From Erysipelotrichaceae bacterium (lineage in GTDB: Bacteria; Bacillota_I; Bacilli_A; RFN20; CAG-826): 64,000 nucleotides of DNA. The notes under the pieces are model-generated. The model saw only the letters and a program-made list of their open reading frames with translations, was not told the origin of the DNA and searched no databases. Location: positions 759 through 64,758 of the forward strand of contig SVBE01000007.1 of NCBI GenBank assembly GCA_015059065.1, written 5' to 3'. Shown piece after piece: positions 1 to 64,000 of this stretch. Position 1 is the first letter of the stretch. Every line of letters begins with the position of its first letter. A program made the position numbers and the translations under genes.

Positions 1-2
1 TG

Positions 3-914
3 TCCACTTTAGTGACTATCACTAATGAATATAAGGTTATGTATATCTTATGTTTCTTATTGTTATTACTAAACATATACATATCATTCATATATCTACT
101 CAACCATATACATTTTAAAAAGCAGTTTATGTGGCTATGTATAGCTGGTATAGCAATTGGATTCTTTATGCTTATATATTCATATATCAAAGAATGGGAG
201 ACATATAAGTTGTTCATTGAAAATATGTCCACGACTGTTAGAACATATAACCCAAGGAGTCTCACTAATAATCAGAATAGCTTCGCTGCTATTCTTTTAG
301 GGGCGGCGTTCTGTTCATACGGATTATATGCTATTACTAACAAACACATATGTTGGATAATTGGATTATTCTTTTGTATCAATACATTCTTCCCAATGTC
401 GAGGATATGTTTAACACTATCTATTATTCTTTCTTTAATGATATTTGCCTATAAGATGTTCGTGACTTATAAAGGAAATGAAAAGAGGAATAATATCGCT
501 ATCATATCAGTTGTTGGAACAATATTAACGTTACTCATCCTATACCTTTCAGTAAATGTCATCAGAAATTATATCGATAATGTTATCTTCACTAAAAATA
601 GTTCACTTAGCTCCAGACTACCTCTAATTGAACTCACTTTAAATATGACAGAGGGTGTTCATTCCATATTTGGTAATGGGCATGGATATTTCAACACTGC
701 GTTTTCTATTATGAATGGATCAGTTAAGATGCCACATAATCTATATGTTCAAACATACGGATCCCTTGGCATTGTTGGATTAGGCGCATTGATTGCGTTA
801 ATCATCTATGCTGTATATAGAATCGTTAGATTATATAAAGAAAATAAGGAAGCATCATTAATCTCCCTTATTGGTTTAGTTACTGTATTAATCTATTACA
901 TTGTCGAAGGATAA
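3..914 (+). CDS. O-antigen ligase/polymerase (Wzy_C-like) family polytopic membrane protein, probably 5'-truncated by the window edge
   Basis: The frame stays open from nt 3 (no stop before the GTG at 12), so the gene probably starts upstream of the window. It has multiple hydrophobic spans. A central NPRSLTNNQNSFAAILLGAAF loop is followed by further TM helices, as in O-antigen ligase/Wzy-type proteins. The call rests on motif recall only. Confidence 0.5.
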   Translation, partial: STLVTITNEYKVMYILCFLLLLLNIYISFIYLLNHIHFKKQFMWLCIAGIAIGFFMLIYSYIKEWETYKLFIENMSTTVRTYNPRSLTNNQNSFAAILLGAAFCSYGLYAITNKHICWIIGLFFCINTFFPMSRICLTLSIILSLMIFAYKMFVTYKGNEKRNNIAIISVVGTILTLLILYLSVNVIRNYIDNVIFTKNSSLSSRLPLIELTLNMTEGVHSIFGNGHGYFNTAFSIMNGSVKMPHNLYVQTYGSLGIVGLGALIALIIYAVYRIVRLYKENKEASLISLIGLVTVLIYYIVEG

Positions 915-919
915 TATAG

Positions 920-2032
920 CTATTTATGCTTATTGATCTCTTTTAACTCATTACGTGTTTTATCGTGTTGTTTAAAAAGTCCTCGGAACAATCTGAATGT
1001 CCAAGCGATAGGAATTAATATATGATGTTTGTACGCCCACGGATAAAGGATTTTATATTCTGTTACAGGCGGGAAGATACGAGAGAATATATATTTAAGC
1101 CTTCCTTTATTTTTAACACCTTTTTCAACCTTATTTCCTAATGTTCCGTACGTACTAGAAGAAGCAATATATAATAAGATGTCCTTCTCATTATCATCTA
1201 ACTCTTTATTAGAGAACAATTTAATAGATAAAGAATTAATCTCTTTAGAGAATTCTAATAATTCTAATTTCTCTAATTCTTTATCAATATAATCAATATT
1301 TAATTTATTGTTTTTTATGAATACATAGCAATCAATTAAATTTCTAAGCCCGCATCCGGCATTTTGATAATGCTTATGCAAATGTGCAATGTAATAAATG
1401 TAAAAATCTTCATTAGATAAATAATGTTCGTGGTCACTTTTTATTGGAGATCGTTCTAATAAACCTTCATAATAAGGAACCAACAATTCAAATTCTTTTA
1501 TGTGTTCAAACAAATAACGATGCATTTCAAAGTTATAAAAAGGGTCTTTCAAGTAAACATCATCTTTATCTACATCGTATGACTTAACTTTATACCCCCT
1601 ATCCGCAAAGAACCGTTTTACTAATTCTTTTTTACTGTCATCAAAAAGGATATCGTTGTCCGCGAATTCCCTTGTCGCGGGATCAGGATAATAATCTTTG
1701 ATGATGATGCCTTTTAAAGGCAGATAATCTATCTTGTTATCATTTAGGTATTTATATAATTCATTTCTCTCTTTATCAAAAAGCACTGTTTTACGGACAT
1801 TTGATAAATATGCTTCTTCTAATCTTGGTAGATATTCTTTATTGATCTTTATACCTGTATCTACTATAGCCTTATATAACAATGCTGATAAAGAATGGAA
1901 TTTAGAAAATTTGATGTAGAATGATAACTGTTTATCATCAATATCCATATCATCTAATTTCTCATTATTTAGATATGATGATAGTAGATGGATATAATCA
2001 TATAGATATTTGTTAAATACTTCTTTATCCAT
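920..2032 (-). CDS. Nucleotidyltransferase family protein (PF14907/NTP_transf_5-like); last gene of the PqqD/HprK-like cassette
   Basis: 370 aa. The segment LPLKGIIIKDYYPDPATREFADNDILFD fits the KG...Y.P...R...D.D.L signature of the 'uncharacterised nucleotidyltransferase' family that co-occurs with PqqD/HprK-like genes. It lies 5 nt downstream of the ABC gene. Confidence 0.65.
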   Translation of the reverse strand: MDKEVFNKYLYDYIHLLSSYLNNEKLDDMDIDDKQLSFYIKFSKFHSLSALLYKAIVDTGIKINKEYLPRLEEAYLSNVRKTVLFDKERNELYKYLNDNKIDYLPLKGIIIKDYYPDPATREFADNDILFDDSKKELVKRFFADRGYKVKSYDVDKDDVYLKDPFYNFEMHRYLFEHIKEFELLVPYYEGLLERSPIKSDHEHYLSNEDFYIYYIAHLHKHYQNAGCGLRNLIDCYVFIKNNKLNIDYIDKELEKLELLEFSKEINSLSIKLFSNKELDDNEKDILLYIASSSTYGTLGNKVEKGVKNKGRLKYIFSRIFPPVTEYKILYPWAYKHHILIPIAWTFRLFRGLFKQHDKTRNELKEINKHK

Positions 2033-2037
2033 AACAT

Positions 2038-3678
2038 CTATTCGCCTAAATCAATCACTTTATCAAAAAGTTTATCATCATATTTATGATGTGATATCAA
2101 TATGATAGTTCTATCACTTAAAGATAATATATTGTTCATCACTTTCTTTTCTGTTGATTCATCAAGAGATGCACTGCATTCGTCTAATAATAGGATTGGG
2201 GAAGAAGAATATATTGCTCTTGCAATCGCGATTCTTTCCATCTCTCCTAAAGATAATCCACTGCCTTTGACATTAAGGACTGTGTTTTCTTTATCATTTA
2301 ATTTATTGATGAAATCATATGATTCAGATATATGTAATGAACTGTTGAATAACTGTTCATCAACATCATTATCATATAATGTGATCACATCTTTAATTCT
2401 ACCTTCCATCAATAAATTATCTTGAGGGACATAGGCAAATAATCTTTCATATCTTTTAGATAATGGTTCACCGTTAATTAATATCTCTCCGTCATCAGGT
2501 TTAATTAAAGATAATAATAATTTAAATAAAGTAGTCTTTCCTCCCCCAGAATGACCTTTAATCAATATCTTGTCATTCTTATTAATTGTTAATGATAAAT
2601 CTTTAATCGCTTCAACTTTATGATCATATTTATCAAGATATGAATATGAGATATGCTTTATCTCAATACTATTAAATTCACCTCGATAATATTGATCAAT
2701 CTCACTCTTAGATAGATAAGATATATCATCATCTCTATCTATCATTATTCTCTCTCCAGATGCGATTAATGAATAATATCTTGGTATGATATTAGTGATA
2801 TTCCCTAATGGTCCTGTTAACTGAGTTAATAAAGCGATTAAGGCGGTTAATAGACCAATAGTCATATTGTTATCAAGGATCGCTCTTCCGCAGAAGATAA
2901 TGGCTAATATATAGAAAGAATAATAAACAACAATATATCCAATCGAGCAAGCGATAGAGAAGAGATTCCTCTTCATCCTCGCTTTCTTATAGTTAGATAA
3001 ATTATCTTCATTCTTTTTAGAAAAGATATCTTCTTTAACAAAGCTATGAATGATAGATAAGCCCTGTAAAGATTCAAAGAAGAAGATCTTGACCTTACCG
3101 TCCTCTTCTTGCATCTTTTTATGATATAGCTTAAGTCTCTTTCTAAGTAGATAAGTAAGAAGGATTACAAATACGATAGAAGGTAATAAAGATAAACCAA
3201 ATATTGGATATAGATAGATGATCGCCGCGATAGCAAGTACAAGCTGGACTACCATACGACATAAAGAAGGTAAGATGGAAAGAATGGATGATGATATCAC
3301 TGATACATCACTAGTGAGTCTATGTATCCATTCTTCATCATGAATCTTTTTAATCTCACTGTAGTCTTTGGATAATATGGTTTTATATAGATTATCTTTT
3401 AATTTGTTCTCGATATCGACATAACAATATTCATAATAGATGCGATAGAAGATTTGTAGTCCTACAAGTAATAAAGCAATAGAAGACATCGCTATCACAT
3501 AGATGATAAATAAATCATTATTCTTCTCTTCTAATGACGATATTAAAAAGCGAAGCATAAAAGAGAACGCTACTGTTAATGTCCCTAATATTATCTGAAT
3601 AATAGAAAGAAGAACAATCTTTCTTTTATTGCCCTTGATATTATTAGAGATGAAATGTAGCACTTCTTTATTCTTCAT
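2038..3678 (-). CDS. ABC transporter, fused permease + ATP-binding protein (exporter type, no C39 peptidase domain)
   Basis: 546 aa. An N-terminal ~6-TM domain is followed by Walker A GHSGGGKTT, signature LSLGEMERIAIARA and Walker B ILLLDECSASLD. It overlaps the upstream peptidase gene by 4 nt. Confidence 0.9.
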   Translation of the reverse strand: MKNKEVLHFISNNIKGNKRKIVLLSIIQIILGTLTVAFSFMLRFLISSLEEKNNDLFIIYVIAMSSIALLLVGLQIFYRIYYEYCYVDIENKLKDNLYKTILSKDYSEIKKIHDEEWIHRLTSDVSVISSSILSILPSLCRMVVQLVLAIAAIIYLYPIFGLSLLPSIVFVILLTYLLRKRLKLYHKKMQEEDGKVKIFFFESLQGLSIIHSFVKEDIFSKKNEDNLSNYKKARMKRNLFSIACSIGYIVVYYSFYILAIIFCGRAILDNNMTIGLLTALIALLTQLTGPLGNITNIIPRYYSLIASGERIMIDRDDDISYLSKSEIDQYYRGEFNSIEIKHISYSYLDKYDHKVEAIKDLSLTINKNDKILIKGHSGGGKTTLFKLLLSLIKPDDGEILINGEPLSKRYERLFAYVPQDNLLMEGRIKDVITLYDNDVDEQLFNSSLHISESYDFINKLNDKENTVLNVKGSGLSLGEMERIAIARAIYSSSPILLLDECSASLDESTEKKVMNNILSLSDRTIILISHHKYDDKLFDKVIDLGE

Positions 3679-4100
3679 TTAACTCTCCTCAGATGGAGTT
3701 TAGATAATAGATATTGTATCGGCATCCTGATATAGATGAAATTAGAGTAGAAGAACTTTCTCATCTTCTTGTCTTTATTTAGATTAATTACTCTTCCATC
3801 CTTCTTTCTAATTTCAATTAATTTACCTAATAATAAAGATCGATCAATCTTCTTATCAATAAAATAATTATAATCCCCTGCCGTAACGATAATATTATCT
3901 TTTATTTTAATAATGCGATGGAGGATATATTTATCATTATATTTATATAGAACGATATCACCTTTATGATATATATCAGTCTTTATGATATATAAGATAT
4001 CCTCTCTTTGACGAATGAGAGGATACATCGAAAACCCTACATTCGTGAAATATAGTTCTCCGTCTTTATCTAATACATCTTCAAATTTACTTAATGGCAT
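3675..4100 (-). CDS. S24/S26 (LexA/signal-peptidase-like) serine peptidase family protein
   Basis: 141 aa. GFSMYPLI matches the G-x-S-M-x-P nucleophile motif. It is followed by GDIVLY and ILHRIIKIK, which could supply the Lys general base. It overlaps both flanking genes. Confidence 0.6.
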   Translation of the reverse strand: MPLSKFEDVLDKDGELYFTNVGFSMYPLIRQREDILYIIKTDIYHKGDIVLYKYNDKYILHRIIKIKDNIIVTAGDYNYFIDKKIDRSLLLGKLIEIRKKDGRVINLNKDKKMRKFFYSNFIYIRMPIQYLLSKLHLRRVK

Positions 4101-4374
4101 TGATCTCTCTTAATTTATTCACAAAATCATTCACTGATTGATTGATAAGGTCTTTATCTTCATCTGGATAAGAATTATAGAAATGAGATAATAATTCATC
4201 CATCGTTAAATCATTATCATCAAGGAGATGAACAATCTCACTTCCCGTTTCATTAAGCTTAATAATTCCATGGAATGATTTGCTCTCTTCTTCTACTGGG
4301 ACTAGTATCTCCCCAGAAGAAGTCTTATGAATCAAAAAATTATTGTTCAGTCTCATATCTAATAATCCTTTCAT
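4087..4374 (-). CDS. PqqD family protein (RiPP-recognition-element-like peptide chaperone)
   Basis: 95 aa. The pattern ...GEILVPVEEESKSFHGIIKLNETGSEIVHLLDDNDLTMDELLSHFYNSYP...DLINQSVNDFVNKLREINAI matches the PqqD family layout (beta strands, L-N-x-T/S-G, winged helix). The start could instead be the Met at 4356. Confidence 0.7.
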   Translation of the reverse strand: MKGLLDMRLNNNFLIHKTSSGEILVPVEEESKSFHGIIKLNETGSEIVHLLDDNDLTMDELLSHFYNSYPDEDKDLINQSVNDFVNKLREINAIK

Positions 4375-5065
4375 ATGTCATCTTCGCGGCATCTATATCC
4401 ATATTGACATTAATATTATAGAAATTAATTTCTTCTAATATTATATCAATGATCTTAAGAGCCTTTTCTCTTTTATCTTTACCAGTTGGTAAATATATCT
4501 GAGATAAGAGATTAGTATATATATTGTCTTTATTATTTATCTTCTTATAACTATTCTCTATCCCCCGATTAAGGAATATCACAGTAGAAAGAGGGGCAGA
4601 TATATTATTCCCCCTTCTTTCTTTCCCGTTCCACGGGGAAGAATAAATAACGATATCATCCCCTACTTCAAGTAAAGGCTTATCATCATTGATATAAATA
4701 AATTTATCTCCTAATAATTCAGATAATAATCTAGCATGTGTTGTTTTACCTGTACCACTTCTTGCTGCGAGAAGAAAAGCATAACCATTCACCATAAAAG
4801 AAGAAGAATGGAACACGACGATATTATGATCAACAAGGATATCTGCAATCTTTCTATATAAGGCTGATATCTCTTCATTAACATAAACCTTACCATCACT
4901 TTGATAAGTAGTTTCAGCTTTTAAATCATCCTCAGTTAATGTAATTAGATAATCCGCTTTAACATCATCATCCACAAGATAATCTTTACAGTATCTTTTA
5001 GTCGTCATATTAAAAGCATTTATCTCAAATACATATCTTACTAGTTTTATTTTGAAATTAACCAT
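4340..5065 (-). CDS. HPr kinase C-terminal-like (HprK-related) P-loop protein; first gene of the cassette
   Basis: 241 aa. FHSSSFMVNGYAFLLAARSGTGKTTHARLL matches the H-(G/S)-S-x-h-x4-G-x-A-x-L-h-x-G-x-S-G-x-G-K-(S/T)-T block of HprK-related kinases found in RiPP and HPr-rel-A loci. There is no Shine-Dalgarno (SD) sequence upstream. Confidence 0.6.
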   Translation of the reverse strand: MVNFKIKLVRYVFEINAFNMTTKRYCKDYLVDDDVKADYLITLTEDDLKAETTYQSDGKVYVNEEISALYRKIADILVDHNIVVFHSSSFMVNGYAFLLAARSGTGKTTHARLLSELLGDKFIYINDDKPLLEVGDDIVIYSSPWNGKERRGNNISAPLSTVIFLNRGIENSYKKINNKDNIYTNLLSQIYLPTGKDKREKALKIIDIILEEINFYNINVNMDIDAAKMTYERIIRYETEQ

Positions 5066-5079
5066 AACTATATGGGTCT

Positions 5080-5108
5080 ATTATACATTTTTGTATAACT
5101 CTTGAGAA
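5080..5108 (-). promoter_or_regulatory. Candidate sigma-70-type promoter of the cassette (TTCTCA-17 nt-TATAAT)
   Basis: On the minus strand the -35 TTCTCA is at 5108-5103 and the -10 TATAAT at 5085-5080, with a 17-nt spacer. The -10 ends 14 nt before the ATG at 5065 and no SD intervenes. This implies a very short-leader or leaderless mRNA. Confidence 0.4.
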
Positions 5109-5245
5109 TAACAACCCAATATTCACCCGTGGGAACATATAGTTCGGACGAAGAGTCATCTACATCCTCAGAAGAACAGGCAAGTTCTGAGATGGAGGTT
5201 GATAGTGATGATGAAACAGGGTGGAGTCCAATAATTTGGTTCTAG
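5099..5245 (+). pseudogene. Remnant of the 3' end of a Ser/Glu-rich lipoprotein gene (paralogue of 9608-10186)
   Basis: The open frame after the TAA at 5096 reads ...YSPVGTYSSDEESSTSSEEQASSEMEVDSDDETGWSPIIWF*. This parallels the acidic S/E-rich tract and the ...DSDSGWGSIRWPD* C-terminus of 9608-10186. It occupies the equivalent position upstream of a small peptide gene. It has no signal peptide, lipobox or repeat domain. Confidence 0.35.
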
Positions 5246-5247
5246 CA

Positions 5248-5274
5248 GTACAAGAGTTTTAGGAGGAATTGTAC
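5248..5274 (+). promoter_or_regulatory. 6-bp stem (GTACAA/TTGTAC) enclosing the Shine-Dalgarno (SD) sequence, abutting the ATG of the 45-aa peptide gene
   Basis: 5248-5253 pairs with 5269-5274. The 15-nt loop contains AGGAGG. The same geometry, with a different sequence, occurs at 9588-9613. Confidence 0.4.
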
Positions 5275-5412
5275 ATGGGAGAAAAGAAAAAGAAGTTTAT
5301 TATACCAGAAGCTGAACTGGTTGATTTCACAAATGATGACATCATCACAACTAGTGTTGGTACAGACCAATTACAATGGGGTGATGGTGGTGCCAATACG
5401 GATGATTTCTAG
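5275..5412 (+). CDS. Unannotated 45-aa peptide (conserved K-rich F-x-x-P-E-x-E...NDDIIT-x-S N-terminus, acidic Trp/Gly C-terminus)
   Basis: The sequence is MGEKKKKFIIPEAELVDFTNDDIITTSVGTDQLQWGDGGANTDDF*. AGGAGG (5261-5266) lies 8 nt upstream of the ATG. The stop TAG overlaps the SD of the next gene, whose ATG follows 13 nt later. 19 of the 27 N-terminal residues are identical to the paralogue at 9441-9587. It is absent from the ORF track because it is under 60 aa. Confidence 0.75.
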   Translation: MGEKKKKFIIPEAELVDFTNDDIITTSVGTDQLQWGDGGANTDDF

Positions 5413-5425
5413 GAGGTAGTTTGAG

Positions 5426-7492
5426 ATGAAAAGAAAATTATTATTAGGAATACTTCCAGTTTTAATGAGTTTGTCCGCATGTGGAGGTGCAAACCAAAAA
5501 GCAAATGATTATTTCCAAGAAGACGCTTTGCTTCATGAAGAAATCTTTGGATCTGTTGAGAGCGCAATAGAATCAAAAGCATTTCGCAACCTTGATCCAA
5601 TTGGCCCAGCAGTTCCATTAATTGGTGTTCAACAACAAACATATACAGATTCAAGAGATTCTAAGCAATATCTTGCTGTTAGGTTTGTTGCTGTTGTCAA
5701 TCTTCCAGATTTATCAACAACCATTAAATGGGATAGAGGTATATACGAAGATGATGGAGACTGTCATAAAGCATTTGATAAGCCATTAGTAGCTACAACG
5801 GTATATGAATCTATTTATGATGGTAGCAGTTTAGTCAACATTTCAGCTTATGAAGGGTATACACATTTTGCAACATATACAGTCAGAAAAATACCAACAA
5901 ATAAGACAGGCTATTTTATCAAAGCATCATTAACTATTGGCAATGGCGAGCCTAGTAAGCAATATGCAACATCTGTTGATTTAACTAAGCAGGTTTCATT
6001 TAAGTTTAACACACCATATTCAGGATATTTCTTACAAGGAAAACGCGGTGAAGAACCAAACGCTACCACTTATGCTGACGACGGTGAAATCCCTGCTGGT
6101 AATCAAGCTCGTTTTACTACTTCTTTAGCAGCAAGTGACAACTTCTTTGTTGTTTATAATTATGAAGGTGCTACACCAGAAGAATCTAAATTTAAAATTC
6201 TTGGTTCTGAAATTTTAACTGGTAGTGAATACGCTAATATATTCTTTGAAGACACAGAAGGAACTAGTGCAAAGATTAATGTTAAAGCATCAAATGACTA
6301 TGTCTTATATTTAGATAATAGTAATATCTTACAATCAGATGAAATACATACAACAGCTATCGCTTTACAACATGGCGGTGTTGCTTGTTCTTCTGCTGAT
6401 TTATATCTCGGATTAGACGAAGATGCAACTTTTGAATTAACTGCAGTCACTACTCCAGCTGTGGTATCCGATAATGTAACTTGGGAATCTAGTGATACGA
6501 ACGTTGTTACTGTTTCAAACGGAACAGTTGCTCGTGTTGGTGCAGGAACAGCAACGGTCACAGCAACATCTAATGGCCAAACAGCAACATGTGCTTTCAC
6601 TGTACATAAAGTTTATGAAGGTGCAGTATATAGATCTGATGTTAAAGTTGGATCGTTTGATTTTGGCGAAGGTGCTGACAAAGGAGATTATACCGAATAT
6701 GCCTCATTGGTAAGCACCGTTAATACTGATGACATTATTATAATGTATAAAAATGGCGTGCAAATTTATCCAGGTGCATCTAATTCGGATGGAAACCTAG
6801 AGTATAATAATGAACATTTATTAAGAGTAAAAGATGGCGGTGCCAACTTAAGCTTATACCTCAAAGACTATGGGTCAGGTTATGATACATGGTTTGATAA
6901 TCCAGTATATACGATTAATAGATCTGCGAGCGGTGTCCGTACATTATGGTTCAAGTCAGCTACAAACGAATGGTGTGGAACCCCAGCCGTTTTTAAAGCT
7001 GGTGAATCATTCAGTGCTTATGATAAATGTGGCAACTTGTTAGAATATGGTCCAGACGAATGGTCGTTTGGAACAAAGGATTCTTACAAGTCCTACATTT
7101 CATATAATGATGGTGTTTATACCGCACTTAAAGATTTTGAAGTAGATGTTTATGTAAAGATTGACCAAAAAATCATATATTTCGGTACTCAGTATCCTTA
7201 TTATTTCTTATCAGGTTCATTTAATTCATGGGCTTACCAAGATAGCAATTATAAATTGGTCATAACCGATAATGCTGAATATAAGTTAGCTTTTAGCGTT
7301 TCAAAATCAGAAACATTCAAAGTTACTTCTGATAGTGATTCGCCAACTTGGTACCCTGATGGTAAAGATAATAACTACTCAATTGACTCAGAAGGCAATT
7401 ATATCATCTACTTTGACCCAAATAAAAGAACTGATCAAGGTTGGTATTATGATTATTTCTATGTGCAAAAAGTAGTTACAAGTAACTCATAA
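5426..7492 (+). CDS. Large surface lipoprotein with a Big_2 (bacterial Ig-like) domain; paralogue of 7582-9426
   Basis: The signal and lipobox are MKRKLLLGILPVLMSLSAC-GG. The N-terminal ~250 aa align with 7582-9426 (HEEIFG, PLIGVQ, RFVAVV, YEDDGD, GYFL.G, ARFTTSL..DNF.VVYN). A Big_2-like segment ATFELTAVTTPAVVSDNVTWESSDTNVVTVSNGTVARVGAGTATVTATSNGQTATCAFTV lies at about 6424-6610. The C-terminal GSFNSW-type module may be glycan-binding. Confidence 0.85.
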   Translation: MKRKLLLGILPVLMSLSACGGANQKANDYFQEDALLHEEIFGSVESAIESKAFRNLDPIGPAVPLIGVQQQTYTDSRDSKQYLAVRFVAVVNLPDLSTTIKWDRGIYEDDGDCHKAFDKPLVATTVYESIYDGSSLVNISAYEGYTHFATYTVRKIPTNKTGYFIKASLTIGNGEPSKQYATSVDLTKQVSFKFNTPYSGYFLQGKRGEEPNATTYADDGEIPAGNQARFTTSLAASDNFFVVYNYEGATPEESKFKILGSEILTGSEYANIFFEDTEGTSAKINVKASNDYVLYLDNSNILQSDEIHTTAIALQHGGVACSSADLYLGLDEDATFELTAVTTPAVVSDNVTWESSDTNVVTVSNGTVARVGAGTATVTATSNGQTATCAFTVHKVYEGAVYRSDVKVGSFDFGEGADKGDYTEYASLVSTVNTDDIIIMYKNGVQIYPGASNSDGNLEYNNEHLLRVKDGGANLSLYLKDYGSGYDTWFDNPVYTINRSASGVRTLWFKSATNEWCGTPAVFKAGESFSAYDKCGNLLEYGPDEWSFGTKDSYKSYISYNDGVYTALKDFEVDVYVKIDQKIIYFGTQYPYYFLSGSFNSWAYQDSNYKLVITDNAEYKLAFSVSKSETFKVTSDSDSPTWYPDGKDNNYSIDSEGNYIIYFDPNKRTDQGWYYDYFYVQKVVTSNS

Positions 7493-7511
7493 TATCGTAT
7501 TGAAAACAATT

Positions 7512-7545
7512 AAAAGGACCTCGCGTCGTTTGCGAAGTCCTTTTT
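7512..7545. terminator. Bidirectional rho-independent terminator between the convergent lipoprotein genes
   Basis: AAAAGGACCTCGC (7512-7524) pairs with GCGAAGTCCTTTT (7532-7544) with one C.A mismatch and a 7-nt loop. There is an A-run on one side and a T-run on the other. Confidence 0.7.
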
Positions 7546-7581
7546 ATAATTTGTTTTTAGAGATTAATATGTTTGTTTGAT

Positions 7582-9426
7582 TTATTCTGCAGGTGTTTCT
7601 GGGGCAACATATACATAATGACCTATTTTCTGTGCCCAATCAGCGCTTTCATCATACCAAACATAAAAACCATTTGTTGTGATATCGCTCAAACTAATAT
7701 TGCTCGTTTGAATAGAATATGAATTCTTGCTGCCGTTAAAAATAATATAGTCATATGTGTTAAAATCTACATTGTCTAATTTGTAAACGGCTTGATCAAA
7801 CTCATTATAGTGATCGACCGTCATAGCGATTCCTGGCCACTCTGCGTTCTTAACTTCAGGGTTTGCATCTGCTTTCCAGGCATACAAATTAACATTTGAC
7901 CAGCCATCTGAGTTAGTAAAGTAAACAGTAATTGAACTTGTAATAATAGGACCGCTTACATATAATTTATAACTTTTGTTCACATAGAATGTATGAGTCC
8001 CGCTTTCTAACGCGACATAAGATTTGCTACTACCACAATCTGGGAATTCGAGAATAACGTCATACCCTCTAATAAACGCAATTCTTTCGCCTTTTTCTAA
8101 AGGTATCTCATACTGGGCAATATTGTTGTCGGTATCTTCAACTTCAACAGAATAACTATCTAGATTTATTGATTTACCACCTTTGGTAGCGGATAAATCT
8201 GTTGGATAATCCAGCCACAACGCATAACTTACATAATCATATGTTTTAAACCATAACCCAAGATTTGATCCTCCGTTAACTATGTAACCCGATTCATTAA
8301 TGTTTGCTCCTTCATCTGGAGTAATAGAAGCAGTTGATATTACATTGCCATCATATGAGAAAATCAATTGAGTGTTGGTCTTAGGAGAAATGTTAACGTT
8401 AAAATTCTTTAGATTATTATTACCAAAACCCCAAAATGGTAAAGGAATCGTGTTAGATGAGCTATCATTAGCCGTATACGTTAATGTAAATCCTGTTTCG
8501 ACATCGATTTCACCACTGTTATTAAGATAAAAAACATAATCACGGGTTGTCCATGTTTTTATTTTCGTTGTAGACCCATCATCTTTAAAGAAATATGGAT
8601 TGGTGCTAAGACAGTTAGAATCATAAACGATAAACTTAGATTCGCCTAATGTATTAACATCGTGATTATACACAAGATAGAAATTATCTTCAGAAGTGAG
8701 CGATGTTGTAAAACGAGCTACTTTACCATCTGGTAAAGGGTTAGTGTCATAGTCATCATCTTCACCCAACACTTCTCCTGGCTCACCACCTATTTGTCCT
8801 TTAAGGAAATAACCAGTCTGTTCAGCAGGGAATAAAAACTGTTTTGATTGGTCAACCAATGTTGCCAACATGTCAGTTTTAACGCCATTAAGAGTTAAAT
8901 ACGCGTTTAAAAAATAATCTTTGTAAGTAGTTTTGGGGATATTAAGTATTGTATAAGCCAAGAAATGAGTATAGCCAGACGCCTCTGCTAAACCTTGTTC
9001 TTCGTCGAATGCAGACATATCGTACTCAACGTTGTTGTTGTAAACACTAGTATAAGCTTTTGTGCACTCGATTACTGCTTTTTCTTGTCCGTTTACCACA
9101 AACACATCACCGTCTTCATCATACATTCTTCTAGTCCAAGAAGCGGACGTAGATGTTAAATCAGTTAATTTAACAGCAGCAATAAACCTAAGAGAAATTT
9201 TACCATCTGCTTCTTTTGTTTGAACACCAATTGTCGGAACGCCTGGATACCCTGGATTGATTGCATTCTTACGAACCTTCTTTAATCCGTCTTGGATGTT
9301 GCCAAAAATTTCTTCATGGGCTAATGTGTCTTCGTGGAATAATCCGTTTTCGACTTGTGGTTGGGCTCCTGCGCAAGATCCTAAGAGCATTAAAGCAGGA
9401 ACCAAAGTTAATAATAATTTCTTCAT
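7582..9426 (-). CDS. Large surface lipoprotein, paralogue of 5426-7492, with a C-terminal CBM25/26-like module
   Basis: The signal and lipobox are MKKLLLTLVPALMLLGSC-AG. It shares its N-terminal domain with 5426-7492. The C-terminal ITVYFTNSDGWSNVNLYAWKADANPEVKNAEWPGIAMT...YIIFNG (about 7600-7935) matches the VYF..W..V..Y.W......WPG..M pattern of starch-binding CBM25/26 modules. Confidence 0.85.
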   Translation of the reverse strand: MKKLLLTLVPALMLLGSCAGAQPQVENGLFHEDTLAHEEIFGNIQDGLKKVRKNAINPGYPGVPTIGVQTKEADGKISLRFIAAVKLTDLTSTSASWTRRMYDEDGDVFVVNGQEKAVIECTKAYTSVYNNNVEYDMSAFDEEQGLAEASGYTHFLAYTILNIPKTTYKDYFLNAYLTLNGVKTDMLATLVDQSKQFLFPAEQTGYFLKGQIGGEPGEVLGEDDDYDTNPLPDGKVARFTTSLTSEDNFYLVYNHDVNTLGESKFIVYDSNCLSTNPYFFKDDGSTTKIKTWTTRDYVFYLNNSGEIDVETGFTLTYTANDSSSNTIPLPFWGFGNNNLKNFNVNISPKTNTQLIFSYDGNVISTASITPDEGANINESGYIVNGGSNLGLWFKTYDYVSYALWLDYPTDLSATKGGKSINLDSYSVEVEDTDNNIAQYEIPLEKGERIAFIRGYDVILEFPDCGSSKSYVALESGTHTFYVNKSYKLYVSGPIITSSITVYFTNSDGWSNVNLYAWKADANPEVKNAEWPGIAMTVDHYNEFDQAVYKLDNVDFNTYDYIIFNGSKNSYSIQTSNISLSDITTNGFYVWYDESADWAQKIGHYVYVAPETPAE

Positions 9427-9440
9427 ATATTTTCTCCTAC

Positions 9441-9587
9441 TTATTCTCCAAATGTCTCACCGTCTTCGTCAGTCCAACCGGCGTTACCTTGAGCTTCAGC
9501 TAAACCTGACCCCGTTATAATGTCATCGTTTTTAAAATCGAATATTTCTAATTCTGGTTTTAAAAACTTCTTTTTCTTTTCCTCCAT
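9441..9587 (-). CDS. Unannotated 48-aa peptide, paralogue of 5275-5412
   Basis: The sequence is MEEKKKKFLKPELEIFDFKNDDIITGSGLAEAQGNAGWTDEDGETFGE*. The ORF track lists it as a 64-aa ORF (to 9635), but the extra 16 codons overlap the upstream gene. GGAGG (9604-9600) precedes the ATG at 9587. The stop lies 14 nt before the lipoprotein ATG, and AGGAG sits between them. Confidence 0.75.
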   Translation of the reverse strand: MEEKKKKFLKPELEIFDFKNDDIITGSGLAEAQGNAGWTDEDGETFGE

Positions 9588-9613
9588 GATTAAGATTTTC
9601 CTCCATGTTAATC
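9588..9613 (-). promoter_or_regulatory. 6-bp stem (GATTAA/TTAATC) enclosing the SD, abutting the ATG of the 48-aa peptide gene
   Basis: In minus-strand sense the sequence is GATTAA-catggaggaaaatc-TTAATC-ATG, with a 14-nt loop containing GGAGG. The left arm includes the TAA stop of 9608-10186. It is the structural counterpart of 5248-5274. Confidence 0.4.
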
Positions 9614-10186
9614 TGGCCATCGGATTGAGCCCCATCCACTGTCGCTATCTTTCTCAACAGCGTAATATGTTGCTGTTACCGTTAGGTCTGAGGTTACCGA
9701 TGAACAATCCTTATCCCATCCTTTAAATGTATAAGAGACAGTATCAGTTCCCTCTCTTGTAGGTGTGTCGCCTACATATATTGCATTACCGCCTTCACCA
9801 ACATCCGTTTCATATAACGTAGTTCCATCATAGTTTTGGAAAGTTACATGATATGCTACTGGTGTTGACTCACTCGAATCCTCTGTGTAGGAACTATATG
9901 TTCGCTCGGGGTCTGAAGAACTGATTTCTTCGACTGAGGATTCCTCTTCCTCACTTGAAGAGATAGGTTCATCGGAAGAATATTCAATTTCACTAGAACT
10001 TGACGTTTCTATGCTGAATTCTTCCCCTTCATCAGAGCTTATAGTCTCTATCGATGATTGAGTGGACATATTCGTTGTCGTGTTACTGGTAGTAGATAAT
10101 TCACTAGAAGTAGTATTACCACTACCACAGGATGCTAAAGAAAATATTGCGAACAAAACAAAAGTAACGCTTAAAGCTTTTTTCAC
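9608..10186 (-). CDS. Ser/Thr/Glu-rich lipoprotein with one Listeria-Bacteroides (Flg_new / InlB B-repeat-like) domain
   Basis: The start is GTG with GGGGGAAA upstream. The lipobox is FSLASC-GSG. A ~90-aa S/T/E low-complexity linker follows. The C-terminal YHVTFQNYDGTTLYETDVGEGGNAIYVGDTPTREGTDTVSYTFKGWDKD...TVTATY is typical of the Flg_new repeat. Confidence 0.8.
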   Translation of the reverse strand: MKKALSVTFVLFAIFSLASCGSGNTTSSELSTTSNTTTNMSTQSSIETISSDEGEEFSIETSSSSEIEYSSDEPISSSEEEESSVEEISSSDPERTYSSYTEDSSESTPVAYHVTFQNYDGTTLYETDVGEGGNAIYVGDTPTREGTDTVSYTFKGWDKDCSSVTSDLTVTATYYAVEKDSDSGWGSIRWPD

Positions 10187-10315
10187 TTCTTTCCCCCAAT
10201 CCTGTTTCTTATCATGACACGAATATGCATGTGCGTTGCACTATTAATATATATTATATTATTACAAATCTAGGAAAAATAGGAAAAAATAATAAATGTA
10301 GTATAAATAATCAAT

Positions 10316-11734
10316 CTACTCTTTGTTTTTGCCAAGTAAATAAGCGTATGCTAATGCAGGTATACGATATAATTTAGTACCATTTCTATCAAATAGACCA
10401 AAATCATCAACTTCTTTGCTAACTACATATCCTGGCACATCTTTCATGCCATAGACGATAATACCGTCACTATCCTTGATATGAGCCTTGTGTCGATATT
10501 TAGCCTCAACATACTGGATATCTCTACCATTTTCCTGGATAATAATATCAATCTCTTGCCCTTTGTCATTCCTAATATAACCGACATTATATAATTCGTT
10601 ATCAACCGATAAGAAATAATCTCTCGTGTGTTTTAATGATACGGTTTCAATAGCCATACCAAGTTCATTATCATCGGTAACGATATCGTTAATGCGTGTT
10701 ACTGCACATCTAACACCATAATCAGATATGTATATTTTTCTTTTTGGTTTCAACGCTTTTTTGCCACTAGCGTCAAGCTGATCAGAGATATAGATGAGAT
10801 TAGCTTTTTCTAAAGCATCGATATAAAGGTTGCATGTGCTTCGATCAATACCAATGCTACTAGAAATAGTCTCAATCTTTATAATGTCGCCACTATGATA
10901 ACAGAAATAGGCGTAGAGATTAGCCAAAGCATCAACATCTCTAATAGGATGGGAACTAGGAATATCCTGTCGAATAGCTTTGCTCACCACTTGATCACGG
11001 ATAAGACGAGAAACATAATTATAGTCCTCGCTCAAAGCATATTCTGGAAATCCGCCTAAACGAAGATAGCGATAAAACTCACTATTAAGAGTGGCTATAT
11101 TGTTATAAATCATCGTTTGTTCATCAAGAGGCAAAGCATGAAGTTTGAATACATCAACATTAGGAAGATTTAAATGTTTGCCATTAATTTCACAAAATTC
11201 ATAGAAAGAAAAAGTCGGTATTTTGATCGTCAAAAATCTGGCAGCCCCAGATTCACCGCTATCTCTTTCAATTTCTACAGAAGAAGAGCCACTAATCATT
11301 ACTAAGCATTTCTTATTGAGGTCATATATCTCTTTGACATAACTTTTCCAAGTCTTATCTTTTTGAGCCTCATCAATGAATAGATAATAATCTTGATCTG
11401 GATAGACAAACTTTTGATACACCCTCACCACTTCTTTGATGGTTACATTATCGTTTGGAAAATCATCAAGGGTGTAAAACAATATTCTCGATGGCTTAAC
11501 TCCTTCGCTTAATAATTCATCAATTATTTGAAACATAATAGTTGATTTACCAACACGTCTAGGACCAGAAAGAACAGGGAAGCGTCTAATCTTATTAAAG
11601 AAAACATACTTCACTCTTTTATATTCATTACGCTTAAAAGATGGAGCTAGTTCTGTATCAACTTTGCCAGTAATCCACCACCTATTTTGCTCCTGAATAT
11701 TTCTTAATATTAATTGTTCTTCATTCATCACCAT
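10316..11734 (-). CDS. AAA ATPase, AAA_14 + DUF4143 type (orphan)
   Basis: 472 aa. It has Walker A GPRRVGKST and Walker B YLFIDEAQ. The C-terminal region has the DUF4143-like layout. It is monocistronic. Confidence 0.8.
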   Translation of the reverse strand: MVMNEEQLILRNIQEQNRWWITGKVDTELAPSFKRNEYKRVKYVFFNKIRRFPVLSGPRRVGKSTIMFQIIDELLSEGVKPSRILFYTLDDFPNDNVTIKEVVRVYQKFVYPDQDYYLFIDEAQKDKTWKSYVKEIYDLNKKCLVMISGSSSVEIERDSGESGAARFLTIKIPTFSFYEFCEINGKHLNLPNVDVFKLHALPLDEQTMIYNNIATLNSEFYRYLRLGGFPEYALSEDYNYVSRLIRDQVVSKAIRQDIPSSHPIRDVDALANLYAYFCYHSGDIIKIETISSSIGIDRSTCNLYIDALEKANLIYISDQLDASGKKALKPKRKIYISDYGVRCAVTRINDIVTDDNELGMAIETVSLKHTRDYFLSVDNELYNVGYIRNDKGQEIDIIIQENGRDIQYVEAKYRHKAHIKDSDGIIVYGMKDVPGYVVSKEVDDFGLFDRNGTKLYRIPALAYAYLLGKNKE

Positions 11735-11785
11735 TGGATCCCGCCTCTAGCACTTTAATTGTAATTTAATAGAGAAAGAAATCAA

Positions 11786-11847
11786 GGAAAATGTAGATTA
11801 TATTCAGCATTTTATATATGGAAAATGTAGATTACATTCCACATTTT
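11786..11847. repeat. Two 28-bp direct repeats (25/28 identical, 34-bp period), each with an internal AAAATGT...(A/G)CATTTT inverted repeat
   Basis: The repeats are GGAAAATGTAGATTATATTCAGCATTTT (11786-11813) and GGAAAATGTAGATTACATTCCACATTTT (11820-11847). They sit between the stop of 11848-12396 and the start of the DUF4143 ATPase gene. Confidence 0.6.
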
Positions 11848-12396
11848 CTAATAATGATATCTTTCTCTTTGCTTTTTGATGACATCTGTATGGATAATCG
11901 CAGATGACACTAATCCGACAAATACACCAGTGATGATCGCAGATAAACCAATCACAGGAAGATATAAAACAACATATGATGTTCCTAAATATATCATCGC
12001 TACTAATATTTGACCGATGACATGGGCTAATGCACCTAATACAGATACGCCTATAATAGAAAACTTCCTAATTAATAAATAAAAGATAATCATTACTAAT
12101 AAGGATAAGAACGCACCTGATAGAGACATTAAAAAGCCATATGACATAAATGTCCCTCTCACTAGTCCCACTACTACGACACGGATAAGATTAACGATAA
12201 TCGCATCTAATATCCCTAGTTCATATAGAGTCACTAGTATCACAATATTCGCGAGGCCTAATTTGATACCAGGAATGCCGATAGAAGGGATGAATGATTC
12301 TAATATGGCTATCACTACTGCTCCCGCGGTTAAAACGCCTAATAAGGCAATCTTATGAACGTTAAAAGTTGATGACTTCTTATTTTCTTCCATCAT
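11848..12396 (-). CDS. Gx transporter family membrane protein (heptaprenyl-diphosphate-synthase-component-I-like, PF07456)
   Basis: 182 aa with 5-6 TM helices. The position downstream of a NusG-II-domain gene and apbE is the usual arrangement for this family in Firmicutes. Confidence 0.65.
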   Translation of the reverse strand: MMEENKKSSTFNVHKIALLGVLTAGAVVIAILESFIPSIGIPGIKLGLANIVILVTLYELGILDAIIVNLIRVVVVGLVRGTFMSYGFLMSLSGAFLSLLVMIIFYLLIRKFSIIGVSVLGALAHVIGQILVAMIYLGTSYVVLYLPVIGLSAIITGVFVGLVSSAIIHTDVIKKQRERYHY

Positions 12397-12770
12397 CCTA
12401 ACTCCACATCATAATTAGACTGTCCTTCTATCACGATATATACCGCGTTATACGCGCATATAATCGGATGATTAGACTCTTTTATATACCCCATCTTTAC
12501 ACAGTCTTGATGAGGGCAGTTTGATTCGATAATCGCGATCGCCCCATCTTTGCTGTGGACATGTACTTCACCTTTAAGACCTTTGATATAAAAGTCCTTC
12601 TCTTCATTACGAGATAAATCAACTTTCTCTACCACATTATTCTGTACTGATATACTGGCAACTAAATTAGTTCTATTCGCATTGACATTGATAATAACTA
12701 AAGAAACAACTGTAATGAGAAGCAAAGAAACAACAAGGATGATATCATTACGTAATTTCTTCTTATCCAT
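12393..12770 (-). CDS. NusG domain II-containing membrane-anchored protein (DUF1312)
   Basis: 125 aa. An N-terminal TM is followed by ...IIESNCPHQDCVKMGYIKESNHPIICAYNAVYIVIEG, which fits the C-P-x-x-x-C...G-W/Y-I...I-x-C-x-P-N pattern of this family. It has 4-nt and 8-nt overlaps with its neighbours. Confidence 0.7.
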   Translation of the reverse strand: MDKKKLRNDIILVVSLLLITVVSLVIINVNANRTNLVASISVQNNVVEKVDLSRNEEKDFYIKGLKGEVHVHSKDGAIAIIESNCPHQDCVKMGYIKESNHPIICAYNAVYIVIEGQSNYDVELG

Positions 12771-13710
12771 GATAAAGTTCTAACCATTCATTGCAGTAGA
12801 TGACTTGTCTATTACGTACCACGACAGTTTTTACATTCTGTTTCTTTTCTATTTCTTTGATTTCATCCACTGTATTCATCATCATCGATGTGGATAATGC
12901 GTCTCCAATATAGCCTAAAGAAGATACCACTATTACTGCGTCATTAATATTGATCGCTGATCCATCAAGAGGATTGATGATATGGGAATAAGTAATATCC
13001 CCAATCTTCACCCCTTGGACGGATTTAGATGAGGTGGTGATAAAACAATTTTGTAATTTGATATAGGCATTATCTAAATCAGATATCTTTACTGTAAAAT
13101 ATCCATCACTAGTATCTTTCTTACCTAATAAGATAGAAGAGAATCCGGCATTGATTAAATATTTCTCAATATGTTTATTAGATAGATATTCTTTTATCTT
13201 ATCTAAGGAATAGCCTTTCACTATTCCTCCTAAATCAATCTCCGCTTCTCCTTTTTTAGAGATGATATAATCATCATCAAATATTAATGAAGAATTATTA
13301 ATCTTCTCTAATTCACTATTAATCACATCAGTTGATAATAATTCATTCTTTCCTAATGCTTCTTTCCATTTCTTCGAAAGAGAGCCACATAAAGGATTAA
13401 AATATGTCGCGCCTAAGTTAGAGACATCCACTGATGTTTTTAATAAATCATATAACTCTTGTTCTACTTTAATAGGAGAAGTAGATATATTCCTAATAGT
13501 GATTCCTTCTCTAACGTTATAGTTATCAGACACCCTATCGTAATAAAGTAAGATATCTCTAATATCATCTAAATTAGATTGATCCCCTTCATATAACTGA
13601 GATATCACTGTCGTATCAAAACAAAAAATCCTGTTCTCAATAGGGACTCTATTAACGGAACAAGATGTTAAGGTTGTAATTAATAATATTGGGAATAATT
13701 TCTTGCTCAT
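12763..13710 (-). CDS. apbE: FAD:protein FMN transferase (ApbE family) lipoprotein
   Basis: 315 aa with lipobox LTSC-SV. It has the ApbE-like layout (FDT.V......, IDLGGIVKGYSLDK, GDALSTS). It lies next to its expected substrates RnfG and RnfD. Confidence 0.85.
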   Translation of the reverse strand: MSKKLFPILLITTLTSCSVNRVPIENRIFCFDTTVISQLYEGDQSNLDDIRDILLYYDRVSDNYNVREGITIRNISTSPIKVEQELYDLLKTSVDVSNLGATYFNPLCGSLSKKWKEALGKNELLSTDVINSELEKINNSSLIFDDDYIISKKGEAEIDLGGIVKGYSLDKIKEYLSNKHIEKYLINAGFSSILLGKKDTSDGYFTVKISDLDNAYIKLQNCFITTSSKSVQGVKIGDITYSHIINPLDGSAININDAVIVVSSLGYIGDALSTSMMMNTVDEIKEIEKKQNVKTVVVRNRQVIYCNEWLELYHG

Positions 13711-13711
13711 A

Positions 13712-14029
13712 TTATAGATGGGCTTTTATTTTACTACCATCCTCGTTTGGATGAGAATCAAGATATTCTAAAATCGGTTTAAAGTTATTATCTTCTTTGC
13801 CAGGTTTACATTTTCTTAAATTAGTTTCTTCACCTTTAATGATCGCTTCTGCCATATCATGACAACCCGCATAGCCACATGAACCGCAGTTATAATTAGG
13901 AAGTCTTTTTGCCACTTCTTCAATTCTTTCATCTTCTTTTACATGTAATACCTTCGCGGCAATCGCGAGTCCTAAACCTAAAAGAAGTCCTAAACCTAAT
14001 AAGATAAGTATCGCCCATAATATTTCCAT
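13712..14029 (-). CDS. rnfB: Rnf complex subunit B, minimal form (N-terminal TM + single Cys-cluster domain only)
   Basis: 105 aa. The N-terminal TM MEILWAILILLGLGLLLGLGLAIAA is followed by NCGSCGYAGCHDMAEAI...C, the RnfB N-terminal Fe-S motif. No ferredoxin-type CxxCxxCxxxCP domains follow. Confidence 0.7.
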   Translation of the reverse strand: MEILWAILILLGLGLLLGLGLAIAAKVLHVKEDERIEEVAKRLPNYNCGSCGYAGCHDMAEAIIKGEETNLRKCKPGKEDNNFKPILEYLDSHPNEDGSKIKAHL

Positions 14030-14031
14030 AA

Positions 14032-14226
14032 TTATTCACTCTCCTTATCTCGATTAAATTGACAGGTATGATTGCTGCATGATGCACATTTTTCTTCACT
14101 AGCGACAATATCTTCACATCCTTTAGGAACAGGTGTTCTACGATATATCACAAAAGAAACCATAAAGATGATAAGTAATCCGACAAGAATAGATATCGCA
14201 ATAATTAAATAACCGGTCTGACTCAT
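14032..14226 (-). CDS. Small single-pass Cys-rich membrane protein inserted between rnfA and rnfB
   Basis: 64 aa. It has one TM, then RR (positive-inside), then C-x10-C-x2-C-x4-C (CEDIVASEEKCASCSNHTC). Gaps to both neighbours are 2 nt, so it is probably co-translated with the operon. Confidence 0.5.
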   Translation of the reverse strand: MSQTGYLIIAISILVGLLIIFMVSFVIYRRTPVPKGCEDIVASEEKCASCSNHTCQFNRDKESE

Positions 14227-14228
14227 AA

Positions 14229-14834
14229 TTATTTAATCACTCCCGTAAATAATCCTTGTAAGCCCATCATGGCAATCGCCATAATCGCGGCAGTAATAAG
14301 TGCAATTGGTAAACCTTTAAAGGCTTTAGGAGTATTCGCACTTTCTAGTCTCACTCTAATACAAGAGAAAGTGACGATGATAAGAAGGAAGCCAATTGAT
14401 GTCCCTAAGCCGTTTGCAATGGCTTGAAGGAAATCAAGTCCTTGATCTGTATTACCTTGAGCAACACCTAAAACCGCACAGTTAGTAGTGATAAGCGGTA
14501 AATAAATACCTAAAGACTTATATAAAGAAGGAGAATATTTCTTAATGAAAAGACCCACTAATTGGACTAAAGAAGCAATCACTAAGATATAAGCCACTGT
14601 ATCTAAGAATGGAATACCAGCAGGAACAAGAATGAAATGATATAAAGGCCAACAGATTAAAGTCGCTAAAAGAATAACAAAGACAACGGCAATACCCATG
14701 CCTAAAGAAGACTTCACCTTCTTAGAAACACCTAAGAATGGACAGATGCCGTAGAAACGCGAAAGGACAACGTTATCAATTAACATTGAAGAAACAATCG
14801 CAAGAAGGAAAGAAACAATGCCTTGCATCACCAT
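14229..14834 (-). CDS. rnfA: Rnf electron transport complex subunit A
   Basis: 201 aa and polytopic. It carries the NVVLSRFYGICPFLGVSKK and TNCAVLG motifs typical of RnfA/NqrE. Confidence 0.9.
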   Translation of the reverse strand: MVMQGIVSFLLAIVSSMLIDNVVLSRFYGICPFLGVSKKVKSSLGMGIAVVFVILLATLICWPLYHFILVPAGIPFLDTVAYILVIASLVQLVGLFIKKYSPSLYKSLGIYLPLITTNCAVLGVAQGNTDQGLDFLQAIANGLGTSIGFLLIIVTFSCIRVRLESANTPKAFKGLPIALITAAIMAIAMMGLQGLFTGVIK

Positions 14835-15574
14835 TATTTGTTACCTCCATTAGCCTCAGCAGCTTTTAATTTTGCCTCTTGAGCTTTTCTAATCTTTTCT
14901 TTTTTATCCATCGCGAATTTATATTCCGCTTTTCTATTCTTAATAAAGGCAATCACTGCAAGGATAAGAGCAAAGACGATAAAGGCCCCAACAGGAGTTT
15001 GGAATAAAGATATCTCATATCCTTTAGGAATGATTTGTAATTTAACAGCAGGGATAAAGGTAAAGATCGTCCCAAAAGAGAAACCACCTGTACCTAAAAA
15101 TTCTCTAAATATCGCCATTAACATGATCGCTAAGGTATAACCAACACCCATGCCTAAAGCATCGATGAAGGAATCAAAGACATTATTTTTAGATGCATAT
15201 GCTTCTGCTCTACCAAGAACGATACAGTTAACAACGATTAAAGAGATAAATACACCTAATGTGGAATATAGTTCTGGTAAAAAAGCATTGGTGAACATCT
15301 TCACCATTGTGACAAATGTGGCAATGATGACGATATAAGAAGGGGTTCTAATCTCTTCTGGTATTAATTTTCTTAATAAAGAGACTAAGACATTAGAACA
15401 GATTAAAACCACTGTAAATAATAAGCCCATACCAATCGCCGCTTCTAAGGTCTTGGTTGTCGCTAAAGCAGGACAAGTACCTAAGATAGAGACAAACAAA
15501 GGATTCTCAATGAATAAACCCTTGAGGAAATTAGCCTTAGTATAACCTTTTTCTCTTTTGATCTTATCAGTCAT
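14834..15574 (-). CDS. rnfE: Rnf electron transport complex subunit E
   Basis: 246 aa. It carries the ENPLFVSILGTCPALATT and VVNCIVLGRAEA motifs typical of RnfE/NqrD. Confidence 0.9.
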   Translation of the reverse strand: MTDKIKREKGYTKANFLKGLFIENPLFVSILGTCPALATTKTLEAAIGMGLLFTVVLICSNVLVSLLRKLIPEEIRTPSYIVIIATFVTMVKMFTNAFLPELYSTLGVFISLIVVNCIVLGRAEAYASKNNVFDSFIDALGMGVGYTLAIMLMAIFREFLGTGGFSFGTIFTFIPAVKLQIIPKGYEISLFQTPVGAFIVFALILAVIAFIKNRKAEYKFAMDKKEKIRKAQEAKLKAAEANGGNK

Positions 15575-16094
15575 ACATCGTCTCTCCTACTGCTTCTGTC
15601 GCTTCGTTAACCATGTCTCTCACAAGCTTCGCTCCGTATGTCGCTCCACAGCTCACATCGCTTAAATCTCTTTCCCCTGCATTAAGAGGAATGATATAGT
15701 TATCCACTAATGTGGTCGCATATGTCTGTTCATTAGTGACAATGGATAAACCTTTAAAGACTTGGCTACTACCTGTAAAGCCCACCATTAAAGATATTTT
15801 GCCGTACATATTACTACCACTGGTTCTAAAGACTTGGCCAACTAATTCGTCACCCTTTTTCACCTCATAATAATATTGGACATATTTATAAGTATTAGAT
15901 AAAGATTTCTCTTCACTGACAGTGATGTTATCACCATATATCGCAGTGATACCTTGATTGATCTTATTCTTCTCATTTTGGATGATTCTATCTTTAGTGA
16001 TCATATTGGTGAGACCGATGATACCACCTGCGACTGCAGCGATGCATCCTAAAGTGATCGCGGTGATCATATAATGTTTCTTAGTTTTATCCAT
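15567..16094 (-). CDS. rnfG: Rnf electron transport complex subunit G (FMN-binding)
   Basis: The start is moved to the ATG at 16094 (MDKTKK...) because GGAGG (16107-16103) lies 8 nt upstream. The track's TTG at 16109 falls inside that SD. The protein has an N-terminal TM, an FMN_bind-type domain and a C-terminal S-C-G-A-T-Y flavinylation-type motif. Confidence 0.85.
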   Translation of the reverse strand: MDKTKKHYMITAITLGCIAAVAGGIIGLTNMITKDRIIQNEKNKINQGITAIYGDNITVSEEKSLSNTYKYVQYYYEVKKGDELVGQVFRTSGSNMYGKISLMVGFTGSSQVFKGLSIVTNEQTYATTLVDNYIIPLNAGERDLSDVSCGATYGAKLVRDMVNEATEAVGETMYD

Positions 16095-17223
16095 TATAGA
16101 CACCTCCAAAATAGATGCATAAGAAGAGGATTAAAGCAGGTATTACCACTAGACATACCATACCGATAATCTTCTTTCTTGTATACCTCGATGATGACCA
16201 TTCATAATGGTCTAACACGCAGGCTAACATATTGGCGATTAAGATGGAGAAACCCACACCTTCTGGAAGAGCGGCTAAAAATCTAATAAATACTGTGGAT
16301 ATCGCGGCAATCATTCCAAACATCACCCTGGAAGGTGGATTGATTGGAGAAGTGACTGGATCAGTAAGCATAAATACCGCGCCAAAGAGAACACCACCAG
16401 AGAATAAAGAATATAAAGTGAACATCCATGGGTTCACATTGTTGTTCTTGCCATATACGCTTAAACCAACGATTAAAGATAATAAAGTAAACGTTCCTAA
16501 ATAAGAAAGAATGATGCGGTAATCCGCGCTTCTTCTAATTAATAGATAAACCATACCGACTAAGATAGTAATCTTATATACTTCACCAAGCGTACCAGGA
16601 ATTCTTCCTAAGAATAAATCTCCTAAGGAATAATAATCCATATTGCTCACAAAATTATCTAAAGTAGAAGATAAGCCACCTGATAACATTGATGGTCCTG
16701 CTACTGCATCAGGCGCATTATAGAACCAAGTTGGAACATATTTAACATATTGACTACCAAAGCAAAGCTTCGCGAATAACATACCAACCACTGCGGGGTT
16801 AAAGATATTGCTACCAAGTCCACCGAAGACGAGCTTACCAAAGACGATACCCACTAACGCTCCAATGATAACCGCATATATAGGCGCGCCGGCTGGCATC
16901 ACTAAAGTGAATATCGTCGCCGTAATAGAAGCGCTTAATACATTATTTCGATTAAAATGATGATCCTTATATGCATATTTAAACCACTCTTTAAACGTTC
17001 TCTTCTCTCCATCCTTTGGAGGCATATTACGTAAGCCCACATAGATGAATTCAGAAAGAATCATTATAGATAAAGATATCGCATAGAAGATAAGCGTGTT
17101 GATTGGATAGACGACAAAGGAAAAGATTAATGTCGGGAATAATGCAATCAAGACATCAAGCATCATTCTACTAACATCCGCTTTTTTTCTTAGATGTGGG
17201 GAATTCTCTTTTACTATCGTCAT
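16087..17223 (-). CDS. rnfD: Rnf electron transport complex subunit D
   Basis: 378 aa and polytopic. It carries the FMLTDPVTSP flavinylation motif characteristic of RnfD/NqrB. Confidence 0.9.
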   Translation of the reverse strand: MTIVKENSPHLRKKADVSRMMLDVLIALFPTLIFSFVVYPINTLIFYAISLSIMILSEFIYVGLRNMPPKDGEKRTFKEWFKYAYKDHHFNRNNVLSASITATIFTLVMPAGAPIYAVIIGALVGIVFGKLVFGGLGSNIFNPAVVGMLFAKLCFGSQYVKYVPTWFYNAPDAVAGPSMLSGGLSSTLDNFVSNMDYYSLGDLFLGRIPGTLGEVYKITILVGMVYLLIRRSADYRIILSYLGTFTLLSLIVGLSVYGKNNNVNPWMFTLYSLFSGGVLFGAVFMLTDPVTSPINPPSRVMFGMIAAISTVFIRFLAALPEGVGFSILIANMLACVLDHYEWSSSRYTRKKIIGMVCLVVIPALILFLCIYFGGVYNG

Positions 17224-18521
17224 AACTTCGCCATGATCTTCGCTTTCCTGATAAAATCAGTAACATTTATCTTTGAGGTACATGTATAGGAACATAGACC
17301 GCATTCAATACATTTAAGAGGATTGAGCTTCTTCACTCTTTCTTTATCCATCGCTTTCACCGCATTCATAATCTGCACTGGTTCTAGATGGGTTGGACAA
17401 GCTAAAACACATGAACCACATCTGACACATGGTTCTTCATGATATTCAGTCTTATCTAAGACGATGATGGATGTCACAGTTTTCGAGATGATAACATCAT
17501 CATTAGGAACAGAAGCCCCCATCATCGGTCCACCTAAGATGAACACTTTTTCTTTATCTGGATTTTTATATCCGCCACATAATGGAATTAATTCTTTAAT
17601 CGATGTACCCACACGAACTCTGAAGTTCTTTGGATAATTGATGCCATCCCCAGTGATAGTGATATTTCTTTTAATGACTGGCATGTTATATTTAACAGCC
17701 TTATATAGACCAACTATGGTAGAGACATTGAAATTGATAATTCCTCTATTAGATGGGAGTTCACCTTGGTTGAGCTTGATACCAGTGGCATTCTTAATCA
17801 TCTCCACTTCCCAACCTTGTGGATAATAATTGCCCACTAAACAGAGTTCAATACCTGAACCAGCGTATTCTTTTATCACTTGGTCATAGACCATCTTGAT
17901 ATCATGATATTTCTTTTTAATACAAATCTTCGCGTGTTTGCAGTTAAAAGCCTGCATCACATATTTAATGCCGTCCATAATGCGATATGGATATTCAAGC
18001 ATCAATCTATGGTCTGCTGTAATATATGGTTCACATTCGATACCATTGATTAAAATCATATCGATTGGTTTATCCGTTTGTAATTTGATATAGGTTGGGA
18101 AAGAAGAACCACCTAAGCCCACTAAGGCGCAGTCTTTGATAATCTGTGTTATCTCTTCTTTAGATAATGAGGCAATCTCTTCTGGTGTTCTTGTTCTCAC
18201 AGATGGGTCATATGTTTCTTGAAAATCATTTTCAATCTTCATGAAATCGACGAGCTTGCCGTTACGATGATAATGCTTTTCAAGTCCAATATATGTTCCA
18301 GAACAAGGCGCGTGAATAGGTTGGTCAAAGAATGGTCCATGACGCACCCCAATCTTTTGACAGCAATTGACATGTTCACCTTCTTTAATAAGGATATCCG
18401 CGGATGCACATCTTGCATTTGTCACAGGACAAAAAAGATATTTGGGATCCACATATCTAATAGAAGGTAATAAACTAGTCAGATTTTTGCTATCTTCAAT
18501 ATATCTAGTTTTAGATATCAT
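17220..18521 (-). CDS. rnfC: Rnf electron transport complex subunit C
   Basis: 433 aa. It has the GLGGSSFPT nucleotide-binding motif and two 4Fe-4S motifs (CVRCGSCVLACP and CIECGLCSYTC). Confidence 0.9.
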   Translation of the reverse strand: MISKTRYIEDSKNLTSLLPSIRYVDPKYLFCPVTNARCASADILIKEGEHVNCCQKIGVRHGPFFDQPIHAPCSGTYIGLEKHYHRNGKLVDFMKIENDFQETYDPSVRTRTPEEIASLSKEEITQIIKDCALVGLGGSSFPTYIKLQTDKPIDMILINGIECEPYITADHRLMLEYPYRIMDGIKYVMQAFNCKHAKICIKKKYHDIKMVYDQVIKEYAGSGIELCLVGNYYPQGWEVEMIKNATGIKLNQGELPSNRGIINFNVSTIVGLYKAVKYNMPVIKRNITITGDGINYPKNFRVRVGTSIKELIPLCGGYKNPDKEKVFILGGPMMGASVPNDDVIISKTVTSIIVLDKTEYHEEPCVRCGSCVLACPTHLEPVQIMNAVKAMDKERVKKLNPLKCIECGLCSYTCTSKINVTDFIRKAKIMAKL

Positions 18522-18565
18522 ACCTAATTATTGTAGCACAGTTATTTTATAAATAAATAAAAGGG

Positions 18566-19495
18566 TTAAAGAATTATCTTTCGTCTAATATCAAGAGTCT
18601 CTATGTAATATTTCTTTCTTATATCGCTCATCACCTCAATACCCATATAGGAAGAAGGGATGCTATTAATAAAATCCACTATTTCATCAAACTTTTGGTA
18701 GACGAGTTCTTTGACTCTTAAGATTGCATCTTCTAAGTCTTTGTTTTTTATTTTTACAATGTCTTCATTACGGATGGATTTGTCGTTGTCGTCATCATAA
18801 GCAGTAATGCCGTTCAACGCACTGCTTAGAAGTTTGTTTTCGTCACTCAACGTATATGCTAATTGTTCATCGCCTTTTTTGCTATAAAAGCAATTGCCAC
18901 AATCATAGATTGGAGCGAGTCTGTAGGAATTATCTAATTTGTTTTTGATAACTCCCCAGTTGTCTTCGTTACGGTCGTTATTGTTGATTAGCATATCAAT
19001 TAGAACAACATCCCAGAATCTTTGTTTAGCATTAGGTATCTTGCTCAAGATTGTATTGTGATCAAGCTGATAAATAATATCGTTGATGTTGGACGCCGAT
19101 TGAGACATCTCTTCATCGCGATGGCTCATAATATCTGGATTTGTATCATTTCTTAATGCTGTATATGGGATCAATAATTCGTTCTTATCATCTTTGATGA
19201 AATCTTTGCAGGCACAGACCACTTTATATCTTTTCCCATCAAAACAAACACCTAACTTAGTTTCATGAACATCATATCCAAGGATGCGGTAGATGTTGCT
19301 ACCAATATATTCACTGAGTGGAGAGGTTACATATGATAACCCTTTTATGTTATTCATTCCGTTTGTATTTTTTGGGAATTTCAAAAACCAGAAATCACCA
19401 TTATAAATAATTCCCTTCTTCTCACCCGCTCTTCCACCATATTCGAGGTTTCTTGGGCTGAGTTCACAATTTGTAAAATCTATCATTTCAATCAT
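18566..19495 (-). CDS. HipA-family (HipA_C-like) Ser/Thr kinase, short form; putative toxin
   Basis: 309 aa. It has GGRAGEKKGIIYNGDFWFLKFPK (nucleotide-binding Lys region) and VLIDMLINNNDRNEDNWGVI...YRLAPIYDCG, matching the HipA catalytic D-x-x-x-x-N and ...L-(A/S)-P-x-Y-D motifs. An ATGA overlap joins it to the upstream gene. Confidence 0.65.
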   Translation of the reverse strand: MIEMIDFTNCELSPRNLEYGGRAGEKKGIIYNGDFWFLKFPKNTNGMNNIKGLSYVTSPLSEYIGSNIYRILGYDVHETKLGVCFDGKRYKVVCACKDFIKDDKNELLIPYTALRNDTNPDIMSHRDEEMSQSASNINDIIYQLDHNTILSKIPNAKQRFWDVVLIDMLINNNDRNEDNWGVIKNKLDNSYRLAPIYDCGNCFYSKKGDEQLAYTLSDENKLLSSALNGITAYDDDNDKSIRNEDIVKIKNKDLEDAILRVKELVYQKFDEIVDFINSIPSSYMGIEVMSDIRKKYYIETLDIRRKIIL

Positions 19496-19878
19496 ATGCC
19501 GTACCTCTTATTTAATTTCTTCCACTCATTCTCTCTCATTCGATGATGGGCAACTTCTTTTTTTGCTCTAACGTCAATCGCATCTACGATATTGGAAAAT
19601 AGTTCGTAGTCGTTTAGCATATCAGCTTTTTCTGCATCGTTAACAAGGTTTTGAATAACCTTTGGAAGCTCAAAATCTATCTCCACTTCATTATTTATGA
19701 AATGGTAGACTCTATGCTTATATATATCTTCAATAATCAAAGAAGTAATATAAGCATTAACGTTATCAACCTCATTAATCTTTTGCATAAGGAGTTTGTT
19801 GTCTTTCCTTATCCTTATTTTTAAAGTCTTATAATTATCTTTTATGAAGCTATTAATATATTTCTGCTGGTCAAACAT
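19492..19878 (-). CDS. Putative antitoxin/partner of the HipA-like kinase, with an N-terminal ribbon-helix-helix (Arc-like) pattern
   Basis: 128 aa. Residues 17-50, TLKIRIRKDNKLLMQKINEVDNVNAYITSLIIEDI, fit the strand-helix-helix pattern of Arc/CopG RHH repressors. It is translationally coupled (ATGA) to the kinase. The fold assignment is an inference only. Confidence 0.45.
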   Translation of the reverse strand: MFDQQKYINSFIKDNYKTLKIRIRKDNKLLMQKINEVDNVNAYITSLIIEDIYKHRVYHFINNEVEIDFELPKVIQNLVNDAEKADMLNDYELFSNIVDAIDVRAKKEVAHHRMRENEWKKLNKRYGI

Positions 19879-19952
19879 AAAGAGCCTTTCTAACCCAAGA
19901 ATAAGACATTTGGGGGCAAATGTAAATATCGCAAGAGTGCCTCCTGAATTAT

Positions 19953-20756
19953 CTAAAGCAAATCTATAAAATTTAATATGGTTTGTTTAATGTCATTGAT
20001 GTCCTTATCAATCCATCTTGAGGCTGGTTTAGAGGCTTCTTCAATAAAAGTTCTGTTGCCTAACGCAGCTTCAACAGCGTTCCTTAAATCAATTATATTT
20101 TTTGGCTTCTTTTTTGAATTAGTAAAAAACAAATCTAAGATATCAAACACTTTCTTTGGTGATATTTTGCATTCTTCAATTAAAAAATAAAAATCATAGA
20201 TATCTTTATATCTGGTTGAGATTGCCCCTAGACGAGCCAATGAAATCAATTTTTCAGCGAATATTTGTTCTGGTGGATTGGCTTTAATAGAAACACCTTT
20301 GTCATTTGAAGAAAAGCAAAACACCATTTTCTCTTGTTCAATAGCGGTATAAGAATGCACTCCGATATCAAGTTTGATTCTTAAACTATTTTTGTATTTA
20401 TCTTTTATAAGAAGATGAACCCTCACCCCTCGATAATCTTCCTGATGCAAATTTTCAATATTGCCTTCTATCGATATCAAAAGCCCGTCGTTCACTTTAT
20501 TCATGTTGCTTATAAAAGCTTTAATCGATTCTTCTTCAATAGAGTATCTAATTAAATCAAAATCTATATCTTGGGTTACTCTTCTATCGCTTTTAGAGAG
20601 GTTGTATATTACAATACCTCCTTTTAGTGTGACGCGCTCAGCCATCTCTGAAGAGGATATTTTCTTTATAACTATTTCTTCGGCAACTAAATTACGAGCA
20701 TCTTTCAGTTCATATCCGTACGACATTTTCTCTTTGACCAATTCTTTAAGATTCAT
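19953..20756 (-). CDS. abiEii: Nucleotidyltransferase AbiEii/AbiGii toxin family protein (type IV TA / abortive infection)
   Basis: 267 aa. LKGGIVIYNLSKSDRRVTQDIDFDL matches the KGG...R.T.DIDF signature. It lies 2 nt downstream of an AbiEi-like gene. Confidence 0.8.
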   Translation of the reverse strand: MNLKELVKEKMSYGYELKDARNLVAEEIVIKKISSSEMAERVTLKGGIVIYNLSKSDRRVTQDIDFDLIRYSIEEESIKAFISNMNKVNDGLLISIEGNIENLHQEDYRGVRVHLLIKDKYKNSLRIKLDIGVHSYTAIEQEKMVFCFSSNDKGVSIKANPPEQIFAEKLISLARLGAISTRYKDIYDFYFLIEECKISPKKVFDILDLFFTNSKKKPKNIIDLRNAVEAALGNRTFIEEASKPASRWIDKDINDIKQTILNFIDLL

Positions 20757-20758
20757 TT

Positions 20759-21301
20759 TTAGATCGCCTCCTTTATCTTTTTCTGTAATGACTCGCCGTT
20801 CTTAAATTTTTCTAGATATTTATTAATCTTATAAAAATCCAATTTATCCTTAATTTTTCTAAAAGAATTAATCACTTCATAATATAGTTCAGGAGGATAT
20901 TTTTCTCTTAGTCTTATTAACTCGATCAACATTCTTTCTAAATCATAAATTGCAATATAACTATTTCCATACCTCATTTTCTTTTTCCCAACAGAAAAGA
21001 AGGAAGAATCTTGGTAAGACTGTACAACATCATTTCTCCTAATTGGGAAACTGTGCTGCTCTGACACTAAATGAAACTTATTTGGAATAATGTCAGTTAG
21101 TCCATAAATATAAAAAGCTGATAAACCAGTTAAGATTGTTTGTGGATATTTTTTACAGATATATTCTTCGTCTATAAATGGCTCCGGATCACTGCTATAT
21201 AATCCATGTTCAAGGCAAAAAAGGTCTCCTTTAGAAATTTTATTTCTAATAGAGTACTGTGTCTCCCCATTCTTAAACAATTCTTTAGCGCTATATATCA
21301 T
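20759..21301 (-). CDS. abiEi: AbiEi antitoxin-domain protein (type IV TA system)
   Basis: 180 aa. The N-terminal ...IRNKISKGDLFCLEHGLYS matches the winged-helix AbiEi_4 pattern (l.rLv.~G.l.rl.rGlY). It is paired with AbiEii. Confidence 0.7.
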   Translation of the reverse strand: MIYSAKELFKNGETQYSIRNKISKGDLFCLEHGLYSSDPEPFIDEEYICKKYPQTILTGLSAFYIYGLTDIIPNKFHLVSEQHSFPIRRNDVVQSYQDSSFFSVGKKKMRYGNSYIAIYDLERMLIELIRLREKYPPELYYEVINSFRKIKDKLDFYKINKYLEKFKNGESLQKKIKEAI

Positions 21302-21406
21302 ATTAATAATTTATATTTTTCTAGGTCTTTTGTCAATAAATACCTAGTTTTATATAAATATTTATGTATATTGTCTTTTTTAGAATATAAATATATCTTT
21401 AGATAT

Positions 21407-21430
21407 AAAAAAAGCGCCGCAGCGCTTTTT
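21407..21430. terminator. Rho-independent terminator downstream of cysK (bidirectional shape)
   Basis: The sequence is AAAAAAAGCGC-cgca-GCGCTTTTT, with A- and T-runs on either side. It lies 21 nt after the cysK stop. Confidence 0.5.
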
Positions 21431-21450
21431 CTCTAAATTTTTTTCTATCA

Positions 21451-22380
21451 CTATTCCTGGAACATTGGAGTGGACAAATATCTTTCACCAGTGTCTGGCA
21501 AGATTACCACAATTGTTTTGCCAGCATTTTCTTCTCTTTGCGCTAATTTGATAGCCGCTTTAATAGCAGCGCCGCTAGAAATACCAACTAACAATCCTTC
21601 TGTTCTTGCGGATTCTTTGCCCATTTCCATCGCTTCTTCATTACCGATTGTGATAATTTCATCGTAGATGGATGTATCTAGTGTTTGAGGAACAAATCCC
21701 GCACCGATACCTTGAATCTTATGTGGACCTGGTGTGCCTTTAGATAAAACTGGGGAAGTTTCTGGTTCAACTGCCACTACTTTAATGCTTGGTTTGTTTT
21801 CTTTTAAATATTTACCCGTACCCGATAAAGTACCGCCTGTACCTACGCCTGCTACTAGGTAGTCAATATTACCATCTAAATCTTTGAAAATTTCTGGACC
21901 AGTTGTTAAATAGTGGATATTTGGGTTAGCCATATTGGTGAACTGTGAAGGAATAAAGGAATTAGGAATTTCTTTAGCGAGTTCTTCCGCTTTTGCAATT
22001 GCGCCTTTCATGCCTTTACTACCATCAGTTAAAACGAGTTCGGCCCCATATGCTTTCATCAAGTTTCTTCTTTCTATCGACATCGTCTCTGGCATGCAGA
22101 TGATAATTCTCATCCCTTTAGAGGCTACCACCATAGCTAAACCAATACCAGTGTTGCCACTTGTTGGTTCAATTAAAACTGTATCTTTATTGATTAAGCC
22201 TTCTTTTTCCGCTTTTTCAATCATGGCTTTAGCAATACGGTCTTTCACGCTTCCACCTGGATTAAAATATTCAACTTTAGCAATAATTCTTGCTTTTAAA
22301 TCATATTTATTCTCAATGTTCTTGAGTTCAACGAGAGGAGTGCCTCCAATCGTATCAATAATTCTTTCATATACTTTCAT
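21451..22380 (-). CDS. cysK: Cysteine synthase A (O-acetylserine sulfhydrylase)
   Basis: 309 aa. It has GGSVKDR (PLP lysine), [10 protein letters not shown] and GTGGT motifs, and is collinear with CysK over its full length. Confidence 0.95.
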
Positions 22381-22438
22381 ATTAGTTGCCTCTATATTTT
22401 GATTATAATCAATAAGATGATAAGAGAAAGCGATTTGA

Positions 22439-23008
22439 CTATTTTTTTATCATTATTAATTTGTAATAATTGTCGCTTTCAGTGAGTTCGATAGGTTTGA
22501 AATATTTAAGGAAGGGAATCATCTCTTCTTCTGGTGTCTTTAATCTACGCGATATCCCCATCGCCTGTTGCTTATGATGCGCGTTTAATTTATTTCTACC
22601 AATATCATGTGCGATCACTAATAAGCCATCATCTTTTAATAATTGGTCGGTCTTCTCTACAAATCCTTCAACATCAAGAAAATGAGGGAAAGCATCAAAG
22701 CACACGATTGCATCAAATGGTTCCACGTTAAATTCGTAATAATCCTGATTGATAAAAGTAACACGTGGATCATTTACTTTTTCTTTAGCAAGTCTAATCA
22801 TCTCGCTAGATAAATCTAAAGCGATCACTTCTCCGTTATTTCTATCCGCGAGCTTTTTCGAGATGATGCCTTTACCACATGCAAGGTCAAGAATTCTCTT
22901 ACATGTAGAAAAGTACATAGAATCTAATAACTCGTCGATTAAAGAAGTGTCATCATGGACATAATTAATCGCGATTTCATCAAAGAATTGTTTTACGTTT
23001 TCGTTCAT
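22439..23008 (-). CDS. Class I SAM-dependent methyltransferase
   Basis: 189 aa. It has motif [10 protein letters not shown] and a post-I acidic residue (ALDLS). Its start overlaps the stop of the SBP gene by 1 nt. Confidence 0.8.
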
Positions 23009-24141
23009 TATTCGTTTACGATACTTTTAAGATCAACTTTCTTATAGCCACCCATCCCATATTGATGCGCTTTGATATCATTATACATTTCTGCACCTAA
23101 GAGTTTGTCAGTTATTTCATTCATCTTCTCATCTAAATTCACCTCGAAAGAAGAATGAGCAACAGAAGCTACATAATAAGTGGACATAAGTTGAATTTCT
23201 AAATTTGAATAATAAGCATTATATGGCATTAGTTGATAAGTCTCACCAGTCGTGAACGCTTTTAAAGCATCATATTTAGCTTGATTACCTTCTTTTTTGT
23301 AATCAGCGATGAAGCCGTTGATACCCGCTGTATCCATGAAGATGTGGTCTGGATTAGCGGCTTGTAATTTTTCCATATCTAATGTTACTTGACCTTTAGA
23401 GATGACCTTACCGTCTTTATCTTTGAATTCCATATCGTCGATCGCGGATTTCACTTTCGCATATTTAAACACTGGGAAGCCGAGGAAAGAACCATACATG
23501 CTAGTTTGACCCCAGTTACCAATGCCACCAGCATAATAAGTATCCGCAGTTAAAGTTAAATCTTTGAAATCATCTGCACAATCTTCAATATAGCTGGTGA
23601 GTTGATGCGCTCTTTCATTTTTATCAAATAACAAACCTAAAGCGAGGAAGGAATTCATTGTCACTGTATCAAAGACACCATCTGGTCCTTGTTTTAAACC
23701 AAAGACTGGAACATTGATCGTCTTTTGTAATTCATCATTCGCGTCCGCAGATAAGAAAGAGACGACGACATCTGGTTTAGCCGCGGCTATTTTCTCCGCA
23801 TCCGCTACCTGAGCCATTGGGCCACCCTTACCGATAATTGGTAAGTTCTTAAATGTTTCATATCCTGCCATATAGTACGGTCTAAGAGCTTGACCAACAC
23901 CGAATGTTGTCCCACTATCAATCTCTTCCACACCGACGAGTTTATTTAAATCGCCGATATACGAATAATAACGAAGAGCGCCCGCGCCGATACAAACTAC
24001 ACGGTTAGTCTTACCTTTGACGATTTCGACATTTCTGCCTTGTCCATCAAGAATAACCACTCTTTCTGGTTCTGGATTGTTGCTACCACATCCCACTAAG
24101 AATGGGATTAATAGCACTGTTAATAAAGATTTACTTTTCAT
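23008..24141 (-). CDS. ABC transporter substrate-binding lipoprotein (Peripla_BP_2, iron-siderophore/heme/cobalamin type)
   Basis: 377 aa with lipobox FLVGC-GS. It sits in an operon with a FecCD-type permease and a FepC-type ATPase. Confidence 0.8.
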   Translation of the reverse strand: MKSKSLLTVLLIPFLVGCGSNNPEPERVVILDGQGRNVEIVKGKTNRVVCIGAGALRYYSYIGDLNKLVGVEEIDSGTTFGVGQALRPYYMAGYETFKNLPIIGKGGPMAQVADAEKIAAAKPDVVVSFLSADANDELQKTINVPVFGLKQGPDGVFDTVTMNSFLALGLLFDKNERAHQLTSYIEDCADDFKDLTLTADTYYAGGIGNWGQTSMYGSFLGFPVFKYAKVKSAIDDMEFKDKDGKVISKGQVTLDMEKLQAANPDHIFMDTAGINGFIADYKKEGNQAKYDALKAFTTGETYQLMPYNAYYSNLEIQLMSTYYVASVAHSSFEVNLDEKMNEITDKLLGAEMYNDIKAHQYGMGGYKKVDLKSIVNE

Positions 24142-24883
24142 ATGTTATAAACTCTCCTTTTTCTGTTTTGTTTATATGTGATTTGACGTTATAAACTTCG
24201 TCAATAATCGCTTCTTTTATTTCATTTTTATTGCAAATCGCGAATATTTTGCCGTTTTTCATGAATATAAATCGATCCCCGATTTCTAAAGCTTGATTGA
24301 TATCATGCATAGATACTAAGAAGCTCTTGTTATTCTTCTTTTCTTTCTTGATGATATCGAGTACTCTCAGCTGCGCGTTGATATCAAGGTTATTAGTCGG
24401 TTCATCAAATATCAATAATTTGCTCTGTTGAATTAAGCCTCTCACCAGAGATACAATCTGTCTTTCTCCACCAGATATTTGATTAGTTTGTTTATCTCTT
24501 AACTCCTCTAATCCAAACTGTGATAAATATTCATTCGTGAGTTTGATATCTTCTCTTGTTGGATAGATTTTGTAATATGGTAATCGTCCAAGTAACACCG
24601 TATCATAAACTGTTAAATCATTACCCGCGATGAGTTGAGGAACATAAGAGATATAACTCGCTTTCTCTTTGGCTTTTAACTCTTTAACATCGATATCGTT
24701 ATAGCTGATATAACCTGCCTTTGGTTTGTTGTTACCAAGGAGCAAAGATAATAAGGTTGTCTTGCCGACTCCATTAGGGCCAAGAAGGATGACACACTCC
24801 CCTTCTTTAACATCAAAAGTGACATCATCTAAAACGAGTTTGTTTTTAAGATAGTAGAAAGAGACATTATTAACTTTAAGCAT
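24131..24883 (-). CDS. ABC transporter ATP-binding protein (iron-complex/B12 import type)
   Basis: 250 aa. It has Walker A GPNGVGKTT, signature ISGGERQ and Walker B LLIFDEPTNNLD. Confidence 0.9.
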   Translation of the reverse strand: MLKVNNVSFYYLKNKLVLDDVTFDVKEGECVILLGPNGVGKTTLLSLLLGNNKPKAGYISYNDIDVKELKAKEKASYISYVPQLIAGNDLTVYDTVLLGRLPYYKIYPTREDIKLTNEYLSQFGLEELRDKQTNQISGGERQIVSLVRGLIQQSKLLIFDEPTNNLDINAQLRVLDIIKKEKKNNKSFLVSMHDINQALEIGDRFIFMKNGKIFAICNKNEIKEAIIDEVYNVKSHINKTEKGEFITYEK

Positions 24884-25928
24884 GTTTCTTCCTCCCCATT
24901 AATAAGATGATGATGAATATAGGCGCGCCTAATATAGACGTAATCGCTCCTACAGGTAGAGAGAAGCCACTTAATAAAATGCGCGAGATGATATCGCTGA
25001 ACAGTAAAACAACTGCCCCCATTAAAGAAGAACTAATAATCAAAAATCTATGATCATTACCAACAAGCTTTCGCATTACTTGAGGAACGATTAAGCCAAT
25101 AAAACCAATAATGCCCACTAAAGAGACACATACCGCTGTTAATAATGAGGCCAATAACAAGGAGATGAATCTAAAGACATTGAGATTGATACCTAATGTT
25201 GAAGAAGTATCTTCTCCAAGCAGCATCGCATTATAGCGATAAGAAAATATGAGGAAGAATATTAACGATATCGCCGTGACCACAAGGATGATCAAGTCAT
25301 CGATATAATTCGCTCTACCAAGGTCACCAAAAGACCAATACACCGCTGTCGCTAATGTTGTGTCACTTGCAAAATATTGAATCAAAGTTGTGATACCTGT
25401 ACAGAATGTACCAAAAGTAATACCCACTAAAACAGTCGTCGCGTTATTAAACTTATTAATCCTCGATAAACCTAATACTAATAATATTCCTAATAAGGCA
25501 AATAAGAACGCCATCCCAGAAGTGAAATATGGGTTGGTGATTGTGATATTACCACCATTAAAAGCAATCGTCCCGCCACCGATGATAATAATCGCGATAT
25601 TCGCACCTAGTACAGCCGCGTTAGAAACACCCAATGTGGTAGGTGAAGCCATCACATTGTTGCTCATCGTCTGCATGATGACACCAGAAATAGATAACGC
25701 CACACCAACAAGCACCGCAGCTATCACTCTTGGTAAACGAATATTTTGGACGATGATGACATTAGTCTGATCACCAATTCCAAACAATCCTTTTAAGCCA
25801 TCAATAAAGGACATATGTGATGAACCAATAAAGATAGAACCGATGAATAAAACCACTAACAAAATGGAGAGAATCAATAATGTTAATGTTCTCTTTTTTG
25901 TTAATGTCATGATTCTAGTTTCGTTCAT
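24876..25928 (-). CDS. FecCD-family ABC transporter permease
   Basis: 350 aa with ~9-10 TM helices. RLPRVIAAVLVGVALSISG and the C-terminal GAITSILGAPIFI are typical of BtuC/FecCD permeases. Confidence 0.9.
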   Translation of the reverse strand: MNETRIMTLTKKRTLTLLILSILLVVLFIGSIFIGSSHMSFIDGLKGLFGIGDQTNVIIVQNIRLPRVIAAVLVGVALSISGVIMQTMSNNVMASPTTLGVSNAAVLGANIAIIIIGGGTIAFNGGNITITNPYFTSGMAFLFALLGILLVLGLSRINKFNNATTVLVGITFGTFCTGITTLIQYFASDTTLATAVYWSFGDLGRANYIDDLIILVVTAISLIFFLIFSYRYNAMLLGEDTSSTLGINLNVFRFISLLLASLLTAVCVSLVGIIGFIGLIVPQVMRKLVGNDHRFLIISSSLMGAVVLLFSDIISRILLSGFSLPVGAITSILGAPIFIIILLMGRKKHA

Positions 25929-25994
25929 AGCATATCTATCTTATAAGATACAAATGATAAGCGCCTAGTAAAAAAGAAACAAAAATAGTATAAT

Positions 25995-26570
25995 GTGTTC
26001 GATTATTTTATGAGATACAGAAAAGATGAATTAAGCGCCTTAGATAAAATCTATGTCGCGACTGCCCTATTAATCAAAAACAAGAATTATAACGATTTTA
26101 ATTGTTCCACGATTATTGCCTCTTCTGGAGTGTCTCGTTCCACATTCTATTCCTATTTCAAAAACAAGGATCAAGTCGTGATGTATATCTGTGACGATAT
26201 CTTTAATAAGATATTCACTCAATCTTTAACCAAAGAAAAGAATCACGATTTCAATAAAGATAAAGCTGATAATTTAAAAGCGATGTTAGTCAAATCCTTC
26301 CAATGTTTTTTAGATGAAAGAGAGATTGTTCTAGCAATCCTCAATAGCAACGCATCAAGCATTTTCATGTCCAGACTTAGAAAAAGGCTTAAACCATTTA
26401 TTCTCGCGATGGTTAATAAAAAAATAATCGGCAATAATCCTATTCCCGAAGAAATTAAAATTCATCAATATATCAATGGTTATACGGCTTTACTTCAATA
26501 TTATCTCCGACATGGTTATGAACTAAGCCCAGAGAAGATCACTGAATATTATTTTCAATTTTACAAATGA
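25995..26570 (+). CDS. TetR/AcrR family transcriptional regulator
   Basis: 191 aa. The N-terminal HTH ...FNCSTIIASSGVSRSTFYSYFKNKDQVV fits the TetR_N pattern. The start may be the ATG at 26010. It is divergent from the ABC importer operon. Confidence 0.75.
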   Translation: MFDYFMRYRKDELSALDKIYVATALLIKNKNYNDFNCSTIIASSGVSRSTFYSYFKNKDQVVMYICDDIFNKIFTQSLTKEKNHDFNKDKADNLKAMLVKSFQCFLDEREIVLAILNSNASSIFMSRLRKRLKPFILAMVNKKIIGNNPIPEEIKIHQYINGYTALLQYYLRHGYELSPEKITEYYFQFYK

Positions 26571-26574
26571 GGTA

Positions 26575-28545
26575 TTATGCCTCTTTTTGTAAGTATCTTT
26601 CAAATTCATATTCGAATAAGAAAGTTTGCTGATTATTTGGACTATATTTGCATAGCAAGATAAATGGTACAAGAACGAACATCCAGTAATTATGACCTAG
26701 CCCAAGATAATGAGCTTGTTGATTATGGACAAAAATGAAATCTAAAGAAGCAACTAAGATAATCAAAGAAGCGCATACGACATTTTGGAAAAATGAAAAT
26801 TTATCCCCATGGAAGAAAATTTGGGAGTTGTGCATGCCGTATTTCCTTTCATAAAAAAGTCTGAGGAAAAACACGATATACATGAAAACCACACTGACAA
26901 CAGAGAGAAGCAAATATGCGTTAGGGAACCAGAAATTGATAAGGAGATTTTCTTCAACCCCATACACCATCGCATAACGATTTGAAAAATAATATATAGT
27001 TATCAATACTCCTAAAGGAATTAAAGAAAGGGAATGCCATAAAAAGCGAACATATTTCTTTTTGTTATCAAGGAAGGCAGGCTGGAAGAATAAAAACAGC
27101 AAGATGATGTAATTAATTGCGACGACTTGGAAAACGTTACCAGGAACATATTTATAAACGAGCCCTTCTAAATCGTATCCCCATGCGGTAACGATGGCTA
27201 AAACAACAGTTTCAACTGTCGCAATATATAGAAACATCGCGAGATTATAAAGAAGTTTACGAATAAGATCTGTGGGCTTTCTAACTCGGCTAACCGTGAT
27301 AAAGAAATCTAAGAAAATCGACAAAGCCCATGCCGTTTTAAACGTCTCAAGCAAAACAGGATTTGCTAAAGCAGAAAGGGCTGGAATCTTAAGAGTCGCT
27401 AATAAAGCAAGTATGAATAAAATAATTGAAGCTGCACGAACAATTCTTCCAAAAATGATAATTACTGCATCTGGGATACCAACATGGATATTCCAATCGT
27501 CTGGCACTTCGCTATTTTCTTCACTGGTCGGTGTTGCACTAATAAGTCGTGGTTTGATATTAGCAAATAATAATCTAAGGAAAATAGAGAAGAAAATAAA
27601 GAAGAAAGTGATACCGACAAATAGGAGAACCAAACCAACTATTTGAAGAACGAAATTCATCGTACGACCTTGCTCACGAGCTGGTAAAAAGTCACTATAA
27701 AAATCTACGGATTTACCAGAAACATTACTGAGAAGTTGTGAAAATGCGGCATTTATTTCACCTGCACCTTTATTTACTTTATTAAGCAAATATTTTTGAT
27801 CAATCTCCGTGGATAATCCTTCCGTAACAATTTTGACTTTACTAACTTCATTAACCGCATTCCCATCAAACACAAAGCTACATGTGAAGTGTGTACCAAA
27901 AAGCACATCTCCAAATGTGAAACGACATAGATAAGAATTAACTCCAAGGTTTCCACCAAATTGGTACACAAACCTTTCAAAAGTTAAAGTCAATTCATCA
28001 ATGATGGTCTTTGAATATGTAAAATCATTAAAATACAAGATATTGTTGCTTTGGTAAAACATGATAGTAGAACCATCGGCCTCATTAACACTATCATTAA
28101 CATAATAATACTCCATGCCAGTAACAATATCGTGCCCAGTTGATCCTTTGGAAATGACTGCGTTTCTTACATCTTGATATGTCTGACCATAAAATTCGTT
28201 GGTGTTATTTACTGATCTTGAAAATAGCAAAGCACCTGCAGTAATGACTAACGCAAAAAAAGCAGAAACAATTCCAAAAGCAATTCTTTTGCCTTTGAGA
28301 TTCTTACTACGTTTGCCCATGAGATGTTCTTTGCTGGCGGCAGGATACCCATCAAGCCCTTTTAAGGATAGTTCTATTTCATAAAACTTATTTATTTTTT
28401 CGAGATTCTTTTTATTCGGACGAAAATAGCCTTTTTCATAACAAAAAAGCGTCGTGCGGAACATGCCCATCTGCTTGGCCGCCTCTTTGATTGTGAGACC
28501 CTTATTTTCTCTTAAAGAAATCAAATATAGATTATAATTTTTCAT
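26575..28545 (-). CDS. XRE-type HTH domain fused to a large polytopic membrane protein
   Basis: The start is moved to the ATG at 28545 (MKNYNLYLISLRENKGLTIKEAAKQMGMFRTTLFCYEKG...). The track's start at 28656 would overlap the divergent gene at 28575. The layout is HTH, one TM, a ~200-aa extracytoplasmic segment, then ~8 TM helices. Confidence 0.6.
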   Translation of the reverse strand: MKNYNLYLISLRENKGLTIKEAAKQMGMFRTTLFCYEKGYFRPNKKNLEKINKFYEIELSLKGLDGYPAASKEHLMGKRSKNLKGKRIAFGIVSAFFALVITAGALLFSRSVNNTNEFYGQTYQDVRNAVISKGSTGHDIVTGMEYYYVNDSVNEADGSTIMFYQSNNILYFNDFTYSKTIIDELTLTFERFVYQFGGNLGVNSYLCRFTFGDVLFGTHFTCSFVFDGNAVNEVSKVKIVTEGLSTEIDQKYLLNKVNKGAGEINAAFSQLLSNVSGKSVDFYSDFLPAREQGRTMNFVLQIVGLVLLFVGITFFFIFFSIFLRLLFANIKPRLISATPTSEENSEVPDDWNIHVGIPDAVIIIFGRIVRAASIILFILALLATLKIPALSALANPVLLETFKTAWALSIFLDFFITVSRVRKPTDLIRKLLYNLAMFLYIATVETVVLAIVTAWGYDLEGLVYKYVPGNVFQVVAINYIILLFLFFQPAFLDNKKKYVRFLWHSLSLIPLGVLITIYYFSNRYAMVYGVEENLLINFWFPNAYLLLSVVSVVFMYIVFFLRLFYERKYGMHNSQIFFHGDKFSFFQNVVCASLIILVASLDFIFVHNQQAHYLGLGHNYWMFVLVPFILLCKYSPNNQQTFLFEYEFERYLQKEA

Positions 28546-28574
28546 TTTTTCTAAATATAGTATACTAGATTTAA

Positions 28575-30347
28575 ATGAGAAATAAATTTGGTTTTTTACT
28601 ATTAGTTCCCGTTCTACTAACTCTAAGCGGATGTCAGCAAAGCGATAAACTATCATTCACAACTGGTAAGTTTACTTTTGATACATATTATAATGACAAC
28701 TATTTTTTGCTTGATAATAAAGAAGTCCATGAAGAAATTGCTTTAGCAAGCCACGCGATGGCGCTTTCAACATTTAAAAGTGGTCCAGAATACGAAACCC
28801 ACAACCAATACTTAAAAGAATTATGGGAAAAAGAAGGTTTTACTAATTTATATTTTAACGATTATTTCTTTGTTAAACCTGAAACCGACAGTATCGCTTT
28901 TGGGATTGCTAGTAAAACGATAGGTGATTTTACTTTAATTGCTATTGCCGTTAGAGGCGGTTATTACGAAGCAGAATGGACCAGCAACTTCACACTTGGA
29001 GAAAAAGGCAACTCACAAGGTTTTGATGAGGCTAGTGACAAAGTAGTCGCAGGTTTTGACCAGTATGTGGCAACAAATCAAATTAACGGGCATGTTAAAG
29101 TGTGGATATCCGGATATTCTCGCGCGGGTATCACATCTAATATGACTGCTGGTAAATTATTAAACCGTACCGAAAACGGACAATATTCCACTGACAAATA
29201 TAATTATTCAACAAGCGATATATACGCATATTGCTTTGAACCACCAATGGGGGTTGACGCATCGCTTGAAGAAGCGCGTTCCCCTTTATATCAAGGAATC
29301 CATAATTTCGTCAATTTTAATGACCTCGTTCCCCTTGTTGCTCCTTATCAATGGGGCTTTGTAAGATATGGCACTGACCATTATTATTCAGACCGAATAA
29401 ACGATATTTATTTTGATACAACTGAAAGAGAGAAAATACTTAGTTTGTACCACTTCACTTATGGCGCAGACAAATTCCATAGCTACACTGTTGACGACTG
29501 GAAATTCTTTGATGTCGGTGAATCCCTTGCTACTGAATACGAACTCCCACGCAAAAGTATTCACCCGTCGCTAGGCCGTTTTGTTCACACTTTGATAGAC
29601 AATATTGCTTTATATGGTTTTATTGATAGAGACACCTATTATGAAGATATTCAAAGCGGATTAAGAGAATTAATAGCAACAATGTATGGTGCAAATCCAA
29701 AAATTGAAAAGATAGACACTAGCGCAATTATTGACATCATCTTTGAATATAGCTTTGTCAAGAATCTATTTATCGAACTAGGAACCGACAAAAGCGTTGA
29801 ATTCGCGACCGATGTGCAACTTTTATTACTACAAATCTTTGGTGCGAATAAAGAAACATTTGAAGACGTGCAGGATTTATATATTAACAACCTTGATTTC
29901 TTTGCATATCTTCCTGGCTCATTCATCGAAAGAAAAGATATATTAGCCCAACTTCTATATCGCGACAACGCGATGGGGCTCATGATTACTCACCAACCAG
30001 AAGTAAGTTATTCTTTGCTCTGCACATGCGATTCGCGCTTCCTCGGTGAAAATAAATGCAAATTCAATGATGGAACATATTATATTCTTCACATTCAAAA
30101 ACCAACATCATTCTCACTATTTGAAAATAACCTCAACAAAGTAGTTTTTGAATATAAAGATAGCACCATGATTAGCAATATATTATCCGCAGAAGAATAC
30201 GCTGACGGAAGTGTAGACATTTATCTTCCTAAAAACGGATCATACAGCTACGAAGCTGCTGCGGAAGGTATTTCCCTCCTCAACGTCGATCCACTGATGG
30301 GTGAAAACATTATTAACAACTCTCTACCACTAAAAGGAAATATCTAG
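28575..30347 (+). CDS. Lipoprotein, putative lipase/esterase (alpha/beta-hydrolase, class-3-lipase-like)
   Basis: 590 aa with lipobox LTLSGC-QQ. VWISGYSRAGITSN contains a G-x-S-x-G nucleophile elbow in a lipase_3-like context. The family call is tentative. Confidence 0.45.
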   Translation: MRNKFGFLLLVPVLLTLSGCQQSDKLSFTTGKFTFDTYYNDNYFLLDNKEVHEEIALASHAMALSTFKSGPEYETHNQYLKELWEKEGFTNLYFNDYFFVKPETDSIAFGIASKTIGDFTLIAIAVRGGYYEAEWTSNFTLGEKGNSQGFDEASDKVVAGFDQYVATNQINGHVKVWISGYSRAGITSNMTAGKLLNRTENGQYSTDKYNYSTSDIYAYCFEPPMGVDASLEEARSPLYQGIHNFVNFNDLVPLVAPYQWGFVRYGTDHYYSDRINDIYFDTTEREKILSLYHFTYGADKFHSYTVDDWKFFDVGESLATEYELPRKSIHPSLGRFVHTLIDNIALYGFIDRDTYYEDIQSGLRELIATMYGANPKIEKIDTSAIIDIIFEYSFVKNLFIELGTDKSVEFATDVQLLLLQIFGANKETFEDVQDLYINNLDFFAYLPGSFIERKDILAQLLYRDNAMGLMITHQPEVSYSLLCTCDSRFLGENKCKFNDGTYYILHIQKPTSFSLFENNLNKVVFEYKDSTMISNILSAEEYADGSVDIYLPKNGSYSYEAAAEGISLLNVDPLMGENIINNSLPLKGNI

Positions 30348-30394
30348 CATCATCTTTCTTGCTAAGTTAAGCAAGAAGAATATAATTATTTCGC

Positions 30395-31810
30395 ATGACT
30401 AATTATTTGAAAAAATTTTTCCATCAAGATACTGATATGACCGAAGGTAATCTTTTTTGGAAAATTATTTTATTTGCGCTTCCTATTATGCTCACTCAAG
30501 TGATGCAGCTATTATATGTCACAGTTGATTTAACCAGCGTCCATTATGGCGATTCTGCTGAGTCCATGGGAGCGATTGCTTCTAACTCGGCTTTAATCAA
30601 TTTAATCGTCGTTGTCTTCATGGGTGTTTCTATCGGCGCGAACGTCATTCTCTCCGAAGCTAAAGGAGCAAAAAACCATGAAAAAGCCGAAAAGGTCCTG
30701 CATTCCTCGATGATTTTTGCTTTTATCACCGGAATTATTGTCGGCGTTATTGGTTTCTTTATTTCTGATAACTTATTAGAACTAATGGGTACTGAGGAAC
30801 ATTATTTTGCAAAGGCTACCTTATATTTAAAAATCTATTTTGCCGGATTGCCATTCCTCATGATTTATAACTACTCCGCTCAGTTGTTAAGAGCCCAAGG
30901 TGATTCCCATTCTCCCTTCATCGCTTTGTTTGTCGCTGGTCTTTCTAACATCGGATTAGACTTAATATTTGTCTTCCCACTTCATATGGGTGTTGCGGGT
31001 GTTGCCCTTGCTACAATCATCGCTGAAGCCATCAGTGCGATTATCTGCATGTTAGTCCTCATCTTCAGTAAGAAAATTTATGTGAACTTCTCATTCAAGA
31101 AATTAAAGATTGATTTCCCAGTTTTAAAAGAAGTCCTTAGAGTTGGTATCCCAGCAGGCTTACAAGGATTCTTCTTCTCTTTGCCAAACGTCTTTATTCA
31201 ATCTTCTTTATATACGATTGATCCCGGCAATGTGAATCTAGAAAATGGAGCAACTGCTTCTAGCAATATCGAAGGCTATTTCTATGCGATAGTCGATGGT
31301 ATCGGCGTTGCCACGATGACCTTCATCGCTGCTAATATCGGCGCGAAGAAGCCAGACAACATTAAAAAATGCATCCTCTATGGAGCGATATGGGGAAGTA
31401 TTGGCTGTGTCATCATCGGACTAGTTACTGGATTCTTATATCGTCCGTTATTATCTTTATTTGTCACTAATGAAGAATCGATACAAGCAGGAAGAACAAG
31501 ACTATATGTTATGGGTCTATTCTATTTCTTTGACTTCACGATGAATTATTCTGGCCATGTCCTTAGAGGTATGAAGAGGTCGACTTATCCGATGGTCACT
31601 ACCCTATTATCCTGTACTGTACTGAGAATTATCTTAATCTTAACAGTATTCCCACTTCCTTATTTCCATACGATCATGTGGTTATACGCTTTATTCCCCA
31701 TCACATGGGTAATCGCGACAATCAGTAATGCAATCGCGATGAGTATCTACATTCCAAAAGATTTGAAGGTATTACGAAAAATAGCAACAGATCCAGCAGG
31801 TCCGAGATAA
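30395..31810 (+). CDS. MATE family efflux transporter
   Basis: 471 aa with 12 TM helices. The N-terminal GNLFWKIILFALPIMLTQVMQ pattern is typical of MATE/NorM proteins. Confidence 0.9.
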   Translation: MTNYLKKFFHQDTDMTEGNLFWKIILFALPIMLTQVMQLLYVTVDLTSVHYGDSAESMGAIASNSALINLIVVVFMGVSIGANVILSEAKGAKNHEKAEKVLHSSMIFAFITGIIVGVIGFFISDNLLELMGTEEHYFAKATLYLKIYFAGLPFLMIYNYSAQLLRAQGDSHSPFIALFVAGLSNIGLDLIFVFPLHMGVAGVALATIIAEAISAIICMLVLIFSKKIYVNFSFKKLKIDFPVLKEVLRVGIPAGLQGFFFSLPNVFIQSSLYTIDPGNVNLENGATASSNIEGYFYAIVDGIGVATMTFIAANIGAKKPDNIKKCILYGAIWGSIGCVIIGLVTGFLYRPLLSLFVTNEESIQAGRTRLYVMGLFYFFDFTMNYSGHVLRGMKRSTYPMVTTLLSCTVLRIILILTVFPLPYFHTIMWLYALFPITWVIATISNAIAMSIYIPKDLKVLRKIATDPAGPR

Positions 31811-31836
31811 GGGGTATAAGGATATACATCCAGAAA

Positions 31837-32877
31837 TTATTCCTTAAGAAGATACGCCATTAATAGTTCATAGGTATTCTTTAATCCATCAACATGGGTT
31901 CTTTCATATCCATGACTATTCATCGTCCCAAAACCAATCGCCGCATGACGGACATCATGTCCTGCGACTAAAGAAGTATCACAGTCCGTTCCATAATGTG
32001 GAGTGAAGATATCAATCACATAATCTAAATTATTATTTCTAGCTGCGTCTCTAAGTTCATTGGTCATTTCATAGTGATATGGGAAACGAGAATCCTTCGC
32101 GAAGATGGTTACTTTTCTTTCATCAGAAGTTTGTTCATCTCCAGTAGGGGCAATATCAATCGCCAAGATATCTTTAACACCGTCTGGGAGCCAAGAAGTA
32201 CCGTGTCCAATCTCTTCATATTCAGCGAAATAGAAATAGACCTTGCGGCTTAATTTAATATCATTCTCTTTAATTGCTTTCATCGCATTAAACATAATTG
32301 CCACGGCAGCTTTATCATCGATGAATCTTGATTTAATATAACCGTTGACGAATTCTGTTCTTGGTTCAAGAGCGATTACGTCCCCAGTTTCAATGCCGAG
32401 CTTTCTTACATCAGAAGCATTATGAACATCTTCATCTAAAACGATGCAGACATCTTTAGCAAAATCCGCAGGTTGTTTTCTTAATTCATCTTCAGAGACG
32501 TGAACGGAATTTGGTTTACGACCAATTTGACCAGTATAGACTTTGCCGTCTCTAGTGTAAATTCTTACATTCTCTGTCACCGAATAAGTTGGATATAATC
32601 CTCCAACTGTCACGACCTTTAACGTGCCGTCATTATTGATATGTCTCACCATTAAACCAATCGCATCTAAATGGCCAGTCACCACAAGTGGATTACCTTC
32701 TCCACCAAGGTCGACAATCACTCCGCCTTTTTGACATAAATATGGTTTATAACCTAATCCTTCAACTAGCTTCACAACAAGCTTTTCAATGTCGTCACAT
32801 TTGCCAGTTGTCGAATCAACATCAACTAATTTCTTAAATGCTTCTAAAGTGTAATTTTCATTAAATGATGGTTTCAT
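31837..32877 (-). CDS. M42 family metallopeptidase (glutamyl aminopeptidase / FrvX-like)
   Basis: 346 aa. It has the GHLDAIGLMV, FIDDKAAV and EEIGHG metal-ligand motifs of family M42. Confidence 0.85.
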   Translation of the reverse strand: MKPSFNENYTLEAFKKLVDVDSTTGKCDDIEKLVVKLVEGLGYKPYLCQKGGVIVDLGGEGNPLVVTGHLDAIGLMVRHINNDGTLKVVTVGGLYPTYSVTENVRIYTRDGKVYTGQIGRKPNSVHVSEDELRKQPADFAKDVCIVLDEDVHNASDVRKLGIETGDVIALEPRTEFVNGYIKSRFIDDKAAVAIMFNAMKAIKENDIKLSRKVYFYFAEYEEIGHGTSWLPDGVKDILAIDIAPTGDEQTSDERKVTIFAKDSRFPYHYEMTNELRDAARNNNLDYVIDIFTPHYGTDCDTSLVAGHDVRHAAIGFGTMNSHGYERTHVDGLKNTYELLMAYLLKE

Positions 32878-32941
32878 AATCTTTCCTCACCCTCTAAAAT
32901 ATTTGATTTTTGTTATTATTTTTACTGCAAATCTCGATTTT

Positions 32942-34642
32942 TTAGCAATCCACACTGCTATAATATTCTTCTAGTTTATCACGACATGCTAAATATATCT
33001 TCTCTAATCGTGGATCAAATTGTTTGCCCATCTCAGAAAGGATGATTTCATTAGCCTGTTCAAAAGAGAATTTCTCTTTATAAACACGCTTACTAATCAA
33101 AGCATCATAAACATCCGCGAGGGCCATGATACGGGCTTCAACAGGGATTTGTTCTCCCGCTAATTTATCAGGGTAGCCAAGGCCGTTATATTTCTCATGA
33201 TGATAATGAGCGACATTAACAGCAATACTCTTTAATTCTTGATCATCAAAGCCTTCTAAGATACGAGAAACGATTCTTGCTCCTTCGGGGGCGTGGGTCT
33301 TCATAATCTCATATTCTTCAGGAGTGAACTTTCCTGGTTTTCTTAATATTTGATCATCGACTGTGATCTTTCCTAAGTCATGCATAGGCGCGGCTTTAAT
33401 CAGTTTATTACAGAATGAGTCAGAGAGATTGAATAAACCTTGTTTCTTAATCTCCTCAACGATGATTCTAATCGCGTCGCTTGTCCTTTTAATATGGCCG
33501 CCTGTAGAATTGTCTCTACCTTCAACCATCGTGGCCATGCCTAAGACGAGTTGGTCTTGCATCTCGATGATGTGTTTGGTCTTCTCCACCACTTCTTCTT
33601 CAAGCTGGGTATTATAGTTAGTAATCAGTTTGATATATTCTTGGTTCTTTGTGTCGTCTGTAACCAAGAATTGATATCCATGGGAGAAGAATCTTCCAAG
33701 GGTGAGTTTACCCACTCTCACGAGATAAGTTTTATCGTTATGCTCAACATAAAATTTATCATGAGAATTATCGTTTTTATATTCTTCAACCCAACGTGGG
33801 AAGTTGTCGTTGATCCACTTGTTATTTGATTTATGGTCAACCACTAATTCATTGAGTTCTGGGAACATCTCTTTCGCCGTTAAATTGCTATCTAGATATC
33901 TCATCTTCACATCAAAAGATATAAAGCCAGTATCGCCCTTTTCCACTAAGGCATCAACCACGGAATCAGAAGCGTTATATAGTCTTAATCTAGAAGCGAT
34001 GATGATATAGAGGATAAGCCCTAAATTATATGTCGCAGGAAGGATCTCTAACTTATTAGAGAATATCTTGCTTCCAAAGAAACCAAATACAGCGATAGAA
34101 ACAGAGACGATAATCATCACTAATATTGTTAACGGAACTTGTTTCTTTTTAATAAAGCAGTAGATAATTGCTCCAAAGGTGATGAGATAATAAACGATCA
34201 CCATCGCATAGAATACCGTGTGCATCGGCCCATAATGACGGTTAGCGAGATAACTAGCCCCACCATAGGTATCTAAAGTTGGTAAGCCTTTATAAAATAA
34301 GTCGTTATAGCCAATTGTTAAAGTGGTCGCATAAACACCCGTGGAGATCAATAATATTAACACTCTTAACCACGGATTAAGCTTTATGCCACATATATTA
34401 AAGATGAGGAACATCACTGCCACTAATAGATAGCATCCCCCAATATATGTGATACGTAAACCGATCAATGCTTCTTGCACCACCGTGGCTTTTGCCATCA
34501 CTACAAAGCCTAAATTGATGATGGGGACTAATACGGCAATAATTGTCAAATTCGTGTCGAAATGCTTATGAAAGATAAAAGCATAAACCACAACTGTGAC
34601 TAACGCGACTGCAAACATCAGATAATAAAACACAAGCGCCAT
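32942..34642 (-). CDS. Membrane-anchored HD-GYP domain c-di-GMP phosphodiesterase
   Basis: 566 aa. An N-terminal ~7-TM domain is followed by HDLGK and HHEKYNGLGYP (HD-GYP signature). Confidence 0.85.
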   Translation of the reverse strand: MALVFYYLMFAVALVTVVVYAFIFHKHFDTNLTIIAVLVPIINLGFVVMAKATVVQEALIGLRITYIGGCYLLVAVMFLIFNICGIKLNPWLRVLILLISTGVYATTLTIGYNDLFYKGLPTLDTYGGASYLANRHYGPMHTVFYAMVIVYYLITFGAIIYCFIKKKQVPLTILVMIIVSVSIAVFGFFGSKIFSNKLEILPATYNLGLILYIIIASRLRLYNASDSVVDALVEKGDTGFISFDVKMRYLDSNLTAKEMFPELNELVVDHKSNNKWINDNFPRWVEEYKNDNSHDKFYVEHNDKTYLVRVGKLTLGRFFSHGYQFLVTDDTKNQEYIKLITNYNTQLEEEVVEKTKHIIEMQDQLVLGMATMVEGRDNSTGGHIKRTSDAIRIIVEEIKKQGLFNLSDSFCNKLIKAAPMHDLGKITVDDQILRKPGKFTPEEYEIMKTHAPEGARIVSRILEGFDDQELKSIAVNVAHYHHEKYNGLGYPDKLAGEQIPVEARIMALADVYDALISKRVYKEKFSFEQANEIILSEMGKQFDPRLEKIYLACRDKLEEYYSSVDC

Positions 34643-34693
34643 ACTGAAACTATTCTATATCCTTTTTTATACTTTATATAAGATAATAATTAT

Positions 34694-35356
34694 ATGAAGT
34701 ATATCGTGTTCTCTCTTGATGATGGAACAATCTGGGATGTCGACACCATCTCTTTGTTTAATAAATACGGATTTAAAGCTACCTTCAATCTCAATTCAGA
34801 ACTACAGGATTTCGTTTGGTATCTCAACGACTTACCAATCAGAAGACTTAATTTAGAAAAAGCCAAACATCTTTATGATGGACATGAAATTGCTTCTCAC
34901 ACTTTAACTCACCCTTATCTCGATAGCTGCGATGACGGAAGAGTGATTTATGAAGTCGCTCAAGATGTGGAGAATCTCGAACATATCTTTAATAGAGAAG
35001 TCGTGAGTTTTGCCACTCCCTTTACCACCTGTGGAGATAGAGAAATATACCTCATCTCTAATCATACAAAGATAAAAGATATTAGATTAAGTGAGATTGA
35101 TGAATCGTTTGCTTTACCAAATGACCCCTATCACATTAAAGTCACTGCTTTAGACATAAATAGAGCCTTAGAATTATTCGATGACTTTGTAAATAACAAA
35201 GAAGCTAAATTATTCGTCTATGCGGGTCATAGCTATGATTTCTATGTGAACAACACCTTTGATAAATTAGAAGAATTATTAAATAAAATATCCTCCTATA
35301 AGGAAGATATTAAAGTTGTGACAATGTCAGAGATGGTAGACGAACTATTCGTCTAA
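34694..35356 (+). CDS. Polysaccharide deacetylase (NodB homology) family protein
   Basis: 220 aa. It has FSLDDG (motif 1) and HEIASHTLTHP (motif 2). Confidence 0.75.
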   Translation: MKYIVFSLDDGTIWDVDTISLFNKYGFKATFNLNSELQDFVWYLNDLPIRRLNLEKAKHLYDGHEIASHTLTHPYLDSCDDGRVIYEVAQDVENLEHIFNREVVSFATPFTTCGDREIYLISNHTKIKDIRLSEIDESFALPNDPYHIKVTALDINRALELFDDFVNNKEAKLFVYAGHSYDFYVNNTFDKLEELLNKISSYKEDIKVVTMSEMVDELFV

Positions 35357-38026
35357 ATATTCACGTCTAGAGAATAATAATTTATCGACAAGTTTAGAAA
35401 CGAATTTCATCGTTAATAGATATAAAGGATAAGCGAGCAAGATGAAGCCGACAAAGAATAATAATTGTTCTAATCTCATCGTGCGGTAGAAGGCTAAAGT
35501 GATATTAGGCCATAAGTGGTTGATGACATAACTTGGAATCTTTAAGAAACCACCTGTCATTTTTAACATATCTGTACCAGAGACGATGAAATATTCAGGG
35601 GCAAGATATAACACTAATAAGACAAGAGCAAGAGTTCCACCAAAGAGAATCTTTCTAAACTTGGTAAACGGCTTACAGTTCATAAAGAAGATGATGAAGC
35701 CTGCGACAGTGACACATAATGCCATCACCGGAATCCAACCGAATTCCACAATCTCTCCACCACTAAAGACTGTTAACAGTTTGCTAGCATCAAATGATTG
35801 AGTGGTAGCAAGTTGAGAGATGATGCTATAAATCATGATGAGAAGAACAGGGATAAACATGTAGAAACCTGATAATAAAGCCTTCTCCACAACGTTGCGA
35901 TAGAAGTTACCTTTAACCCTGGTCTTATCTGGTTCAAGAGAGATGAACAAAGAGGCGAGACCGGTGATGAAGACGTTGACGATAGTCATCACTGTTGGTT
36001 GAATCATATGTGGTAAACCAAATAAGATTGGCATGATAGTAATGAATAACCATAAGAAGTCTTTCATCACAAACAAAGTGGAAGAACGTTGAATATTATT
36101 AACCACTCTTCGACCTTGGAAAACCGCTTCTTTCATATTCGCAAAATTGGAATCTAATAAGATTAAATTAGCCACGTTTTTCGTCGCCGCGGCACCATTA
36201 GCCAAAGCGATAGAACAATCCGCTTGTTTAAAGGCTAATAAGTCATTTAAACCATCACCAGTCACACCGGTAACACGACCATTTTTCTTGAGAATTGCAA
36301 TGATTTCTGCTTTTTGATCAGGAGAAACACGAGCAAATATCCAGTTATTCATCACGATTTCTTCTAAATCATCTTCTGGGGTTAATTTGCTCATATCAAA
36401 GCCTTTATCCCAGTTAGCGATACCTGATTCTTTCGCGATATAACTAACTGTTCCTAAATTATCACCAGAGATGACTTTGATATCGACATCATTTTCTCTA
36501 AACCAAAGCATTGTGTCTTTGACTTCTGGTCTAATCGTATCTCTAATCACAAACATCGCGACGTTATGACGTTTAGCAGGTAATTTTTCTTTATCGGTCA
36601 CTAGCCCATCAATCTTCACGAGTAAGACGACGCGGAGACCGTGTTTCGCGTATTCATCAACTTTGCTAAGGATAGCTTGATCAGTAGTTAAATAATCAGG
36701 AGCTCCTAAGATGTACCAACCACTATTAAAGAATTCGACACCGGAATATTTTCTCGCAGAGGAGAATTGAATAGTGTCTGCAACTTTGAGTTCGCTCTTC
36801 ACAGTAAAAGCGTTAGATAAAGCTGATGAAGTATCTTGATGTTGGCCTGGGTTAGTTACTTTATTCTCCAACTTTCCAAAGCGTTGAATTAAGGCTGTAG
36901 AAGTTTGGTTCGTGCTCTTAAAGGCAGAGAGATAACTCGCCATTAAGACTTGAAGTTGTTCATCGTTAATAGATTTGTCTAATATCTCATATTGGTCTAA
37001 AGACATCGTCCCATCAGTTAATGTACCAGTCTTATCTAAACATAAAGTATTAACTCTACTTAATGATTCAACAGAATATAAGTTCTGGGCTAATGTTTTT
37101 GATTGTCCTAATTTCACTACACCAGTAGCCATCGCAATAGAAGCTAATAAAGCCATACCGCACGGAATCATATAGGCAATGGTTGTCCCTGAATAAAACA
37201 CTGCATCTGAGATAACGTTTTCTTCACCCCAATGATGTGGGAATAAAGGTAAGCCGCTGACATTATTAGTAACCCCATGGATATATTCATTAATAAAGAC
37301 GATAACCGCGAGAGGAATCGCGATAAATGTCATGACATGGATCACTTTATAAATGGCAAGCATCAAATGGGATTTTGGTTGCTTGGCTAATTTAGCTTTA
37401 TTTTCAATAGATGAAATATAGGTATCATTCGCGATCTTATCCGCGCGTGCCACTGCGACACCACTGACGATAAATGAACCAGCGAATAATTGGTCACCTT
37501 TGTTCTTCTTCACTGGAACTGATTCACCAGTTAATAAGGATTCATTGACCTCAATCACACCTTCTTCAAGGATGATACAGTCCGCGGGAATTTGATCCCC
37601 TGGAGAGAGCACTAAGACATCATCGAGGACAATCTCTGTAGAAGCGACGCCTAATTCCTGTCCACTTCTTCTCACCTTAATCTTGTTATCGGATAATAAT
37701 TTGAGCTTCTCAATCGTATGTTTACTCTTACATTCTTGAATCGTGCCGATAAGGATGTTGAAAACGATGATGAGAAGGAACATCAAGTTGGTGATGACCT
37801 TTGGTCCAACAATTAAAAGAAGAACAATCGCCACCACGAACATCAAAATGTTAAATCCGGTGAAGATATTACCTAAGATAATCTTCGTATAAGATTTATT
37901 TGTCGGATTGTTATTGATATTGAATAATCCATCAGCTTGTCTAGAAGCTACTTCTTGAATAGAAAGACCCGTCTCAGAAGAAGGGGAGAACCTAACGATT
38001 TCTTTGTTGATAACTTTTTTCTTCAT
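35345..38026 (-). CDS. Cation-translocating P-type ATPase (type II-like)
   Basis: 893 aa. It has LTGESVPV (TGES), CLDKTGTLT (the phosphorylated Asp) and TGDGLND. The ion specificity cannot be determined from the sequence alone. Confidence 0.9.
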   Translation of the reverse strand: MKKKVINKEIVRFSPSSETGLSIQEVASRQADGLFNINNNPTNKSYTKIILGNIFTGFNILMFVVAIVLLLIVGPKVITNLMFLLIIVFNILIGTIQECKSKHTIEKLKLLSDNKIKVRRSGQELGVASTEIVLDDVLVLSPGDQIPADCIILEEGVIEVNESLLTGESVPVKKNKGDQLFAGSFIVSGVAVARADKIANDTYISSIENKAKLAKQPKSHLMLAIYKVIHVMTFIAIPLAVIVFINEYIHGVTNNVSGLPLFPHHWGEENVISDAVFYSGTTIAYMIPCGMALLASIAMATGVVKLGQSKTLAQNLYSVESLSRVNTLCLDKTGTLTDGTMSLDQYEILDKSINDEQLQVLMASYLSAFKSTNQTSTALIQRFGKLENKVTNPGQHQDTSSALSNAFTVKSELKVADTIQFSSARKYSGVEFFNSGWYILGAPDYLTTDQAILSKVDEYAKHGLRVVLLVKIDGLVTDKEKLPAKRHNVAMFVIRDTIRPEVKDTMLWFRENDVDIKVISGDNLGTVSYIAKESGIANWDKGFDMSKLTPEDDLEEIVMNNWIFARVSPDQKAEIIAILKKNGRVTGVTGDGLNDLLAFKQADCSIALANGAAATKNVANLILLDSNFANMKEAVFQGRRVVNNIQRSSTLFVMKDFLWLFITIMPILFGLPHMIQPTVMTIVNVFITGLASLFISLEPDKTRVKGNFYRNVVEKALLSGFYMFIPVLLIMIYSIISQLATTQSFDASKLLTVFSGGEIVEFGWIPVMALCVTVAGFIIFFMNCKPFTKFRKILFGGTLALVLLVLYLAPEYFIVSGTDMLKMTGGFLKIPSYVINHLWPNITLAFYRTMRLEQLLFFVGFILLAYPLYLLTMKFVSKLVDKLLFSRREYLDE

Positions 38027-38223
38027 AATATTTTTTAATTATAACACAATCAGAATATATAATATCTGATTATTATTCATAGCAAAACAAAAACTATTTA
38101 ATAAATAAAGTTCGTTCTCATATAGATAGCAGTTATTGTTTGTTGTTCATTTCATCAAGTTTTTTAACGATATCTTTTACCATTTTCCCTAAGGTAACAT
38201 TTATGGTAGTAGTTTTTCACATG

Positions 38224-38244
38224 AAAAAGGACCCAAAGGTCCTC
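38224..38244 (-). terminator. Rho-independent terminator of the giant gene
   Basis: In minus-strand sense the sequence is AGGACC-tttg-GGTCCT followed by TTTTT. It lies ~25 nt after the stop at 38269. Confidence 0.55.
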
Positions 38245-38268
38245 TTTCAATTATTTTTATAAAAACTC

Positions 38269-41200
38269 TTAGCGCGCCTTCTTTTCTTTTGCAAGGCCTT
38301 GTTTGACGAGCTCTTCATTTGATTCAAATGGCATTCTGTAATCAACATCAGGTAGTTCGCCTTTGCTAACGCCTTGGCTTTTAGCGGAACGAGCAATTAG
38401 CCTTTTAGCTTTTGCCACATCACCTTTATTTTTGATGCGAAGCATGCATGGCGCGTTTTTATATTTAGCTGCCTGAGCCTTTTCCACATTGATCTTGTTT
38501 GAATCAAAACCATCGGGATTAAGGGCGAAATAAGCGCATAAAGTTGTTCCACGTAACGAGAATTTCACAACCTGTTTTCTACCGACTACAATCGAATCAT
38601 TACTCCAGCTAAGACGGCTTTTTGCACCGTTATATGCCATGCCCTCGTTTTTAAGGATGGAATAATATTCTTTGTTCTTTTCATTAGATTGGCTCATCCT
38701 TGCTAAGAAAGATTTCTTATAGCCATGTTTCGAGTCATCAATATCGGTAGATGAAATTACTTCTTCAATAGCTTTTTCTTCCACTACTGGATTATTATCT
38801 AAGGATTCAGTTGGCTTATCATCCTCTAAAGCTTCAACTTGATTATTTTCCATAGAAGTAGCATTAGAATCTTTTTCCTTAGGAGTTTCTTCCGCTTTTA
38901 AGCTATTTTCTTGGATAGGCTCATCTAATTCGTTTTCACTTTCTTTTTTAGCTATTGAACCATTATCTTCTAATGATGCGGCTATTTTGTTTTCTTCTGA
39001 TTTATTGTCTTTTTTGGATAAAAGGAAGAAAACGAGGAAGAGAATAAGTAAGAGAACAGATAAGACTAAACCAATAATCGATTCATAACAAATATGGAAG
39101 ATTAATACTATAACAGCGAAGATTGTTACCGCTCCAGAAGTTCCAAGACCAATAGTACCAAGGAGTTTCTTTCTCTTCAAAATCATGTAAACCACGAAAT
39201 ATGCGGCTAAAAGGATATCGAAGATTAGAGTGAGCCAGCCAAGGCAGAAACCACCATGATTCATCTCTTCGCTTGCTTTGAGATTAACGAATGCAAAATC
39301 GGATAGACGATTAACCTTGACATATACATAACCATCCTTGATTTGGAGGTTAGAGGCATCAACGTATTCAATATCGCTTTGTGAATGAATATGGAGAATT
39401 CGGAAATTACGACCCACGAGATATTCAGGAATCTCAATCTTGATGATGAGGTTAAGGCCTTCTTTGAGATCAGAAGGTTGAATCTCAACCATCTTTTCCA
39501 CGCCATCGACGATTTCTGTACGATAAAGAGTAATGCTATAAACTTCACTGATTTCACTTCGACGATCGACATATTGACTAGAGATTTGACTGTAATCTAA
39601 TGATGAACCTGTTGCTTCAGCAGGTGTCGTAACATCAATGGAGACAGATACATTATAATCAAAGGCTTCATTTTCGTTTTCAAGAAGGATTTCTACACCA
39701 GTCGCAGTATCATTGCTATTATCAGTTAAGACACTAGTAAGGACATAGAGATTTCCTTCTTCTAAAGTGACTACATAATTATCAAGGATGCTTTCACTAG
39801 TAACACCTTCTTTAAAGGATAAGGTAATCGGATATTTACCGGTAGCTGAAACATTTCCGTTACAAGCAAGGTTGATATTTTCTTTGATAAGCGCAAGTGC
39901 TTCCGCGGATAATTCCTCATTTACCGTAAGCGTTAAAGCAGGTATTTGTTCACCTGATTTAATCGTCTTATCTTCCGCTTTAGCGGTAATTGGACGTCTA
40001 GTAACTATATAAGCATCTTCACCACCAACGAAGGTCACGACATAATTATCACTTATATCAGTACCAACGATATCGTAGCTACCAATATTACTAGTCTTAG
40101 AAACTTCAGAAGTGAGACTATAGACGTTTTCATCGCTCGCAAATATGTCTTCAGAAGATCCAGTTAAAGCGACTGGTTCATCACCGTAATGTGAAGTCTT
40201 CTTATCGATAGTGACAGTAACTTCCTTAGGAGAAACTGTTAAGACACCACTAACATAATTAAAGGAATAATTATCGCTTTCTAAATTCTTTGGTGTGATG
40301 GTATAAGTTCCAACATCATCGTATTGGGCATAAGAGAAAGTATAATCAAGAGTACCACCAAGCACACTTTCGTCTTCTCCTGGAAGGAAGCCTTCGTAAA
40401 TAACACCAGCGCCTGTTGGAACATCTCCATAAACGATGTTATTTGGGTTAGCGCTAACCGTCAAAACCTTTTTAGCGATGGTATAAGTTACACTGGCAGT
40501 GACATCAGCATCTTGACCGATATCTTCACCCTTTAAGGTAATAAAGGCTGTATAAGTGCCAGCGCCTGTTGGAGCAGATGATAAAACTGTATCGCCTTGT
40601 TTATAAACAATAGTTGGAATGACAATGTCATCGATATCGTTATTAACTGTAGCGTTAGCATTACCAGTACCACCATAAACATTTAGAGTTGGAGCAACGA
40701 TAGTCATTGTTGCATCTTTTTCATCTCCATGTCCCTCGTCACTGTCGGCGCAGGTCGCGGTAATAGTATTTCCAGTAACCACGAAATTAACCCATTCGTG
40801 ACTATGGTTTGTGGTAAAGAAATTAATAGATGCACTAGAAGGAGAAGCATACTGATTGTCTGTTTCCTTAAGGCGTTGATAGAAAGTGTATTCACTATTT
40901 TTGCTAAGTCCAGTGAATGTCGCACTATCTTGCCAATTAGTACCATCTCTGCTGTATTCATAGCCTTCTTTTGCCACTAAAGTAATCGTGTTACCTGAAG
41001 CACGGCTTAGTGTTGGCGCGGATGGTGCATCTTGAGTGCTCTTATGCATGACAATCTCGAAGCTACCATAAGCATCTTCATGGTTTGGTGCACTGGCTTT
41101 GAAATAAATAGTTCCGGCTTCGGAAACATTGGTGAAACTTGGCATCGACCCGTAGGTGCCGTTTTCGCTTAGGCTATAAGTGAATGTGATTGGCTGACCG

Positions 41201-44200
41201 TTCACGGTTTCAGCGTTACCGTTAACTATTGGAGTTTGAGCAGCACCATTATATACAAGGATTCCGACTGGCTCGACACTGGCATTAGTAATCTTGGCAG
41301 GTTTGATTTCGTAATCAACATAAGCAGTAACAGCGTTTTCACCTTCTCCAATGGTAATACTTGCGCGGTAAACACCAGCGTTTACTGGGGAAGATTCAGA
41401 AAGTGGAGCAAAGCTTCCATCTGTTCCTTTAACGGCATAGACAATCTTGGCTTCGCCAGCAATGCCGTATTCATCGGTGATAGTTGCTAAATGAGCAGCA
41501 CCATTATATACAAGGTTGCCACTAGGAGCGTTGATGACTAAGACTGCTTGACGACCAGGTAATGGACAATCATTTCCAGCACAAGTCGCAGTGATTGTAT
41601 TGGCTTTTTCACCGCTTCCTACAGTGTAAGTAAAGTTATGGGAATGGCTTAATAGAGTTAAAGTAACACTACCAGTAACCGTTTCATAATTATCAGCAGT
41701 AACACGATAATAAACTGTTAATGTACCAGGTTCTTCTAATGTTGGGCTAGTGAAGAAAGCATATTTTCCTTCGGTAAAGCCATATTTAATGGTATATCCT
41801 TCTGTAGGTTCATTTACGCTCACACTAACGCCGTGTGGCTTACCATCTTCGGTAGCTTGAATATCATTAGCGGTGACGCTCATGGCTTTGCCTTTGACTG
41901 TCACATTGATAGTTTTAGTTGTTTCGGCATAAGTATCAGTTTTAGAAGCTGTTATTTCAACGACAGCATCACCAATCTTCATAAATGTAAGATTACCTTG
42001 TTCATCAACAGTTACAGCATCGCCACTAATAACTTTATAACTAAGCGTTCCATCACCAGTAATAACCTTTGCACCGATATTAACGCTTTCGCCATAAACA
42101 CCGGTAATATCGTTAGCCTCAATAACTTGAGATTTACCAAGAATGGTGAATGTGCCATTTTTCACAACCTGTACATCATAATTAGGATTATTGCCTGCGT
42201 TAACAGTGATGGCATATGTACCTTTATTCTCACCAGCTTCGCGTGCAATAGAATAATCGAGCTTATCGTTAGAAGCGATACCACCAATCGAATTAATCGC
42301 GTGAGCAAATGTAACATCTCCGTCATTAGCGTCTTCTTCTTGAGTGACACTACCTTCAGTTTCAATCAATATGTTATCTAAACTAAGGTAGTCTCTATCA
42401 ATTGGCCAGTCAGAAGTAACTTCATATGACCATTTAATAACATGGCTGCCCGCTGCAAGTTGATAAGAGTAGGATTTCCAATCGGTATTGGAATATTCTT
42501 TAAAGATTTCGTTTCCATCCACGATGAAGCGGCTTGGGCAAGTCTGATACCAAGAATTTTGTCCTGTACGATAATCAAATTTCAAAGTACCGTCTTTAGA
42601 TAAATTAACATTTAAAGTTAATGTAGAAGTAGTGTTGTTCCTTCTAGCATTTCCAGATATAGCGTAATCACGTCCACCTTCATTAACAATTTTCCAAGGA
42701 TAAGTGCTATCGTTAACGAAACAGACATCATTACTAACACCGTCATAATGGACAGTGAGTTCAGGATCTTCTTGACCTTCATATTTCTTAATATCATCAG
42801 CAATGATAGAAACAACACGTTTAGTGATTTGGAATTCACCAACATTAATTTCATGATCATTAAGCGATACTTTCGCTGTATAAGTACCAACATCTTTTGC
42901 TTCGCTTACTTTTTCGCCGTTAACGTAATAAGTAATGGTTGGCATTGGAAGACCATTTTCTTCGCTCCAATCTCCATCAACAGTGTAAGGTAAAGCATTT
43001 TCACCATCGTAAATCTTGCTAACTGCTTGTGGTCGGAGAACGACTGTGGCGTAATGACCTTCAACTTCACATCTTGCCTCAAATCCCCAGGAGTAGTAAT
43101 TAATATTCCATTGATGGATATATTTCCAAACTGGATATAATTCGAGACTGCTAGTGATTTCAATCTCTTGACCAGGCAAATAAGCAATAGAAGTATCATT
43201 AGGACTACGCTTCCATCCCACTAAAACCTTATCTGATGATGCGAATTCGGCACCATCGTAAAGTTTGATGATTGATTTAGTGTAGTAACTCATACTAACA
43301 GCCACGTGTTCCGCCTCGTTCATAACATAAGTAACGGTGTGTTTTGAATAAGGGTTGACCTTATCAGTATGTTCAGGAAGGAAGACAGGCCCAGAAGCGT
43401 TAGCAAAAGGATCGCCGAACCGTATTTCAGCGCGAAGAGGGCTATATTCGAAATAAACATATGAGTTATCCAATGAATCAAGTAGTACTCTTCCTCGTGG
43501 GAATTCTTTTTCGTGGACAGCAATCCAAGCAAGAACATCGTTTAAATTGCCTCTATTCAAAGAAGTAATTTCTTCAGGACTATTAATTTGATGGAACTCA
43601 GCAAAGGAAGGCGTCTTTTCAAAAGTGCCATCCATAATGTAAACTTCAATTTCACCTTCGTTCATTTGTTCAGCAAATTCATCTAAAGGCAAGCTGTCAC
43701 CATAAATTTCACCCCAAGGTAGATTGAGCCTTAGATAATAGTAATAATTCATCCTTTGGTCATATGAATAGATGACAACAGGGGCGACATCTGAACCAGA
43801 CCTCATGAAAGATTCTTGGTTTTTGCTCATCCATGCATATGCAAGGCTGGCACTGCAGCTTTGACTATTAATGATTAAAGATGGATTATCAATCTTTGCA
43901 AAATTTGGTAAATCAGCGATCGGAGCGCCAGCAGTAAGATCAGGAATTTCATATACTGTAGAGGCAGTAACAGAACCATTTTCTCCTTCGAACGTGAATT
44001 CAGCCCAATATTTACCAGGAGCACCAGGGGCTTGGCTAAGTGCTTTGCCGCGTTGACCATTTCCTGTTGCTTCATAATAAGAGATGCGGAGATTATCGGT
44101 TAATTCTTCAGGGCCTATGATTTTAGCGTCAGGCGTACCATATCCACTTTCAGCGCGTTGCGGTGCTTCAATGGTTAAAGTTATAACACGATCATGGTCT

Positions 44201-47200
44201 TCAAAAGTGCATTTATCATTGACAGTGCTCACACACTTAACGAGGATAGTATCATCGTCGCCTTTACTTAATTCAAGGACGTGTTCATGTTTAGTGTAAC
44301 GTGCATAAACAGTCAAATTACTTTCAAAGACAGTTTCTCCATTAACTTCTTTACCGCCTTCTTGGCTAGTATACCAACCACGGAAGAATACTTCTGGGGT
44401 AGCTTTTGGAGGGACTGGACTATTTTCTGGCATTACAATATGACCGTCTAAATCAGTAGTGAGAACGCCATATTCACCCTCTCCACCATTGACATTGAAA
44501 GATATATTATAAATGAATTTGATATCAGCATAAGCTGGAGTGTGTCCCTCTTCAATATCAGAACTCAAGAATGCAGCATCAACTGTCATTTGTGATTCGC
44601 CTTTTATGAGACTAGAAGAAGACATTTCCTTTTTGGCAATGAGATTTCCATCAGCGTCATAAAGCACGGCAACAGGGGTACCAGTGGTCACATCACTGAT
44701 AGAGTTATTTGTGATTAATCCATGGACGACATATCCATCATTATTTTGTTCTAAAGTGCTATCGATAGTATAACGAGCACCATTGTTGCGGCTAAGCAAA
44801 CCATCAACAGTAACACTTGCTTCGTTATTACGGGTGTTTGGTTCATCAACATCAACGACATATGCGCGAGCATATAAAGTCACACCACCATCGGGTAGTT
44901 CTTCCCCTTTGCCAATTTTGGCAATATCTGCAGCCTTAAGTGTCGCGACATAATTATATGTACCATTATCGATTTCTGCATATGCAGATTCAGGAATTGT
45001 AATAGTCTCCCCAACTTGTGTTTTTTGAATTGGATCAGTCATGAAGACTAATTCGACTTTTTTACCACTACCCGCTAGTGGGATGTTAGATGAATTATTT
45101 AATGTTACGCGCACATCACGCATACCTTCGTATTCTTTAACAATCTTAATAGTGGAAATACCAACATCAGGACGATTGAATGCTAAAGTGCCAGATGCAA
45201 GTTCGGCACTATCAAAAATAAGCGAATACTTCACATCTTTAACTTCTTCAGGAACATCATATGAAGCAAGTAATGTTGTGGATTGGTTAGGAAGGAGATT
45301 TAAAGCATATTCTTTACTTTGTTCTCCAATCTTCACACTGACTGTGCCAAGAGTGTCACTACCAGTATTAGTGATAGTGAATTTTACTGGAGTAGAGAAG
45401 CCAGGCATTACATCTTTGATAAAGATTTCAGCATTCACATCAGCGGAATATGTTGGGAATGTACCAGTTGCTAATTTAAGTGAAGAAATCGCTTCACCAT
45501 CAAGAATATCGAGATTATCTGGCTCACTGGAATTTTCTTCTGTAATAACTTTATTTCCAGCGGCATTTAAGTCGATAGAGTCATAAACGTGGATACCTTT
45601 AATAGCGTTATAGTCACTGCCAAGGATGATAGCGTGAACAGCGCCTTCACTATCGGTAAAGACATCATAATTATCAATTGTATAATTTTGATCTGTTTCA
45701 CCAAGAGTAGTCACTGAAGTAACACCGATGTTTCCATCATTGCGGAAGAAACGAACACCGTTTAATTGATATTTGCCAGCATCTTGAGCTTCTTCACTGT
45801 TTTTACGCTGTGACCAGACAATAGAAACCTTAGTTAGGTCAGTATTATTAATTGGAGAAGAGAAACGGAAATCAGAAGTAATGGAGGAACTAGAATTACC
45901 GCCAATACTTTCAAGGAAGTTGACATCATAGCTACCATTAGCGTTGATACGAGCAAGGCGGATATCATGAGCAACTACTTCTTTAGTGCTAGAACTTCCG
46001 TCTTCATCATAATCAGTAGATGCACCGCTTCCATCACTATGTTCGGAATACCAGCCAATGACGAAATATCCATCGCCTTCATTCACTGCTGTTGCCTTAG
46101 CATTAGTGTCTGTAAATGAATCATTAGTCAAACGGCCAGTAGTTAAGATGGTACCATCCGCTTTAATCACAGTATAGAAAGTTTCAGTACTAGTGACTTC
46201 ATTACCAGTACGAACTGTATATGTAATTATGGCTGTGCCGTCACTAAGCATCGCAGAATCAATAGCATTGACTGTTCCGGCGCTACCATTATAAGCCACT
46301 TTGGCATCAGTCCATATGGAGCCGTTATAGATGCGATAATTGATGTTATTTTCTTCGTTAAAAACAGAAGTGATATCGCTTGAATCACTTGCATCCATAG
46401 ATGTAGCGTTCATGCTACGCCATGCGACAATAGCTTTGTTTCCATAGCTCGCGATAGTTGGTGACATATCGGCGACAGTGTTATCAGTCAAACGAGTTGT
46501 CGTCCATTCTGTACCGTTATAGTAAGAGCCATAGATTTCAGTAGCGTTGAACATCATGCCAAGATCATCGTTAGATGTTGGGGTATTCCAAATTGGATCA
46601 ACTGTTTCAACTTGTTTCACCCACGCGGCAAAGGCATTATCCTTGCTACCACTAGCAACAACATCAAGGTCGGAAAGAACATTATCCTTAGACGTATCGA
46701 TGCGTCCTTTGTCATCATAGCCTGTGCCATTACTTAAAGCATAAGAGGCGACACTTTCGACATTTTTAGCGTTATCGTTATCAGAAATATATAAGAACAT
46801 TTCACCATCATCGGTAAAGACTGGGTGGGAATATGGGTAAGCATTATTTTGAACAGAACTTATTGGGGAAGAAGCTCTTAATAAACGTGTATTATTATTT
46901 ACTCCGTTATTCCAAGCTCTTTCTTCTAATTCTAAATAATCACGGGTTTCGAGTTCAGCCTCGCCATCAATAGCAACTACTGCATTACCATCAGGCATTA
47001 GTAGCATCGTATATGCTCTACCACTACGAGTTAGCCCAAATAGTTGACCATAGCCTTGATCACTCCAGTTATTGAGGATTTGATCGTATTTATTCCATTT
47101 TTTGGTCCAGTTGAACCCAGTGGAAGCGAATTTCTTACTATAAGAGATGAAGAGAACTTTAATCTTCACTTTGATGCCAATTTCACCGGCAATGGTAAGT

Positions 47201-50200
47201 TTAGTACCAGTGCTGGTTCCACCATCGCTTTGACTTAAAACCAAGAAATTAAGGTCAGCTCCAATTTGGCCGTAAATGCCAAGTTGGAATGCGACAATAG
47301 AAAGGTCAAAGCCAAGTCCAGCAAAGGCTTCAATAGAAACACCTAATGCGATATCTAATAACATCGCACGGGCTGAATCTTTGCTACCAAACGAAACTTC
47401 TAAATCAGCGTGGAAACCAGCTTCTAAAGAAATGAAGATTGGGTATGGGCCACACATGAAAGTTTGGCTCCATTCATATTTGCCTTTAACGTTAGTGCCA
47501 ACGCTACCACCGCGGAAAGAGATATCCCATTTTCCGTCGTTAATTCCAGCGCGGGCTTCAAGGATAACAGTTCCATAGAAATTGAATTCTAATGAGCCTT
47601 TACCGTTATCTTTGCTATCTTTTTCATCCTTACCAGAATCCTCAAGTTCTTCGATGAGATCATTTATATTCTCGGCCATTTCATCTGGATTAAATTCCGC
47701 TGAAACGCCATCTTCTTCTTCATCACCGCCACGAGCATTCTCACCAACCATAGCGATAATGCGGAAAACAGCAGGATCTTGAGTAGGAATAATCATTAAA
47801 TCAACAGGGTTATCACCACCGACACCAGTGAGGTTACCGAGGAAGAGGAAACCTTTTTTGATTATGTCGTTGACATTGATACTGCGGAAAATTTGACCGA
47901 TATCAGTTGTTTCGCGTAGTTCATCACGAATTTCTTTTCCGACAGCGATTGCACCTTCTTTACTATCAACGAGACTTGTATGATTAGAAACATTAGTTAA
48001 ACCAAACGGCATGTTAAAGCTTGCCACGGTTAGTTCACCACGCGTAAAGACAGCTTTGACACGGGTTGTTGGAGTATTAGTTGTATCATCAATCCCATCA
48101 GCTTTCATGCCATCATTAGTCATCGTATAAGTACTACGAAGCATTGGCACAGTGGAGAATGGGAAGAGGAAATATGTTGCGTTTTTAAGTTGATCGAGAT
48201 TTAAAATCTGGGTAGCGTTAACACTTTCTCCTGATAAATCAGTTTGACCAGTGAGTTTTTTGCCATCAATCGTTTGTAGCGCAAACTTCACGACATCATC
48301 ACCTGAATATGTGGAATAGCCTTTATCATCAGAAGTGACAGTAACTCCAGGTAAAGCGATATCAGTATATAAAACGGCTTTGCTGAAATTAGGTGAAATA
48401 CCAATATTACCTGTCGCGTCAATCACATTACGAATATTGCTAGAAGGTCTATTTCCATTTAAATATTGTTGATATTCTTGACGGGTAATTTGTGGAGAAG
48501 TGGCTTGACCACGAACATATTGAAGATTGATTGAAGAGGCTGAAGGGTCTTTTGATAAAGAATCAACGACAATGTATCCAGGTTGATAGCCTTTGACACG
48601 ATATTCGTAAACATAAGTGATTCCACGTCTAATACCGTTATCAGCTTTGAGTTGAGTGATATCGTAATAAAGGCTCACTTTACCATTATTCACGTTGACT
48701 TCAACATCTTCGCGTACGATTGGAGTACTTTCATCCTTTGTAGGGCGCACACCGACATCAGGACTATAATCTTTACCTTTATAAACACCGACGCGGAGAG
48801 TTGCAGCACCAGTATATGGTCTACCATCTGGAGTAAAAATAGATAATACTTGATCAGAAATAGGTGCTAAAGAGAGATTGTTACATGGGTAAATCTGGAG
48901 TTGAGTGATATTGCGTTCACCAGAGACGAGTTTGGAATTAGGTATCGTACCAGCGTAAGTTTTATTGTCGTAGTCGCTCATCGTGAAGACATCACTAGCG
49001 ATGCCGTCCGGTTCGTAGACGATGAGTTCGCCGTCATCATTACTGTGGATTTCACGTAATACGCCTTTTCCGTTAGTGTAAGTCACATAAGTTTTCACTT
49101 TAGGCGAGAAGCGGAAAAGATAGAGTTTGTTATGAAGAGTTGTTACCGTCAAATTGACGCTTTGGGTCATACCAGTTGTCGCATGAGTTGCAGTAATAGT
49201 AACTGGAGCGTCAGCACTACGGTCTTCAGTAGCCACGATTAAGAAGTTCGTGGATGGAATATAGGATGTATAACTATAGTTACGAAGATCAGAATATTTG
49301 CCGTTTTCTTCGTGATTTAAAGTAACAGCATCACTGGCTTTGCCATCGGCTTCTAAAGATGCCCAACGCATTCTATCAGAAATCGCACCCCAAACACCAT
49401 CACCGTAGTTAACAGAAATAACACGTTGGAGTCCGACATCGCGTCTAAGAGCATCAAAATCGTAATTACTGATTTGGTAGCCAGCACCTTCACCATCTTC
49501 ATCTAATAAATCTTGGATTTTCGGATTGTTATCAATATTGATGGTACCAGTGGCTACATCAACACCTTCTGTCTTGCTTCCACCAGTGGAACCACCGATT
49601 TGACCAAGGGCAACATCCTTGATAAGTAATTTTAAAATATTGAGGTTATAAACAGTAAGCACCATAGAATCTACACTCCAAGGATCGGTATCCTTGTTAC
49701 GAGCGTAAACTGTGATAGTATAGGCTTTGCGTAACCCTTCAAATGATTCTGGAGCGAATGGAATTACACCATCAGTTGCATCTTTCATCTCGCTGACTTC
49801 TTCGCCAGATCCTTGAATAGTATATTTAACTTCAGCATTTGCTGTAGCGTTTTCTAATTGGTAAGTAATAGTTGGGATATTTCCGGTATCAATTGAAGCA
49901 GAATCCACCTCACCAAGCTTCACACGCGCTGGGGATTGCTTGACGTTGATATAAATTATCGTGGAGAAATTCTGTGTTTCAGTTCCGTCGCTATAATCAG
50001 CGCTGATTTTCACCGCATATGTCCCAGCTTGACTTAAAGCTGATCCTGGTACGGTGATATGAGTCTTCAAATTATCTTTGGAAGCAGGGAATTCACCCCA
50101 ACCTTCCACCGTCACTTTTTTAGCGTTAGAAGGTAATGTATCAGGATTGCTGCTATCAATGCCTCCAACTTGGTATAATTCGGCATTAAAAACAGTGCCA

Positions 50201-52503
50201 CCTTCTAATTTGTTATATTGGGCAATATTCGATGAAAACATGATATCAGTATCAAGCCCAACAGTGGTTTGTCTAATTCGTGAAGAAGCTAAAACCTTCA
50301 AATATGGTTCATACTTAGGTTCTAAAACACGGAAAAGGATAGGAATTTCAAAATCTGGTGTGTATTTATCGTCTACTGGATCAAGATAAGCTGGAAAAAG
50401 CTCGGCCTTAAAATGTTCTTGAGAGGTTATTTCCGCATCTGATGTTGTGAGTTTGAGCGGATTGATTGTGGCTATCCACAAATTGTCCTCGTAACTAGCC
50501 TCAATTTCATAAGTACCATTAGAAGGTTGTTGCCAGTTCACAGTTTCAATAACTTTTCCAGTCGGTCCTGGAGTAAACGTGGTACGATCGCTAACGCGAA
50601 GTGCAACACGAAGGTCACTGTCCCACAAATGGATTGGGGCGATAAGCGCCTCTTCTCCTGTGCTGAGTGTTGTCTTTTGCGCTTCTGCGTAGGCGTTATA
50701 AAGATCTTCCGTCACCATCAGTTCAATATCCATTTGACGTTCAGGACGAGTTGAATAAGTCGGATAAACATAAGGGAAGTCTGGATTTTCTGGATTATTA
50801 AGTTTCAAAAAGCCATTGGCTGCCACTTCATAACTGCCTTCAGGTCGCGTAACATACTCTCGGTATTCCGCCTGTCCAGACCCCCACCATAAATTGTCTA
50901 CTGTCGTAACCGGTGGAACATAATAACGGAGTACTCTTCCATAAATTTCTGGGGCTGTAGCAGGGTAATCATACATTTGCCACGATTCATTACCAGAAAC
51001 TTGCCAATAATGGTTCCCAGCTTGATCAATTCGTGTTTCATCCCAGCTGAGAACATGTTTTTTTGGCTCAGCCGAAGCCCAATCATTAAGGTTGCCAGTG
51101 AGATTTCCTTCGGGATCCACGAACAAGCTGAGACAATCTCTACGGAAAGATTCAGCTATTGATGGTTCTTCATCAACGCGCTTTGTCACCATCTGCACCT
51201 CGGTAGGGTTCAAATCTATTTCTATTTCGTTTCGATCATAAAGATTTATGGGTTTTCTACCACCATGGCATGCATTAGCGGGCGCAGTGTAACGCGTGGC
51301 AACCGCCACAACTCTTTCCGCGTTTCCTACCTTTTGTTCAATTAAATAAACAGGGAAACGGTAAGGTCCATTACTATATCCGCCATGGCGGTTATAGAAA
51401 TAAGCAAAATACATGTATGCAAAATAATATCTGATGTTGACCTTACCATAAATAGGTAGTTCCATTTCTAGACCTATACCATTTTTTGAAAAGTCAACCA
51501 CTCTGCCTGCATCAACATCGCTAGCGATAAGGTTTTGAAGCGCATCATCTTCTATTAACGGCAAAACGGCAGTCACTACAGGGTGCCCACGGTCTTTATC
51601 ATCAACGCCGACGATGGCTTTTGACCAATCAAACATATCTCGTCTGAGATTGCCTTCAGTCTGTGCATGTTTAACTACTGATGAATCTGGCCAATACAAA
51701 TATGGAGTGGCTATGCCAGAGGTATCATCATACATTTTTACTATATGGGTGAAAGATTTGTTAGGCGAAATAAAAGCGTGGTTTGGCTCATAAACACTAC
51801 CGCTAATATAAGGTGCGTAAGTCGTTGTCCACCCATCCCCAGTTAGTTCTAGCTTTTCGTTCTCTAAAAGTGTGTAATCCTTTTCGCTCTCCTCCCCTTC
51901 GGTGGATTGATCCTCAGTAGAATTCAAGGTGACAGAGCTTTTCTTCAAGGTGTTTTTGAGATCAGAATTCCCACCTTGGATGCTACGAACTAAAGCTTCT
52001 AAGTTTTTAACATGTTCGTCTGTAACATCGATATCTTGTTTTAGTAGTTCAGCAATTTCTAGCGCGGTGCTCACCTGCGTAATTTTAAGAATTTGATCAG
52101 TTGTAGCGGGTTTTCCATTAACAGTAATATTTCCTACTTCTTCACCGCTGGAGATACGTTTAGCAAGTTCAGAGAGTTCGACATTTTTACCATTTTCACG
52201 TAAATCAAGTTCTTTCATCGTTCCATTTTGGTCGATGATTCCGGCTTTATACATCGCTTCTAAATCTTCTTGGGCGCGTGTTTTGTCGTTGTAGGCTTGG
52301 CCTAAAGCACTAACTAAGGAGTCTGGGAATTCGGTTTCGCCATTCAAATTAGGATACACTCTGTTAGGATCCATCTGGGCAATGTTTTCCGAATCAAGCG
52401 TTTGAACGCTAGGGAAGGCGTGATAGTCTCCTCCTGTGCCACAAGCACTCAAAGAAAATGCCAATAAACCAATAAATGATAATACGTAGTTCTTTTTCTT
52501 CAT
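38269..52503 (-). CDS. Giant (4,744 aa) cell-surface adhesin-like lipoprotein with a C-terminal 3-TM anchor and cytoplasmic tail
   Basis: This is an uninterrupted 14.2-kb frame. The start is set at the ATG at 52503 (MKKKNYVLSFIGLLAFSLSAC-GTGG, lipobox) rather than the TTG at 52563. Recognisable modules are: Flg_new repeats (about 44290-44515 and 43130-43345); a jelly-roll/lectin-like domain (~42400-42750); Ig-like/Big_2-like segments; an Fn3-like domain (~40810-41030); MBG-type repeats (~39940-40490, e.g. KVLTVSANPNNIVYGDVP...YTITP...NYSFNYVSGVLTV); three TM helices (39015-39262); and a ~247-aa tail (38269-39014). Confidence 0.9.
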   Translation of the reverse strand: MKKKNYVLSFIGLLAFSLSACGTGGDYHAFPSVQTLDSENIAQMDPNRVYPNLNGETEFPDSLVSALGQAYNDKTRAQEDLEAMYKAGIIDQNGTMKELDLRENGKNVELSELAKRISSGEEVGNITVNGKPATTDQILKITQVSTALEIAELLKQDIDVTDEHVKNLEALVRSIQGGNSDLKNTLKKSSVTLNSTEDQSTEGEESEKDYTLLENEKLELTGDGWTTTYAPYISGSVYEPNHAFISPNKSFTHIVKMYDDTSGIATPYLYWPDSSVVKHAQTEGNLRRDMFDWSKAIVGVDDKDRGHPVVTAVLPLIEDDALQNLIASDVDAGRVVDFSKNGIGLEMELPIYGKVNIRYYFAYMYFAYFYNRHGGYSNGPYRFPVYLIEQKVGNAERVVAVATRYTAPANACHGGRKPINLYDRNEIEIDLNPTEVQMVTKRVDEEPSIAESFRRDCLSLFVDPEGNLTGNLNDWASAEPKKHVLSWDETRIDQAGNHYWQVSGNESWQMYDYPATAPEIYGRVLRYYVPPVTTVDNLWWGSGQAEYREYVTRPEGSYEVAANGFLKLNNPENPDFPYVYPTYSTRPERQMDIELMVTEDLYNAYAEAQKTTLSTGEEALIAPIHLWDSDLRVALRVSDRTTFTPGPTGKVIETVNWQQPSNGTYEIEASYEDNLWIATINPLKLTTSDAEITSQEHFKAELFPAYLDPVDDKYTPDFEIPILFRVLEPKYEPYLKVLASSRIRQTTVGLDTDIMFSSNIAQYNKLEGGTVFNAELYQVGGIDSSNPDTLPSNAKKVTVEGWGEFPASKDNLKTHITVPGSALSQAGTYAVKISADYSDGTETQNFSTIIYINVKQSPARVKLGEVDSASIDTGNIPTITYQLENATANAEVKYTIQGSGEEVSEMKDATDGVIPFAPESFEGLRKAYTITVYARNKDTDPWSVDSMVLTVYNLNILKLLIKDVALGQIGGSTGGSKTEGVDVATGTINIDNNPKIQDLLDEDGEGAGYQISNYDFDALRRDVGLQRVISVNYGDGVWGAISDRMRWASLEADGKASDAVTLNHEENGKYSDLRNYSYTSYIPSTNFLIVATEDRSADAPVTITATHATTGMTQSVNLTVTTLHNKLYLFRFSPKVKTYVTYTNGKGVLREIHSNDDGELIVYEPDGIASDVFTMSDYDNKTYAGTIPNSKLVSGERNITQLQIYPCNNLSLAPISDQVLSIFTPDGRPYTGAATLRVGVYKGKDYSPDVGVRPTKDESTPIVREDVEVNVNNGKVSLYYDITQLKADNGIRRGITYVYEYRVKGYQPGYIVVDSLSKDPSASSINLQYVRGQATSPQITRQEYQQYLNGNRPSSNIRNVIDATGNIGISPNFSKAVLYTDIALPGVTVTSDDKGYSTYSGDDVVKFALQTIDGKKLTGQTDLSGESVNATQILNLDQLKNATYFLFPFSTVPMLRSTYTMTNDGMKADGIDDTTNTPTTRVKAVFTRGELTVASFNMPFGLTNVSNHTSLVDSKEGAIAVGKEIRDELRETTDIGQIFRSINVNDIIKKGFLFLGNLTGVGGDNPVDLMIIPTQDPAVFRIIAMVGENARGGDEEEDGVSAEFNPDEMAENINDLIEELEDSGKDEKDSKDNGKGSLEFNFYGTVILEARAGINDGKWDISFRGGSVGTNVKGKYEWSQTFMCGPYPIFISLEAGFHADLEVSFGSKDSARAMLLDIALGVSIEAFAGLGFDLSIVAFQLGIYGQIGADLNFLVLSQSDGGTSTGTKLTIAGEIGIKVKIKVLFISYSKKFASTGFNWTKKWNKYDQILNNWSDQGYGQLFGLTRSGRAYTMLLMPDGNAVVAIDGEAELETRDYLELEERAWNNGVNNNTRLLRASSPISSVQNNAYPYSHPVFTDDGEMFLYISDNDNAKNVESVASYALSNGTGYDDKGRIDTSKDNVLSDLDVVASGSKDNAFAAWVKQVETVDPIWNTPTSNDDLGMMFNATEIYGSYYNGTEWTTTRLTDNTVADMSPTIASYGNKAIVAWRSMNATSMDASDSSDITSVFNEENNINYRIYNGSIWTDAKVAYNGSAGTVNAIDSAMLSDGTAIITYTVRTGNEVTSTETFYTVIKADGTILTTGRLTNDSFTDTNAKATAVNEGDGYFVIGWYSEHSDGSGASTDYDEDGSSSTKEVVAHDIRLARINANGSYDVNFLESIGGNSSSSITSDFRFSSPINNTDLTKVSIVWSQRKNSEEAQDAGKYQLNGVRFFRNDGNIGVTSVTTLGETDQNYTIDNYDVFTDSEGAVHAIILGSDYNAIKGIHVYDSIDLNAAGNKVITEENSSEPDNLDILDGEAISSLKLATGTFPTYSADVNAEIFIKDVMPGFSTPVKFTITNTGSDTLGTVSVKIGEQSKEYALNLLPNQSTTLLASYDVPEEVKDVKYSLIFDSAELASGTLAFNRPDVGISTIKIVKEYEGMRDVRVTLNNSSNIPLAGSGKKVELVFMTDPIQKTQVGETITIPESAYAEIDNGTYNYVATLKAADIAKIGKGEELPDGGVTLYARAYVVDVDEPNTRNNEASVTVDGLLSRNNGARYTIDSTLEQNNDGYVVHGLITNNSISDVTTGTPVAVLYDADGNLIAKKEMSSSSLIKGESQMTVDAAFLSSDIEEGHTPAYADIKFIYNISFNVNGGEGEYGVLTTDLDGHIVMPENSPVPPKATPEVFFRGWYTSQEGGKEVNGETVFESNLTVYARYTKHEHVLELSKGDDDTILVKCVSTVNDKCTFEDHDRVITLTIEAPQRAESGYGTPDAKIIGPEELTDNLRISYYEATGNGQRGKALSQAPGAPGKYWAEFTFEGENGSVTASTVYEIPDLTAGAPIADLPNFAKIDNPSLIINSQSCSASLAYAWMSKNQESFMRSGSDVAPVVIYSYDQRMNYYYYLRLNLPWGEIYGDSLPLDEFAEQMNEGEIEVYIMDGTFEKTPSFAEFHQINSPEEITSLNRGNLNDVLAWIAVHEKEFPRGRVLLDSLDNSYVYFEYSPLRAEIRFGDPFANASGPVFLPEHTDKVNPYSKHTVTYVMNEAEHVAVSMSYYTKSIIKLYDGAEFASSDKVLVGWKRSPNDTSIAYLPGQEIEITSSLELYPVWKYIHQWNINYYSWGFEARCEVEGHYATVVLRPQAVSKIYDGENALPYTVDGDWSEENGLPMPTITYYVNGEKVSEAKDVGTYTAKVSLNDHEINVGEFQITKRVVSIIADDIKKYEGQEDPELTVHYDGVSNDVCFVNDSTYPWKIVNEGGRDYAISGNARRNNTTSTLTLNVNLSKDGTLKFDYRTGQNSWYQTCPSRFIVDGNEIFKEYSNTDWKSYSYQLAAGSHVIKWSYEVTSDWPIDRDYLSLDNILIETEGSVTQEEDANDGDVTFAHAINSIGGIASNDKLDYSIAREAGENKGTYAITVNAGNNPNYDVQVVKNGTFTILGKSQVIEANDITGVYGESVNIGAKVITGDGTLSYKVISGDAVTVDEQGNLTFMKIGDAVVEITASKTDTYAETTKTINVTVKGKAMSVTANDIQATEDGKPHGVSVSVNEPTEGYTIKYGFTEGKYAFFTSPTLEEPGTLTVYYRVTADNYETVTGSVTLTLLSHSHNFTYTVGSGEKANTITATCAGNDCPLPGRQAVLVINAPSGNLVYNGAAHLATITDEYGIAGEAKIVYAVKGTDGSFAPLSESSPVNAGVYRASITIGEGENAVTAYVDYEIKPAKITNASVEPVGILVYNGAAQTPIVNGNAETVNGQPITFTYSLSENGTYGSMPSFTNVSEAGTIYFKASAPNHEDAYGSFEIVMHKSTQDAPSAPTLSRASGNTITLVAKEGYEYSRDGTNWQDSATFTGLSKNSEYTFYQRLKETDNQYASPSSASINFFTTNHSHEWVNFVVTGNTITATCADSDEGHGDEKDATMTIVAPTLNVYGGTGNANATVNNDIDDIVIPTIVYKQGDTVLSSAPTGAGTYTAFITLKGEDIGQDADVTASVTYTIAKKVLTVSANPNNIVYGDVPTGAGVIYEGFLPGEDESVLGGTLDYTFSYAQYDDVGTYTITPKNLESDNYSFNYVSGVLTVSPKEVTVTIDKKTSHYGDEPVALTGSSEDIFASDENVYSLTSEVSKTSNIGSYDIVGTDISDNYVVTFVGGEDAYIVTRRPITAKAEDKTIKSGEQIPALTLTVNEELSAEALALIKENINLACNGNVSATGKYPITLSFKEGVTSESILDNYVVTLEEGNLYVLTSVLTDNSNDTATGVEILLENENEAFDYNVSVSIDVTTPAEATGSSLDYSQISSQYVDRRSEISEVYSITLYRTEIVDGVEKMVEIQPSDLKEGLNLIIKIEIPEYLVGRNFRILHIHSQSDIEYVDASNLQIKDGYVYVKVNRLSDFAFVNLKASEEMNHGGFCLGWLTLIFDILLAAYFVVYMILKRKKLLGTIGLGTSGAVTIFAVIVLIFHICYESIIGLVLSVLLLILFLVFFLLSKKDNKSEENKIAASLEDNGSIAKKESENELDEPIQENSLKAEETPKEKDSNATSMENNQVEALEDDKPTESLDNNPVVEEKAIEEVISSTDIDDSKHGYKKSFLARMSQSNEKNKEYYSILKNEGMAYNGAKSRLSWSNDSIVVGRKQVVKFSLRGTTLCAYFALNPDGFDSNKINVEKAQAAKYKNAPCMLRIKNKGDVAKAKRLIARSAKSQGVSKGELPDVDYRMPFESNEELVKQGLAKEKKAR

Positions 52504-52707
52504 ATGACGTACGTTTCCTTTCAATTTTGTGATTACCACTTTAAAAAGTGGACCAATTGACAAGAAAAAAATATCAAAAAAAACATATGAAATAAATAAT
52601 TTATTAATGGAATTATACTTTTTTTACATAGATGTAACTCAGTAGTTCACTTTTATTGAAACTAAATGCATTTTGCTTCTGCAATAATAAATGATTTTTT
52701 TCTACCC

Positions 52708-54081
52708 TTAATATTTGAGTTTATATATGGCGTCACCATCTATTTGTTTATAAGGCAAATCATTATTCGTAAAGCCATTAACGTTCACAAGCGAAATACG
52801 TTCTACTTTAATTTCTTTGATTTTGAATATCTGATCAACTTCGTGGTTGATGAGATCAACACTTAATGGGTCTTTATAATATTTCACTTCGCATATTTCA
52901 TAACCATCATTGCAGTTAATAACGACATCAAATTGTCCGTTTGTTTGGCTGATTGGGTCATCATAATAATAGGTGCCAATTTCTTTTATATCGTTTCTAA
53001 TATTGTTTCTGCTGAGAAGAGAATAATATTCTTTCACTTGGTCTTCAAAACGAAGTGAAACAAAGGATATAAGTGTGTCCTTAATGTAATTGTTATAGAA
53101 ATTGCGTGTTCCAATATCCTGAATGATATTTTTATTTTGATAGATATATGTGTAATAAAACCTCAACACATTATCACTTATTTCATAATATCCTTTTTTC
53201 TTATCGGTTTTCTTATTGATAGGTTGAACTTTTCTCACTAGTTCAAGTTCCACGAGTGAATCTAAAGCGCGGTTGATGATTCCGGTGTTTTTATTGTCTA
53301 ATTTATCTTGAATCTCTTTATATTTTTTTCTGCTATTTCCTAAATAAGACAATATCCTTCTCGCTTGAAGCTCTCCACTCACATCGGTGAGAAGCACTTT
53401 ATCCGCATATTGATAAATCATGCTATTTTCGTCAAGAAGCGTGTGGATGATATTATCTTCATAATTAAGCGAATCATCAATTTCTTGATTAACAAAAGGA
53501 GACCCACCAAAAATAGATCTCATAATTATCGAATCATATATTGAATAACTAGGATAGAACTCCTTTGCTTCGATATAATTTAATTCCCTTAATTTAATAA
53601 TTTTATTAAAACGACCAAATAAAGGGTTTCCTTCTTTTAACACCGTTTCCATCATCCTTACTTGGGAACCGGAAATGATTAGATTTATGTTAGAAAGGTA
53701 ATTATCTATGATCGATTGAAAATGACTATCAATAGTTTGAGAATCGTTTAATTCTTTTAAATAAGGATATTCATCAACTACAATATAGAACCTATCATCT
53801 AATGTATTTAAATATTGAAATAAGCTGACAAAAGAATCTCTAGACACATATTCGGGTATCACAATACCTTTATTGACACATAAATTAACAAACGACTTAA
53901 CGTTTTCTATAAGTGTATCTTTTAAGCATTCAAAACAAATGAAATTCTTTTTGTTATTTAATGCATGATTAATAAGGGTGGTTTTTCCCACTCTACGCTT
54001 GCCGTAAACGAGCAAAGCTTGGTTGCGTTTATCAGCAAACTCTTCAATTATTTGAATCTCTTTTTGACGGCCAACAAACAT
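52708..54081 (-). CDS. AAA ATPase, archaeal-ATPase/DUF234 type (orphan)
   Basis: 457 aa. It has Walker A GKRRVGKTT and Walker B YIVVDEYPY, plus a C-terminal winged-helix/DUF234-like region. AAGGAA SD lies 7 nt upstream of the ATG. Confidence 0.75.
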   Translation of the reverse strand: MFVGRQKEIQIIEEFADKRNQALLVYGKRRVGKTTLINHALNNKKNFICFECLKDTLIENVKSFVNLCVNKGIVIPEYVSRDSFVSLFQYLNTLDDRFYIVVDEYPYLKELNDSQTIDSHFQSIIDNYLSNINLIISGSQVRMMETVLKEGNPLFGRFNKIIKLRELNYIEAKEFYPSYSIYDSIIMRSIFGGSPFVNQEIDDSLNYEDNIIHTLLDENSMIYQYADKVLLTDVSGELQARRILSYLGNSRKKYKEIQDKLDNKNTGIINRALDSLVELELVRKVQPINKKTDKKKGYYEISDNVLRFYYTYIYQNKNIIQDIGTRNFYNNYIKDTLISFVSLRFEDQVKEYYSLLSRNNIRNDIKEIGTYYYDDPISQTNGQFDVVINCNDGYEICEVKYYKDPLSVDLINHEVDQIFKIKEIKVERISLVNVNGFTNNDLPYKQIDGDAIYKLKY

Positions 54082-54091
54082 ACGTTATTCC

Positions 54092-54128
54092 TTACTGACA
54101 TTTTTGTTACTAACATTTTTGTCAGTAA
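54092..54128 (-). promoter_or_regulatory. 9-bp perfect inverted repeat TTACTGACA-N19-TGTCAGTAA abutting the SD of the DUF234 ATPase gene
   Basis: 54092-54100 pairs with 54120-54128. The direct repeat ACATTTTTGT (54098-54107 and 54113-54122) is embedded in it. No U-run follows, so it does not look like a terminator. Confidence 0.4.
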
Positions 54129-54187
54129 AATTATAACTTAGTTATTTCTCTTTTTCAACACCTGTTTGGTGCCATGTTTTGTTGTAA

Positions 54188-55084
54188 TTAGAAGAAAAAC
54201 AACGACATTCCAATTAAGGCTACAACAATCTGGGCGATATCTTGTAATTTTGGTTTCTTTCTATAGGCAATGCAGCCAATGATGAGGGAGAAGACAATAC
54301 ATCCAGCGTTAGATAATGGGAATAAGATAGAAGCAGGTATAGTATCCGCGAACATATACTGCATAAACATCCCAAAGCCGTTAAGTAAACCATACAACAC
54401 GCCGAATAAAACTGGTTTATAATTCCATAATTCCTTTGCTTCTTTTTTGTTGAACATCGCTAAAAAGAAAAATGATAAAGTGGATATAATAAATATCCAA
54501 CTATACATATAGAACATATATTCTTTAATAGATAAGCCGTTCCCGGAAACGATATGCATCTTATTGATCGTGCCAAAGAAACCATTCGCGAGGAACACCC
54601 CGATACACAATATCCAGAAGATCCAAGAGGATTTCTTATCCCCTTTCTTTTCAAATATTACAGGGATTAATAAACATAAAAGGATGAGAACTAAACCGAT
54701 GATATGCCACCACTTAATCGCTTCTTGGAAATAAGTGATACCAAAGATATAGGCAACCGACATTCCACCAGCCACATTGAATAAAGAATAGATTTCTACT
54801 CTCCCTAAAGAAAGAGCTTTTAATCCCGCGAATTGAAGCAACATCTGAATGCCTGCCGCTAATAAGGACATCAACAAAGTATAAACTGAAAAGCCAATTA
54901 TAAAACCATTAAGGGCTAAGAATATAAAGGCTCCAGTAAAGGCAAACAAACTACAGAACAATAAGATGCTCTTATATGATTTGCCGTTTTTTGCTTGATA
55001 GGCATCAAGAGCGATAAACTGCCCACCGAATAATACTGTTGATAATACGATTAAGAAATATTCCATAGCAAAAATATATAACAA
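54188..55084 (-). CDS. 10-TM membrane protein, DMT/EamA-superfamily-like transporter
   Basis: 298 aa. Two ~5-TM halves are visible by eye. No diagnostic motif was recognised, so the superfamily call is tentative. Confidence 0.4.
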   Translation of the reverse strand: MLYIFAMEYFLIVLSTVLFGGQFIALDAYQAKNGKSYKSILLFCSLFAFTGAFIFLALNGFIIGFSVYTLLMSLLAAGIQMLLQFAGLKALSLGRVEIYSLFNVAGGMSVAYIFGITYFQEAIKWWHIIGLVLILLCLLIPVIFEKKGDKKSSWIFWILCIGVFLANGFFGTINKMHIVSGNGLSIKEYMFYMYSWIFIISTLSFFFLAMFNKKEAKELWNYKPVLFGVLYGLLNGFGMFMQYMFADTIPASILFPLSNAGCIVFSLIIGCIAYRKKPKLQDIAQIVVALIGMSLFFF

Positions 55085-55154
55085 TATTAATTATATTGAT
55101 AAGAAGAAAAATAAGATAAAATAGTAAACGCTTAAAGAAGTGAGAAAAAAATAT

Positions 55155-56918
55155 ATGAAGAAGAATGTATGTATCATATTAATGACAATTGGAGCCTTAT
55201 TACTAACTGGTTGTGATTCCACCCCAAGAAGAGATACGGATAGACTGATCAACATGAGTGTCATCAGTCCAACTCCAGACTATAAAGGAATTGTCTCAGA
55301 AGGTAGCTTCAATATCTTCTTTAAAGCCAACAGTGATATCCCTTATTTCTCCATCAAAGATGGAAAAGATCTTTTAGAATCATACCGAAAAGTCAGAATA
55401 TCAGAAAAGTCATATATCAATTACACAGTCGATAATAACAAAGTTATCTTAAAAGATGATTTTGACTCATCAGTCACATTTGATATGGCCACTCAAAAGA
55501 TTACCTTCAGTGACTTTGATGCCTTTAATAACTACTCCTATCAATATAACGGCACTCTCGCATTATTCGCTAATAGCAACAAGGATTATATCTCCGCAGA
55601 AGATATCACTTATACAAAAGGAGAGGAGTACGTCATCGATTTATCACTATACGACAAGGTCGATATCTGTAAATATGGGGATAACTTCTATATCCCTTTA
55701 ACGACATTTAACGACTTATTTTTAAGCGTTTATACATTCTCTAATCTCGTCTATTCTCCTAACGGATTATTCCATCTCCACGATGGAGTTAAATTCTATA
55801 CTGAAACTCCGTTTGGTATAGAGTATACCCCAATTGGAAGAGCGTATTATCGTAGCAAAGAAAATAACCCAACTGTCAGTCAAGAATACGCTGCATTTAA
55901 CTATCAAAGCATCTGCTTAAATTTTGATTATACCTATGGGGTGAAAGGTCTTAAAGGTCGTGACTATGAAACATTTGACGACTATTTAAGTCAACGTGGA
56001 TATAAAGAAGATATGTTAAGCGGCGATGTCCATAAAATGGATAACGCATTCGCTTATGCTTTATCATATCTAAATGATTTCCACACTAGCTATAACACCT
56101 TGTCACCTTTATACCCTGCTGGGGAGGGCACATTAGATAGAAGCGAATTTAATCCTGCAAAAATTCTAAATGAAGAAGGAGAAGAACTCCTTAAAAAACT
56201 AAGAATGATGTCACAAGCAAACTTAGGCTTAACCATTGATACGAATAGCAGAACGGCTTTTATCGCTTTTGATTCCTTCGATAGCATCGATGCTGAACTA
56301 TTAGGAAAGCACGAATTCACTAGAGATGAAATATTATCCAATAGCCCAGCCTTATTTGCCTGTGCATACGACATAATCACCACTCAATATAATGACAAAA
56401 TCGACTATATCATCGTTGATATGGCCACGAATGATGGAGGATCATCTGACGCGCTTATCTATATCTTATCCACATTAGTGGGAGCCTTTACTTTAGAAAC
56501 TCAAAACCCATACACTGATGGTCATTCAATCGCTCACTACCTCGCTGACATCAATAGAGACGGCAAATATGATGAAAACGATAAATCGTTTAGAGAACTT
56601 GGCAAAAAGATCGTCTTTGTAAATACCTCCTATGCCTTTAGCTGTGGTAATGCCTTACCCGTATTAGCGAAAAATAATTATCCAGATGATGTCATCACTA
56701 TGGGTGAGACTACAGGTGGAGGCGCTTGTGTACTTAGAACAGCCTATAACGCGATCGGCGCGAGCTATTTTATGTCCGGAACGATGATGCTCTCTGAACG
56801 CGATGAAGAAGGCAATCTAGTCGGTATTGAATATGGAGTGGATCCAGATATCCCTCTTAAAAAAGAAGAAACAATTAATAGAAAATTAGTCCTTCTAGAA
56901 CTATTCAACAATTATTAA
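55155..56918 (+). CDS. S41 (tail-specific/C-terminal-processing peptidase-like) family lipoprotein
   Basis: The signal and lipobox are MKKNVCIILMTIGALLLTGC-DS. The track's GTG at 55140 is an alternative start. IIVDMATNDGGSSDAL fits the DxRxNxGG-like block. IVFVNTSYAFSCGNALP and MGETTGGG fit the S41 catalytic-domain pattern. Confidence 0.6.
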   Translation: MKKNVCIILMTIGALLLTGCDSTPRRDTDRLINMSVISPTPDYKGIVSEGSFNIFFKANSDIPYFSIKDGKDLLESYRKVRISEKSYINYTVDNNKVILKDDFDSSVTFDMATQKITFSDFDAFNNYSYQYNGTLALFANSNKDYISAEDITYTKGEEYVIDLSLYDKVDICKYGDNFYIPLTTFNDLFLSVYTFSNLVYSPNGLFHLHDGVKFYTETPFGIEYTPIGRAYYRSKENNPTVSQEYAAFNYQSICLNFDYTYGVKGLKGRDYETFDDYLSQRGYKEDMLSGDVHKMDNAFAYALSYLNDFHTSYNTLSPLYPAGEGTLDRSEFNPAKILNEEGEELLKKLRMMSQANLGLTIDTNSRTAFIAFDSFDSIDAELLGKHEFTRDEILSNSPALFACAYDIITTQYNDKIDYIIVDMATNDGGSSDALIYILSTLVGAFTLETQNPYTDGHSIAHYLADINRDGKYDENDKSFRELGKKIVFVNTSYAFSCGNALPVLAKNNYPDDVITMGETTGGGACVLRTAYNAIGASYFMSGTMMLSERDEEGNLVGIEYGVDPDIPLKKEETINRKLVLLELFNNY

Positions 56919-56938
56919 TCCCCCAAAAAGGTAGATAT

Positions 56939-57040
56939 ATGTCTATAGCGGATACCACTGATACATTATTTAGAAAAGCTGATAAAGCTTTATGTCGCGT
57001 TAAAAAACAGGGACGTGACGACGTCTCTGTTGCTGAATAA
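56939..57040 (+). pseudogene. Remnant of the last ~33 codons of a GGDEF (diguanylate cyclase) gene
   Basis: The 102-nt frame reads MSIADTTDTLFRKADKALCRVKKQGRDDVSVAE*. This matches the C-terminal s-I-G-i-A...l..AD.ALY.AK..GR(N/D).v consensus of GGDEF domains. No upstream GGDEF sequence is present. Confidence 0.5.
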
Positions 57041-57550
57041 TTATAAGACTTCAATATTATCTTCTTTATATTTATCTTTTACCCTGCTCTTATCATCTTT
57101 ACTAGGATAGCCAATATAAATTGCAGAGAACGGGGATAGACCAACTGATAGGCCCAATGCTTTCTTAATGTTCTTAATCCTCTGTTTAGACGGATAAATC
57201 GCGCACCACACTGCGCCAAGACCAAGAGCATGCGCTGCTAATAAGATATTTTCTGTTGCCGCGGATAAATCGCAGTATGCAAGATCGTGATTAAGAGGAA
57301 CAGTCGCTAAATCCCTCACACAAGGGATAATAATGATTGGAGAATTATATTTACCAAACGGCATCTCCTTAATCACTTTTTCTTTATTTTCTTTTGATTT
57401 CACAACGATGAATTTCCACGGTTGTTTATTTACTCCACTAGGCGCGGCCATCGCAGCCTTTAAAAGAATATCAATCTTTTCTTCTTCTATTTCTTGATCA
57501 GCGAATTGACGAACAGACTTTCTCGTTAAAATGTTCTCTAAAGCATCCAT
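57041..57550 (-). CDS. Nitroreductase family protein
   Basis: 169 aa. ILTRKSVRQF...APSGVNKQPWKFIVV is typical of the NfnB/nitroreductase fold. Confidence 0.8.
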   Translation of the reverse strand: MDALENILTRKSVRQFADQEIEEEKIDILLKAAMAAPSGVNKQPWKFIVVKSKENKEKVIKEMPFGKYNSPIIIIPCVRDLATVPLNHDLAYCDLSAATENILLAAHALGLGAVWCAIYPSKQRIKNIKKALGLSVGLSPFSAIYIGYPSKDDKSRVKDKYKEDNIEVL

Positions 57551-57579
57551 AATAATTCTCCAACTTTATTTAAAAAACC

Positions 57580-58011
57580 TTATTTCTGCGCGAATTTCTT
57601 TGCAAATTCCTTAGATTTTGGTTTTCTGTTAGCAATATTTAACATGTGCGCGTAGAAATATTCATCTTCCACTTCTATCCCTTTGTTTTTAAGGATCTTC
57701 TTTAAACTTCTCACTGTTCTTCTAGACCAATTTGAGGTTGTAAACAATACCACTTTCTTCACTAAATTAGGGTCAAGTTCATTCGCATAAGTTCTTAGTT
57801 TTTCATCCATCACATTCGCATAAGGCGCGCCCCCTAAAAAGAGAACATCTACAGCCTTATCAAGCTTTGGTTCATCAACGATGGATATCGCTTGGATACC
57901 AAGCTCTTCTCCCATCGCTTCGGCAATGTCTTTCGTGTGTCCTAATTTTGAATAATATCTAATTGCTATTTCTATATCTATCGCCTTAGCCACATTGTAA
58001 CAAAAAGGCAT
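57580..58011 (-). CDS. Flavodoxin-like domain protein
   Basis: 143 aa. IAIRYYSKLGHTKDIAEAM (the FMN phosphate-loop position) and VLFLGGAPY...VVLFTTS give a flavodoxin-like alternation. The N-terminus is atypical. Confidence 0.5.
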   Translation of the reverse strand: MPFCYNVAKAIDIEIAIRYYSKLGHTKDIAEAMGEELGIQAISIVDEPKLDKAVDVLFLGGAPYANVMDEKLRTYANELDPNLVKKVVLFTTSNWSRRTVRSLKKILKNKGIEVEDEYFYAHMLNIANRKPKSKEFAKKFAQK

Positions 58012-58054
58012 ACCAGCATTAACTGATATGCACTTATTTATTTATATAGATATA

Positions 58055-59086
58055 TTAAGCAACGGTCTTGTTCTTGCCGCTTCTTTTACCAGAATACATC
58101 TTCTCATCAGCAAGGTCGACCCATTTCTGAAGGTCTTTCCCACCGATATATTCCATCATACCAATCGTGATGGTGAGATTAATGTTCATATCTTCAAAGA
58201 TGAACTGTTCTTTCTCCACCGTTTTTCTAAACGTATCTAATCTTTCAAATGGGGTGTTGAGTTTATTGTCTTCAAGAACGACGACAAATTCTTCTCCGCC
58301 ATAACGACAGATGAAACAGTCCTCTAATGTCTCTTTAGTGATCTCTGCAATTCTCTTTAAGACATAGTCACCAGCAACGTGGCCATATGTATCGTTGATC
58401 TTTTTAAAGTCATCAATGTCAAACAAGGCGAGAACTTTCTTAGACTTATCAGCTTCTTGTTCGAAATAATCATATAAACCATATCTATTCGCGATCTGTG
58501 TTAATTCATCAGTTCTTGATTCCTTTAATATCTTCTTTTCAAGAGACATCGCATATTTAATGAAGATAGCGAGGAAGAATGTGATAAGCGCGAAGACAAT
58601 CACCGCGTGAATAGTAAACAAAGTCATTTCTAGCCATTTATCAATAGTATAGAAAGGCGCGTTAAATTCACTGACAAAGAACAAAGTGAGGTATATCACT
58701 AATGAGAGGGCAACCCAAATATATGAGTTTTTGATATTCTTTTTGTTGGAGAAATATGTCGTAAAGAAAGAGACGACACAGAATGCGATTAAGAAGAAAT
58801 GGAACCCTGTTGAAAAGCCAATCATCAAAGATGAAAAGATGATGAAGGCGAAGAATTCATTCCCACAGCATAAAGCGTAAATATAGTATTTCTTATATTT
58901 GATGAGCAAAAAGAATAATAGATAGATACCGACGATAGCCGCGGTCACATAGACCATGACATAAAGTTTAGCGATCAAGAACAAAGTTAAGTAGAAAAGA
59001 TGCAAAATCAAATAGCCGATATTTGCGGCGTAGCAGGTTTTATCAATCGTCCTATAGCGACGGGCTTTTTCGTTAGTTACTGGCAT
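58055..59086 (-). CDS. Membrane-anchored GGDEF diguanylate cyclase
   Basis: The start is set at the ATG at 59086 (MPVTNEK...) because GAGGAGG lies 7 nt upstream. It overlaps the end of the upstream HD-GYP gene by 14 nt. The protein has ~6 TM helices, then DELTQIANR...DIDDFKKINDTYGH.AGD...RYGGEEF. Confidence 0.85.
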   Translation of the reverse strand: MPVTNEKARRYRTIDKTCYAANIGYLILHLFYLTLFLIAKLYVMVYVTAAIVGIYLLFFLLIKYKKYYIYALCCGNEFFAFIIFSSLMIGFSTGFHFFLIAFCVVSFFTTYFSNKKNIKNSYIWVALSLVIYLTLFFVSEFNAPFYTIDKWLEMTLFTIHAVIVFALITFFLAIFIKYAMSLEKKILKESRTDELTQIANRYGLYDYFEQEADKSKKVLALFDIDDFKKINDTYGHVAGDYVLKRIAEITKETLEDCFICRYGGEEFVVVLEDNKLNTPFERLDTFRKTVEKEQFIFEDMNINLTITIGMMEYIGGKDLQKWVDLADEKMYSGKRSGKNKTVA

Positions 59087-62000
59087 GGTTATCCTCCTCG
59101 TTATCTTTCTCACTGATGCGGTGAGTCTTACCGTCTTCACCTAAATATGTGCTTTCTACGGTATATGGTTTTAATTTTCCTGTTTCAATCATATTGACTA
59201 CGACTTTCGCGATCTCTGGATCAAACTGTGTTCCCGAACAACGCTTGAATTCGCTGACAATTGTTTCAAGGGAGAAGGATTCTTTATAAACTCTCTTAGA
59301 AGCCATCGCATCAAAGCAGTCCGCGCAGCAGATGATACGGGCGACAAATGGGATGTCTTCACCTTTTAATCCTTCTGGGTAACCAGTACCATCATATTTT
59401 TCGTGATGATATTTAGCGCCTTCCACGATATGTGGAATAGTTGAGATGCCTTTTAAGATCTTTGCCCCTCTCACCGTATGGCTCTTCATCACCGCGAATT
59501 CTTCATCTGTTAATCGACCTGGTTTATTTAAAATCTTATCTGGGATAGCAATCTTACCAATATCGTGTAATAAAGCGATGTAATAGATGTTATCGACATC
59601 ATCTTGACTCATTCCTAAATTCTCCGCGATGAGCTTAGAATAATAACCAACACGCGTGGAGTGACCATTCGTATATTCATCCTTCGCATCGATAGTCCTC
59701 GCGATAGCTTGAATGGATTCAAGGGTGATGTTTTTATATTCGAGTTGCTTTCTTAAGGCTTTTCTTGTTTTGAAGTTTGTATATAAGAAGGCTAAACCCA
59801 CGACGACACCTAAGGCCAAGGCTCCAACGATAACCCAGAACCAAACCTCTTCATAGATGTGTTTTTGTTTATTTAATTGGATGTTGATCTCATTAGATTT
59901 CTGTCCAAATTCATCGACAGCATAGGCGCGGAAAGTATATTCCCCACCTGGGAGATTAGTGTAGTTGATACTTCGATCATTGTCGGATATTGAATGATAA
60001 TAACCATCGACTCCATCCATTTTATAATAAACGGTATAACCCTTATGTGGTTTGAAGCCAAAGATTGCTAAATTGATGGTGACACGGTATGTGTTTTTAT
60101 CGATATTGATCAAATTACCATAATTATCAACTCCGTCTAAACCGATGGAAGCAAGACTGATTTTCACGGGCGTAGTCGTGCTTTTTGTTTCGTTGAAATC
60201 ATAAGCAAAAATACCGTTAGTGGTTTGGAAATAATATTTCTGTTCATCGCTGTCATAGAATCCGGATGTATTTGCAGCGATTGGTTTTAAACCATTCGTG
60301 CCGTCATAGAATTCATAATTCTCTAATTGAGCAACATCTAAAGTATCCGCGATATAAATCTGCGTTTGAGAGGCGATGACATATTTACGGGTAAGGACGC
60401 TATTTTTATTTTTATATTCAATCTTAGAGAGTTCCACTAATGAGCCTTTAACATATGGGATGATGATTTCTGTAGAAACGTATTTACCGTCCACTTCTTC
60501 TAATTTGAATAATCTACTATTAAGGGTGTAATAAATATAATCACCATCGACTAAGAATTTAAGTCTATTGCCTGTCGCAGTTTTAATCGTTTCAATTTCT
60601 TTGATGGTGGAGAAATCATCGTCAACTTCAAAGATACCTTGGGTTCTGACGAATAATAATTTTCCTTCTTTAGATTTTTGGAAATATAGGACGTTATTAG
60701 GAGAAGCAATCGCTGAGAAATTAGTTCCATCAAATTTTAATAAACCACGGCCGTATCCAATCGCAAGATAGGAGCCAAAGCTTCTAAGCGATCTCACTGT
60801 ACTAGTGAGAGCTAAATCGACAGAGCCAACAGTCTTAATGATGTGGTTAGAGATATAATCAACATCATAGATCTTCACGTTTTCATTTGAGGGGTCGTAT
60901 TCCACAAGACCGATGCCGTTAACCGCGAAATATAATTTGTTATTATGAGCTTCAACATCACGAGGAGAATAAGAGATGGTCTTACCTTCTACATATTCTT
61001 CAATCGCTTTCATAATCGCATTATCAGGAAGAATCTTATTTGTCTTTAAATCGAACAAGTAGATGCGCTTAACAGACATGATATATAAAACATCACCATA
61101 TCTCTCAATCGCATAGATGCCGCGGTCATCACTGATAACTTCTTTCCAAGTTGGATCATCATATAGCAGCTCAGTTAAAGCGTTCTTTGTGATGATGGAA
61201 ACACCAGAAGAACCGACGAAATGAGAAGCAATCCATAAATTGCCTTCATAGTCGATCATGAGGTCAACTAATTGGTTTTTATTTTGTAAATCACCTGCTA
61301 AAGAAATAACTGGGGATTCACCTGCTAAATTGACGCAGTATAAGCCGTTTTTCTCACAAGCCACAAATAAAGTCTTATCCATTTCTGAATAAAGCATCTT
61401 ATTGACTTGGTCAGGAATGATGACATCACTTAAGAATGATTCAGTAGCCATGTTATAACGATGAATCTTTCCGTTATCTTCACCAATATATAAGAGGTCT
61501 CCAAAACTATAAATTTCATAAATCTTTGGATATAAATAAATTTCTTTACCGTTTTTGTCATAGACACCAGAATCGAGTTGATAATAGTAATTGTTTCTTT
61601 TGGTATCTAAAGCGATATCGTTAATCGTCACATCGCCGACATTAGGTAATCTAGATGAGGTGTTGTTTTTAAGATCATAGATAGTCGCACCTTTATCGTA
61701 AGAGGAGATGTAGAGCAAGTCATTAACTTCATCTAAAGCGATATCTCTAATCGTCCCTGCATTAACATCTAAATGGGAGAAGCTATTATCCTGATGGACG
61801 AAAACATTCTCACTAGTTGCCACATATAATGTGTCGCCCTTAGACGCTAACGCGCGTACGTTAAGGACTGAATATTCGTTATTACCTTCAACAAAGCTTT
61901 TATATGTAACGAAATCATTGGAATCGTATCTTGTTAAACCAGAATATTGGGCAATCCAAACATAGCCATCATCAGTCTGGCATAACGCTTCCGCGCCGGA

Positions 62001-62132
62001 AACCTCAAGGTCAACCGCCACTTCAGTCTTATCACTCATATAAGACTTCGAAGTCGAAGATGTGTCCGGTTCCCCAAGAGAGAGGCCAAGAGCCGATGGA
62101 ATTAAAGCAAGTAAGAGCAATAAACTGTTCAT
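59073..62132 (-). CDS. Sensor HD-GYP phosphodiesterase with an extracytoplasmic beta-propeller + Y_Y_Y domain
   Basis: 1,019 aa. The layout is: signal peptide; ~700 aa of propeller-like repeats; a Y_Y_Y-type segment (YTVYYKMDGVDGYYHSISDNDRSINYTNLPGGEYTFRAYAVDEFG); one TM; then HDIGK...HHEKYDGTGYP. Confidence 0.85.
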   Translation of the reverse strand: MNSLLLLLALIPSALGLSLGEPDTSSTSKSYMSDKTEVAVDLEVSGAEALCQTDDGYVWIAQYSGLTRYDSNDFVTYKSFVEGNNEYSVLNVRALASKGDTLYVATSENVFVHQDNSFSHLDVNAGTIRDIALDEVNDLLYISSYDKGATIYDLKNNTSSRLPNVGDVTINDIALDTKRNNYYYQLDSGVYDKNGKEIYLYPKIYEIYSFGDLLYIGEDNGKIHRYNMATESFLSDVIIPDQVNKMLYSEMDKTLFVACEKNGLYCVNLAGESPVISLAGDLQNKNQLVDLMIDYEGNLWIASHFVGSSGVSIITKNALTELLYDDPTWKEVISDDRGIYAIERYGDVLYIMSVKRIYLFDLKTNKILPDNAIMKAIEEYVEGKTISYSPRDVEAHNNKLYFAVNGIGLVEYDPSNENVKIYDVDYISNHIIKTVGSVDLALTSTVRSLRSFGSYLAIGYGRGLLKFDGTNFSAIASPNNVLYFQKSKEGKLLFVRTQGIFEVDDDFSTIKEIETIKTATGNRLKFLVDGDYIYYTLNSRLFKLEEVDGKYVSTEIIIPYVKGSLVELSKIEYKNKNSVLTRKYVIASQTQIYIADTLDVAQLENYEFYDGTNGLKPIAANTSGFYDSDEQKYYFQTTNGIFAYDFNETKSTTTPVKISLASIGLDGVDNYGNLINIDKNTYRVTINLAIFGFKPHKGYTVYYKMDGVDGYYHSISDNDRSINYTNLPGGEYTFRAYAVDEFGQKSNEINIQLNKQKHIYEEVWFWVIVGALALGVVVGLAFLYTNFKTRKALRKQLEYKNITLESIQAIARTIDAKDEYTNGHSTRVGYYSKLIAENLGMSQDDVDNIYYIALLHDIGKIAIPDKILNKPGRLTDEEFAVMKSHTVRGAKILKGISTIPHIVEGAKYHHEKYDGTGYPEGLKGEDIPFVARIICCADCFDAMASKRVYKESFSLETIVSEFKRCSGTQFDPEIAKVVVNMIETGKLKPYTVESTYLGEDGKTHRISEKDNEEDNHASN

Positions 62133-62257
62133 ATCAATGAGTGTCTATATTTTATAATAATTATTTATTTTTGATTATAAACAAAAAAATAAATATCTGA
62201 CCTAAATAGGTAAGCGGAAGTTACGTCGTAAAATATGTTTTTATATATACGTCTAGA

Positions 62258-63814
62258 TTATTTTTCTTTTACTTTGTTTCTAGAATTGATTTCATCAACA
62301 ATCTCTTGATATTTCTTTTCATCAATCTTGAAGACGAATATTGAAAGAATCAAACTGACAACAAGCAAGAGCAAGGGAACCCAAAGCATACCGATAGAGA
62401 ATACAAACCATTGACCATTACTGATACCATCTCTTGCCTGATTGATTTCTTCTATTAATTGTTCAGTTGTAGTGCTGCCACTCGCGAGTTCCGCTTCTGC
62501 ATTTGAGATAACTTGTGATATCGCATATAAGCCAGAAATTAACAATGTTAAGAATATCAATAGTCTTTGAATCGCGGACGCAAATTTCGCGGATAAGGCA
62601 CGCATAGAGGAGACGAGAGCTTCTTTTCTTTCTCCGTATTTATATTCGTTATATTCAATCGTGGACTGCATCTGCATAATGATCGCCACAGAGAATAAAC
62701 CTTGCCCAAAGAACATCACTACTCCCGCGCCATATAATAGCCAAATAGTCCAACTAGATGGGTCAGCAATAATGTTATTACCAAACACTGGGAAACCGAC
62801 AAAGAATAAGGTGAGATAGCCAATTAAAATAGTGATAAAAGATATCATCAATATCTGCTTTCGCTTTAATCCTTTGGATAAGAATGGATAAAGGACCTGC
62901 GCTAATAAAGTGCCAATTGCATACATCACGGTAAAGAGGAATTGGATAGAACCACCAGCTTCTGAACCATATCCAAAACGGAGATAGAAATAATACATGC
63001 CAAAGCCTACAACTGTCCCACTACCGAGATAGTTGAGAAGAAGGGCGATGATGTTAACTCTAAATTGATCATTCTTTTTAAACAGAAGAAGCATGTCTTT
63101 AAATTTGACTTCTTCTGGCTTATCTTCGTTTTCATCCCTTTTATGTTCTTTGCAGAATAAGACGAGAACAATTTGAGAAATGAGATATAAACTGACCACC
63201 ACTACAGCAATTAAACCATATGTTGTCTGCGCGGACACTCCAGGGAAAGCACCAACAAGCATTGGGACTGCCCCGTAGACACCAAAGACACCGACAGAGA
63301 TGCAAATCTGCATAATCGCCGTAATCTTGTTACGACGCTTTTCGTCTTTGGTTAATGATGGAAGCATGCTCCAATAAGCGATATCATTAATCGTCCAAGC
63401 GATATCCCACAAGAAATAGAAAACAGCGAATAACGCCACAAAGCCCCAACCACGTGGATGGGCTAAGAATAAGACGAGAACCACAACCGTGTTAAGAAGT
63501 CCGCCAATTAATATCCAGGGTTTATATTTACCCCATTTGAGATGAACCTTTTCAATTATCCACCCCATGATTGGATCGTTAATCCCATCCCAGATTAAAC
63601 AGATAATCGTGATGACGCTGATCGTCGCAATCTGAGCCATGAAGGAGGTTGGATCAGAATCGAGAACGCCTGATAATGTGATATAGGTGACTAAGAATGC
63701 GGATACGAGCTGATAACACGCATCACGAAAAACAGAGACCCCACAGTATATCCCACTCGTACTTCTAGGAGGGATATCACCTTCGTAAGTCTTGTTGATG
63801 TTGAATAATCCCAT
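62258..63814 (-). CDS. GPH-family (MelB-like) glycoside-pentoside-hexuronide:cation symporter
   Basis: 518 aa with 12 TM helices. GINDPIMGWIIEKVHLKWGKYKPWILIGG matches the GPH signature (D-P-x-x-G-x-h-x-D-x-T...G-K-x-x-P-W). Confidence 0.85.
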   Translation of the reverse strand: MGLFNINKTYEGDIPPRSTSGIYCGVSVFRDACYQLVSAFLVTYITLSGVLDSDPTSFMAQIATISVITIICLIWDGINDPIMGWIIEKVHLKWGKYKPWILIGGLLNTVVVLVLFLAHPRGWGFVALFAVFYFLWDIAWTINDIAYWSMLPSLTKDEKRRNKITAIMQICISVGVFGVYGAVPMLVGAFPGVSAQTTYGLIAVVVVSLYLISQIVLVLFCKEHKRDENEDKPEEVKFKDMLLLFKKNDQFRVNIIALLLNYLGSGTVVGFGMYYFYLRFGYGSEAGGSIQFLFTVMYAIGTLLAQVLYPFLSKGLKRKQILMISFITILIGYLTLFFVGFPVFGNNIIADPSSWTIWLLYGAGVVMFFGQGLFSVAIIMQMQSTIEYNEYKYGERKEALVSSMRALSAKFASAIQRLLIFLTLLISGLYAISQVISNAEAELASGSTTTEQLIEEINQARDGISNGQWFVFSIGMLWVPLLLLVVSLILSIFVFKIDEKKYQEIVDEINSRNKVKEK

Positions 63815-64000
63815 ACATTATTCTCCTTTGATATATATTCGACATTCGAATGGTTGGAATATATCTTGATGAGTTTTGTAATTGGATAAAAGAAGTTTAT
63901 ATTCACCCAAATTATTAAGTGGGCACTTCACTTCTTTTTTCGAGAAGGAACAGATTACTAATAACTGCTGTTTATCCAAAGTTCTGGTATAGATGAATAA

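Follow-up and report, generated by a model that had tools for sequence, protein, structure and literature searches.

A 48-codon gene among surface-lipoprotein genes of an Erysipelotrichaceae bacterium as a likely precursor gene of a divergent LPP-type system

Linear polyphosphorylated peptides (LPPs) were first described in 2026, when about 130 clusters were reported, mostly from Bacillus and Paenibacillus (Popov et al., Nat Commun 2026, PMC13381572). The type is defined by the genes lppA-K-B-S-D-N of Paenibacillus alginolyticus and other Bacilli, and heterologous expression of the P. alginolyticus cluster revealed that Ser3 of LppA is polyphosphorylated and that the leader is removed after Thr-1 (PMC13381572). 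The published precursor motif is Px9Fx[T/A] / YxxPxVLxHQxIxFETxxS, and the published LppB fixes the Tyr hydroxyl of the leader motif by a hydrogen bond (PMC13381572). Here we analyse a stretch of 64,000 nucleotides from contig SVBE01000007.1 of an Erysipelotrichaceae bacterium, referred to below as the window, and compare one of its short genes and a nearby operon with this and related systems.

The 48-codon gene at 9441-9587 and its family

The gene, a second copy of it and the lipoprotein genes around both are arranged as follows.

9441..9587, minus strand: copy 2 of the putative precursor peptide gene (lppA-like), with 48 codons and a stop codon, from translation and the family HMM
9600..9604, minus strand: Shine-Dalgarno sequence GGAGG, 12 nt before the ATG at 9587
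9608..10186, minus strand: gene for a Ser/Glu-rich lipoprotein of 192 aa with a weak Flg_new match; its end is 20 nt from the start of the peptide gene, with which it shares a transcription unit
7582..9426, minus strand: large lipoprotein gene, 614 aa, with a C-terminal CBM26, beginning 14 nt after copy 2
5275..5412, plus strand: copy 1 of the putative precursor peptide gene, with 45 codons, pointing away from the kinase gene across a gap of 210 nt
5426..7492, plus strand: large lipoprotein gene, 688 aa, with Big_2, 13 nt downstream of copy 1
7512..7544, no strand assigned: bidirectional terminator hairpin where the two cassettes converge
5146..9698, no strand assigned: strain-variable cassette that contains the two peptide genes together with the two large lipoprotein genes, from blastn against contig L023

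The sequence-only reading had pointed to a 64-aa ORF at 9441..9635 on the minus strand whose first 16 codons overlap, in another frame, the 3' end of the gene at 9608..10186 (minus strand), and both the ORF and the overlap are present as described. The Met at 9587, with GGAGG upstream, opens exactly the 48-aa peptide quoted there, MEEKKKKFLKPELEIFDFKNDDIITGSGLAEAQGNAGWTDEDGETFGE, which extends to the stop at 9441. The proposal that this internal Met is the true start was borne out by upstream stops in the homologues, lying 1 to 8 codons 5' of the equivalent Met, by the N-terminus M-x-x-K-K-K-[F/Y] common to all family members, and by a conserved Shine-Dalgarno sequence, with GGAGG found 7-12 nt before the start in 18 of 19 family genes and the 12-nt spacing of copy 2 recurring in its four closest relatives. 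Since stops just upstream accompany a conserved Shine-Dalgarno sequence in the homologues, 9587 is favoured over 9635 and 9620. The public annotation starts at 9620 and over-extends the product to 59 aa ('hypothetical protein E7181_03300, Erysipelotrichaceae bacterium'). The gene at 9441-9587 is hence genuine and has 48 codons, its annotated start being too far upstream, and gene callers mis-start or miss such peptide genes.

An 11-mer repeat had also been noticed around the start, and it could be only partly confirmed. The two copies of ATGGAGGAAAA are indeed present, at 9606 and 9587, but they start 19 nt apart and not 20. Shuffling gave an expectation of 0.11 copies per window, with at least two copies in 1 of 100 shuffles. 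The Shine-Dalgarno context in relatives reads ACGGAGGACA, and the repeat is not kept there; it was consequently rejected as a feature, and can be understood as a by-product of the Shine-Dalgarno sequence GGAGGA and the codons ATG-GAG-GAA-AA.

Comparison of copy 2 with its orthologue in contig L001 yielded a dN/dS of about 0.09 (0.085), with synonymous change saturated. The purifying selection that had been proposed as a check of the gene is seen in both of its parts, dN/dS against the same orthologue being about 0.05 for the leader and about 0.14 for the tail. The family HMM matched the copy 2 peptide with E = 6.5e-22, and a profile search of 1.84 billion representatives recovered 753 clusters at 50% identity, all of 32-72 aa, or 2601 clusters at 90% identity, in agreement with the earlier argument that two copies denote a functional family. 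None of the best-scoring 120 of the 2601 clusters carries an informative name. Pfam and NCBIfam searches with both window peptides returned no match, and an Rfam scan of 4800-10400 detected no RNA family.

Copy 2 is a second, divergent-core copy of 5275-5412, as had been claimed: 19 of the 27 N-terminal residues are common to both peptides and the tails cannot be aligned. The claim that both occupy the same syntenic slot holds for copy 2 and fails in part for copy 1. The stop of copy 2 lies 14 nt before the ATG at 9426 of the 614-aa lipoprotein gene, with AGGAG ahead of that ATG, whereas the intact Ser/Glu-rich lipoprotein gene expected before copy 1 is represented only by a 47-codon remnant (5102-5245, ending in ...GWSPIIWF). 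A C-terminal domain homologous to that of the 9608..10186 product precedes the peptides in four related contigs (L001, L014, L021 and L033). The products of 5426-7492 and 7582-9426 have in common a 300-aa N-terminal domain with 39% identity, for which structure prediction from an alignment of two sequences only reached a pLDDT of 38.6. Furthermore, blastn revealed that 5146-9698 is replaced in the rumen contig L023, whose flanks are 92-95% identical to those of the window and whose peptides differ.

A five-gene operon beside copy 1

An operon of five genes runs on the minus strand from 5065 to 920.

4340..5065, minus strand: lppK-like P-loop protein of HPr-kinase/PEPCK fold (Pfam ScmC-type), from an AF2 model and Foldseek
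4087..4374, minus strand: lppB-like discrete RiPP recognition element (RRE) of the PqqD family, 95 aa (Pfam PqqD, E = 4.9e-10)
3675..4100, minus strand: lppS-like homologue of archaeal-type signal peptidase I, a putative leader peptidase (Peptidase_S24, sigpep_I_arch)
2038..3678, minus strand: lppD-like MsbA-type ABC exporter without a C39 peptidase domain (ABC_membrane and ABC_tran, MsbA-type NCBIfam matches)
920..2032, minus strand: lppN-like nucleotidyltransferase, NTP_transf_5 (Pfam PF14907, E = 4.6e-39)

At the sequence level, the 4340-5065 product gave weak ScmC and HPrK matches, the ScmC model score being 13.6 bits against a curated cut-off of 125, and its homologues carry PF27840. A profile of this protein searched against solved structures returned P-loop matches only, in a region that aligns to HPrK chains, with HPrK at E ~0.7. 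Because this sequence profile was too weak, the fold was compared. The AF2 model, with a pLDDT of 90.1, retrieved PEPCK and HPrK/P structures only in Foldseek (E 1e-6 to 1e-4), and the modelled fold points to an HprK-like kinase. The product of 3675-4100 matched Peptidase_S24 with E = 2e-4 and sigpep_I_arch with E = 1.2e-9, and retains the catalytic residues Ser24 (SMYP), His61 (HR) and Asp82.

All seven related loci that were long enough for the comparison keep the gene order K-B-S-D-N. Neither an Asn-synthetase-like cyclase nor a transglutaminase-like B2 protease was detected in the operon or in the ten other large window ORFs scanned, and both were also absent from the flanks of L001, L010, L015, L019 and L022. 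The operon and the same ten ORFs likewise contain no radical-SAM gene.

In the window, and likewise in L001, L010, L015, L019, L021/L022 and L023, a member of the peptide family adjoins the operon. Among contigs encoding a closely related kinase (at least 50% identity), the peptide is present in 21 of 48, often some 70-120 nt upstream of the kinase gene, and it accompanies operons with more distant kinases too, of only about 30% identity (L096, L097 and L099). Conversely, of the 27 contigs with a closely related kinase that extend 1 kb or more upstream, 13 showed no peptide, and the peptide of L017 has no operon within 10 kb.

Predicted maturation and alternative readings

Given the operon beside copy 1, both window peptides were read as LPP-type RiPP precursors, and it is likely that 9441-9587 encodes an LppA-like ribosomal precursor of a divergent LPP-type system. 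Its predicted parts are listed here.

9513..9587, minus strand: predicted leader, codons 1-25, MEEKKKKFLKPELEIFDFKNDDIIT, from conservation, with the FxxPxL adaptor-binding motif and the I-I-T cleavage motif
9444..9512, minus strand: predicted core (codons 26-48), GSGLAEAQGNAGWTDEDGETFGE, with a net charge of about -6 and an inferred boundary
9507..9509, minus strand: codon of Ser27, near-invariant and the predicted phospho-acceptor by analogy with the polyphosphorylated Ser3 of LppA

Throughout the family, a conserved leader with [F/Y]xxPE... followed by I-I-T-x-S is joined to a hypervariable, acidic tail rich in Gly and Trp. The motif [FYW]xxPx[LVIFA] occurs in 235 of 249 members, with I-I-T-x-S at a fixed distance from the Pro; P-x11-[ILVM]-[ILVNM]-T was found in 215 of 249, with a Ser two residues past the Thr. 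The aromatic residue at P-3 is F in 144 members and Y in 65. The position of Ser27 is occupied by Ser in 244 of 248 members, and this Ser is the sole hydroxyl residue (Ser/Thr) of the core in 32 of 209.

By analogy with LppA, LppK, LppB and LppS of P. alginolyticus (PMC13381572), from which the chemistry, cleavage site and acceptor Ser are inferred, the leader (FxxPxL ... I-I-T) would be bound by the discrete PqqD-type adaptor encoded at 4087-4374, and the HPr-kinase-fold enzyme (4340-5065) would phosphorylate Ser27, probably several times. The signal-peptidase homologue (3675-4100) would then remove the leader, most likely after Thr25, a site preferred because LppS cuts after Thr-1 and requires position -3 to be hydrophobic. 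For the same reason a cut after Ser27, with T-x-S read as the -3/-1 positions of a signal-peptidase site, is regarded as less likely. The phosphate may be decorated further by the NTP_transf_5 enzyme (920-2032), and the MsbA-like ABC exporter (2038-3678) would export the short, very acidic core. The computed monoisotopic mass of the predicted 23-aa core cut after Thr25 is 2296.94, with phospho-forms at 2376.90 and 2456.87, as against 2152.88 for the core cut after Ser27.

Several observations speak against a precursor of LPP type. Among them are the related kinase contigs without a peptide and the peptide of L017 without an operon, given above, and the departures of motif, adaptor and peptidase from the published system, given below. 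In addition, 4.4 kb separate copy 2 from the operon, and its transcription unit is a different one, shared with lipoprotein genes; and the same leader accompanies radical-SAM enzymes in some relatives, which means that the leader alone does not fix the chemistry.

In another reading, the peptide would act with the flanking surface lipoproteins as ligand, decoration or maturation partner, K-B-S-D-N serving only to mature and export it and the cassette constituting a strain-specific module. A same-strand ORF of at least 80 aa ends within 60 nt upstream of 27 of 36 family genes, and many family genes have a lipoprotein gene within 20 nt downstream. In the window, the peptide and lipoprotein genes form one transcription unit ending at the 7512-7544 terminator, and the segment 5146-9698 is swapped between strains with 92-95% identical flanks. 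The arrangement recurs in eleven related contigs (L001, L002, L010, L014, L015, L019, L021, L030, L032, L033 and L047). The cores, however, do not strictly co-vary with either flanking protein: in L015 the 614-aa lipoprotein has a homologue over its full length, at 41% identity, beside a different core, while the cores of copy 2 and L001a are 81% identical beside lipoproteins similar only in their N-terminal 300 aa. Many peptide genes moreover immediately precede the kinase gene and are not followed by a lipoprotein gene, and the linkage could simply be due to high expression in common or to a common variable island. We regard this reading as unlikely. A wider view for this rumen and gut lineage is doubtful too, but can be entertained tentatively: LPP-type precursors would belong to strain-specific surface modules rather than stand alone as natural-product genes, each would be co-transcribed with a surface (lipo)protein, the exported, phosphorylated acidic peptide would act on or with these proteins as a ligand, decoration or recognition tag, and the cassette would be exchanged between strains as a unit, in a manner we would, with the same reserve, liken to kin-recognition or conflict loci. 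If true, this view would provide the first functional context for the LPP family. The coupling of precursor genes to surface-protein genes, and the replacement of the cassette between near-identical strains, in any case provide leads to function.

A paeninodin-type lasso precursor would have its leader bound by B1 and cut two residues past the Thr, and its core cyclised to a lariat and phosphorylated. Several features recall such a peptide: the N-terminal half of the leader (FLKPELEIFDF) differs little from WLKPELEVLDV of the P. alginolyticus lasso precursor PbaA (from primer 25), the leader weakly resembles that of fusilassin, a Thr falls at -2 if the core starts at the invariant Ser, and an HPr-kinase with NTP_transf_5 is a typical set of tailoring enzymes in lasso clusters of Firmicutes. 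Yet neither the operon and the ten other large window ORFs scanned nor the flanks of five relatives encode a cyclase or B2, in whose place stands the SpI-type peptidase. Neither window core has an Asp or Glu at positions 7-9 in either numbering (S-G-L-A-E-A-Q-G-N, S-V-G-T-D-Q-L-Q-W), and an acidic residue at 7-9 in 103 of 209 family members is about what composition would produce by chance. Lacking a cyclase and B2 in the scanned DNA, and a ring-closing acidic residue, the lasso reading was rejected as very improbable.

A precursor modified by a radical-SAM enzyme (sactipeptide or ranthipeptide-like, with a SynChlorMet-type cassette) is extremely improbable. It is suggested by members with Cys-rich cores (P0136 and the second L013 peptide) in clusters of ScmC-like kinase, PqqD, radical-SAM and C39-ABC transporter genes, by L076, where radical-SAM, S24, kinase and NTP genes occur together, and by the match of the window kinase to the ScmC model; but neither window core has a Cys, no radical-SAM gene occurs in the operon or the ten other large ORFs scanned, and at least two Cys are found in only 4 of 248 family tails. 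An adjacent radical-SAM maturase with a Cys core was seen only in distant relatives, in L011, L013 and L076.

Finally, a non-functional or regulatory small ORF, arising by chance or acting as a uORF that only couples lipoprotein-gene translation, would suit a short gene annotated as hypothetical, without Pfam or NCBIfam match, in a tight gap between two lipoprotein genes, but merits almost no credence against thousands of homologues with a conserved leader, a dN/dS of about 0.09, repeated co-location with an RRE-containing operon and the absence of an Rfam family in 4800-10400.

Comparison with described peptide systems

The SynChlorMet system resembles the locus in pairing a ScmC-matching kinase-fold protein with a PqqD adaptor, and some relatives of the peptide family do lie in ScmC-like/PqqD/radical-SAM clusters. 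The window differs in having no radical-SAM enzyme in the scanned ORFs, no Cys in its cores and a ScmC score far under the cut-off. The phosphorylated or phosphoglycosylated lasso peptides of Firmicutes, paeninodin and pseudomycoidin, resemble it in a discrete PqqD-type B1, an HPr-kinase homologue acting on a precursor Ser, NTP_transf_5, an ABC exporter and an almost identical first half of the leader (KPELEV/I..D), whereas the window ORFs scanned encode neither cyclase nor B2 and include an SpI-type serine peptidase instead, and the cores lack the acidic residue at 7-9 and a conserved C-terminal Ser.

The differences from the published LPPs concern the precursors, their setting and the degree of similarity of the enzymes. 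The literal motif Px9Fx[T/A] was found in none of the 249 family members. Here the spacing is Px11-I-I-T, so that the leader is two residues longer from Pro to Thr, with the Ser at +2 instead of +3, and the motif aromatic is mostly Phe in the family (Phe in copy 2) instead of the published Tyr. This leader design, in which Phe replaces Tyr and the spacer is longer, is relevant to the question of how RREs tell leaders apart, the theme of Popov et al. The cores are short (about 20 aa) and acidic, with many Trp residues, unlike those of the Bacillus examples, which are long and basic and rich in Gly, His and Pro; the precursor genes lie dispersed between genes for surface lipoproteins, on either strand, and the host belongs to a rumen Erysipelotrichaceae lineage outside the dataset of that paper. 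The window peptidase falls outside the paper's core cluster, its similarity being below the edge cut-off of E<=1e-23, and is equally similar (about 32%) to several of the SpI clusters defined there. BLASTP of the window adaptor against one cluster-1 LppB detected no similarity, and PDB searches with the adaptor and with the peptide profile missed the published LppB-LppA complex and gave only a weak match to the fusilassin leader. The adaptor is closest, at 29% identity, to the RREs that accompany cluster-4 SpI peptidases, a cluster for which Popov et al. found no precursors (PMC13381572). The peptides described here supply candidate precursors for an SpI and RRE lineage that had none in the published survey.

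The absence of the published motif and the different spacing argue for a variant lineage rather than a canonical member of the LPP type. The likeness extends to the same five genes in the same order, encoding an HprK-like kinase, a discrete RRE, an archaeal-type SpI peptidase, an MsbA-like exporter and an NTP transferase, with no cyclase and with one to three precursors that have a conserved N-terminus and a hypervariable C-terminus. In both, the leader carries aromatic-xx-P-x-hydrophobic followed by hydrophobic-x-Thr, with a conserved Ser nearby, and a polysaccharide-type neighbour (Wzy_C) is present. The window peptidase is 32% identical (E = 4e-15) to a Bacillus LppS and keeps the catalytic Ser, His and Asp. 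Judged by these sequence features, the locus represents a divergent lineage of the already known LPP type, in which the same enzyme set would serve a much larger, unannotated peptide family of rumen and gut Bacillota.

The copy 2 gene and its start codon

The copy 2 ORF encodes a genuine precursor peptide of a linear polyphosphorylated peptide (LPP)-type RiPP system, belonging to a divergent, metagenome-rich lineage. The mechanical ORF (9441..9635, reverse strand, 64 aa) starts 28 nt within the preceding gene:

9608..10186, reverse strand: Ser/Glu-rich lipoprotein gene, 192 aa

The in-frame ATG at 9587 gives MEEKKKKFLKPELEIFDFKNDDIITGSGLAEAQGNAGWTDEDGETFGE, identical to the peptide proposed in the sequence-only reading, and is preceded at a distance of 12 nt by GGAGG (9604-9600). 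That reading had also singled out an 11-mer, ATGGAGGAAAA, occurring twice with a 20-nt spacing; the two copies are present (at 9606 and 9587) with an expectation from shuffles of 0.11 copies per window, but they lie 19 nt apart, start to start. As a feature, the repeat is incidental, since the Shine-Dalgarno (SD) sequence GGAGGA and the codons ATG GAG GAA AA produce ATGGAGGAAAA, and the closest relatives present ACGGAGGACA as their SD context, likewise with 12-nt spacing. The stop codon of copy 2 is separated by 14 nt, as proposed, from a lipoprotein gene (614 aa) that starts at 9426 and has an AGGAG of its own.

A protein search returned the NCBI record of this ORF, a 59-aa hypothetical protein from an Erysipelotrichaceae MAG, with a start at 9620 that is over-extended too, and six relatives starting at the MEEKK Met. 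When the contigs of the relatives are translated in six frames, a stop codon appears 1-8 codons 5' of the equivalent Met, and an SD precedes this Met by 7-12 nt in 18 of 19 family genes. The orthologue in L001 (L-numbers denote related contigs and loci) is 85% identical to copy 2 in amino acid sequence, with dN of 0.089 and dS of ~1.05, near saturation. The resulting dN/dS is ~0.085 for the whole gene, 0.05 in codons 1-27 and 0.14 in the tail; although based on small counts, this shows purifying selection on leader and tail alike. Upstream stops, SD and dN/dS thus all point to a start at 9587. No Rfam families were detected in 4800-10400.

Paired lipoprotein cassettes and a strain-variable segment

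The paralogue proposed at 5275-5412 (forward strand; copy 1) has 19 of 27 N-terminal residues in common with copy 2 and diverges completely thereafter; comparison of the two leaders yields dN of 0.24 and dS of 2.3. The observation of an internal-Met start and a second, divergent copy is confirmed, and its interpretation as a functional family supported. Copy 1 is followed after 13 nt by a gene for a 688-aa lipoprotein, the first 300 residues of which are 39% identical to the 614-aa one. The claim that a Ser/Glu-rich lipoprotein gene also precedes copy 1 did not hold: only a 47-codon remnant (5102-5245, forward strand) is present. It ends in ...SSDEESSTSSEEQASSEMEVDSDDETGWSPIIWF and lacks both signal peptide and repeat domain; the signal peptide is also truncated in its L001 counterpart (5522-5995). 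The small lipoproteins before peptide genes (9608-10186 and homologues in L001, L014, L021 and L033) have in common a C-terminal Listeria-Bacteroides-repeat-like domain and end in a conserved G-W-[GS]-[PS]-I-x-W just 5' of the peptide's SD.

Nearly every precursor gene sits immediately after a large gene for a secreted protein or lipoprotein; in 27 of 36 cases, an ORF of 80 aa or more on the same strand ends at most 60 nt upstream. In this clade, a lipoprotein with the common 300-aa N-terminal domain often follows at most 20 nt downstream. A specific peptide-lipoprotein partnership is only a possibility, because neither flanking protein varies strictly in step with the cores. An AAA_14 + DUF4143 ATPase gene (10316-11734, reverse strand) lies directly upstream of the lipoprotein-peptide transcription unit; a second ATPase gene, encoding ATPase_2 with AAA_14 and DUF234 (52708-54081), and a 4764-codon giant ORF with a TTG start (38269-52563) occupy the same strand.

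In the rumen contig L023, the kinase is 98% identical to that of the window and the flanks (window 2-5145 and 9699-15625) 92-95% identical. Between these flanks, the segment 5146-9698, which carries the two peptides and the two large lipoproteins, has been replaced in L023, whose peptide cores differ. The counterpart of the segment (L023 5928-9920) is unrelated or divergent sequence, and the right-hand boundary lies within the Ser/Glu-rich lipoprotein gene, ~30 codons short of its end. In L001 the kinase is just 68% identical, yet the peptide retains the identity to copy 2 noted for the orthologue. Cassettes therefore move or persist independently of the operon.

The peptide family and the neighbouring operon

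A seven-sequence profile matched 753 clusters at E<=1e-3 among 1.84 billion cluster representatives, with lengths of 32-69 aa among the best 150 of these matches, and a word-indexed search with a 55-sequence profile retrieved 2601 clusters (90% identity). Among the 120 best-scoring of the latter, no informative name occurs and most are of metagenome origin. The leader consensus is M-(D/E)-KKK-[F/Y]-x-x-P-E-[A/L]-E-[IV]-[IV]-x-F-x-x-[DE]-D-I-I-T-x-S, in which I-I-T-x-S is essentially invariant at fixed distances from the Pro. The Ser of this motif is present in 244/248 members; as the aromatic at P-3, 144 have F and 65 have Y. The tail (median 18 residues; 19% Gly, 26% Asp+Glu, 6% Trp; mean net charge -4.4) has an aromatic within its last six positions in 205/248 members.

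The operon diverging from copy 1 (5065 to 920, reverse strand) comprises five genes, K-B-S-D-N:

4340-5065, reverse strand: P-loop protein, 241 aa (K)
4087-4374, reverse strand: PqqD-family adaptor (B; E = 4.9e-10)
3675-4100, reverse strand: S24/archaeal-type signal peptidase I homologue (S)
2038-3678, reverse strand: MsbA-like ABC exporter (D)
920-2032, reverse strand: NTP_transf_5 nucleotidyltransferase (N; E = 4.6e-39)

The P-loop protein has 869 close homologues, and its relatives match the Pfam ScmC model and, faintly, Hpr_kinase_C. In the PDB, the only structures matched by its AlphaFold model (pLDDT 90.1) were ATP-dependent PEP carboxykinases and HPr kinase/phosphorylases, and the protein is hence predicted to adopt the HPrK/PEPCK kinase fold. 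A Wzy_C-type membrane protein gene adjoins the NTP_transf_5 gene (lppN) in the window, L001, L015 and L023; in the window this O-antigen-ligase-like gene (12-914, forward strand) abuts it, recalling the published association of LPP clusters with polysaccharide loci. A Fic-domain gene, absent from the window, lies between S and D in L010 (15026-15928), L019 (16840-17742), L022 (3726-4646), L044 and L058.

The window layout recurs in L001 and L015, where the operon stands beside two convergent cassettes, each consisting of a small S/E-rich lipoprotein, a peptide and a large lipoprotein. In L010 and L021/L022 the peptide gene precedes the kinase gene on the same strand, 72 nt upstream in L010 and separated from it by a 444-aa lipoprotein gene in L021/L022; in L019 two endonuclease-type surface-protein genes separate the last peptide gene from the kinase gene. 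A terminator-like hairpin (GACGGAGTCAACTACTCCGTTTTTATTT) lies directly 3' of the pre-kinase precursor gene at L010 13495-13525; terminators placed after the precursor gene are common in RiPP operons. Among metagenome contigs anchored on the kinase, a family peptide was found in 21/48 with a kinase at least 50% identical and in 14/27 with at least 1 kb upstream of the kinase, and the K-B-S-D-N order was kept in all seven contigs long enough. Family peptides also accompany operons with ~30%-identical kinases (L096, L097, L099). The link is not absolute: no peptide was found within 10 kb of the operon in some long contigs (L049/L051), nor an operon within 10 kb of the L017 peptide.

A reading of the peptide as a radical-SAM substrate is at odds with the locus: the cores are devoid of Cys, and no radical-SAM gene was found in the operon or among the ten other large window ORFs scanned. 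The same leader does occur, however, in Cys-rich relatives (for example, MKKEFKKPSLEVITFKNEDIITTSGGGGCSPQCQNVCIPNCEVVG) from ScmC-like kinase/PqqD/radical-SAM/C39-ABC clusters (L011 237-2836, L013 317-3341), and L076 (9464-18685) has a radical-SAM gene alongside S24, kinase and NTP_transf_5 genes; leader, adaptor and kinase-fold protein thus form a module common to different chemistries. Within the reach of the data, a lasso precursor is excluded: neither an Asn-synthetase-like cyclase nor the transglutaminase-like protease (B2) was found in the operon or those ten ORFs, and neither window core has an acidic residue at position 7-9. Conservation rules out a chance or purely regulatory ORF.

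Comparison with linear polyphosphorylated peptide systems

The "linear polyphosphorylated peptides" of Popov et al. (Nat Commun 2026, PMC13381572) come from gene clusters in which an SpI-like archaeal-type signal peptidase (LppS) is accompanied by a discrete RRE (LppB), an HprK-like kinase (LppK), an NTP transferase (LppN) and an MsbA-like pump (LppD). The genes were cloned in the order lppA-K-B-S-D-N; the clusters lack a cyclase and are often found in capsule loci (PMC13381572). With the P. alginolyticus lpp cluster in B. subtilis, LppK added up to four phosphates to core Ser3; LppS cuts after Thr-1, LppB being required and leader residues F-3, E-2, T-1 and L-10 mattering, and precursor without phosphate is a poor substrate. 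No effect of LppN was detected, and no final product or role was assigned (PMC13381572).

The window operon reproduces this set of five genes and its order. The peptidase shares 32% identity (E = 4e-15) with a Bacillus LppS and keeps the SMYP Ser and HR His; from motif comparison, we take Asp82 as the putative counterpart of the catalytic Asp mutated by Popov et al. By analogy with LPP, the copy 2 leader would be bound via F8-x-x-P11-x-L13 and cleaved after Thr25, which would put I23 at the hydrophobic -3 position, and Ser27 would be the phospho-acceptor, a role supported by the conserved Ser being the sole Ser/Thr in 32/209 cores. It is probable that the copy 2 peptide is a precursor processed by the adjacent operon, through a chemistry suggested by this analogy; for the specific cleavage site and acceptor we see roughly even chances.

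The published LPP search motif, Px9Fx[T/A], matches 0/249 family members. The family's spacer is two residues longer, with Ser at +2 instead of the LPP +3, and the aromatic is Phe in the copy 2 peptide and about two thirds of the family, whereas the hydroxyl of a Tyr is fixed by LppB. In its first half (FLKPELEIFDF), the copy 2 leader is nearer to PbaA (WLKPELEVLDV), a co-resident lasso precursor with a sequence reconstructed from primers, than to LppA (LYARPMVLSQQ). Family cores are short and acidic, whereas the Bacillus examples are long, basic and Gly/His/Pro-rich. The adaptor showed no BLAST similarity to a cluster-1 LppB and is 29% identical to RREs accompanying SpI cluster 4 (Dehalobacter, Lachnospiraceae), for which precursors are given as "ND" (PMC13381572). 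The peptidase scores much alike (50-55 bits) against SpI clusters 1, 6, 8 and 9 and would not join the published core cluster at its 1e-23 cut-off. Neither Erysipelotrichaceae nor "...DIIT..." peptides appear in the supplements (PMC13381572). Because of these differences in motif, core, adaptor and peptidase, the copy 2 system is a divergent variant of the LPP type and not a canonical member.
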